The notes: generated from the letters alone by a model not told the origin. A DNA stretch of 61,896 nucleotides from Eledone cirrhosa (GCA_964016885.1 CAXHJY010001220.1:1-61896); one strand, 5' to 3'. Positions 1 through 61,896 are shown, counted from the first letter of the stretch. Made by a program: numbers and translations.

Positions 1-228
1 AGGTTTCCTACACGAGTGAAAGTATAAGGAAAAATTATGAAATCGAAAATGCAACTGGAGTCTTTTTTTTTAAATATATATATTTATTTGGTTCCTTTTC
101 CGGTTTCGCAGTTCTTCTGCTTTTCAAAAGTAGAATTGAGATGGAGGGTCTGTGGTTTTTCTCACATGGTTTTTCTCACATTTAAAAAAGACTACTATTG
201 CATTTTCGATTTCATCTTTTTTCCTTAT
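1..228 (-). mobile_element. PLE-type terminal fragment (family E) with short fold-back arm; cut by window edge
   Basis: 1-180 is the reverse complement of 14680-14850; 181-228 re-inverts part of it and ends at TTCCTTATAT into (TA)n; hammerhead motif at ~93-130 (-) has its cleavage triplet mutated to GAA. Confidence 0.7.
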
Positions 229-382
229 ATATATATATTATGAATTATGAATTACTGTTGGCTTCTTGCTCACATTAATTTCTCTATTTTCATATATATA
301 TATATATATAATACATATATAATACATATATATATATATATATAATGTAATATATATATATTATACATATATATATAATATA

Positions 383-499
<117 letters not shown>

Positions 500-730
500 T
501 GTATATATATATATTATATAATATATATATATATAATATACTTACTTAGTAAAACATCTCGTCTAATCATGACAAAGTAGATACAAAAATGATGTTGGTG
601 AACATAAATCCCGAACTTTACACGATCTCACTGATACACACCACTTATTTCAAACCACAGGAGGGCCTGTCATTTTCTTCTGCCACACATGTGCACTACT
701 AACGACCCCTCAGATGATGATGGTGATGAT

Positions 731-916
731 GTGTAAAGGGAGGTAAGAATGACGACAAAGGGAGAGAAAAAAAGATGAGATGGGGAGGGTTATACTTACT
801 TACTAAGTAAAGTAAAGTAAAGTAAAGTAAAGTACGTAAGTAACTACCCCCTCCCAAACTCTCATCTGTCTCTTCGCCTTTTTTCTCCACTGTCGTCATC
901 CTTACCTCCCTTACAC
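731..916. repeat. Imperfect inverted repeat (MITE-like hairpin) with (AGTAA)n core
   Basis: GTGTAAAGGGAGGTAAGAATGACGACA... pairs with ...TGTCGTCATCCTTACCTCCCTTACAC. Confidence 0.55.
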
Positions 917-1109
917 GTAAGTACCCCCCACCCCCACCTCCACCCCCTAGTCGATCTGCAACTTAACAACAACCATTCAACTTCTCTCTCCCCCCTCCCC
1001 TCCCCCCATCTCATCTGTCTCGTCGCCTAATGTTTCCCTCTAATTAAAACAATAGCTCTTTTATTGCAAAAACACATTGGACAGTGAAGTCTTCATCTAT
1101 AACTATGAA

Positions 1110-1298
1110 GAGCGGTGAATTGGCAGTATCGGTAGAGGGTTGGACGCCATGCTTTCTAGCATAGTTACGTCCCTTTACAGTCTGAGTTCAAATCCGGTGA
1201 GGTTAACTTTGCCTTTCATCCTTACGGGGGTCGATAAAATAAAGTACCAGTAATGTACTGGGTAATTGCTGGCCTTGTGCCTAAAGTAGAAACAATTA
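1110..1298 (+). mobile_element. tRNA-derived SINE, main family (~190 bp; Nin-like central domain)
   Basis: A-box-like TGGCAGTATCGG, B-box-like GAGTTCAAATCC, central CTTTGCCTTTCATCCTTACGGGGTCGATAAAATAAAGTACCAG; >25 related copies in the window. Confidence 0.85.
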
Positions 1299-1371
1299 TA
1301 TATATATATGTATTATATATATATTATATATATATTATATATATAATATATATATATACTACATCATTATG

Positions 1372-1794
1372 ATCTGAGTTCAAATCCCGCCGGGGTAAAC
1401 TTTGCCTTTCATCCTTACGGGGGTCGATAAAATAAAGTACCAGTAATGTACTGGGTAATTGCTGGCCTTGTGCCTAAAGTAGAAACAATTATTATGAAGA
1501 ACGAAATAACCATCAGCTGTGAAATCTTGTATGAATTAATTCCATCTCAAAATTCCATCTCAAGTAAAAATGGATATTTTGAGAAAAAATTATTTTATAA
1601 TATAATTCATAGTTTGCATTATATGACTTATTGTGAATTAATATATATACTCTGTGGGAGGATGCACATATTTTCGTTCACATTGATCAAATGTACAATT
1701 GTTTCTACTTTTGACACAAGGCCAGCAATTACTCCAGTGCATTACTGGTATTTTATTTTATCGACCCAGTAAGGATGAATGGCAAAGTTAACTT
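1372..1794. mobile_element. Two partial SINE copies (1372-1492 +, 1697-1794 -)
   Basis: Match the 3' part of the SINE at 1110-1298. Confidence 0.8.
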
Positions 1795-1825
1795 ATATAT
1801 ATATATATATAATATATATATATAT

Positions 1826-2019
1826 ATAGGAACAAGTAAGACCCCGACGGCTGAGCTCAAGCCGTTTCGACGGCTAATTCTGGACTCAGAATTAGCCGTC
1901 GAAACGGCTTGAGCTCAGCCGTCGGGGTCTTACTTGTTCCTATTACCCACTCTTCTACCCTAAGTATTGAGTACTTTGGTGCGTTATGGTCCACCTGCTT
2001 CCTTACCACATTTCCTTCG

Positions 2020-2021
<2 letters not shown>
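1826..2021 (+). mobile_element. PLE-type terminal hairpin (family G) in (TA)n: ~57-bp perfect arms plus ~78-nt tail
   Basis: 1826-1882 is the exact reverse complement of 1887-1943; contains the 3' half of a hammerhead (GAAACGGC..GCCGTC); (TA)n on both sides. Confidence 0.7.
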
Positions 2022-2070
<49 letters not shown>

Positions 2071-2074
<4 letters not shown>

Positions 2075-2225
2075 TATGTATACGTACATACATATATGTA
2101 TACAGACGTACAGTAGTATGTGTATATATATACATACATGCACACATATATATATATGTACGTATGGATTTAAGTAACAGCCGTACTAACAGTGGGAAAT
2201 GATATTTTGTTTCATTTTTCCGTTT

Positions 2226-2229
<4 letters not shown>
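2071..2229 (+). mobile_element. TA-embedded terminal fragment (family H), related to 23568-23742
   Basis: Shared AAGTAACAGCCGTACTAA tail and GTATACAGACGTACAGTAGTATG segment. Confidence 0.55.
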
Positions 2230-2287
<58 letters not shown>

Positions 2288-2351
2288 CATATATATTATA
2301 TAGATATATTATATATATACTTACTGTCCAAATAATCATCTATTATTTCAG

Positions 2352-2456
2352 ACCTTGAATGACATGGGGGATTTGAAGCAGCTCGTGTCTAAAAAAAGAT
2401 TAGCTGCTGAACAGGAAATAAATCGATACTCTATAAGTTTTGAGTTTGAAAAGTAA
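2352..2456 (+). CDS. Candidate host coding exon, possibly terminal: TLNDMGDLKQLVSKKRLAAEQEINRYSISFEFEK*
   Basis: Preceded by TATTATTTCAG acceptor; 34 stop-free codons; followed by non-repetitive AT-rich UTR-like DNA containing AATAAA; protein not recognised. Confidence 0.4.
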   Translation, partial: TLNDMGDLKQLVSKKRLAAEQEINRYSISFEFEK

Positions 2457-3501
2457 AAAAAAGGTTATTTTTAAAGAAATTAAACGATAATTAATTCAGC
2501 TGAAATATTTAATGTTTAATTCGACATCATTTAGCTAAAACTAGTGTAACCCATTTGGTCTTGCTTTTTTTCTCCTCCCCACTCTCACCTTTGACTGATT
2601 TTTGAAGCCCTTCTAAGTTTATAGTCAGGAAACATATACGTATATATTAACATAAAATATACACATTTATTTATTTCACTGTACTATTATTTCCCGTTAA
2701 ACAAGTTTAAATATATTGAAATAGCTATTCCTTTAAAAGGTACACTTGATAAAATTCAAATTTTTATCTATTTATTAAAACGTTAAACGAGAACATTTTT
2801 ATTATTATTATTATTGTAAAGAGACACGTTTGATACAAATAGTATAGTCAGGTTCTATTTTTCCCATCGAGATGATACTGTAAATATTATTTTTTTCTTT
2901 ACAGGATTTGGGGTAAATAAATAAATTGAAAAGCATACATTTTTTTATCATTATTATGACAGTAATAACTGTAGGGCATTCTATTTTGGGTGAAGCCTTA
3001 AACCAAATGCTGATAGTTAACATAACGTTGTATATATTTTATCTCAAGCCATACATAGCTAAGTAAATGAAAATAAATTTCCAGTTGGCTTTAGCTTAAA
3101 ATTATAATTACTATTTTCCCGTGTTATATATAAACATGCATAGACAATTAGACACGGAACTTGATTGAATTGGCAGTAAACGGGATATATTTAGAAGATA
3201 TGAAAATTCAACATTTGCTTCAAGCAAAAATTAAAAGTAATAACTCAAACGTTAATTATATATGCAAGTATAAATTTTCAAAACCTACATAATTGTTTCT
3301 ACTTTAGGCACAAGGCCATCAATTACCCAGTGCATTACTGGTACTTTATTTTATCGACCCGGTAAGGATGAAAGGCAAAGTCAACCTCGGCAGGATTTGA
3401 ACTCAGATCGTAAAGGGACGTAACTATGCTGGAAAACATGGCGTCCGACCCTCTACCGATACTGCCAATCCTGTATTATATAAAGAGACATTCCGATCCA
3501 T

Positions 3502-3738
3502 CTAAGGATCTTTAGCTCCTGACAGAGTTGTAGGGTCTAAACACAACCAAATTAAACACTAATTTTATATGTGCGTTATCGTATAATCTTTGAAAAATTA
3601 CATAATTTATTCTATAAAGATGCATGCCCATCAGGCTAAGGGTCCTTCACTCTTGGTAGAGTGGCGGGGTCTAACCACAGCCAAATTAAACGATAATCAT
3701 ATGTAAATTATTCTATAATCTTTGAAAAACTACTTAAT
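3502..3738 (+). repeat. Two diverged tandem copies of a ~130-bp unit
   Basis: CTAAGG..GGGTCTAA.CACA.CCAAATTAAAC..TATAATCTTTGAAAAA occurs twice. Confidence 0.6.
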
Positions 3739-4184
3739 AGTGTCTACATTTAGCACAATGCTAGCAATTTGAAGGTAAGAGTAAAGCGTCGGTTAATTCG
3801 ACCCCCGTGGGTTACAGGTACTTTATTTTATCAGCCCTGTAAGGATGAAAGGCAATGCTAACCTCGGCAGGATTTGAATTCAGAACGGAAAGGACTGTAA
3901 CTGTATGCTGCTCTAACGGTATTTATATTTATCGATGACATGTGGATTGGCGGTCTGAGTTCAAATCCCGCCGAAGTTAACTTTGTCTTTCATCCTTACG
4001 GGGTCGATAAAATAAAGTACCAGTAATGCACTGGATAATTGCTGGCCTTGTGCCAAAATTAGAAACAATTATTTTAACAAACATTTCTCTGAAGAGTCCA
4101 TGTGGGTGAAACATTATGTAAGATTTATATAAACAACTTGTTTTAACAGCTTGCACCCCTTCATTCATTCATTTTTTATATAAG

Positions 4185-4380
4185 CATATAAATATATATA
4201 CAGAAAGAAATAACAAAGCAAACGATACAATCAGTACAATGAAGAAATATATTAGTTTTACACATGGAATAGTAGGAAAAGAGTCTTAAAGTTTCGACAC
4301 TAGTCCTTCATCAAAAGGCAGAATGAGAAATAAAATATCAAATAGAAGGATAGAAAGTGAGAAGAGAAATGAACAGAAAA
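4185..4380 (-). mobile_element. PLE-type repeat with degenerate hammerhead (TGATGAAGGACTAGTGTCGAAAC), related to 16905-17095
   Basis: Reverse complement aligns with 16905-17095, including the GGAC-TAGT-GTCC stem and GAAA. Confidence 0.55.
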
Positions 4381-5335
4381 AATTGGCAGTATTGGTAGAG
4401 GGTCGGACGCCATGCTTTGACGCATAGAGTTACGGCCCTTGCCATTCTGAGTTCAAATTCTGCCGAGGTTAACTTTGCCTTTCATCCTTATGGGGTCGAT
4501 AAAATAAAGTACCAGTAATACACTGTGTAATTGCTGGCCTTGTGCCAAAAGTAGAAACAATTATTATTATTGGAGTGTTAACATTGGTTTGATTCAATGG
4601 TGTATAACTTATATCTTAAGATTTTAACCAACTCTTTTCATAACAAAGATAGGTGTAAACACCTTGTGTTTATAATAACCATAATCGTGGAGAGAAAATG
4701 ATGGATCAGCCGGATTAGTTTGAAACCTATTTTAGAGTTTCATCAGCGACAAGGTTAGCCTGGGTTTTGCATATATAATGCATATATAACTTGTCAGGCT
4801 GATACTCCATTTCTATCAACAAAGATAATGTATTGAAAGTAAGTGAAGCTATTTACATACGACTATTACATGCAGTGTTGGCTAAAATCTGTGTGGTTGT
4901 AGTTGTACTTACTGGAACAGCTAGCTTCCTATGTATCAAATATCTCCTGATCAGAGATCTAATCCCAACACACACACACAAGCCAATCCGATCCAAGATA
5001 GAAACGACTTAACAACGATGTTTTTGAAGATGTTCTTACTACACAGTGGGTTAAAGAATTCATAACATATTAATATATCAGACATAACCATCAATATGTT
5101 CATATTCTTGTGGATGTGGATATTTCTTGTCTATACATCTAATTAAAGTATGATCTTGCTTTCCTAGGCATTATAGAAATAAGACTCTCTTCTCACAACT
5201 GAAGTCGTTGACCAATGCCCGCGAGGCAACCAAACACGTTGTCGAACTAAGTGTTCACTACAGCGGATAGACATATATACTTAATTCGGAGGAGATAAGA
5301 TCATGGACTCAGTCTGCCGTTAACAATATCAGCAA

Positions 5336-5388
<53 letters not shown>

Positions 5389-5961
5389 GTGTGCGTGTGC
5401 ATGTGTGTAACTTTTGCATTTGTATCCGTAGCTACAATTAAATGTAGGTGACGTCTTAAAGGTACAAATATATTCTTTTTATCTATGTATGTATGTAAAT
5501 ATATATATATATATATGATAGAGAGAGAGAGAGGGGGTAAGTATGTAGTTACATAGATATAGATATTTTTATGTATGTGTGTATATATATATATATATGA
5601 AAGAGAGAGAGAGAGAGGGGGTAAGTATGTAGTTACATAGATATAGATATTTTTATGTATGTGTGTATATATATATATATGTATCAGAAAACTAAAAATG
5701 TATCTACCGTTTCTTACGAACTTTTATATATATATCAACTTAATCCTACTCGATATTTGTAAACTTTAATAATTGCATTTCTCATATTCTCTTTAACACT
5801 AATATAAAGTCGAGCGTACAAGGAATCCCTTATACGGTCGGTTGACCAGCTAAAAATAGTAGTGTACCTTCCTCAAATCAGACCAACTGTCTTAAAAATG
5901 GAAGGAAAACAATGTATAACATAGCTAAAGAAAACGCTATGTATGAGTAAAAACACATTTG

Positions 5962-6620
5962 ATCATCACCATCATCATCCGGTGACCTCAGCCGAAATCG
6001 ACTCAACAATTGATCTCCACGTGGGTCTGTCGTTCATTGCCATTGCCAAGTCCTGGATTTCAATACCAGAATCTCTAGAGCTGACATCGGGTTAGGATTG
6101 CTTGCGCCCCCTGCTATTAGTGACTGCTTGTGGTTTCCAAAACACAAATGGGGGACACAGCCTCATAGTTGACACGATGGCAATGGCCAGCAAATCTTAC
6201 TCTCCTTTTACGTACAACGACAGATATGCGTGGGAGGCCAGCCTATATTTCTTTCAAAGTCAGATGTCGCCAGCTTATGTTCTGAATGTGTTAAAGCAGG
6301 CGAGTGTAGGTGCCATCAAGGTGCTTTTGTTGTTTGGATGAAAGCATCCATGTTTCACTTCCATATAGCAAGATTGGTTGAATTGTTACTTGGAAGAGTC
6401 TGATCTTGGTGTGGTTGGAAAGATTTGAGCGCCAATCTCGATCCATTTTGTTGCAAGCTGACCATGCATGGGCCTTTCTGGTGGTGAAATCCTTTTCAGA
6501 GTCCATGATCCAAGCTACTTGAAATCCTCGACTGCCGTTTATTGCTTTGATGCTGTTGCCTGTACAGTTTGATATGTATTCTGTTTTACCCTGCTCATTT
6601 AATGGCTGACCTGTGGCTAA
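5962..6620 (-). mobile_element. RTE-clade LINE, 3' fragment (frameshifted RT thumb/C-terminus) with (GAT)n tail
   Basis: RKAHAWSACNKM..WRSNLS..TKIRLF..TIQPILLYGSETW..LDGTYTRLL is a typical RTE ORF motif; ends in (CAT)n on +. Confidence 0.85.
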
Positions 6621-6636
6621 ACAATAACAAATAAAA

Positions 6637-7198
6637 TAATTGTTTCTACTTTTGGCACAAGGCCAACAATTACCCAATACATTACTGGTACTTTATTTTA
6701 TCGACCCCCGTATGGATGAAAGGCAAAGTTAACCTCGACGGATTTGAACTCAGACCGTAAAGGGACGTACCTATGCTGGAAAGCATGGCGTCCAACCCTC
6801 TACCGAAACTGCCAATTCACCGCCCTTAACATATAAAATAATTGTTTCTACTTTTGGCACAAGGCCAGCAATTATCCCAGTGCATTACTGGTACTTTACT
6901 TTATCAACCCCGTAAGGATGAAAGGCAAAGTTAACCTCGGCGGGATTTGAACTCAGATCATAAAGGGAGGTAAATCTATGCTTCAAAGCATGGTGTCCGA
7001 CGCTCTATATAAAATAATTGTTTCTACATTTGGCACAAGGCCAGCAATTACCCAGTGTATTACTGGTACTTTATTTTATCGACCCGTAAGGATGAAAGGC
7101 AAAGTTAACCTCGGCGGGATTTGAACTCAGAATGGAAAGGGCTGTAACTCTTTGCGTCAAAGCATGGCGTCCGACTCTCTACCGATACTGCCAATCCA
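6637..7198 (-). mobile_element. Head-to-tail SINE trimer
   Basis: Three copies at ~6637-6827, 6838-7005 and 7014-7198. Confidence 0.85.
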
Positions 7199-7254
7199 CA
7201 AAATAATGTTTGCAAATACATAGTGGAAGAGTCATTTCAAAGATGCATTAGTCG

Positions 7255-7581
7255 TGGGGGAGTCGTATGGTTGCCGTATTGACATACTACGTTTCTAGGA
7301 CATTTTTCTTTTTAAACATGGTGTATCCCATCTCCTCTCCAGGTCCGAATACAGCGGAATTTTTCCAGAGAAGGCTAAGAGAGAGTGAGAGAATGGAAGT
7401 GAGAAAGAGATATAGAGGAAGAATCGACCCCAGTACTAGACTGGTACTTTTTCTTATCGAACTCGAATAACTGAAAGGCAAAGTTGACCTCTGTGGAATT
7501 AGAACTCATAGAGCAGAGAGTCAAAACGAATACCGGAAAGCTTTCTATCTAACGTTCTTACGACTCAGCCAATTCTCCGCC
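7255..7581 (-). mobile_element. SINE variant with a long 3' extension (CACTTCCATT / TCTGGAAGAAATCTG)
   Basis: Same head and central domain, different tail; related copies at 19620-19850 (-), 24635-25095 (+), 47590-48350 (+). Confidence 0.7.
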
Positions 7582-7656
7582 ATATTTTAAACATACAAAA
7601 CCATCAAAACTAAAAGTGGATATAACCTCTCTCTCTCTCTCTCTCTCTCTCACTCA

Positions 7657-7702
<46 letters not shown>

Positions 7703-7936
7703 CTTTCTCTGTGCAGACGCGTTTTATTTATTTATCCCATTGCTAAAATGACTCTTCCGTGATGTAATTGTTCTAATTTTAAGAGATGATTTCAAATAAA
7801 CCAAGTACATCTCAGAAATATAAGTGTAGCAATTTAATTGTCATGTAAGTTGAATCTGGGATTTTTCTTTTTCTTCTTTAATACACTTAGTTGGCTTCCA
7901 GAACTTTCTTAATGTTGCATTGATGACCAGCCTAGG

Positions 7937-9983
<2,047 letters not shown>

Positions 9984-10121
9984 AATTAAAATACTAGAGT
10001 GTGTTGGAGTTAAGCACCCTCTTCATATTATAGAAATGACAGTAAAGATATAGCTCAATGTAATTAAACAGAGCCGAAGAATTATGAAAATAAACCAAAG
10101 AAGCCTTCAATACATCAAAAG

Positions 10122-10177
10122 TCTTTATTAGCCAACAATGTTTCGTCCTATTAAGGACTCATCAGGGCAAGTAAAGC
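10122..10177 (-). ncRNA. Minimal type I hammerhead ribozyme
   Basis: GCC-CUGAUGA-GUCC(uuaaua)GGAC-GAAAC(auu)GUU-GGC: canonical core, stems I and II pair. Confidence 0.8.
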
Positions 10178-10600
10178 TATAAGAAGCACTATCGCCAATA
10201 CAAGCCAAAAACTCAGAAGAATATGGAGTATACATACATTAAAGCATAGGAAAATTATCAAGTAAAAATTGCTAAGGAAGTGAATAACATTTTGAACCCA
10301 TATTACAAATATAGTACAATGCAAAATTACAGTACGATATATAATATAATATAATATAATATAATTGATAATGATAATAATAATAATATTAAAAGGCCCA
10401 ATATACATATATATATATATATACATATGTATATATATATATATATATATATATCAATACACATATCCATCAATACAAACACAAACTAACACTTATTAAG
10501 AGTTTAAATATAAATATAATACATATATTATTTACAGTATAAAATATACTCCATATTCTTCTGAGTCTTTGGCTTGTATTGGCCGATAGTGCTTCTTATA

Positions 10601-10656
10601 GCTTTACTTGCCCTGATGAGTCCTTAATAGGATGAAACATTGTTGGCTAATAAAGA
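10601..10656 (+). ncRNA. Minimal type I hammerhead ribozyme (inverted copy; GGAC>GGAT wobble)
   Basis: GCCCTGATGAGTCCTTAATAGGATGAAACATTGTTGGC. Confidence 0.7.
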
Positions 10657-10695
10657 CTTTTGATGTATTGAAGGCTTCTTTGGTTTATTTTCATA

Positions 10696-10810
<115 letters not shown>

Positions 10811-10859
10811 CACATATACATATATATATATATACATATACATATATATATACATATAC

Positions 10860-10910
<51 letters not shown>

Positions 10911-10914
10911 CAAT

Positions 10915-11016
<102 letters not shown>

Positions 11017-11032
11017 CTAAATATATATATAT

Positions 11033-11922
11033 ATATTGTTATACTTTGGGAGGGTCATGTTGCCAATAAGAAACACACGCACCAGTTGTTTCACTTCAAT
11101 TTATTATATATTTATATATTTATAAATTTACAAATCTACAAATCTATAAATTTCTGGTTGGTTGGTTGGTTCCACAACCAGATAGTTGTTTATATATAGT
11201 CATAGTCCTTTCGTCACACACTCTGTGACCTCTTCAGTGACTGGGGATTCCTTTCTTTGTTTCTGTGCCTTTCCTTTCTTCTGTCCTACGCCATTTTGTT
11301 TCTGTGTGTGTGTTGTGTGCTCAGTTTGCGCATGCGCCACATCCGGGTGTCTGTGTGTGTTTGTGTTCATTTATCTATTTGTTTATTTATTTACATGTTG
11401 TTGGTTGGTTGTTTGTTCTATGTGTGTGTGTGTTTTCATTTTGTCCTTAATTGTAAGTTGTGATGTTGCTGTTCCACTCATATTTTCTATTTAATTTTGG
11501 TTGTAATTCTTTTATGTTTACTGCCTCTGTAATTTGTCTAAACATTGCATCTTTTCTGTGTCTAGATTCTATTTTTATTTCTATGCTCTCTAATTTACCC
11601 TTGTGTTCTATCTTAGCATGTTGGTAGAGTACAGATGATTCTTTATTATCTTGAAGGTCTCGCCAGTGTTCATTTATCCGTTGCCCTATACTACGAGCTG
11701 TCCCACCTATGTACACTATATTTTTGTTTCTACATTGTCCTTCAATACATCTTATGCTATACACTACATTTCTAGTTTTACAGTTAATATGGGGGCTTAT
11801 TTTACAGGTTATACATTTCTTATCTATACATGAGGGTCTTTGGAACGGGTATGTCTTGCTAATAAGTGTTTTTACGGAGGTACCTGGTCTTTCTACTATC
11901 TTAATATTGAGTTTATGTTTAT
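11033..11922 (-). mobile_element. Neptune-type PLE 3' fragment (family B) inside a (TA)n array
   Basis: GIY-YIG coding region plus 3' UTR with hammerhead; ends at ATGACCCTCCCAAAGTATAACAATAT into (TA)n. Confidence 0.88.
11198..11242 (-). ncRNA. Minimal hammerhead ribozyme in PLE 3' UTR
   Basis: AGUCA-CUGAAGA-G-GUCACA(gagug)UGUGAC-GAAAG(ga)CUA-UGACU; 5-bp stem I, 6-bp stem II. Confidence 0.75.
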
Positions 11923-11923
11923 T
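11447..11923 (-). pseudogene. PLE Cys-rich linker + GIY-YIG endonuclease, 5'-truncated
   Basis: C..KKCITC...[13 protein letters not shown]...[16 protein letters not shown]...[16 protein letters not shown]; clearly homologous to the C-terminus of 55123-57441. Confidence 0.9.
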
Positions 11924-11926
11924 ATA

Positions 11927-11984
<58 letters not shown>

Positions 11985-11997
11985 CATATATATATAC

Positions 11998-12050
<53 letters not shown>

Positions 12051-12079
12051 CATATATATATATACATATATATATATAC

Positions 12080-12144
<65 letters not shown>

Positions 12145-12145
12145 C

Positions 12146-12224
<79 letters not shown>

Positions 12225-12273
12225 TACATATATATACATATATATATATATACATATATACATATATATATAC

Positions 12274-12304
<31 letters not shown>

Positions 12305-12351
12305 GACATATATTAATATATATATATATATATACATATATACATATATAT

Positions 12352-12430
<79 letters not shown>

Positions 12431-12528
12431 CATATAAATATATACATATATGTATATATATATATATATGTATATATATATACATATATATATACATATA
12501 TATATACATATATATATATATACATATA

Positions 12529-12650
<122 letters not shown>

Positions 12651-12691
12651 CATATATATATATACATATATATATACATATATATATATAC

Positions 12692-12790
<99 letters not shown>

Positions 12791-13257
12791 GTAATAATAA
12801 TAAAATTGAAGACTAAAATCCAAAGAGGGCTCGATAAGGAAAATATATATCAAATATATAACAACCGTAGAGCAAATATTTATTAAATAACAGATTAAAG
12901 TTTAAGCAAAGAATCGCTACTTTCACCATTAACGGGATCTTCTGAAACTAACAAAGTCAATCTGTAAACGCAGAATTGGATATTTCAAAAAACGTTGCAA
13001 CCGGAGGAAGACAGGAAGACGCACACACATATTTATATGTTCGTGGTTTTGTATACCCATGGTAAGGTTTTGCGTATGCTTGTGTATGTACGATTCTGTT
13101 TGCGTGTATGTATTTATTTGTTTCTATTACTTCTGTATTGTATTTATTTACTTTGTTCTTAACTCTGTAGCGGAGATTAATTTTAGTCTACGACTTCTGC
13201 TATACCATTTACGTGGTTTTGTCTTATACATATATATATATACATATATATATATAC

Positions 13258-13484
<227 letters not shown>

Positions 13485-13527
13485 CATATATATATATACA
13501 TATATATATATACATATATATATATAC

Positions 13528-13558
<31 letters not shown>

Positions 13559-13571
13559 CATATATAAATAC

Positions 13572-13624
<53 letters not shown>

Positions 13625-13679
13625 CATATATGTATATATATATATACATATATATACATATACATATATACATATATAC

Positions 13680-13836
<157 letters not shown>

Positions 13837-13878
13837 CATATATATACATATATATATATATATATACATATATACATG

Positions 13879-13936
<58 letters not shown>

Positions 13937-14014
13937 CATATATATATATACATATATATATATATACATATATATATACATAGATATATATATATATACA
14001 TATATATATAATAT

Positions 14015-14049
<35 letters not shown>

Positions 14050-14217
14050 CATATATACATATATATATACACATATGTACATATATATACATATATATAC
14101 ATATATAAATACATATATATACATATATATATATACATATATATAAAGAAAAAGAGATGAAATCGAAAATGCAACTGGAGTCTTATTTTTTTTTTAAATA
14201 TATATATTTATTTGGTT

Positions 14218-14255
14218 CCTTTACCGGTTTCGCAGTTCTTCTGCTTTTCAAAAGG
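14218..14255 (-). ncRNA. Hammerhead ribozyme, U3:A8 core variant
   Basis: Reverse complement of 14715-14752. Confidence 0.75.
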
Positions 14256-14714
14256 TGAGTTGAGATGGAGGGTCTGTGGTTTTTCTCACATCTGGTTGAT
14301 CTCTGAATGTTACTTGTTTTATATGGAAAAAGTGGCTCGAAATTCCAGGTTTTTCGAGAAGTAATTTGATTGGTTTGTCAATAATTATAATAAATTTCGC
14401 GCCAGCTCGCGTTACAATAGTTCTTCAAATAAGAGGGGGGAGTTGTCACAGGTTGTTTTTTCATATATGAGTGTTTGAATTTCTTTTTACTTGAAAAAAG
14501 GAGGCTCACGAAGGCTTTTTTTTGGTTGGTTATAAATGAAATTTGGCTGTCACGTGAACAAGTTTTTATTACATTTTTGCGCCCTTATTTGGAAAACTAT
14601 TCTGTAGTCTTTATAGTGAATGTTATGACAATGGAGAGATAGTGGTCAGAAATGTTCTGGTTCAGTGAATATGGCCAGCTGTGAGAAAAACCACAGACCC
14701 TCCATCTCAACTCA

Positions 14715-14752
14715 CCTTTTGAAAAGCAGAAGAACTGCGAAACCGGTAAAGG
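14715..14752 (+). ncRNA. Hammerhead ribozyme, U3:A8 core variant
   Basis: CCUU-UUGAAAA-GCAG(aagaa)CUGC-GAAAC(cg)GUA-AAGG: all three stems pair; palindromic ACCGGU stem III; GUA triplet. Confidence 0.78.
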
Positions 14753-14892
14753 AACCAAATAAATATATATATTTTTTAAAAAATAAGACTCCAGTTGCAT
14801 TTTCGATTTCATCTCTTTTTCTTTATACTTTCACTCGTGTAGGACACCTCGGTTATTTTTCATTTTGTAAAAAAAACCTCACTTTCTAATAC

Positions 14893-14924
<32 letters not shown>

Positions 14925-15289
14925 GTACACATATATATATACATATATATACATATATATATATATACATATATATACATATATATATACATATATATAT
15001 ACATATATATATATATACATATATATACATATATATATATATATATACATATATATATACATATATATATACATATATATATATACATATATATATATAC
15101 ATATATATATACATATATATATATATACATATATATATGTATATATATGTATTATATATATATATATATGTATATATATGTATATATATATATATATATG
15201 CATATGTATATATATATATATATGTATATATATGTATATATATGTATATATATGTATATATATGTATATATATATACATATATATATAC

Positions 15290-15356
<67 letters not shown>

Positions 15357-15385
15357 CATATATATATATACATATATATATATGC

Positions 15386-15417
<32 letters not shown>

Positions 15418-15500
15418 GTATATATATATATATGCATATATATGTATATATATATGTATATATATATACATATATATATATGTATATATATGTATATATA

Positions 15501-15606
<106 letters not shown>

Positions 15607-15711
15607 CATATATATATACATATATATATATATACATATATATATGTATATATATATACATATATATATACATATATATATATATATACATACATATATA
15701 TATATACATAC

Positions 15712-15746
<35 letters not shown>

Positions 15747-16007
15747 CATACATATATATATATATGTATGTATATATATACATACATATATATATATACA
15801 TACACATATATATATATACATACATATATATATATATACATACATACATATATATATATATACATACATATATATATATACATATATATAAGAGACGTAA
15901 AATAAAAAAATTATAAAATTAACTTACTAAAATATCACTTCCAACTAATTAGTTTCTGGAATGGAGTAAATATATTTTCCGAAGAATAATATAGAGAAGC
16001 ATACATA

Positions 16008-16038
<31 letters not shown>

Positions 16039-16413
16039 GAGAGTATTGAAGTTTGCTTCAAGCATTGTGGAATAATAGGTAAATATCTTTAAGTCGTTTG
16101 GAAGCCTCGACGATGCAAATGGGTAAATCTCCGGGTAAAAGATCCGGTGGTGGAGAGAGAGATGTAAGTGGGTGTACGTTGAGATGTGTGGCGTGTATAA
16201 GACGTGTAGAGGAATGAAGGAAAGAGTATAAAGGATAAAATTAAAATAACAACACGAGAGAGAGTTACCTTGGGAGAGATTTAATTGTCCCTATACATTT
16301 CGGATTCACATCCATCAACTGCGGTTTTTTTCGGGGTGGGGAAAAGGTTGTCTAACGGAAAGGTGCGAAACGCGTCCTCCGCTGTTTGTTGTTTTGATAT
16401 TCAAAACAACAAA
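16039..16413 (-). mobile_element. PLE 3' end (family C) ending in a 13-bp fold-back hairpin
   Basis: Reverse complement of ~22040-22410; ends TTTGTTGTTTTGA-TAT-TCAAAACAACAAA. Confidence 0.8.
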
Positions 16414-16424
16414 ATATATATATA

Positions 16425-16662
16425 TGCAGAAGTTATATTTAATTTGTTGGGATTCCAACAAGCTTAAAGGTGTATAACTGATATAAAGCACTCAACATTC
16501 CAGTGAACTTTCAACCGTCAAGGTTGTTTTTCCACGGTTATGTCAATATTTATAAAACAAATCTTGTATTTTATCTGATGAAAGCGCACCAAGAATGCCT
16601 TGCTTGCCCTTGAAATATATATAATAAATTAATTATGGTTTTATAAATATAGTTTCCATTTA

Positions 16663-16667
<5 letters not shown>
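16425..16667. mobile_element. Diverged family D PLE-type insertion with hammerhead motif (~16568-16630 +)
   Basis: Inverted tail resembling 22459-22525; TTATCTGATGAAAG...CTTGAAATATATATAATAA. Confidence 0.65.
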
Positions 16668-16706
<39 letters not shown>

Positions 16707-16791
16707 TGTATGTATGTGTGTATGTGTATGTGTATACAGGGTATCGCAAAAAATGTATTCACACTTCAACAGCATTCTAATAAATATTGCC

Positions 16792-16862
<71 letters not shown>

Positions 16863-16904
16863 TATATGTATGTATGTGTATGTATATACAGGGTGTCTCA
16901 AAAA

Positions 16905-17095
16905 TGTTTTTTCAGTATTACTCTGTTACTTATCTGTTCCATCCGTCAGGCTTTTATATCTCATTCTATTATCTGCTGAAGGACTAGTGTCCGAAATGCA
17001 AAGACTCTTTTCCTACTATACTAAGCATTAAACTAATATATTTCTTCATTGTACTGTGTTATTTGCTTTGTTGTTTCTGTTCATTTTTCGTATAC
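16905..17095 (+). mobile_element. PLE-type repeat with degenerate hammerhead (CTGCTGAAGGACTAGTGTCCGAAA)
   Basis: Related to 4185-4380; core position A6 mutated. Confidence 0.55.
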
Positions 17096-17120
17096 ACACT
17101 CGCGCGCATATGAAGGTTTA

Positions 17121-17198
<78 letters not shown>

Positions 17199-17254
17199 CC
17201 ATTTAAAATTTAATAACTTATTTGCCAATAATTTATCTTTTATTTTTATTTCAG

Positions 17255-17311
17255 ATTTTGAAAATAAGTTACCTCGAAATTTATTTTACAAAACACAAGA
17301 TGGTGCAACAC
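17255..17311 (+). CDS. Candidate 57-nt internal exon: (D)FENKLPRNLFYKTQDGAT
   Basis: Long pyrimidine tract plus TTTCAG acceptor, GTAAAG donor, frame-preserving and stop-free; no homology recognised. Confidence 0.3.
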
Positions 17312-17441
17312 GTAAAGATTTTTATGAGAAAATAAATATATATAATATATCATATTTACAGATAGAAAGAAGGGAACTAGATCTATGTGTGTGTGTATGT
17401 GAGAGAGTGAGAGTGTGTGTGTGTGTCTGTGCGTGCGTGTG

Positions 17442-17478
<37 letters not shown>

Positions 17479-17540
17479 CTGAGATCTTGCCGTTACGACA
17501 GCCAATTCCACACTCATATATATATATATATATATATATA

Positions 17541-17919
17541 TACGATAATAACAAATGGAAACTATATTTATAAAACCATATTTATTTCATTATACATATT
17601 TCAAGGACACCAAGTTAAATTATGGTGTGCTTTCATCAGATAGAATATAATATAGAGCAGTTTTATAAATAAATATTGACATACCCTTAAAGAATGCAAC
17701 CATTACTGTTGGAAGCTCTATATTATATTTTATCTGATGAAAGCACACCATAATTTAATTTGGTGTCCTTGAAATATGTATAATGAAATAAATATGGTTT
17801 TATAAATATAGTTTCCATTTGTTAATATATCGTATTTTTACTCCAATAATTTGTCGAGTGCTTTATATCAGTTATAAAAATATTTGCTTGTTGTATCCCA
17901 ACAATTTAAATAGAACTTC

Positions 17920-17922
<3 letters not shown>
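17541..17922. mobile_element. PLE-type fold-back insertion (family D) with inverted hammerheads (17583-17647 -, 17726-17790 +)
   Basis: Arms ~17541-17658 and 17715-17834; tail 17835-17922; UAU-CUGAUGA-AAGCACACCA..UGGUGUCCUU-GAAAU(augu)AUA-AUG. Confidence 0.82.
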
Positions 17923-18012
<90 letters not shown>

Positions 18013-18019
18013 ATATATT

Positions 18020-18453
18020 AGTTTTGCGAGGTTTTTTATATGAAATCCTGTGTCGAAACAAATATTGTTATACTTGGGGAGGGTCATATTTGTGTAATAA
18101 TATTGCTAGAATTAATAGCAGAACATACTCACTGTTTGGTTGGTTTTCGCTTCTGTGTCTTTTATATCGGTTAATTTAATTTATTCGGTCCTCAATGTTA
18201 ACCATTGACTGACCAACGGTCAAAAATACAGATACAATCTAGACACAAACACATATATATATATAGTCTAACAAAATTCTTTCGTTGCACATCTGCAACA
18301 TCGTCAGTGGTGCTATTATGTTTCCTCCCGTTGTATTGTATGCCTACACCACCTTTATTTAGTCTGTTTATTTATTTATTTATTTATTTAGTGAGTGTGT
18401 TCTGTTATTAATTCTGGCAATATTATTACACAAATATGACCCTCCCCAAGTAT

Positions 18454-18461
<8 letters not shown>
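18020..18461. mobile_element. PLE fold-back insertion (family A, same family as the giant palindrome)
   Basis: Tailed arm 18020-18390 (-) matches ~59940-60322; short inverted arm 18390-18461 ends at TATAACAATAT. Confidence 0.85.
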
Positions 18462-18525
<64 letters not shown>

Positions 18526-18786
18526 CCTATCGGACGTATTGCAAAATATTGTTCGATTTGTCCAGGTCAGTTGTCTTAACTGATTAGTTCTTTCGTTGTT
18601 TTTGGTATTGTGTGGCTAGGTTTACCTACCGCAATTTTCAATTTGTCAAGTTGTCGAAACGTATGTTATTACTCTGAGGCCTGCAACCTTATTGAGTGCT
18701 TTGCTACTCGTTCCTAATTGTAGGTCGTTAGCTCGGCCGCAGTCAAAGCTTCTATTTCACTAAACTTCCACTTGTATATATATATA

Positions 18787-19103
18787 AGATTCATTATCTG
18801 AAAACGTGTGTTGAAACCGATATTGTTATGCTTTGGGAGGGTCATGTTGCCAATAAGAAACACACGCGTCAGTTGCTTTCACTCCAATTTATTATAAATT
18901 TAATTCATAAATTTTCGGTTGGTTGGTTTGGTTCCACAGCCGGACGGTTGTTCATATATTGTCAAAGTTCTTTCGTCACACATTCTGTGACCTCTTAAGT
19001 GACGGGATTCTTTTCTTTGTTTTTGTGCCTCTCCTTTGTTCTGTCCTACGCCATCTTGTTTTTGTGTGTGTTTCTTATTGGCAACATGACCCTCCCAAAG
19101 CAT

Positions 19104-19111
<8 letters not shown>
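18787..19111. mobile_element. PLE fold-back insertion (family B) with mutated hammerhead (18961-19003 -)
   Basis: Matches 11033-11310 plus a ~34-nt tail; inverted short arm ~19066-19111. Confidence 0.83.
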
Positions 19112-19167
<56 letters not shown>

Positions 19168-19175
<8 letters not shown>

Positions 19176-19334
19176 ATACGTGGGTAGGCTCATATTTTTG
19201 TAATAATATTGCCAGAATTAATAACAGAACACACTCACTTATTAATTCTGGCAATATTATTACAACAATGACCCTCCCCAAGTATAACAATATTTGTTTC
19301 GACACACGATTACATATCAAAAACCTCGCAAAAC
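19168..19334. mobile_element. Minimal PLE fold-back insertion (family A termini only)
   Basis: Short arm 19168-19240 (-); tailed arm 19239-19334 (+) ending AAACCTCGCAAAAC. Confidence 0.8.
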
Positions 19335-19342
19335 TATATATA

Positions 19343-19395
<53 letters not shown>

Positions 19396-19415
19396 TATAA
19401 AGAGAGAGAAAGAGA

Positions 19416-21000
19416 TAATTGTTTCTACTTTAGGCACAAGGCCAGCAATCACCCAGTGCATTACTGGTACTTTATTTTATCGACCCCGTAAGGATGAAAG
19501 GCAAAGTCAACCTCGGCGGGATTTGAACTCAGATCGTAAAGGGACGTAACTATGCTGGAAAGCATGGCGTCCAACCCTCTACCGATACTGCCAAGAGAAA
19601 GAGATAATAGATTCGTTCACCAAATCACGTGTTCTGGACTCCAGGTCTAACTACATCCGATTTCTTCCAGAAAGAGAGAGAGAGAGAGATGGAGGAAGAG
19701 AGAGAATCAACCCAAGTCATGGACTGGTACTTATTGATTACGAATGGGTTAAAAGTAAAGTTGACCTCGATTGGATATGAACTCAACGGGCAATGAGTCA
19801 GAAAGGATTCTATAAAACATTGTATCCGACTTTCTAACGACTCACCTAATTCGTCAGTTCTCCGTCTATATGTCTATATATAAATGATCTTTCTGATTTA
19901 CTTGTATACTACATGATTCTGACCTCTGTTTAAAACTCTATTCTATCAAAATAAATGGCTTCTTCTGGCAATTGAAAGAGTGAGACAAGTTATTGCTTAC
20001 CCTTGATTTGTTAGTCGTACTTTTATCAGTTAGAAAACAGCAAAACAAATTTACTTTTTCATGTAATCAATAGTAATGGTTTCTGATTTAGGCACAAGGC
20101 CAAAAATTTTAGGTGTGGGGGTTGGGGCAGGTGTCGATTAAATTGATCTCAGTACATTACTGGTACTTTATTTTATCGACCTAGTAAGGATGAAAGGCAA
20201 AGTTAACCTCGGCAGGATTTGAACTCAGAAATGGACTTAGTAATAGTTTGTGATTTAAGCTCATGGCTTACAATTTTGGAGGAGAGGATAAAGTCGATTA
20301 AATCGAACCCAATATATTACTGGTATTTTATTTTATCGACCCTATAAGAATGAAATACCAAGCTAACTTCGGTGGGATTTGAATTCAGAACATAAAGGGA
20401 CGTAACTCTATGCTGCAAACTATGTACTACTCTCTACCGATTACTGCCAGTCAACCACTCTTTAATAATTGTATCGAATTGAGGCACAAGGCCAGCAATT
20501 TGAGGTAAAGGAAGAGTCGAGTATATCGACCCCGGTATTTGACAAGTATTTTATTTTATCGATTACGGAAGGATGAATGATAAAGTTGTCTTCGGCGGGA
20601 TTTGAACTCAGAAGGTAAACATTGGGACCAAATACCGCAAGGTATTTTGTCTGAGAGCTCTAAATATTCTGCCAATTTGTCGCCCTTGTAAAATCATTAA
20701 TAATAGTTTGTTTATTTATTTATTTGTTTTCATTGAAGGTGAAGGTTGAAGGAGGCTGTGGTGTTCATGCATTTCCCACGGCTGTAAAACAACGTAAATC
20801 CTTGATAAAATCATTAATTGTTTCTACTTTTGGCACAAGGCCAGTAATTATCCCAGTGCATTACTGGTACTTTATTCTATCAACCCCATAAGGGTGAAAG
20901 TTAACCTAGGCAGAATTTGAACTGAGACCGTAAAGGGCCGTGACTCTATGCTGCAAAGCGTAGTGTCCGACCCTCTACCGATACTGCCAATCCACCGCCC
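19416..21000 (-). mobile_element. SINE cluster (19416-19594, 19620-19850, 20073-20235, 20240-20460, 20465-20645, 20815-21000)
   Basis: Repeated SINE central domain and tRNA-like heads of varying divergence. Confidence 0.8.
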
Positions 21001-21228
21001 TTGATAATAATCATTAATAATAGTTTGTTTGTTGATTTTTTTCATTTTTTTTTCATTGAAGATGAAGTTTTAGGGCTGTTGTGATGTTCATGCTTTTCCC
21101 AAGCTTATAAAACAACGTATGTCCTTGATAAAAATCAGAAACATCGTTCTCTTGCGTTGCCAGTACCTCCATCCCCCAAGACAATGTTATTAACGATAAT
21201 GCTGCATCATATATATATATATATATAT

Positions 21229-22405
21229 ATATCTTTAAGTCGTTTGGAAGCCTCGACAATGCAAATGGGTAAATCTCCGGGTAACAAGGTCCGGTGGTGG
21301 AGAGAGAGATGTAAGTGGGTGTAAATGGCCCCTCCCTGCGAAGATGCCTCTCCAGGAAACCCGAAAAATCTACTTACGCATGCTCCCTCAGAGACTGTCC
21401 GATACGCCATGCTAACTGTTGCCTACGCACATACGTCGTGTATAAGATAGAATGTGACAGGTGCAACCAATACTACATAGGTAGCACAATTCGACCTTTG
21501 CACATCCGGATCAAGGAACACACTAAAACCAGGGCCTCGTCTTTCCGGAAACACATAGACAAATGCGGAAACAAAGACGGAAGGCCCATTGTCACAATTC
21601 TAGCGACTGAAAGAAACGTCGGCACGTTACGTATCAAAGAAGCGCGTTTTATCAAACGACTGCAACCGCAAATAAACAACCGATCAGAGAGAAGCGAAAT
21701 GAAATGGCTGGTTTAAGTTAACAAGCGATGCAACAACACACAACACACGCACGCACACACGCAAACGAGACAACTACACACACACACGCACACACACACA
21801 GTAGCATTCCACCATACGAACATACTACACTGCCAATACAGATGAACAAGGCAACAACACACACACACACACACAATCAAGCGAGACAACAACACACGCA
21901 CACACACACACAGTAACATTTAACAAACAGGCAGAGAATGGACTGACAGCTAGCGCCATCCCACTCCCTCATTCGGCCGCTGACCTCTGTACGACCGACC
22001 CCATTTCACGCGCACGCGCGCTCTGCCGAATACCTCAGATATTCAAAACAACAAACAGCGAAAGACGCGTTCCGGACTTGTCCGACAGACAACCTTTTCC
22101 CCCACCCGGAAAAAAAACCCAGTTGATGGATGTGAATCCGAAATATATAGGGACTATTAAATCTCTCCCAAGGTAACTCTCTCTTGTGTTGTTATTTTTA
22201 TTTTTATCCTTTATACTCTTCCCTTCATTCTACACATCTCACACATCTTATATACACCACGCATCTCAACGTACATCCACTTACATCTCTCTCTCCACCA
22301 CCGGACCTTGTTACCCGGAGATTTACCCATTTGCATTGTCGAGGCTTCCAAACGACTTAAAGATATTTACTTATTGTTCCACAATGCTTCAAGCAAACTT
22401 CAATA

Positions 22406-22410
<5 letters not shown>
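21229..22410 (+). mobile_element. PLE 3' fragment (family C) with inverted short arm
   Basis: 21229-21323 is the reverse complement of 22272-22366; 44-nt tail 22367-22410; (TA)n on both sides. Confidence 0.88.
21324..21716 (+). pseudogene. PLE GIY-YIG endonuclease with Cys-rich linker, 5'-truncated; different lineage from families A/B
   Basis: CSLRDCP..CCLRTYVVYKIECDRCNQYYIGSTIRPLHIRIKEH...RIKEARFIKRLQPQINNRSE. Confidence 0.9.
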
Positions 22411-22458
<48 letters not shown>

Positions 22459-22461
<3 letters not shown>

Positions 22462-23230
22462 GAAGTTCTATTTAAATTGTTGGGATCAACAAGCAAATAT
22501 TTTTATAACTGATATAAAGCACTCAGCAAATTATTGGAGTAAAAATACGATATATTAACAAATGGAAACTATATTTATAAAACCATATTTATTTCATTAT
22601 ACATATTTCAAGGACACCAAGTTAAATTATGGTGTGCTTTCATCAGGTAAAATATAATATAGATCAGTTTTATAAATAAATATTGACATACCCTTAAAGA
22701 ATGCGACCATTTCTATTGGAAGCTCTCGGATAGTGGGGTTATTAAATTTATTTAGTCTATTATGCAAATTAGTGTCGGATATGTTTAAATCACAGTAGAT
22801 TTTAAATAAGCCGTTGGGGTATGGAAAAAGGGAAAAAGAGAAAAAAAAGAGCAAACTCTAAGAGGAAAATAAGAAAACAAGAGAAAGAGAAAGAGAAGAA
22901 AAAGAGAAAGCGAAAGCCCTAAGTGATAGGTTTGTTGTATTAGCGTAACTTTTAAGATGAAGTGAAAAAATATTTTAAATCTACTGTGATTTAAACATAT
23001 CCGACACTAATTTGCATAATAGACTAAATAAATTTAATAACCCCACTATCCGGGAGCTTCCAACAGAAATGGTCGCATTCTTTAAGGGTATGTCAATATT
23101 TATTTATAAAACTGATCTATATTATATTTTACCTGATGAAAGCACACCATAATTTAACTTGGTGTCCTTGAAATATGTATAATGAAATAAATATGGTTTT
23201 ATAAATATAGTTTCCATTTGTTAATATATC

Positions 23231-23233
<3 letters not shown>
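22459..23233. mobile_element. PLE-type fold-back insertion (family D), ~260-bp arms, inverted hammerheads (22590-22654 -, 23125-23189 +)
   Basis: ~22546-22808 is the reverse complement of ~22972-23233; tail 22459-22545. Confidence 0.85.
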
Positions 23234-23286
<53 letters not shown>

Positions 23287-23318
23287 TATATATATATTAT
23301 ATATATATATATATTATA

Positions 23319-23372
<54 letters not shown>

Positions 23373-23518
23373 TTTTTTGTTGTTACTCTGGCGTCCCCCT
23401 TTATTTACGTGTCCCAACGACTTTTTTTAGCCGTTGTTCACACCAACCCGAGGCATATGGCCCTTAAAGCGATGAAATGCCCAGGACGGTTGGAGGGTCA
23501 CTGATGAAGGACTCACTT

Positions 23519-23567
<49 letters not shown>

Positions 23568-23572
<5 letters not shown>

Positions 23573-23737
23573 GGAAAAAATAAAACGAAATTTCATTTCT
23601 CACTCTTAGTACGGCTGTTACTTAAATATAAGTATGTATACGTACATACATATATGTATACAGACGTACAGTAGTATGTATATATATATATATATATACA
23701 TACTACTGTACGTCTGTATACATATATGTATGTACGT

Positions 23738-23742
<5 letters not shown>
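23568..23742. mobile_element. Family H TA-embedded hairpin with tail
   Basis: GTATACAGACGTACAGTAGTATG..CATACTACTGTACGTCTGTATAC; tail 23568-23625 related to 2170-2229. Confidence 0.6.
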
Positions 23743-23806
<64 letters not shown>

Positions 23807-23951
23807 GAAGAGAGGCGGCTGTGTAGTTGCTGGAAGGTATACTTAAAAATGAGAAGAACGCATGAACGGGAGAAAGTTTTCCTTCGTCAGTTGTCTGCTG
23901 GGGTCTCGGCTATTTCTACGCATTAAAGACATATAATATAAAGATATAAAG

Positions 23952-24032
<81 letters not shown>

Positions 24033-24040
24033 AAAATAAT

Positions 24041-24101
<61 letters not shown>

Positions 24102-24634
24102 TTTTCTTTATTAACCACAAGGGTTCACATAAAGTAGACATTAAGGACAGTACAGGACAATACAGGACGGTACAAATGGGCATTTCTGCGTGTAAAAAAA
24201 CAGAGGTTGAAATAAATAATAAAAGAAGCTGGCAAAAGCGCTGTTATTTGAAACCTTACCGGTTGAAAATTAGCAAAAAATAATCTAATTCAGATACAAG
24301 TCTGAAAAGACTGCGATTGGCTAAAATAGATTATTTTTTTATGCTTCTTATCGTCAATCAGATTATATGTATAATACTAAGCTGCAGCTTTGTGTATTAA
24401 GGGGAAAAAAACACATGGTATTCGTGGTGATAATGTGAAAAGGCATGTAATTTTTCACTGTCTCACACAAGTGTGGCTGGAGATAACGGTACATGAAATC
24501 GAAGCGATTGATGCTATCAGTGAACAATCCAGATAAGTTATATTTCCAGGTAAGCTATATTTTGACAAGTTTGAATCGTGTATTTAACCTTTCTTTACGT
24601 GTAGTAAATTTACAGGAGTTATTGTTAACGTGAA

Positions 24635-25095
24635 GGTGGCGACTTGGTAGAGTTGTTAGAACGTCGGGTTGAATAGCTGGTTTGTTTTGAAACAGCGAGC
24701 GTGTTTGAAAATAGAAATAGAAGTTTTCGTCGTATTTTTGACTAAAGAACTTTTAGTCTGATAGTGGGGCCGGGGTTTAGAACCCTCTAAGAAATGAAAA
24801 AAGATGAGTATTGACTCGTTTCGGTTTTCTACTCTACTTTCTCAGTTTAAATCCAGCCGAGGTCAACTTTGCCTTTCATACGTTCGAGGTCGATAAAAAA
24901 AATACCAGTCGAGTCCAGTACTGGGGTCGATTCTTCCTTTATGTCTTTTTCTCACTTCCATTCTTTCACACTTTATCTTTCTCTGGAAGAAATCTGCTAT
25001 ATTCAGACCTAGAGAGGAGATGGGCGCTCTGCCAGGTTTTAAAAAAAATGTCCTAGAAATACCATATGTCAATACGGCGTCCCTACGACTCTGTT
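24635..25095 (+). mobile_element. SINE variant with long tail, interrupted at ~24680-24810
   Basis: Homologous to 7255-7581. Confidence 0.65.
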
Positions 25096-25164
25096 GGGAG
25101 TTATGTGATTATACATACATATATTGTTAATGCAGCTTTCATAATTAATAATCAAATCATAGTG

Positions 25165-25628
25165 TACGAGAGTCTGCTGAAAAGTTCATAGGCTGACCAA
25201 GATACTCTCATGGAATGTCCAAATGAGGTCCCTGGAAAGAAACAATGCAGTTATTAATAAGAAGAGTCGAAATTAATGCATGCAAGATTTCACAGCACTA
25301 GCAGCAATCCTTCATAGGCTGATCAATCTTTCATATGCAAACTAAGATACTCTCATGAAATGACCAAATGGGGTTTATTTTTTAACATAGTCTTTAGAAA
25401 GAAACAATATCGTTATTAACAAGAAGAGTTGGCATAGGCTGAAAAGTTCATAGGCTGACCAAGATACTCTCATGGAATGACCAAATGAGGTTTATTTTTC
25501 AACATAGTCCCTAGAAAGAAACAATGCAGTTATTAACAAGATGATGTTGAAATTAATTCATGTAAGATTTCACAGTACTAGCATCATTCCTTCATAGTCA
25601 GCCTATGAACTGTTCACCTGACTACGTA
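25165..25628. mobile_element. Tc1/mariner-type MITE with internal ~125-bp tandem repeats
   Basis: TIRs TACGAG..CTGAAAAGTTCATAGGCTGAC / GTCAGCCTATGAACTGTTCA..CGTA with TA ends; ATAGGCTGACCAAGATACTCTCATGGAATG unit x3. Confidence 0.7.
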
Positions 25629-25964
25629 GAATGAATTTTCATCTATTATATAACACATATTGTCAACAAAAGTAGTCAGCACACACCCTATAGAATTGTC
25701 ATTAAAATTCATAGTTCAACATGTTTTGTTTTTTTAATACGTGTATGTTGTTGGTGTGGAACACCAATACAGTGCTACTAGCCTTACATATGGAGAGGGG
25801 TATAGAAGTTTCCTTAAGCATTTCATACTTCAAAACTAAAACAAAAACTAGAATAGCTTTAACTACTTGAACTTAGCGTGAACTTGGAAATTTCAACTTA
25901 ATTTTCTTTTACAAAGAGCCTAGAGGAACTTATCAGTTAGTAGACAGATATTTGAATATTATAA

Positions 25965-26521
25965 ATAATTGTTTCTACTTTAGGCACAAGGCCAGCAATT
26001 ACCCAGTGTATTACTGGTACTTTATTTTATCGACCCCGTAAGAATGAAAGGCAAAGTCAACCTCGGCGGGATTTGAACTCAGATCGTAAAGGGACGTAAC
26101 TATGCTGGAAAGCATGGCGTCCAACCCTCTACCGAAACTGCCAATTCACCGCCCTTAACATATAAAATAATTGTTTCTACTTTTGGCACAAGGCCAGCAA
26201 TTATCCCAGTGCATTACTGGTACTTTACTTTATCAACCCCGTAAGGATGAAAGGCAAAGTTAACCTCGGCGGGATTTGAACTCAGATCATAAAGGGAGGT
26301 AAATCTATGCTTCAAAGCATGGCGTCCGACGCTCTATATAAAATAATTGTTTCTACTTTTGGCACAAGGCCAGCAATTACCCAGTGCATTACTGGTACTT
26401 TATTTTATCGACCCCGTAAGGATGAAAGGGAAAGTCAACCTCGGCGGGATTTGAACTCAGATCGTAAAGGGACGTAACTATGCTGGAAAGCATGGCGTCC
26501 GACCCTCTACCGATACTGCCA
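25965..26521 (-). mobile_element. Head-to-tail SINE trimer
   Basis: Three copies; middle unit and both junctions nearly identical to 6637-7198. Confidence 0.85.
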
Positions 26522-26928
26522 AACACAACTACGGGGATATGTTCCGAAAGTGGAAGAGCCGAACTCCCACTGTCATCGCCTCCATCTCTCTCGCGCTCCC
26601 CATCTCTCAGTATGGTGAGCAAGTGGGGTCCCACGTGCTATTGCCGTACAAACTGAAACCAAAATAGCTGATGAGAGTAGCCCAATAGAGAATAGCGAAA
26701 GTTACGACTTTTTCCACGGAAAGAAAAACATGCTGGCGACATGCGAAAGAATTTTGCTAAAGAAATTCAATATTTTACCAACGTCTATAAGCAAAAGTTA
26801 TCTTCGAACTCCTGTTTTAAATAATCGGTTGCCTGCTGTCATCAGTGTTTATGTTCTATCTCTTGATAAAGAAAATATAAACGAATGGCTGTGTGTAAGT
26901 CTTGTGATTTTAGCAAGTAATCTAAATA

Positions 26929-27040
26929 ATAATTGTTTCTACTTTAGGCACAAGGCCAGCAATTACCCAGTTCATTACTGGTACTTTATTTTATCGACCC
27001 CGTAAGGATGAAAGGCAAAGTCAACCTCGGCGGGATTTGA
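26929..27040 (-). mobile_element. SINE, truncated where the CR1 tail begins
   Basis: SINE sequence stops at GGGATTTGAA and runs into (ATA)n. Confidence 0.8.
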
Positions 27041-27455
27041 ATAATAATAATAATGAAATTATTGTGTAAAGTGCTCAGGTGCACTACAACTCGTCAATGG
27101 TGTATGTATAATACATAGAATAATACACAAATGTCAGGGAAGTACATGTGTGTATGTGTTAGCTGTAGTGTTGGCGGATCTCGGCAAGCATGGAGGCCTT
27201 AAAGGATGCAGTGTCTCGACAGCTAACAACCGATGCAGGTAGTTTGTTCCATGAGTGTCTTAAAGGATGCAGTGTCTCGACAGCTAACAACTGATGCAGG
27301 TAGTTTGTTCCATGCTTCAGCAACTCTGAGCGTGAAAAAATGTTTCCGAAAGTCATAGGAACTGTGCTGTTTTCTGACTTTGTGGGCATGCCCACGTGTG
27401 TTAGACACATGGAAATCAAAAAGGTACTCAGGGTTGTTGGCAACATGGCGAAGGT
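27041..27455 (-). mobile_element. CR1-group LINE 3' end with (TTA)n tail and internal ~60-bp tandem duplication
   Basis: NTRGHAHKVRKQ..DFRKHFFTLRVAEAWNKLPASVV..TASFK is the canonical CR1 ORF2 C-terminus. Confidence 0.85.
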
Positions 27456-27647
27456 GGGGAAGAAGTCGCTCGACAAGTTCCCAGACCTTATTCACTTACC
27501 GAGTGGGATGGAACTCGTCAAATCAAACCAAGGCAACAATGTTTCCATTGATTTTGCTGATACTATCTACCGGTCGCAAGCTGTGTCAAATTCTGAAGAT
27601 CATACTCGAACAAAGGATACTATTTACTGGTAGCAACTCCTGGCAGA

Positions 27648-27958
27648 AAGAGCAACGTGAAATAAAGTATCTTGCTCAAGGGCATAACGCATCGCTCGAT
27701 CCGAGAATCGAACTCACAAACTCACGATTGCGAATCCAATTCTGTGACTACTAAGCCACATCTTATACCTAAGCACCTTAATGGTCGTGTTGTTACACAG
27801 AGCAACGTGAAATAAAGTGTCTTGTTCAAGGGCATAATCCATCGCTCGGTCTGGGAATCGAACTCACAAACTCACAAACTCACGATTGCGAATTCAATTC
27901 TCTAACCACTAAGCCACATCTTATACCTAAGCCCCTTAATGGCCGTGTTGTTACACAG
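27648..27958 (-). mobile_element. Tandem pair of tRNA/CORE-type SINE heads
   Basis: Reverse complement TGGCTTAGTGG..GAGTTCGATTC..CTTGAGCAAGATACTTTATTTCACGTTGCTC, twice. Confidence 0.7.
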
Positions 27959-28008
27959 ACCCACGAATTATGGCCACATATCGTCGGAATACATGACATA
28001 GGTTGATA

Positions 28009-28835
28009 TAATTGTTTCTACTTTAGGCACAAGGCCAGCAATTACCCAGTGCATTACTGGTACTTTATTTTATCGACCCCGTAAGGATGAAAGGCAAAGT
28101 CAACCTCGGCGGGATTTGAACTCAGATCGTAAAGGGACGTAAGTATGCTGGAAAGCATGGCGTCCGACCCTCTACCGATACTGCCAATCCACAATGCGAT
28201 TGATCTGTTATTTCTGTAACTTTCTTCAGTGTTTAAATTTATTACAACCAACAGTACTTTCTGCCAAACAAAGAGGGTGGATTGGCAGGGTCGGTAGAGC
28301 GTCGGACAACATATATTGCACCATAGAGTTACGCCCCTTTTCGTTCTGAGTTTAAATCCCATCGAGGTTAGCTTTCTTTTTCATCCTTGCGGTGGGGGGG
28401 GGGGGGATAAAGTAAAGTACCAGTAATGCATTGAGACTGGGATCAGTTTAATCGACTTTACCCACCCTCCTCCAAAAAATTGTTGGTCTCGTGCCTAAAT
28501 CAGAAACCATTAATATTGAGTTCAAATCCCGCCGAGGTTAACTTTGCCTTTCATCCTTACGGGGTCGATAAAATAAAGTACCAGTAATGCACTGGGTAAT
28601 TGCTGGCCTTGTGTCCAAAGTATAAACAATTATTATATACCACTGGTGGATTGGCTGTATCGGTAGAGGGTCTGACGCCATGCTTTGCAGCAAAGAGTTA
28701 CGGCCCTTTATGATCTGAGTTCAAATCTCCCCGAGGTTAACTTTGCCTTTCATCCTTACGGGGGTCGATAAAATAAAGTACCAGTAATACACTGGGATAA
28801 TTGTTGGCCTCGTGCCTAAATCAGAAACCATTATT
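28009..28835. mobile_element. SINE cluster (28009-28192 -; 28275-28512, 28517-28632, 28643-28835 +)
   Basis: Main SINE family sequence. Confidence 0.82.
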
Positions 28836-29197
28836 GTATACCACATGCAATCACAGAACTATTTGGATACTTCGCCGTTCATAGCATTGGCATCTAATTG
28901 ATTTTGATAAGACACTGTGACGTTATATATTGATATATCAGACGTGCAGTTAACTAGATCGATACTACGATTCGCTGTTTATTGCTGGGCTCACTACAGA
29001 ATTGTACCAAAACTAACGAAATTAAAAATTAAAATAAAATGATTAGTCAAACCACAATATAACGTTGAGAGGAGAAAATGAAATGTTAAACGACTTCTCG
29101 CTTCCAATGTTAGCAACAATTACTGCACTGCTTTCAGCAAAAGTCTTTGTAGTCAAGACAAGTTAGAGAAATCTCAACTGAGGAAGAGAGGAGGCGC

Positions 29198-32100
29198 CTG
29201 GCCGAGTGGTCAGGGTGTTGAACTTATGGTCTTAATGTGGTGTGGCCGAGTGGTCAGGGTGTTGAACTTATGGTCTTAATGTGGTGTGGCCGAGTGGTCA
29301 GGGCGTTGAACTTATGGTCTTAATGTGGTGTGGCCGAGTGGTCAGGGCGTTGAACTTATGGTCTTAATGTGGTGTGGCCGAGTGGTCAGGGTGTTGAACT
29401 TATGGTCTTAATGTGGTGTGGGCGAGTGGTCAGGGCGTTGAACTTATGGTCTTAATGTGGTGTGGCCGAGTGGTCAGGGTGTTGAACTTATGGTCTTAAT
29501 GTGGTGTGGCCGAGTGGTCAGGGTGTTGAACTTATGGTCTTAATGTGGTGTGGCCGAGTGGTCAGGGCGTTGAACTTATGGTCTTAATGTGGTGTGGCCG
29601 AGTGGTCAGGGTGTTGAACTTATGGTCTTAATGTGGTGTGGCCGAGTGGTCAGGGCGTTGAACTTACGATCTTAATGTGGTGTGGCCGAGTGGTCAGGGT
29701 GTTGAACTTATGGTCTTAATGTGGTGTGGCCGAGTGGTCAGGGTGTTGAACTTATGGTCTTAATGTGGTGTGGCCGAGTGGTCAGGGTGTTGAACTTATG
29801 ATCTTAATGTGGTGTGGCCGAGTGGTCAGGGTGTTGAACTTATGATCTTAATGTGGTGTGGCCGAGTGGTCAGGGTGTTGAACTTACGATCTTAATGTGG
29901 TGTGGCCGAGTGGTCAGGGTGTTGAACTTATGATCTTAATGTGGTGTGGCCGAGTGGTCAGGGTGTTGAACTTACGATCTTAATGTGGTGTGGCCGAGTG
30001 GTCAGGGTGTTGAACTTATGATCTTAATGTGGTGTGGCCGAGTGGTCAGGGTGTTGAACTTATGATCTTAATGTGGTGTGGCCGAGTGGTCAGGGTGTTG
30101 AACTTACGATCTTAATGTGGTGTGGCCGAGTGGTCAGGGTGTTGAACTTATGATCTTAATGTGGTGTGGCCGGGTGGTCAGGGTGTTAAACTTATGATCT
30201 TAATGTGGTGTGGCCGAGTGGTCAGGGTGTTAAACTTATGATCTTAATGTGGTGTGGCCGAGTGGTCAGGGGTGTTGAACTTATGATCTTAATGTGGTGT
30301 GGCCGAGTGGTCAGGGTGTTGAACTTATGATCTTAATGTGGTGTGGCCCGGGTGGTCAGGGTGTTGAACTTATGATCTTAATGTGGTGTGGCCGAGTGGT
30401 CAGGGTGTTGAACTTATGATCTTAATGTGGTGTGGCCGAGTGGTCAGGGTGTTGAACTTATGATCTTAATGTGGTGTGGCCGAGTGGTCAGGGTGTTGAA
30501 CTTATGATCTTAATGTGGTGTGGCCGAGTGGTCAGGGTGTTTGAACTTATGATCTTAATGTGGTGTGGCCGAGTGGTCAGGGTGTTGAACTTATGATCTT
30601 AATGTGGTGTGGCCGGGTGGTCAGGGTGTTGAACTTATGATCTTAAGTGTGGTGTGGCCGAGTGGTCAGGGTGTTGAACTTATGATCTTAATGTGGTGTG
30701 GCCGAGTGGTCAGGGTGTTGAACTTATGATCTTAATGTGGTGTGGGCCGAGTGGTCAGGGTGTTGAACTTATGATCTTAATGTGGTGTGGCCGGGTGGTC
30801 AGGGTGTTGAACTTATGGTCTTAATGTGGTGTGGCCGAGTGGTCAGGGTGTTGAACTTATGGTCTTAATGTGGTGTGCCGAGTGGTCAGGGTGTTGAACT
30901 TACGATCTTAATGTGGTGTGCCGGGTGGTCAGGGTGTTGAACTTACGATCTTAATGTGGTGTGGCAGAGTGGTCAGGGTGTTGAACTTACGATCTTAATG
31001 TGGTGTGGCCGAGTGGTCAGGGTGTTGAACTTACGATCATAATGTGGTGTGGCCGAGTGGTCAGGGTGTTGAACTTACGATCATAATGTGGTGTGGCCGA
31101 GTGGTCAGGGTGTTGAACTTACGATCATAATGTGGTGTGGCCGAGTGGTCAGGGTGTTGAACTTACGATCATAATGTGGTGTGGCCGAGTGGTCAGGGTG
31201 TTGAACTTACGATCATAATGTGGTGTGGCCGAGTGGTCAGGGTGTTGAACTTACGATCATAATGTGGTGTGGCCGAGTGGTCAGGGTGTTGAACTTACGA
31301 TCATAATGTGGTGTGGCCGAGTGGTCAGGGTGTTGAACTTACGATCTTAATGTGGTGTGGCCGAGTGGTCAGGGTGTTGAACTTATGATCATAATGTGGT
31401 GTGGCCGAGTGGTCAGGGTGTTGAACTTACGATCATAATGTGGTGTGGCCGAGTGGTCAGGGTGTTGAACTTATGGTCTTAATGTGGTGTGGCCGAGTGG
31501 TCAGGGTGTTGAACTTATGATCTTAATGTGGTGTGGCCGAGTGGTCAGGGTGTTGAACTTATGATCTTAATGTGGTGTGGCCGAGTGGTCAGGGTGTTGA
31601 ACTTATGATCTTAATGTGGTGTGGCCGAGTGGTCAGGGTGTTGAACTTATGGTCTTAATGTGGTGTGGCCGAGTGGTCAGGGCGTTGAACTTATGGTCTT
31701 AATGTGGTGTGGCCGAGTGGTCAGGGCGTTGAACTTATGGTCTTAATGTGGTGTGGCCGAGTGGTCAGGGTGTTGAACTTATGGTCTTAATGTGGTGTGG
31801 CCGAGTGGTCAGGGCGTTGAACTTATGGTCTTAATGTGGTGTGGCCGAGTGGTCAGGGTGTTGAACTTATGGTCTTAATGTGGTGTGGCCGAGTGGTCAG
31901 GGTGTTGAACTTATGGTCTTAATGTGGTGTGGCCGAGTGGTCAGGGCGTTGAACTTATGGTCTTAATGTGGTGTGGCCGAGTGGTCAGGGTGTTGAACTT
32001 ATGGTCTTAATGTGGTGTGGCCGAGTGGTCAGGGCGTTGAACTTACGATCTTAATGTGGTGTGGCCGAGTGGTCAGGGTGTTGAACTTATGGTCTTAATG

Positions 32101-34330
32101 TGGTGTGGCCGAGTGGTCAGGGTGTTGAACTTATGGTCTTAATGTGGTGTGGCCGAGTGGTCAGGGTGTTGAACTTATGATCTTAATGTGGTGTGGCCGA
32201 GTGGTCAGGGTGTTGAACTTATGATCTTAATGTGGTGTGGCCGAGTGGTCAGGGTGTTGAACTTACGATCTTAATGTGGTGTGGCCGAGTGGTCAGGGTG
32301 TTGAACTTATGATCTTAATGTGGTGTGGCCGAGTGGTCAGGGTGTTGAACTTACGATCTTAATGTGGTGTGGCCGAGTGGTCAGGGTGTTGAACTTATGA
32401 TCTTAATGTGGTGTGGCCGAGTGGTCAGGGTGTTGAACTTATGATCTTAATGTGGTGTGGCCGAGTGGTCAGGGTGTTGAACTTACGATCTTAATGTGGT
32501 GTGGCCGAGTGGTCAGGGTGTTGAACTTATGATCTTAATGTGGTGTGGCCGGGTGGTCAGGGTGTTAAACTTATGATCTTAATGTGGTGTGGCCGAGTGG
32601 TCAGGGTGTTAAACTTATGATCTTAATGTGGTGTGGCCGAGTGGTCAGGGTGTTGAACTTATGATCTTAATGTGGTGTGGCCGAGTGGTCAGGGTGTTGA
32701 ACTTATGATCTTAATGTGGTGTGGCCGGGTGGTCAGGGTGTTGAACTTGTGATCTTAATGTGGTGTGGCCGAGTGGTCAGGGTGTTGAACTTATGATCTT
32801 AATGTGGTGTGGCCGAGTGGTCAGGGTGTTGAACTTATGATCTTAATGTGGTGTGGCCGAGTGGTCAGGGTGTTGAACTTATGATCTTAATGTGGTGTGG
32901 CCGAGTGGTCAGGGTGTTGAACTTATGATCTTAATGTGGTGTGGCCGAGTGGTCAGGGTGTTGAACTTATGATCTTAATGTGGTGTGGCCGGGTGGTCAG
33001 GGTGTTGAACTTATGATCTTAATGTGGTGTGGCCGAGTGGTCAGGGTGTTGAACTTATGATCTTAATGTGGTGTGGCCGAGTGGTCAGGGTGTTGAACTT
33101 ATGATCTTAATGTGGTGTGGCCGAGTGGTCAGGGTGTTGAACTTATGATCTTAATGTGGTGTGGCCGGGTGGTCAGGGTGTTGAACTTATGGTCTTAATG
33201 TGGTGTGGCCGAGTGGTCAGGGTGTTGAACTTATGGTCTTAATGTGGTGTGGCCGAGTGGTCAGGGTGTTGAACTTACGATCTTAATGTGGTGTGGCCGG
33301 GTGGTCAGGGTGTTGAACTTACGATCTTAATGTGGTGTGGCAGAGTGGTCAGGGTGTTGAACTTACGATCTTAATGTGGTGTGGCCGAGTGGTCAGGGTG
33401 TTGAACTTACGATCATAATGTGGTGTGGCCGAGTGGTCAGGGTGTTGAACTTACGATCATAATGTGGTGTGGCCGAGTGGTCAGGGTGTTGAACTTACGA
33501 TCATAATGTGGTGTGGCTGAGTGGTCAGGGTGTTGAACTTACGATCATAATGTGGTGTGGCCGAGTGGTCAGGGTGTTGAACTTACGATCATAATGTGGT
33601 GTGGCCGAGTGGTCAGGGTGTTGAACTTACGATCATAATGTGGTGTGGCCGAGTGGTCAGGGTGTTGAACTTACGATCTTAATGTGGTGTGGCCGAGTGG
33701 TCAGGGTGTTGAACTTATGATCATAATGTGGTGTGGCCGAGTGGTCAGGGTGTTGAACTTACGATCATAATGTGGTGTGGCCGAGTGGTCAGGGTGTTGA
33801 ACTTATGGTCTTAATGTGGTGTGGCCGAGTGGTCAGGGTGTTGAACTTATGATCTTAATGTGGTGTGGCCGAGTGGTCAGGGTGTTGAACTTATGATCTT
33901 AATGTGGTGTGGCCGAGTGGTCAGGGTGTTGAACTTATGATCTTAATGTGGTGTGGCCGAGTGGTCAGGGTGTTGAACTTATGATCTTAATGACATGTGG
34001 CTGAGTGGTCAGGGTGTTGAACTTACGATCTTAATGTGGTGTGGCCGAGTGGTCAGGGTGTTGAATTTATGATCTTAATGACATGTGGCTGAGTGGTCAG
34101 GGTGTTGAACTTACGATCTTAATGTGGTGTGGCCGAGTGGTCAGGGTGTTGAACTTATGATCTTAATGACATGTGGCTGAGTGGTCAGGGTGTTGAACTT
34201 ACGATCTTAATGTGGTGTGGCCGAGTGGTCAGGGTGTTGAACTTATGATCTTAATGACATGTGGCTGAGTGGTCAGGGTGTTGAACTTACGATCTTAATG
34301 TGGTGTGGCCGAGTGGTCAGGGTGTTGAAC
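29198..34330 (+). repeat. 44-bp tandem satellite (~117 units) derived from a SINE tRNA head
   Basis: Unit GTGGCCGAGTGGTCAGGGTGTTGAACTTATGATCTTAATGTGGT; contains A-box TGGCCGAGTGG. Confidence 0.95.
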
Positions 34331-34344
34331 TTATGATCATAATG

Positions 34345-34610
34345 TCACGTGGCCGAGTGGTAAATGTGTTGGATTTGCGATCATAATGTCATGGGCTCGA
34401 ATCCTGGACTGAGTTGTGTGTTGTGTTTTTGAGCAAAATGCTTCATTTCACGTTACTCCAATATACTCAGTTGAAAATAAGTACCAGTAATAGCTGGGGG
34501 TTTAATCCTGTGTCCTATCCAGTGGGAGAGTCTTGTACTCTTGGTTGCTTAACGCCACAGAAATCAGAATATGCACCAGCATGATGAGCCCCCGGGCTTG
34601 AGACAGACTT
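34345..34610 (+). mobile_element. tRNA/CORE-type SINE, likely parent of the satellite
   Basis: TGGCCGAGTGG..GGCTCGAATCC B-box, then TTGTGTTTTTGAGCAAAATGCTTCATTTCACGTTACTCCA CORE-like domain. Confidence 0.75.
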
Positions 34611-34613
34611 TAA

Positions 34614-35043
34614 CCCTTTAGCATTTACATTACTCTATATATAATTGTTTCTACTTTAGGCACAAGGCCAGCAATTAACCAGTGCATTACTGGTACTTTA
34701 TTTTATCGACCCCGTAAGGATGAAAGGCAAAGTCAACCTCGGCGGGATTTGAACTCAGATCGTAAAGGGACGTAACTATGCTAGAAAGCATGGCGTCCGT
34801 CCCTCTACCAATACTGCCAATCCACCGCCCTGATATATCCACTCTATATATAGTATTGTATTTTCGCCGTAAAGGCTTTATTTCTGATCATATCTCACAT
34901 AATATTGAATCTATGAGCTGTTGATATTTATTTATTTTGAGAACAATACCTTAACATCAGTATGAGTGGCCAGTTACAGCCGGTTTGAACAGAGAGAGGT
35001 GAGAAAATTCTGGCCGAATATAGCCGGTTTAAATACTAAAGGG
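34614..35043. mobile_element. piggyBac-type MITE containing a nested SINE (34640-34830 -)
   Basis: TTAA|CCCTTTAGCATTTA ... TAAATACTAAAGGG|TTAA. Confidence 0.75.
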
Positions 35044-35171
35044 TTAAACCTGCAATGTACTCACATCCTAATCCATGTGAGAGAGGGAGTCTTGTACTCC
35101 ATAATATGTCTGCAGTAAAGGTCCTTCAGTCAACAGTTGGTCTTTTACGAACTCACGGCTATACTCTACAC

Positions 35172-35461
35172 CAGTCATGAGTAACCTGCGGCCCGCGAAG
35201 CTTTCTCAATGGCTCGCCTAAGTCACCTAAGTGAAATCTTTCTGATTTTTTTACCCCAACTTTTTAGTCAGAATTTATCTTTCTATCATTTTTACGATCG
35301 AGGAAAACAACGTGTACGAATTCTGAAGAAACAAATCAAAACAACCTGAGTTACCGCCCTTTGTTTAATGTGGGCACGAATGTAAATTAGCGCTTGCGGC
35401 TCGCCTGATGATGAACTATATCTCATGCGGCCCGCTACTCGAAAAAGGTTGCCCATGCCTG
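35172..35461. mobile_element. hAT-type MITE
   Basis: TIRs CAGTCATGAGTAACCT / AGGTTGCCCATGCCTG; GCGGCCCGC subterminal motifs; 8-bp TSD CTCTACAC/ATCTACAC. Confidence 0.78.
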
Positions 35462-36039
35462 ATCTACACTATGCTTATTAATTCTGCCAAACAACCGCCC
35501 CGGATAGACACTAAATATATCGACCTCTGAAGCATGAAAGATAAAGTTAACATCGCCCTTATTTCGAATTTGGAGCTCAGAGATCCTGCACACTTACCAC
35601 CATACAAACAACGTTCCTTACCAATTCACCGGCCTGATGATAACTAACATAAATATAACACTTTACAATTTAACCATAACTCCGAACACGAACACGAACA
35701 ATTCCCAGTTAAAAAGAAAGATTATATGAAGTGGTAATTAGAAAATAGAATATTATAGTCAATCAGAAGTATGATGAAATAGTTATATGGAACAAGCTCC
35801 GATTAAATATCTAATAAACTTTAATCGATATTAGCTTTGTAAAAAATTACAGCTCATAGCTTACAATAAATGAAATAGGTTGTAAAATGTGCTGTAAAAT
35901 TACTGATGACAATGAAATTATTTTAGAGGCAGGAACTATTCCTGGGGCTAATTAAGGTAATAACAATAGGTAGACAATAAGTAACAGAAATTGATTATAG
36001 TCGACTGTTGTATCTATTCTTTCCTGTGTAGGTATAACA

Positions 36040-36209
36040 GATAGATAGAAAGGGGGAGAGGGAGAGGTATGTAGGTAAGTAGATAGAGAGATAGGTAAAT
36101 AGATAGGTAGGTATTAGGTAGATAGAGAGGTAGATAGGGGTAAGTATGTACGTAAGTAGATAGAGATAGGTAGGTAAATAGATAAATAGATAGATAGATA
36201 GTTGGATAA

Positions 36210-36249
<40 letters not shown>

Positions 36250-36288
36250 GTAGATAGATAGGTAGGTAAATAGATAGCTAGATAGTTG

Positions 36289-36332
<44 letters not shown>
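36040..36332. repeat. (GATA)n microsatellite
   Basis: Direct inspection. Confidence 0.9.
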
Positions 36333-36580
36333 TGTTTCTTTATTAGCCACAGGGGCACAAAAGAAGGGGACAAATACAAAGGGGGAAGTTTACATACAAT
36401 AAAAACGTGTAAAATACTATCACAAATGCAATTTAAAAATTAATCGATTTTCCCCAATAGGGGGAGACAGTTCATATGGGTAACACATACCCCCAAAAAA
36501 ATGTGCAACCCTCATCTCCAGGAGTACGAAGAGTTTGTACCCCTTTCCTCTCTTCCTCTTTTTCCTCAACTTACAGGCTG
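36333..36580 (-). mobile_element. 3' end of a Tx1-like LINE in (GATA)n
   Basis: Homologous to the 3' UTRs at 45988-46255 and 46512-46750; ends GTGGCTAATAAAGAAACA-(TATC)n. Confidence 0.65.
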
Positions 36581-37099
36581 ATATAGAGAGATAGATAGAT
36601 ATGCAGGCAGGTAAGTAGGTAGATAAATAAATAGTTATCTAGGGAGGTAGGTTGGTAGGTAGTGAGAGGGGGGGAGAGGGGGGGATATAGATAGATAGAT
36701 AGATACAAACAAACATAATTACAAACAAGCATGCAAACATACGCGCTCCCACACACACATACACACACGCGCACGCACGCGCGTTTATATTTAAAGTATA
36801 AAAGAATATATTAATATATTAATTTCTTATTTTGCCGGACCCAGTCATTTAATTGCAGCAGAGGAATGAGGCACATCATTGGAAGGGTTTTAATCGATCT
36901 TATTGACCGCAGTACATATCTTAGTCTAGCACTTATTTTACCGACCTTCTAAGTTTTAATTCAATGGCGTAATTCAATGGATCTTTTTACGGCGGTATAC
37001 TTAAATATACAGCGTAATGTAGAATTGCAAATGGTATTGTGTGAATCCTGTAAAGTTCTATTCTATGCGGACTGTTATAGATGCTGTATATATCAATAT

Positions 37100-37320
37100 T
37101 CTTGAGCTGTGATCTCTCAATTCGGAAACATGTGGTTCTAACCTGAAGCGACTCTTTGATCTCTATCAAATAATGTTAATCCAAAGACCCTTCGGAAGAA
37201 CACTATGTCAGCAGCTTGAATTCGCGATCGTATTATTTCGGTCATTACCCAAGATTCATAACCATGGGTAAGAGTTGGCACGAATATTAAATCGAAGATA
37301 GCGAGTTTGGCTTTTACACC
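37100..37320 (-). mobile_element. RTE-clade LINE fragment
   Basis: Reverse complement translates VKAKLAIFDLIFVPTLTHGYESWVMTEIIRSRIQAADIVFFRRVFGLTLFDR..RIERSQL. Confidence 0.8.
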
Positions 37321-39945
37321 TACCTCCTACCAGTAAACTACAGCTTTTACAGCTACCTCCTACCAGTAAACTATAGCTTTTACAGCTACCTCCTACCAGT
37401 AAACTATAGCTTTTACACCTACCTCCTACCAGTAAACTATAGCTTTTACAGCTACCTCCTACCAGTAAACTACAGCTTTTACACCTACCTCCTACCAGTA
37501 AACTATAGCTTTTACAGCTACCTCCTACCAGTAAACTATAGCTTTTACAGCTACCTCCTACCAGTAAACTATAGCTTTTACAGCTACCTCCTACCAGTAA
37601 ACTATAGCTTTTACACCTACCTCCTACCAGTAAACTACAGCTTTTACAGCTACCTCCTACCAGTAAACTAGAGCTTTTACAGCTACCTCCTACCAGTAAA
37701 CTATAGCTTTTACAGCTACCTCCTACCAGTAAACTATAGCTTTTACAGCTACCTCCTACCAGTAAACTATAGCTTTTACAGCTACCTACTACCAGTAAAC
37801 TATAGCTTTTACAGCTACCTCCTACCAGTAAACTACAGCTTTTACAGCTACCTCCTACCAGTAAACTATAGCTTTTACAGCTACCTCCTACCAGTAAACT
37901 GTAGCTTTTACAGCTACCTCCTACCAGTAAACTATAGCTTTTACAGCTACCTCCTACCAGTAAACTATAGCTTTTACACCTACCTCCTACCAGTAAACTA
38001 CAGCTTTTACAGCTACCTCCTACCAGTAAACTATAGCTTTTACAGCTACCTCCTACCAGTAAACTATAGCTTTTACACCTACCTCCTACCAGTAAACTAC
38101 AGCTTTTACAGCTACCTCCTACCAGTAAACTGTAGCTTTTACACCTACCTCCTACCAGTAAACTACAGCTTTTACAGCTACCTCCTACCAGTAAACTATA
38201 GCTTTTACAGCTACCTCCTACCAGTAAACTATAGCTTTTACAGCTACCTCCTACCAGTAAACTGTAGCTTTTACACCTACCTCCTACCAGTAAACTATAG
38301 CTTTTACAGCTACCTCCTACCAGTAAACTATAGCTTTTACAGCTACCTCCTACCAGTAAACTGTAGCTTTTACACCTACCTCCTACCAGTAAACTACAGC
38401 TTTTACAGCTACCTCCTACCAGTAAACTATAGCTTTTACAGCTACCTCCTACCAGTAAACTATAGCTTTTACAGCTACCTCCTACCAGTAAACTATAGCT
38501 TTTACAGCTACCTCCTACCAGTAAACTATAGCTTTTACAGCTACCTCCTACCAGTAAACTGTAGCTTTTACACCTACCTCCTACCAGTAAACTATAGCTT
38601 TTACAGCTACCTCCTACCAGTAAACTATAGCTTTTACAGCTACCTCCTACCAGTAAACTATAGCTTTTACAGCTACCTCCTACCAGTAAACTGTAGCTTT
38701 TACACCTACCTCCTACCAGTAAACTATAGCTTTTACAGCTACCTCCTACCAGTAAACTAGAGCTTTTACAGCTACCTCCTACCAGTAAACTACAGCTTTT
38801 ACAGCTACCTCCTACCAGTAAACTAGAGCTTTTACAGCTACCTCCTACCAGTAAACTATAGCTTTTACAGCTACCTCCTACCAGTAAACTATAGCTTTTA
38901 CACCTACCTCCTACCAGTAAACTACAGCTTTTACAGCTACCTCCTACCAGTAAACTAGAGCTTTTACAGCTACCTCCTACCAGTAAACTATAGCTTTTAC
39001 ACCTACCTCCTACCAGTAAACTACAGCTTTTACAGCTACCTCCTACCAGTAAACTAGAGCTTTTACAGCTACCTCCTACCAGTAAACTATAGCTTTTACA
39101 GCTACCTCCTACCAGTAAACTATAGCTTTTACAGCTACCTCCTACCAGTAAACTACAGCTTTTACAGCTACCTCCTACCAGTAAACTAGAGCTTTTACAG
39201 CTACCTCCTACCAGTAAACTATAGCTTTTACAGCTACCTCCTACCAGTAAACTACAGCTTTTACAGCTACCTCCTACCAGTAAACTACAGCTTTTACACC
39301 TACCTCCTACCAGTAAACTACAGCTTTTACAGCTACCTCCTACCAGTAAACTGTAGCTTTTACAGCTACCTCCTACCAGTAAACTATAGCTTTTACAGCT
39401 ACCTCCTACCAGTAAACTATAGCTTTTACAGCTACCTCCTACCAGTAAACTATAGCTTTTACAGCTACCTCCTACCAGTAAACTATAGCTTTTACAGCTA
39501 CCCCCTACCAGTAAACCATAACTAGATAGTATTCTTTCGGTCATTACCCAAGATTCATGACCATAGGTAAGAGTTGTTACGAATACTAAATTGAAGATAG
39601 CGAGTTTTGGCTTTTACACCTACCTCCTACCAGTAAACTATAGCTTTTACAGCTACCTCCTACCAGTAAACTATAGCTTTTACAGCTACCCCCTACCAGT
39701 AAACCATAACTAGATAGTATTCTTTCGGTCATTACCCAAGATTCATGACCATAGGTAAGAGTTGTTACGAATACTAAATTTAAGATAGCGAGTTTTGGCT
39801 TTTACACCTACCTCCTACCAGTAAACTATAGCTTTTACAGCTACCTCCTACCAGTAAACTGTAGCTTTTACAGCTACCTCCTACCAATAAACTGTAGCTT
39901 TTACACCTACCTCCTACCAGTTAATTTTGGCCTATACACCTACCT
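37310..39945. repeat. 33-bp minisatellite (~67 units to 39520, then ~190-bp higher-order units containing RTE sequence)
   Basis: Unit TACAGCTACCTCCTACCAGTAAACTATAGCTTT; gives the stop-free (SYSLLVGGSCK)n frame 37256-39544 (-). Confidence 0.95.
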
Positions 39946-40024
39946 CCCTTCTTCTGATAGCCGAATACTGATGCTCTGGTATTGTTCATGTAGAGATTTA
40001 CAGTGTGTAAGCAAATTGTTCAGC

Positions 40025-40130
40025 CATTACCCATATTCATGACCAGAGGTGAGGGTTGGCACAAATATCGAACTGAAGATAGTGAGTTTGGTTTTTACAC
40101 ATCCGTCCTTTTCTAGTGATGACCAAATAC
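40025..40130 (-). mobile_element. Further RTE fragment (same motif, more diverged)
   Basis: KTKLTIFSSIFVPTLTSGHEY. Confidence 0.7.
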
Positions 40131-40561
40131 TAATATTCTGACATTGTTCATCTAAAAATTTACAATATACAAACAAATGCTGAAGATAAACAATATGTAC
40201 AACTATAAAGTTGGTTAATTTATCCAAGTACAACATTAGATATCAATTAATTAAAGTTATTTCCTAAATTTATCATAACTGTAGCCCACATGCTGTGTGA
40301 GGTTATTTAAATTTATTAAGAGCTTGAGGGATACGACAGAATTTCTGGATATATTGATCGTTTAATGATGTCGGCCATCTTTGTGTCTCTGAACACTTTT
40401 ATACATCGCCTATCAAACTGCTATTCCTGTTTGTGTTATGTTAACATGACCTCGTATAGCGCTGCTTCATACATACACACCTTCCTGCTTCATACATTCA
40501 GACCTTCCTGCTTCATACACACTTTCCTATATACATGCAATCACATATACATGCATATATA

Positions 40562-41170
40562 CATGGTGGCTGCCAACTCGTTTTCGAGTACGGCCACTAC
40601 TTTATATCCATGTAGGAGAACCCTACCGATGGCCTGAACGAGTGTGACTTTTTAGTCCAGCCAACGACTTGAAAACTCTGGTACAAACACTACACTTGTG
40701 ACAATTATTGACACATAGTGCTGGACCCATGGTACCAGGTGATGACAAGTGCAGAGAGATCTCCAGATACAAATCAATGCCTGTGCCGTGAAGCTTTTAT
40801 AGTGAGCAAAGGCACTGCACAAAGCCAGTCCCACTCTCTTAACCAAGATGATATTTACCAAAAAGAAAAACAAGTCAACATCATTGGATACCATCAGGGT
40901 TGCAGGTGTTATATCAGAGTTTTCCTTCTCCTAGAATTCTGCTTTGACAAAGGCTAAGGGGTCATCTCTCCCGGTGCTTTTGGATGGCCATTGACTCTTA
41001 AGAGCTCCTTTGCCTTTTGACAGGTTTTGTTTTTAGTCCTGCAGGATGTCCAAAGTCACCCTCCTCACCAAGAAACCTTGGTGGGGTTGCCAGTTTAGTC
41101 GCCAACGACCCGACCATGGGACAGGTTGTATTGGAATACATGTTACCAGTAGCACCAACTGGTGACCTGA
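40562..41170 (-). mobile_element. Non-autonomous retroposon with RTE-type 3' end and (TATG)n tail
   Basis: Ends GTACTCGAAAACGAGTTGGCAGCCACCATG-TATG; second copy at 43982-44312 (+), diverged copy at 41232-41540 (-). Confidence 0.65.
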
Positions 41171-43371
41171 CATAATACATACATAATACATATGCATATA
41201 TACATACATGCATATATACAAGCATATATACATGATAGCTGTAAACTCTGCTAGGAGTATTGTAATCGCTTGTCAGATTACAGAAAATGGTGCACTTTTA
41301 GGCTACGGCCAGCCACACGAACCTGTAACATATCCTGAACAAGCAATGCCTGTGCTTTGAAGGTTTTTTTAAGTGGAAAAAGGCCTTGTACTCGACCAAT
41401 CCCACTCTCTGGGCATCGAAAACACTACCCGAAAAGGAGAACTGGTCAACATCATCGGATGCTTCCGAAGCCGCAGGTTCTTTTTCAGAGTTCCCTCTCC
41501 TAGAGAGGTGTTGTCACAACAACTGGAGGCCTTTCACCCCCCCCCCCCCCCCACACACACACACACACACTTCTCTCGGGAGATACGGGACTATGTATGC
41601 ATGCAATAGAGATGTATATGAAAGCTTATAGGATAAGTTTATATATAACAAACATATGTAAGTCTCACTATGACTATTTTAAGCTGTGATCATGTCATAG
41701 CTATATCTTAGTCGTGTAATAACGCCAGACATTTGTGTTTCAGTGACGTTTACTCATTCAGTACTGAAAGAAGAACAAGCTATAGCTTATATACTTTTGC
41801 GTATAAGACATCTGCTAGAGAAGCTCATAGTGCCTGCTTGACTTGGCTGACATTAATTAGCAGTAGCACTAACACAGCGTGATTCATTATAGAAATGTAT
41901 ATGAAGGCATATAGGAGATTTATATATATAACTCTTTCTAACATCGGGGAATTAACTCCAGCACTTAACTGGTTCTTTATTTTATCAACCTCGGAAAAAT
42001 AAAAGCATTGTTGACCTTGCCGACATTTGAACTTGGAGCGTAGACGGCCAGCACGAATACTGCAAATCATTCTATCTGATGCTCTAACGACTGTCAATCT
42101 ACCGCTCTATATGTTTATCTATAATAATTATATATAAGTTTCGCTCAGAATGTTTTAAGCTGTGATAATGTCACAGCTATTTCTTGCATATATCTATGCT
42201 CAGATCATCTTTTGTAGCCATTGTTAGTGTTACTGATCTTGTATACCGCTTGACCATACGACCAGGTAACTAAAAATTAATTTACTCTTTTACTTCTCTA
42301 AAGTTAATCATCTGTAGCAGTTATCGACAAGATTAAGTAAACTGAACTCATGTTAAAATATAAGATCCTCTCTCCTCGTTTGGGTTATTTTCACAACAGA
42401 ACGCTAAACTTCTGGAAATTTAGTTTCCGTAATAAACACAAGCTGGAAAAACACTTGAGAAAATAAAGTTTCAAATCTTATTGCTATCTGTATTATTTTA
42501 TGAGAGGATAAGATAAAGAACAGCAGCATCTCGTTATGCAAAAATAGAAAGCTTTGTAATCAAAACGCTGTCTAGATGGGTAAATCACATTGTGCGTATA
42601 TAGAAATCGATACTATCTATGCAAATAGATACTTCGTTTTCTGAATAAAATGAAAAGAAACCTGGAGCATATAGGGATGAAGGATTGGTCTGGGATTCAC
42701 TATCTCTAAACTGAAATTCCAAGACACACAAGTGATTCAGCAAGTTCTCATAGCTTGAGATTAGAAAAATGAAAACAACTGTGTATCATCATAAAACAGG
42801 ACAATAGAATGGATAGAGAGATACTAGATAGGTTGTGTAGGAAATATTTATATGTATCCATTTCAACTGGGCTCCAACTGCACATGTCATTTCATGTGAT
42901 TATTGTTTTCTCAACAACCAAAACGCTGCAGGAATACAATCCAAATTTGCAAGCATGTAAAATTATAATATTCCATATTCCAGCCAATGTTACTTACTTA
43001 TAAGATACGTGATTAATCATCAAGTCAACTTTAGCACCGATGTATCTAAGATTAATTATTATATCTGATAAGCTGTCTTGTTAAGGAGAGGAGAGCGACT
43101 TAAATATTTCTGCTCTAAACACATATTCTTCATAAAGTCTCTAATACACTAAACATAAAAACTGTGCGGTTTGCTTTTTCCAATCATGTTAAAGTTGTTT
43201 AGCTCCATGTCGGCCCTGATTGAGCAGGCTTATAATCACATGCTCTCCATCGATGGCCATCTAGTATGTTTAAACTGTGTCTTTCCTAGTTCAAAATTGC
43301 AGGGTATGATTGAAGGGAAATTTGCTATTATTTCTAGAAGGTTGGACCACAAAGAAGCTCTTTTTCTAGCA

Positions 43372-43533
43372 CGTCGTCCACCCTGTTATATATATAGTTG
43401 TAGGACTTTCATAAACCTTAGAGCCGTCGTCCACCCTGTTATATATAGTTGTGAGACTTTCACAAACCTTAGAGCCGTCTTCCACCCTGTTATATATAGT
43501 TGTGAGACTGTTTCACAAATCTTAGAGCCGTCT
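43372..43533 (+). repeat. Three ~50-bp tandem units
   Basis: GTC.TCCACCCTGTTATATATAGTTGT..GACTTTCA.AAACCTTAGAGCC x3. Confidence 0.75.
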
Positions 43534-43732
43534 TCTATTTTGTTACGAGAACACGTTAAGGCTCTGTGATGGCTCAGACACTTGTCCGTAGGCTGGATCT
43601 CCCTGAGAACTAAGTTATGAGAACACGTTAAGGACCTTAAAATGCTCAGTCACTTTGTTCCTAAATTTCACGTTCAGGCTGTTCCATTATTCGAACAACT
43701 GGAACACTTGTCGTCCGACGCGACGGAAGTCC

Positions 43733-43821
<89 letters not shown>

Positions 43822-43981
43822 TTGTACGGATATGTTTATGAATAATGGTATGGATGGGTCGATAGATGGGTGTGATGATGGATGAATGAATGGACGTGTA
43901 TGTATGTATGTATGTATGTATGTATGTATGTATGTATGTATGTATGTATGTATGTATGTATGTATGTATGTATGTATGTAT

Positions 43982-44312
43982 TGGTATCTAATGATGTTGA
44001 CTTGTTCTTCTTTTTGGTAAATATCATCTTGGTTAAGAGAGTGGGACTGGCTTTGTGCAGTGCCTTTGCTCACTATAAAAGCTTCACGGCACAGGCATTG
44101 CTTTATATCTGGAGACCTCTCTGCACTTGCCGTCACATGGTACCATGGGCCCAGCACTATGTGTCAATAATTGTCACAAGTGTAGTGTTTGTACCAGAGC
44201 TTTCAAGTCGCTGGCTAGACTAAAAAGTAACACTCGTTCAGCGCATCGGTAGGGGTTCTCCTACATGGATATAAAGTAGTGGCCGTACTCGAAAACGAGT
44301 TGGCAGCAACCA
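43982..44312 (+). mobile_element. 5'-truncated copy of the (TATG)n-tailed retroposon, flanked by (TATG)n on both sides
   Basis: Reverse complement of 40562-40892 with scattered substitutions. Confidence 0.75.
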
Positions 44313-44380
44313 TGTATGTATGTATGTATGTATGTATGTATGTATGTATGTATGTATGTATGTATGTATGTATGTATGCA

Positions 44381-44796
44381 TGTTCCTCCGCCCTTTTGTC
44401 TATCCACTGAAGAGGAAGGTGAGGAAAAGAGACTGTTCTGAACTGCCTGCTGTTTAGCATCATCTGGTTTGTCAGTACTGTGGTCGGGTCTGCCTGAGCA
44501 AAGCTGGTTTGATTAGACACGAACAAAGTCGTATCAGTAGACCTCATGTAGATTATGATCTGAAAAGGTGTAAGGAATGTGGCAAGGAACGTGCAAGCAT
44601 GGGAGGTATTAAAAGACACATGAGAACACACAGCCAGAACAAAGCAATGGAAAGTCCCGGAGGAGCCTACAGTTGCCATGCATGTGTCACAGGGTACAAG
44701 TCTTTGGCTGGTTTAAAGAGCCACATTCGTGCCACACATTTTTTAGCATTTTATCGGTCGATGGCAATACTCGAACATGAGTTAGCAGCCATCATG
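44381..44796 (+). mobile_element. LINE 3' end (RTE-like) encoding three C2H2-type zinc fingers, (TATG)n tail
   Basis: CQYCGRVCLSKAGLIRHEQS, CKECGKERASMGGIKRHMRTH, CHACVTGYKSLAGLKSHIRA; tail TACTCGAACATGAGTTAGCAGCCATCATG-(TATG)n. Confidence 0.7.
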
Positions 44797-45735
<939 letters not shown>

Positions 45736-45987
45736 AGAGGTGTGTATGTGTTAATAAGTATGTGCTTAAGATGTGTTAGAGAAGAGATCACGGGAAGCGT
45801 ACATCAAGCCTTGGGTTTGTTGTTTTACTTATGGGAAAACACAGTAATCAGCTAACCTTAATCGTTTAGTCTATCAAATTATATAGAATAGGGCATCACA
45901 GCTCTTGTTTCCGGTTCAACGGAGAGCCATATGAAAAATGATGCGATAGTGAGATGTATGTACGTGTGTGTCTGTGATAGATAGATA

Positions 45988-46808
45988 TGTTTCTTTTATT
46001 TGCCACCAGGGCATCAAAAGTGGGACAAGTACAAAGGGGGGGAGTTTACACAAAAAGGCGTCCTCAATAAGGAGGAGGCAATAACAAAATATAAAAATAA
46101 AATAAGATATAACAAAAAATAAAATTTATAACAAAATCCTCAATAGAGAGGAGGCGCCTTGGGGGGTCGCACACACCCCCGAAAAAAGTGTGCAACCCTT
46201 CTCCTCAGGAGCACAGAGAAGGGGTGCTCCCTTGGTCTTTCATCTTCCTCACCTATAGTCTGATGTAGAGTGAAGGCCCATTCACACGGGCCATTCTCGC
46301 CACTTTCACCCATCTTTCATAGAAACGGCTGGGGTGCAGCACCTCTCTCTCCATCCTGATCCTTCTTCCGAAATGATATCGGAAGAAACGGACCAGTTGT
46401 TGGCCAGAGAGAAAGGTGCCTGACCTCAGTCCTTTCAGACGCGTCCACCATACAACCTCTTTCGCCATGGCTATCTGTGATAGATAGATAGATAGGTAGA
46501 TATATAGATAGATTTCTTTATTAGCCACAAGGGCGCAACAAGAAAGGGGACAATACAAAGACATGCCGGGGATTTTACATACAGTCGTGTAAAAAATATA
46601 AAAACAAACAATTTCAACAATCGAAATCCCCAATAGGGGGGAGGCGTCACAAATGGGTTGTTTAATACCCCGTCGATAGAACAACCCTCAACTCGAGGAG
46701 CGTGTTGTGCAAGTGCTCCTTTCTTCCTTTTGCTCTCTTCCTCAACCTACAGGCTTATAAACAGGGCCAATCACTCGGGCCATTTTCGCTTCATTCACCC
46801 ACCTTTCA
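45988..46808 (-). mobile_element. Two tandem 5'-truncated Tx1-like LINE 3' ends (45988-46475, 46512-46808), each flanked by (GATA)n
   Basis: AMAKEVVWWTRLK..FYERWVKVARMARVNG resembles the L1/Tx1 ORF2 C-terminus; both end AATAAA(A)GAAA-(TATC)n. Confidence 0.7.
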
Positions 46809-47000
46809 GATAGGTATATAGTTAGATAGATGGATAGGTATATTTAGATAGATGGATGGATGGTTAGCTGGGGGGAGGGGGGGGGGACTGGATGGAAAGA
46901 TGGATGGATATAGATGGCGTATGAAATGCTTTGACGCCATATTAATGTGTGTGTATGTGTGTGTATAAATATATATATATATTTCGGGGTCTTACTGGTT

Positions 47001-47043
<43 letters not shown>

Positions 47044-47069
47044 CATGTGTGTTGTGTGTGTGTAAACAC

Positions 47070-47124
<55 letters not shown>

Positions 47125-47130
47125 ACATAC

Positions 47131-47177
<47 letters not shown>

Positions 47178-47183
47178 ACACAC

Positions 47184-47249
<66 letters not shown>

Positions 47250-47254
47250 CATAC

Positions 47255-47294
<40 letters not shown>

Positions 47295-47318
47295 GTATGT
47301 TGTGTGTGTGTAAACACG

Positions 47319-47358
<40 letters not shown>

Positions 47359-47400
47359 ACATACAGGTATATATATATATATATATATATACCTGTATGT

Positions 47401-47444
<44 letters not shown>

Positions 47445-47450
47445 CGTGTT

Positions 47451-47513
<63 letters not shown>

Positions 47514-47589
47514 GCGTGTATATATATATATGTGTGTGTGTGCGCGCGTGTGTGTGTGTATGTGTACCTGCATGTGCATGTGCGTGTTC

Positions 47590-47841
47590 GTGTGTGTGTG
47601 TTTGTGTGAGGTGGAAGTCATTTGAACATCAGAAAGAATGCTTTGCAGAATTCGTTCCGGTTCTTTGCGCCCTGGGTTCCAATCTCTCTCTCTCTCTCTC
47701 TCTCACTTCCATTCTCTCTCTCTCTCTCTCACTTCCATTCTCTCTCTCTCTCTCACTTCCATTCTCTCTCTCTCTCTCTCTCTCTCTCACTTCCATTCTC
47801 TCTTTCTCTCTCACTTCCATTCTCTCTCTCTCTCTCACTTC

Positions 47842-47891
<50 letters not shown>

Positions 47892-48350
47892 TCCATTCTC
47901 TCTCTCTCTCACTTCCATTCTCTCTCTCTCTCACTTCCATTCTCTCTCTCTCTCTCACTTCCATTCTCTCTCTCTCTCTCACTTCCATTCTCTCTCTCTC
48001 TCTCTCTCTCACTTCCATTCTCTCTCTCTCTCTCACTTCCATTCTCTCTCTCTCTCTCACTTCCATTCTCTCTCTCTCTCACTTCCATTCTCTCTCTCTC
48101 TCTCTCACTTCCATTCTCTCTCTCTCTAACTTCCATTCTCTCTCTCTCTCTCTCACTTCTATTCTCTCTCTCTCTCTCTCTCTCTCTCACTTCCATTCTC
48201 TCTCTCTCTCTCACTTCCATTCTCAATCATTCTCTGGAAGAAATCTGCCGCATTCAGACCTGGAGAGGAGATGGGCTCTACCAGGTTTTAAAGTCCCCAT
48301 AAAATGCCCCGTATGTCTCTACGGCGTCCCTACGGCACCCCTACGGCTCT
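47590..48350 (+). mobile_element. Long-tail SINE variant with an internal (CT)n-CACTTCCATT expansion (47683-48223)
   Basis: The single CTCACTTCCATTCT motif of 24950-24963 is amplified ~20x; the downstream tail matches 24980-25095. Confidence 0.75.
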
Positions 48351-48858
48351 CTAAGGGGTTACAGGACAAAAAAAAGAGAAATTGCACTATATCCAATGAC
48401 AGGACTTAATTACTAATTAACAGGTATCATAAGCCAGGTGGGGTGCTGGTGGTGGTGGAGAGGTTGATTAGTAGAGTCGTTAAAGCGTTAATGTCGTTAA
48501 TATGTTGTGATATTTATTACAGTTCTCTGTATCCTCTGAGTTCAAACAGAGTCAACGTCAATTTTGATTTTAATCTTGAGGTCGATAAATAAAGAACCAG
48601 TCCAGTGCTGGTGTAATTCCCTTTTCTCCCGCGCCCCCGTGGGGGTTTGTGGGAAGGGGTGTCTGCTCATGACTACATGTACACCAAAATGTTTTAGCGA
48701 AATTATGATACATACTGATACTAAGTCACCCTCGACTGCAAATGGTGGTCGTATTTTAGAATAAACCAGAAGAAATGTTGCACTTCTTCACACACCCGGG
48801 GCTACTGCTGTCCCTCGCCCTCCGCCTGATACTCTTCATGATGTATATACATTACTTG

Positions 48859-49082
48859 AGGGCGGTGGATTGGCAGTAATCGGTAGAGCGTCGACCAAAG
48901 TGTTTTGTGGTATTTAGTTACGTCCCTTTACATTCTGAGTTCCAATACCACTGAGGTTAGCTTTGCCTTTCATCCTTACGGGAACGATAAAACAAAATAC
49001 CAGTCAAGTACTGGGGTCGATATAAACTACTTTCCCCTTTCCCACAAAATTGTTTGACGTGTGCCTAAATCAGAAACCATTA
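48859..49082 (+). mobile_element. tRNA-derived SINE (older subfamily)
   Basis: A/B-box-like head plus central domain. Confidence 0.75.
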
Positions 49083-49542
49083 TTTGAGATGTTTGTCCCA
49101 ACGCAAATGACAATAACAATAGTTGGTCACTGTAAATATTAGTCGTACTGGTGTTGATATAATTGATTTGCCCACTTCCCACAAATTGCTGGGCTTGTGC
49201 CTAAATCAAAAACCATTATTTGTGGCCATAAATGATAAAAGTTAAATTGTTAGATTTGCAATTTGAAATCATGTCAAGCTACTGACAGGCGACTGCAATT
49301 TGAGAAGAATTATGAAGTCAACTATAAAGATAAAAATTCGACGTATGACGAGGCATTCATAAGATACAGATGCAACAGACTGAAATATATTCTGTGGGTT
49401 ATTTAACATAAAAATGTACATTGTTGTATAACTTCGTTATCCAACATATAAAATAATTAACGTCTCGTATGTTTAGACAGCGGCGAGCCGAGTTTGAAAA
49501 TTGAACTCGAGAATATTTCGCCGTAACTTTGACTAAATAAAA

Positions 49543-49656
49543 TAGTCTAATAATAAGAACAGAGTGTATAAACCCACTAAACAGAAAAAGATGGGCGTCA
49601 GCGGCCATCTTTTCCCGTTCAGTGGGTTTATACACGCCGTTATTATTATTAGACTA
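49543..49656. repeat. ~114-bp hairpin (MITE-like)
   Basis: TAGTCTAATAATAA..GTGTATAAACCCACT.AAC.G.AAAAGATGG / CCATCTTTT.C.GTT.AGTGGGTTTATACAC..TTATTATTAGACTA. Confidence 0.7.
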
Positions 49657-49842
49657 AGGGTGGTGAATTGGCAGTATCGGTAGAGGGTTGGACGCCATGC
49701 TTTCTAGCATAGTTACGTCCTTTACGAGTTCAAATCCCGTCGAGGTTAACTTTAACTTTCATCCTTACGGGGTCGATAAAATAAAGTACCTGTAATGTAC
49801 TGGGTAATTGCTGGCCTTGTGCCAAAAGTAGAAACAATTATT
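49657..49842 (+). mobile_element. SINE with clear ~16-bp target-site duplication
   Basis: ATTATTAGACTAAGGG on both sides. Confidence 0.88.
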
Positions 49843-49853
49843 AGACTAAGGGC

Positions 49854-51517
49854 AGTCGAGGATACACCCAGGCGATTACAAACATTGGTGAACAACGTTG
49901 GTATTAATGTAGAATTTTAACACTGTACTGTACTTCTACCATTATACTGTTTAAGATAAAAGCTGTTTCATGAAAATCGACCAATAATTGATAAACGTAT
50001 TAACAATTTTAGATAGGGAGTTTCTTTCCACCCAGCCTGCAGATCGTCTGAATTCTTAATGAAGTCGGTTGAGGATACTCCCAGACGATTACAAATAATT
50101 GTGGACAACGCTGATACCTATCAAGAATGAATGTTAACAATGTACTGTATTACTACCATTATACTGTTCAAAATAAAATATGTTTTATGGAAATTGACCA
50201 AATATTAATAAAGCTATTAACAATTTTAAATATGAAGTTTCTTTCCACACTCTCTTTACATCGTTTACATAAAAATATTCTAAATAATTCAGAAGGCCAT
50301 CAGCTTTTTAAAACTTCTATTTTTAGAAATTTCACTTACTTAAACAGAATAGAAATATATGTCATGTCTACTTAGATTAAACATAATTATCAAGGCCGAA
50401 CATGTTAATCTTTCTCTTTGATTCTGGAGAGATATTTACAATATATAGTTCCAAATGAATAATGAGTATCTATTATGCTATATGTATATATTGTATGGAA
50501 TAATGTTGGATAAAACTTTACTGTATCAGTGGTTTAGTATATGTGGTATATATGTGTGACGTCTGGACGAATATCTTCCACTGCCAACTATATTTCTTAC
50601 CCTTCGCCACTTGGTCCTCCAAATTATTCATATCTATCTCACGTTTTCTAAGAAATTTTATACTGAAGTCTGAAAATACGGTGTATATTTTCTGAAAACG
50701 ATGTTTACATTAGTTAATGCATCCTGTTTCAGTGAATTTCTAAGCACAATATAAAGCTGGAGTAAATTGTATCAATTGTTATAAAGATTGTTAACACAGT
50801 TTGACTTCTGTTTTAAACTACTAAACCAATTCATGTGGATCCGAATATAAATTATATTACCTCATTTTATTGGAAGCAAACATACTTTTAAATCTTAATT
50901 AATACAAGAAGAAAAAAAGAGTATAATATTATCTAAGAGATATATCTCAAAAGTAAGAAACTTATTTCAATAGTAACTCCAAAATCCCAGTGGCATTCCA
51001 TGGAATTAATATATTTCAAAATAAAACTGAACATTCGGCTTCCAATTATCGATAAAAGAGAAAATCTTCTGAGGATCTGCTTTCAAATAATGTTTTCTAT
51101 ATTGTGGATTTTTTGAAAAGTGTTATCTCTACTTTGATAAGCTTCGTTAATTGTTTCCATAGTAACTAGAATTTAGTTTCGGTTTACATGATCAAATTCT
51201 GGGAACTTAAAACATAGTGTAGTATATATATTTTTATGTATATAACTTGCAGTCTCTGTTTTATTCGTTTCGGTTATATACATTCTAATAACATTATCCG
51301 ATGGGGCAAAATGTTTCTTTATTATTGGAGTGCTAAAGATGCCCATTGCTAACAATACGTTCCAATAAGTGTTATTCTCGAATAAGAAAAATATTTTATT
51401 ATCTAACCCAAGGTAAGCAATATTTATAATATTTTCATTTACTGCAAATTTATATTTTTCTCTTTGAAATATGTTTAATATTGTAAGCAGGTAAATTATT
51501 TGAATTTTATATGTCTT
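49854..51517 (-). pseudogene. Decayed protein-coding region, family unassigned
   Basis: ~113 stop-free codons at 51176-51517 in very AT-rich DNA; further frameshifted pieces; a duplicated segment whose CNRLGVSST codons differ only synonymously. Confidence 0.45.
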
Positions 51518-51837
51518 TTATTTGAATTTTATATGAATCTTAGTTAATAGCCTTCAATAATGTGCATAATTCGATTTCCTATAACATTCCCTTTATGTGT
51601 TAGAAGGAAAATGTTTATTACGTCAGCTTCCCAATTTAATATAAACCAGTATATTAACGTATGTCAGTATATTAATATAAGTTATCTATATTAATAAAAA
51701 TAGCAACAAATATACAGCAACAGATAATTGCATCTAGACTGCTTGGAAAAATCAACACAACTTTAAATGGTTATATTACTATTACACATACGGGAAAACA
51801 AGGGACACGCTGAGATATTAAGAAAACCAGAATGGGA

Positions 51838-54600
<2,763 letters not shown>

Positions 54601-54811
54601 ATATTGTTATATTTGGGGAGGGTCATATTTGCGTAATATTGCCAGAATTAATAACAGAACACACTCACTGTTTGGTTGGTTTTCGCTTCTCGCTGTCTTT
54701 TATATATATATATCTGCGATCTAACTTACTCGGTCCTCAATGTTGCCATTGACTGACCGGCGGTCAAAAATAATACAGATACAATATAGACAAACACATA
54801 TATATATAGTT

Positions 54812-54856
54812 TACATAAATCTTTCGTTGCACATCTGCAACATCGTCAGTGGTGTT
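54812..54856 (-). ncRNA. Hammerhead-like motif in PLE 3' UTR (left arm)
   Basis: Mirror of 60026-60070. Confidence 0.5.
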
Positions 54857-55122
54857 ATATTCATTGTTCCTCCTGTTGTGTTGTATGTCTACGCCATTTT
54901 TTTTTGTTCAGTCTGTCTATATATTTATTTATTTATTTGCTTGTTTGTTTATCTTATTTTATTTTGTCTTCTTTGCGCATGCGTTTGCGTGTGTGTATAG
55001 TGTTATGTGTGATGTGTGACTAGTGTGTATAGTGTTGTGTCTGCTGGGTGACTAGTGTGTGTTTATGTGCTTGTGTATGTATTTATTTATCTTATTTTAT
55101 TTAATTTAATTTACTTATTTAT

Positions 55123-57441
55123 TTATACTTCTCTTAGGTCAGTGTTGTTTGTTTGGGTGTTGTTGTTGTTCCACTCATTCTTTCTGTTTAGCTTTGGTCT
55201 TCTAATTTCTATTTCACTGGCCTCTCTGATTTGCCTATCTGCTGGGTCATTCCTATGTTTAGATATTATTCTAATTTCTATGTTGTCTATGTTACCGTCA
55301 TGATGTTGTCTAGCATGTTCGTATAGTACTGACCCGTTTTTTCGTCCTTTTAGTTCCCCCCAGTGTTGGTCTATCCTTTCACCTATGCTACGAGCTGTCT
55401 CACCTATGTATGTTGTTGTCGTGTTTCTGCAAGTACCCTCTGTACATCTTATGCTATAGACTACGTTTCTAGTTTTACAGTTTATCCGGGGGTTCACCTT
55501 ACATATGATACATTTCCTATTGGTACAGTGGGTTTTCTTAAAAGGGTAGGTTTTGCTGATCAGGGATTTTATGGTGGTTCCTGGCTTTTCTACCACCTTT
55601 ATTTTTAAGTGGGTCTTTCTCAGGGCCTTTCTACACTGGTTAGCTAATTTCCCTCCAGGGGTGGCGTCCACAAACATGACACTCTGATATCTCTGGTTGT
55701 CGTACCATGATGTGGCCTTCCCTATCTTATGTCTAGCCCTATCTAAGCTATTCCATGATTTGCTCCTGTATAGTGGGCAAATTCCTTTCATGTCCAGTTC
55801 TATGAGGGTCTTATACTTTTCCATGGCTCCTTCGTATACTCTGACTCTGTCTCTTTGGTTGTAGCCAGAGAACTGCATGCGGTTGATGAAGTGTTGGATG
55901 TGTCCTTCCATTTCTGTTGGGTCGCACATGCTGGACACATTCTTCATCACTCGTACCAAATCTGCGATCAGAATATTAAACTTAGCACTACTGGACATTG
56001 CTGAGTTTTTGAGTATCAGGTATTTGGAGGCCATGGGTTTAGCATAGTGTGAGTGGAGAATTTGGGCTCTCTCGTCTATAGTGTTAATCCAGAGTTCTGT
56101 GTCTAATACAGGTAGTCTATTGTTAGGGTGTTTGGAAGGGAAGTCTATAGTTACAGTTATACTCTGGTGTATGGAATTAGCTATCTGCTGGATGCTTTCC
56201 ATCGTGCTACGTTCTAAATCAAACTTGTTAGTGCTCTCTAGTGGGGGTGTTCTTATAACTATATTGATATCGTCTACATAACGAGAGTACATGATGAGGT
56301 CTATGGAGCTTTCATTAAGGAGATCTTTAAGTCTCCTTTCCCACCATACCATGAAAAGGTTGGCAACATCGCCAGCTATGCTGACGCCGATGGCTGCTCC
56401 CTCATTTTGGGTGTAGATTTTCTCATTGAACTTAAATATGTGGCCCTTTAGGGTAGTTTTGATACTAGCCCCTATTGCATGTGCGACCATTTTTCTTACC
56501 TGATCAGTGTTTTGGGGGGTCCGTATAGCTTTGGTCCACCCAATCCACCTTCCTATGGGAGTCTTTTTAGCCATTGAGGTTATGGTGGGGGGTCTACCTC
56601 TTATAGGTCTACTAGGGCAGAAACATCTAAGGTCATGGCTGTCTAGGTAGTCAGTGTCGTAGGTAAGTCTAAGTAGGAGGCCCAGTTCGTCTGTGTCGAC
56701 GTCGCAGAACTCCACCTCACTCTCAATGATCATCTCCACACATCTTTTCACAGCAAAATCAATGTTAATGGATGGGTACAGTGACACCACATCCATGCTG
56801 CCTATTATGCAGTTGGATAGGCTCCTGTTTTTGTTGCACTCACTGATTCTGCTGAGGAGGTCCTCTGTACTTTCACATACATCTGGGGACATCTTGATTA
56901 TGGGGCGTATAACCATTGAGAGGAAGTAGGAGATCCTGTAGTTGCTAGCTATATTAGCTCCGCATACGGGTCTTGTTGGTGGTCCTATTGTCGGGTCGTC
57001 GACTGTCTTGTGGTCTTTGCGGAGCCCATACAAGGGTGGTATGCCATTGTTAGACGCCTGGAAGTTGTTGGCAGTGCGTCTGCTTGGCTTTAGGATGTCA
57101 GTCCACATCATCATGTGAGCGTTGAGGATTTTTTCTCTCCCATCGTGTGTTAGTTGTGCAACTTCGCTCGTGTTGGTGATGTGGGGTTGCATTGCCTCGA
57201 TGTAGTTCGGCATGCTATCTATTGACATCCTACCAGACTTATCTGTGGGTAGACACACTACCTCACCATCCCTTGTGCGCTGCTTGAGGCTAACCAAGCC
57301 TTCTACAGGTTTTATCCCAAGTTGTTGGGCCTCTGGTCTGCTCTGTCTCATAGTGTACCTGTCTACTACTTGTCTAATCTTATTTCTAGCTATGGTGAAC
57401 TGTGCCTCCGTCTCGTCATCTATTTGTTGTGGTATGCAAAC
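55123..57441 (-). CDS. PLE reverse transcriptase + Cys-rich linker + GIY-YIG endonuclease; uninterrupted ~770 codons but 5'-truncated (no native start)
   Basis: TDKSG, PPLYGLRKDHK, PTRPV, SMDVVSLYPSI, GAAIG, RYVDD, LPVLD, YAKPMAS, SGY, CxxxxCxxC linker, VVYSIRC..YIGETARS..R..H..REA..PKLN. Confidence 0.93.
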   Translation of the reverse strand, partial: VCIPQQIDDETEAQFTIARNKIRQVVDRYTMRQSRPEAQQLGIKPVEGLVSLKQRTRDGEVVCLPTDKSGRMSIDSMPNYIEAMQPHITNTSEVAQLTHDGREKILNAHMMMWTDILKPSRRTANNFQASNNGIPPLYGLRKDHKTVDDPTIGPPTRPVCGANIASNYRISYFLSMVIRPIIKMSPDVCESTEDLLSRISECNKNRSLSNCIIGSMDVVSLYPSINIDFAVKRCVEMIIESEVEFCDVDTDELGLLLRLTYDTDYLDSHDLRCFCPSRPIRGRPPTITSMAKKTPIGRWIGWTKAIRTPQNTDQVRKMVAHAIGASIKTTLKGHIFKFNEKIYTQNEGAAIGVSIAGDVANLFMVWWERRLKDLLNESSIDLIMYSRYVDDINIVIRTPPLESTNKFDLERSTMESIQQIANSIHQSITVTIDFPSKHPNNRLPVLDTELWINTIDERAQILHSHYAKPMASKYLILKNSAMSSSAKFNILIADLVRVMKNVSSMCDPTEMEGHIQHFINRMQFSGYNQRDRVRVYEGAMEKYKTLIELDMKGICPLYRSKSWNSLDRARHKIGKATSWYDNQRYQSVMFVDATPGGKLANQCRKALRKTHLKIKVVEKPGTTIKSLISKTYPFKKTHCTNRKCIICKVNPRINCKTRNVVYSIRCTEGTCRNTTTTYIGETARSIGERIDQHWGELKGRKNGSVLYEHARQHHDGNIDNIEIRIISKHRNDPADRQIREASEIEIRRPKLNRKNEWNNNNTQTNNTDLREV

Positions 57442-59758
57442 TTTGCATACCACAACAAATAGATGACGAGACGGAGGCACAGTTCACCATAGCTAGAAAT
57501 AAGATTAGACAAGTAGTAGACAGGTACACTATGAGACAGAGCAGACCAGAGGCCCAACAACTTGGGATAAAACCTGTAGAAGGCTTGGTTAGCCTCAAGC
57601 AGCGCACAAGGGATGGTGAGGTAGTGTGTCTACCCACAGATAAGTCTGGTAGGATGTCAATAGATAGCATGCCGAACTACATCGAGGCAATGCAACCCCA
57701 CATCACCAACACGAGCGAAGTTGCACAACTAACACACGATGGGAGAGAAAAAATCCTCAACGCTCACATGATGATGTGGACTGACATCCTAAAGCCAAGC
57801 AGACGCACTGCCAACAACTTCGAGGCGTCTAACAATGGCATACCACCCTTGTATGGGCTCCGCAAAGACCACAAGACAGTCGACGACCCGACAATAGGAC
57901 CACCAACAAGACCTGTATGCGGAGCTAATATAGCTAGCAACTACAGGATCTCCTACTTCCTCTCAATGGTTATACGCCCCATAATCAAGATGTCCCCAGA
58001 TGTATGTGAAAGTACAGAGGACCTCCTCAGCAGAATCAGTGAGTGCAACAAAAACAGGAGCCTATCCAACTGCATAATAGGCAGCATGGATGTGGTGTCA
58101 CTGTACCCATCCATTAACATTGATTTTGCTGTGAAAAGATGTGTGGAGATGATCATTGAGAGTGAGGTGGAGTTCTGCGACGTCGACACAGACGAACTGG
58201 GCCTCCTACTTAGACTTACCTACGACACTGACTACCTAGACAGCCATGACCTTAGATGTTTCTGCCCTAGTAGACCTATAAGAGGTAGACCCCCCACCAT
58301 AACCTCAATGGCTAAAAAGACTCCCATAGGAAGGTGGATTGGGTGGACCAAAGCTATACGGACCCCCCAAAACACTGATCAGGTAAGAAAAATGGTCGCA
58401 CATGCAATAGGGGCTAGTATCAAAACTACCCTAAAGGGCCACATATTTAAGTTCAATGAGAAAATCTACACCCAAAATGAGGGAGCAGCCATCGGCGTCA
58501 GCATAGCTGGCGATGTTGCCAACCTTTTCATGGTATGGTGGGAAAGGAGACTTAAAGATCTCCTTAATGAAAGCTCCATAGACCTCATCATGTACTCTCG
58601 TTATGTAGACGATATCAATATAGTTATAAGAACACCCCCACTAGAGAGCACTAACAAGTTTGATTTAGAACGTAGCACGATGGAAAGCATCCAGCAGATA
58701 GCTAATTCCATACACCAGAGTATAACTGTAACTATAGACTTCCCTTCCAAACACCCTAACAATAGACTACCTGTATTAGACACAGAACTCTGGATTAACA
58801 CTATAGACGAGAGAGCCCAAATTCTCCACTCACACTATGCTAAACCCATGGCCTCCAAATACCTGATACTCAAAAACTCAGCAATGTCCAGTAGTGCTAA
58901 GTTTAATATTCTGATCGCAGATTTGGTACGAGTGATGAAGAATGTGTCCAGCATGTGCGACCCAACAGAAATGGAAGGACACATCCAACACTTCATCAAC
59001 CGCATGCAGTTCTCTGGCTACAACCAAAGAGACAGAGTCAGAGTATACGAAGGAGCCATGGAAAAGTATAAGACCCTCATAGAACTGGACATGAAAGGAA
59101 TTTGCCCACTATACAGGAGCAAATCATGGAATAGCTTAGATAGGGCTAGACATAAGATAGGGAAGGCCACATCATGGTACGACAACCAGAGATATCAGAG
59201 TGTCATGTTTGTGGACGCCACCCCTGGAGGGAAGTTAGCTAACCAGTGTAGAAAGGCCCTGAGAAAGACCCACTTAAAAATAAAGGTGGTAGAAAAGCCA
59301 GGAACCACCATAAAATCCCTGATCAGCAAAACCTACCCTTTTAAGAAAACCCACTGTACCAATAGGAAATGTATCATATGTAAGGTGAACCCCGGATAAA
59401 CTGTAAAACTAGAAACGTAGTCTATAGCATAAGATGTACAGAGGGTACTTGCAGAAACACGACAACAACATACATAGTTGAGACAGCTCGTAGCATAGGT
59501 GAAAGGATAGACCAACACTGGGGGGAACTAAAAGGACGAAAAAACGGGTCAGTACTATACGAACATGCTAGACAACATCATGACGGTAACATAGACAACA
59601 TAGAAATTAGAATAATATCTAAACATAGGAATGACCCAGCAGATAGGCAAATCAGAGAGGCCAGTGAAATAGAAATTAGAAGACCAAAGCTAAACAGAAA
59701 GAATGAGTGGAACAACAACAACACCCAAACAAACAACACTGACCTAAGAGAAGTATAA
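57441..59758 (+). pseudogene. Mirror copy of the PLE ORF; 1-bp deletion at ~59390 frameshifts off the GIY-YIG domain, and YIG>YIV at 59478
   Basis: GAACCCCGG vs GAACCCCCGG and TACATAGTTGAG vs TACATAGGTGAG in the left arm. Confidence 0.9.
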
Positions 59759-60025
59759 ATAAATAAGTAAATTAAATTAAATAAAATAAGATAAATAAAT
59801 ACATACACAAGCACATAAACACACACTAGTCACCCAGCAGACACAACACTATACACACTAGTCACACATCACACATAACACTATACACACACGCAAACGC
59901 ATGCGCAAAGAAGACAAAATAAAATAAGATAAACAAACAAGCAAATAAATAAATAAATATATAGACAGACTGAACAAAAAAAAAATGGCGTAGACATACA
60001 ACACAACAGGAGGAACAATGAATAT

Positions 60026-60070
60026 AACACCACTGACGATGTTGCAGATGTGCAACGAAAGATTTATGTA
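60026..60070 (+). ncRNA. Hammerhead-like motif in PLE 3' UTR (right arm)
   Basis: CUGACGA-U-GUUGCA(gaug)UGCAAC-GAAA; core and stem II good, stems I/III weak; also at ~18272-18312 (-). Confidence 0.5.
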
Positions 60071-60319
60071 AACTATATATATATGTGTTTGTCTATATTG
60101 TATCTGTATTATTTTTGACCGCCGGTCAGTCAATGGCAACATTGAGGACCGAGTAAGTTAGATCGCAGATATATATATATAAAAGACAGCGAGAAGCGAA
60201 AACCAACCAAACAGTGAGTGTGTTCTGTTATTAATTCTGGCAATATTACGCAAATATGACCCTCCCCAAATATAACAATATCTGTTTCGACACACGATTT
60301 CATATAAAAAACCTCGCAA

Positions 60320-60322
<3 letters not shown>

Positions 60323-60356
<34 letters not shown>

Positions 60357-60445
60357 TATATATATATATACAAATATATATATATACATATATACAAATA
60401 TATATATATACATATATACAAATATATATATATATATACATATAT

Positions 60446-60480
<35 letters not shown>

Positions 60481-60516
60481 AATATATATATATATACAAA
60501 TATATATATATATACA

Positions 60517-60592
<76 letters not shown>

Positions 60593-60653
60593 CATATATA
60601 CAAATATATATATATGTATATATATATACATATATACAAATATATATATATAC

Positions 60654-60715
<62 letters not shown>

Positions 60716-60747
60716 CAAATATATATATATATATATATACAAATATA
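60323..60747. repeat. Compound (TA)n/(TACAAATA) microsatellite
   Basis: Direct inspection. Confidence 0.95.
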
Positions 60748-61675
60748 TTGGGCATCCTAAATTTTTTGAAATGATCTTTCCTAGATGCGATTTGATAGAT
60801 AATTTTTGGCTTTATCTGTTTTTCGACTCTGATGCTTATAATGAACTTGGCAATATATTGTCAATTAATTTTGAAGGGTTGATCTTTGTGGTTTATTTTT
60901 ATTTTTATTATTGTAGTATTTTCTAATATTTTTATTTTTAATATGTAAATTTTTTAATATGTAATATTTTTAATATGTAATATTCTTTCGTAATATTTTT
61001 TAGTTTTCTATTTTATTATTACTTATTATTATTATTATTGTTATTTTTTAGTTTTGTTTCTGATATATATTTTTATTAGTATATTGAAATCTGCTCTCTA
61101 TTTCTGCTTGATAGATAATCTTGTAGAGTAAAGACAGGAATACTAATATTGACTCTATATATATTTGTGTGTATATATATACACATATATGTATACTTAA
61201 ATTTTTATACCACATTGAGAATGTTTTCCGTTTGCAGAGTTGATCATGGAGATTCACATAGATGTTTGTAGTTATCACATAAACATATGAATTTTTTTAA
61301 AAAACTAAACATAAGATCATTAATTTTCACACATTATGGTTACATGTCTCATTCAGGAATACTGATATTTACAATATAGTGGCTGGTTTTATAAATACTA
61401 ATACCTCTACATTAAAACATAGGGTTTTTACGCCTCGCCTATGTCTGGATATTTTTAAATTTTTTCTCTCTCTATATTTTTTCTCTCTCTATATTTTTTC
61501 TCTCTATATATATTTTTTCTCTCTCTATATAACAGCTGGTTTCTCTCCATATATCTCCCTTACATTAATACTAGAGCTAAATAAATAAATAAATAAATAA
61601 ATGTATCATTGATACGTTTACTCAACAGACGTCCCACTACCTAGTTTTCTATATATATGTATCTATCTCTATTTC

Positions 61676-61707
<32 letters not shown>

Positions 61708-61896
61708 CTCTTTCTGTTTCTTTACATGAAGTTCTTCTCTTTATCTATCTTTCCATCTCTCTATTTTGTTCCATGCATTTCTTCTTTTTCTTCTTTTTCT
61801 TCGTTTTCTGTCCTTTTTTCTCTCTTTTTTTCTCTCTTTCTTTCTCTCTGTGTACAATTTTTTCACTACCAAATCAACCTTTTCAAATACAAGTCG

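Follow-up and report, generated by a model that had tools for sequence, protein, structure and literature searches.

The question raised by one locus of Eledone cirrhosa is how a retroelement comes to lie in a genome as two head-to-head copies of itself, kilobases long and joined through a single base. The window analyzed here is one entire contig (CAXHJY010001220.1; 61,896 nt, or 61.9 kb) from a 3.0-Gb assembly of 1796 contigs (GCA_964016885.1). A sequence-only reading had proposed that positions 54601 to 60322 form a spacerless palindrome built from a Neptune-type PLE. Arm-to-arm alignment bore out the palindrome, with 2840-nt arms around a single C at 57441. As had also been claimed, the arms differ by only four substitutions (right-arm positions 57822, 57914, 59234, and 59478) and two 1-nt homopolymer indels (59389 and 59976); three private substitutions and a 1-nt deletion belong to the tailed (right) arm. 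Comparison with the native family sequence showed that the center base is the left arm's native next base and that one T is common to both arms at this point. The locus and two related copies in the window are laid out as follows.

53505..54600, no strand: left target, an interrupted (TA)n array
54601..57441, minus strand: tail-less arm, a 5'-truncated PLE copy including the center base (arm proper, 54601-57440), covering the unit from position 1248 as far as its proximal end
57442..60281, plus strand: tailed arm, a 5'-truncated PLE copy whose first unit position is 1249
60282..60322, plus strand: one-sided tail of 41 nt, present on the right and absent on the left
60323..60747, no strand: right target, an interrupted (TA)n array
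18012..18461, no strand: older short head-to-head family copy, 84-93% identical, with the tail on one side
19168..19342, no strand: older short head-to-head family copy, 88-91% identical, with a 15-nt offset and the tail on one side

Whether the structure exists in the genome was considered first. A library or assembly artefact, either a fold-back read or a collapsed spacer, draws some plausibility from the contig being short and separate, from the right arm's four changes, which are missing from other copies and from four other sequencing runs, and from approximately 200 nt of mirrored flank (about 54390-54565 is the inverted counterpart of the first 200 nt of the right flank). However, had a read folded back, tail and flank should both be mirrored around 57441, whereas the tail is one-sided, the outer flanks of the palindrome are unrelated, and the flank mirror has a separate axis near 54575. 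Among 91 head-to-head pairs on the largest contig, 11 have this junction type as well (see below). The sequence-only reading had pointed to the asymmetric ends of the two small copies, and each of these indeed has one tailed and one tail-less end. With the family's standard ends on the outside, differing flanks, and recurrence on a chromosome-scale contig, the palindrome is very probably a real structure, and we regard an artefact as improbable. DNA searches with the flanks for the allele on large contigs gave repeats only among the best 40 candidates for each. In three contig sets that carry the family, apparently from other individuals, the junction was not seen and native upstream sequence stood in its place; one run of raw reads placed no read at the locus, and among the 21 runs listed none matched all sampled words of the locus and none was an RNA data set. 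The arm differences were also considered as a trace of editing, which was rejected because the four changes are of four kinds.

Several further features of the window were recorded. The (TA)n target has a fold-back of its own (54390-54600 and 60323-60520) about the axis near 54575, and the element was inserted approximately 25 nt away; a surplus of approximately 15 nt of TA at the insertion may be a target duplication. In the right flank, 60748-61560 is the end of another high-copy repeat, found elsewhere in inverted and tandem pairs and possibly a second PLE family. Older GIY-YIG endonuclease coding fragments of other PLE-like families lie at 11460-11908 and 21315-21713, and 29199-34397 and 37310-39947 are taken up by long minisatellite arrays, built of 44-nt and 33-nt units, whose GC skews are strong and opposite. 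Inspection by eye of frames of at least 90 amino acids for a host gene near the locus showed only repeat-derived or low-complexity frames, with short exons still possible, and an Rfam search of the locus matched no RNA family.

Next, the identity of the element was examined by translation and motif searches. The full unit, taken from a natural tandem copy, is 4135 nt long and carries an ORF of 1217 codons from stop to stop, or 1210 from the first Met; this Met sits in the terminal repeat of the unit, and each arm therefore takes in a few codons of the following ORF before it ends. The coding and RNA features of the palindrome are as follows.

55123..57441, minus strand: open, 5'-truncated ORF of 772 native residues with DKS motif, RT core, linker, and GIY-YIG core
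56269-56289, minus strand (left arm): YVDD of the RT core
55498-55530, minus strand (left arm): CX4CxxC linker
55396-55464, minus strand (left arm): GIY-YIG core with two internal cysteines
57442..59758, plus strand: the same ORF, interrupted by a frameshift around 59389, with YIG>YIV at 59478
60033..60075, plus strand: minimal hammerhead motif (CUGACGA core, unpaired U, 6-bp helix II, GAAA), a putative ribozyme
54807..54849, minus strand: mirror hammerhead motif of the left arm

The single ORF carries an RT followed by a C-terminal GIY-YIG endonuclease, the canonical PLE arrangement. The RT assignment rests on a Pfam RVT_1 match (E value of 2e-4, under the curated cut-off), whereas GIY-YIG was unmatched in the Pfam search of the ORF, and its VVY/YIG core with R, H, E, and N residues was read from the translation. 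Atlas neighbors at 0.96-0.98 carry RVT_1, HTH_animal, and GIY-YIG. Two cysteines in 55429-55446, between the GIY and YIG halves, and His residues downstream constitute the CCHH motif of canonical endonuclease-bearing PLEs, as defined in PMC8557442. The same account describes a full CX2-5CxxC linker in Neptune, a reduced one in Nematis, and none in Penelope/Poseidon; the CX4CxxC linker found here is of the Neptune kind. The microsatellite bias of Neptune is matched in this family, in which approximately 2,000 ends of each type adjoin (TA)n; the patterns used for these counts demand TA repeats, yet partner ends sampled without that anchor also mostly run into (TA)n. The partial tandem units of approximately 4.1 kb, the inverted 5'-truncated copies, and the one-sided tail complete the PLE architecture. 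The assignment to a Neptune-type PLE is thus supported, as a clade label drawn from motifs matched to the description in PMC8557442. The hammerhead was recognized by motif (as defined in PMC4209133), with core, bulged U, and 6-bp helix II at 60033-60060; its fold z-score is only −0.24, and in Rfam the motif had no match. Elsewhere in the family, the N-terminal part of the ORF holds an asparagine-rich stretch of approximately 160 codons in an unbroken frame (locus L031, about 5720-6210).

The left frame had been called intact, and it is open through RT and GIY-YIG; it is also 5'-truncated, holding 772 of 1210 residues, with approximately 438 N-terminal codons missing. Translation confirmed the frameshift and the YIG>YIV change claimed for the right arm. 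Both arms begin at unit position 1248-1249 and so lack these codons and the upstream pLTR of an autonomous copy. A product without the 5' third of the ORF and without an upstream sense pLTR should be a dead copy, for which no function of its own is predicted.

The outer ends of the palindrome are the two standard ends of the family, 41 nt apart, each fused to (TA)n. Genome-wide counts by exact pattern (3.0 Gb) put the tail-less ends that join (TA)n at 2043 and the tailed ends at 846 plus 1167, a ratio near 1:1 that is approximate, as the patterns admit older subfamilies unequally. The larger of the two tailed counts belongs to a third standard end, 16 nt past the 41-nt tail (L031 5052-5069; 1167 exact matches versus 846), which points to three TA-compatible initiation sites rather than two. 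The sequence-only reading had inferred a very young insertion from a recently active family. Recent activity of the family stood: 29 of 49 long copies, in a set partly chosen for likeness, are one substitution from the left arm in 2300 nt. Exceptional youth of this copy was not supported: its private substitutions per 2.3 kb (0 and 3 in the two arms) compare with a median of 3 in 30 arms on the largest contig, which makes it typical of the family; private substitutions cannot tell age from RT or sequencing errors. The family is also nearly identical in runs X1, X2, X3, and X5, labelled as four different organisms, which may be close relatives or reflect recent transfer; the X1 run contains an 821-nt family contig with one difference.

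The junctions of the family were then surveyed on C1, the largest, chromosome-scale contig. Sample 1 comprised the first 100 tail-less ends, and sample 2, a replicate, comprised 60 tailed ends from farther on. Loci were classed by a fixed mapping rule, under which 49/100 and 42/60 were head-to-head (91/160 in total); excluded from sample 1 were 15/100 loci too diverged for mapping and 36 without a mapped partner within 60 nt (several of them with very short tailed pieces), and 18/60 loci were excluded from sample 2. In sample 2, the partner of the tailed end stopped no more than 7 nt from the proximal site in 36/42 pairs and was itself tailed in 1/42. Offsets of 5 nt or less between the two truncation points occurred in 7/49 pairs of sample 1 (permutation mean of 0.47, reached in 0/100,000 shuffles) and in 5/42 pairs of sample 2 (permutation mean of 0.64, P = 3e-4). 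This excess persisted when a poly-A hot spot was removed from sample 1 (4/44; mean of 0.27, P = 5e-5), and offsets of 25 nt or less were likewise frequent (13/49 versus a permutation mean of 2.18, and 9/42 versus 1.63). Across the 91 pairs, centers of 0-1 nt were found in 11, of 2-6 nt in 4, and of 12-24 nt in 5. A 0-1-nt center was thus present in about one in eight sampled head-to-head pairs; loci L096 and L098 (with 7-bp stems), L159, and L195 were kept out of this tight-center count. The overlap between arms was −1 to 2 nt in eight of the 11 tight centers and 3-6 nt, on native micro-palindromes, in three, and no base at all is paired at L059 and L203. Center positions range across the whole unit, from 162 to 4058. 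These results demonstrate that the 1-nt center is a recurrent junction class of this PLE family.

Long relatives of the palindrome are also present on C1. L118 has 2.9-kb arms and a 13-nt loop, and L182 has 1.9-kb arms and a 6-nt loop; two near-perfect palindromes with arms of at least 1.9 kb among 160 loci extrapolate to approximately 25 genome-wide (95% range of about 3-90). None of the 160 loci combined kilobase arms with a center of 2 nt or less (0/12 pairs with both arms at least 1 kb), and the copy in the window is therefore the extreme of a common class. Spacerless palindromes of this size had been said to persist rarely, a claim that found no support in this small sample: offsets of 25 nt or less occurred in 3 of the 12 pairs with both arms of at least 1 kb, one of which jumps after approximately 45 nt, versus 19/79 shorter pairs. 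A truncation hot spot near the window's center, hinted at by L159 and L040, was rejected (3/72 ends in unit positions 1180-1270, P = 0.29). In the family at large, 5' truncation points are concentrated at an A-run (unit 3780-3796, window about 59970-59985) that closely follows a native micro-palindrome, and four of the 11 tight centers lie there. Six central junctions (L052, L062, L101, L122, L177, and L199) hold repeated or templated inserts of nearby element sequence and in this resemble joining of the polymerase-theta type.

The alleles carried by the two arms were compared at family-polymorphic sites, with the expected disagreement being that for a partner arm drawn from another insertion. 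The arms disagreed in 0/85 comparisons of sample 1 (22.1 expected), in which three repeat-adjacent sites holding four apparent discordances were left out, and in 10/399 comparisons of sample 2 (93.1 expected), in which low-complexity sites were left out; all 10 are in four older loci. Thus, the arms of one insertion almost always carry the same source haplotype, and two unrelated source RNAs per insertion are rejected. Both arms in the window carry the commonest haplotype except at 57914, where they have different family alleles, which happens only once in 167 comparisons. The minor allele there is the left arm's, on a haplotype background found in no other arm, and for this reason we read 57914 as a recurrent mutation or an error.

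Gene conversion between arms could contribute to the shared haplotypes. In a stronger form, an ordinary offset insertion would later have lost its spacer or been homogenized by gene conversion, as might be expected of long inverted repeats, which are recombinogenic (PMC7999016). Yet short copies with near-identical arms already have 0-1-nt centers (L059 and L087, each with 0 arm differences), and homogenization is far from complete: among substitutions seen in no other insertion, in 25 pairs, 21 are on one arm only and 9 on both. We consider such later remodelling of an offset insertion very unlikely.

These findings were used to frame a mechanism for the junction. We lean, with somewhat better than even confidence, towards a single head-to-head insertion of a young PLE into (TA)n in which two primed cDNAs of one transcript were joined end to end. 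Both cut target strands would prime reverse transcription on one source transcript; both cDNAs would be copied along one RNA molecule, with the cDNA behind displacing the one in front, and would stop at the same place, either the RNA end or the displacement fork. The 3' end of one cDNA could then be extended on the other through 0-2 paired bases (one T in the present case), which would leave a spacerless palindrome, while one cDNA stopping early would give the usual offset junction. Biochemical precedent exists for the first step, since a PLE protein cuts and extends both target strands and starts reverse transcription at two RNA sites flanking the tail (PMC11167929). Either arm may be the longer one (the tail-less arm in 20 and the tailed arm in 14 of the 47 sample 1 pairs without a tandem left arm), so the two ends were probably primed separately, which fits the priming reported in vitro in PMC11167929. 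The same count of 20/47 led us to reject fold-back of a tail-primed cDNA alone as a general route.

One source and tight centers fit a second route as well. In this snap-back route, both strands are primed, and one cDNA folds on its own 3' end and extends itself until it meets the other, so that one arm would largely be a DNA-templated copy of its partner. Shared alleles, both polarities, and small offsets are all accounted for in this way. Loops of 6-24 nt with 1-4 paired bases exist (L182, L118, L148, and L181), L053 (and, more weakly, L096 and L098) shows a short mirror followed by a jump, the three tight centers with overlaps of 3-6 nt lie on native micro-palindromes, and junctions made by cDNA snap-back have been documented in cells for R2 proteins (PMC11371274). 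A loop of 3 nt can be closed by non-templated bases, and the window's center itself adjoins a native 3-bp stem with a 3-nt loop; such stems occur within 2 nt of 5.8% of positions. A hairpin loop, however, requires several unpaired bases (4-6; PMC7999016), and the centers show the opposite of this prediction, those of 0-1 nt (11/91) outnumbering those of 2-6 nt (4/91), with L059 and L203 having no paired base. End-to-end joining is favored on account of this excess. The overlaps of −1 to 2 nt in 8/11 tight centers also agree with the best range for template jumping, which for an RT is +1 or +2 nt (PMC8857657). Sequence by itself cannot separate end-to-end joining from snap-back of one cDNA, and we rate snap-back as the less likely route but one to be taken seriously.

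A further possibility, self-priming on an antisense transcript, was offered for palindromes at inverted junctions of rotifer Penelope elements (PMC3846280) and would also yield a head-to-head palindrome. Alone, it does not account for a pair of fixed outer ends that join (TA)n at near 1:1. Moreover, sense RNA primes at both tail boundaries in vitro (PMC11167929), and the centers are scattered over the whole unit. We therefore view antisense self-priming as a very improbable source of this structure. Returning to end-to-end joining, it is plausible, though somewhat short of even odds, that PLEs in general finish integration by two target-primed reverse transcriptions on one RNA followed by joining of cDNA ends; spacerless palindromes, up to kilobases long, would then be routine products, with the approximately 25 long ones here tolerated by the genome.

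In model systems, long palindromes without a spacer are recombinogenic (PMC7999016), and siRNAs from Penelope inverted repeats have been reported in Drosophila (PMC3681739). Because sense transcription of the element runs away from the center on both arms, hairpin RNA from this locus, which the sequence-only reading had suggested as a potential endo-siRNA source or ADAR substrate, would require read-through from outside. The family forms a graded natural palindrome series, with centers from 0 to several hundred nt and arms from 40 nt to 3.3 kb, in which the stability of palindromes in an animal genome and their output of hairpin RNA could be studied. How tandem and inverted PLE structures form is named as an open question in PMC8557442 and PMC11167929, and second-strand synthesis and junction formation are left unvalidated in the account given in PMC11167929. 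This family is young and abundant enough for measuring how such structures arise, and its junction statistics constrain how PLEs complete integration: one source per insertion, both polarities, and the 0-1-nt excess yield predictions for the existing in vitro PLE system.

A literature search returned no report measuring junction offsets or arm haplotypes in PLEs, key subscription papers being outside its scope. In LINE-1 twin priming, the 5' part of the element is inverted without duplication. The Eledone arms, unlike those products, are two copies of one 3' part, and their ends fall at fixed sites of the element. The likeness to LINE-1 twin priming and to R2 snap-back (PMC11371274) lies in a second strand or cDNA end that primes and in very short microhomology. 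Among endonuclease-bearing PLEs (Penelope/Poseidon, Neptune, Nematis, and Naiad; Craig et al. 2021, PMC8557442; Adineta vaga, PMC3846280), the published norm, as here, is an inverted copy that is 5'-truncated, with a tail on one side. Partial tandems, a (TA)n target, a palindrome at the inverted junction, and an N-rich stretch in the ORF are likewise described for published PLEs and found in the Eledone family. The inverted-junction palindromes given in these accounts, however, measure 18-38 bp, whereas in the present locus the two arms, 2.84 kb long, are truncated at one and the same base; the two tailed ends of the family are 41 and 57 nt long, and the length quoted for published PLEs is 30-40 bp. 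In the Eledone ORF, the N-rich stretch is on the N-terminal side of the RT, unlike in the PLEs of these descriptions, and the N-rich inserts of rotifer Penelopes are similar but differ in position. Poseidon PAc of Anolis (Frangieh et al. 2024, PMC11167929) also ends shortly inside the ORF start, has two initiation sites flanking the tail, uses an AT-rich target, and has a hammerhead in the pLTR (here a motif only). PAc belongs to a different clade and has no linker Zn-finger, and in the Eledone family, unlike in PAc as described there, each end shares TA microhomology with the target. The inverted repeats of Drosophila Penelope (PMC3681739) resemble the present locus in being long and in that they would give dsRNA if transcribed through.
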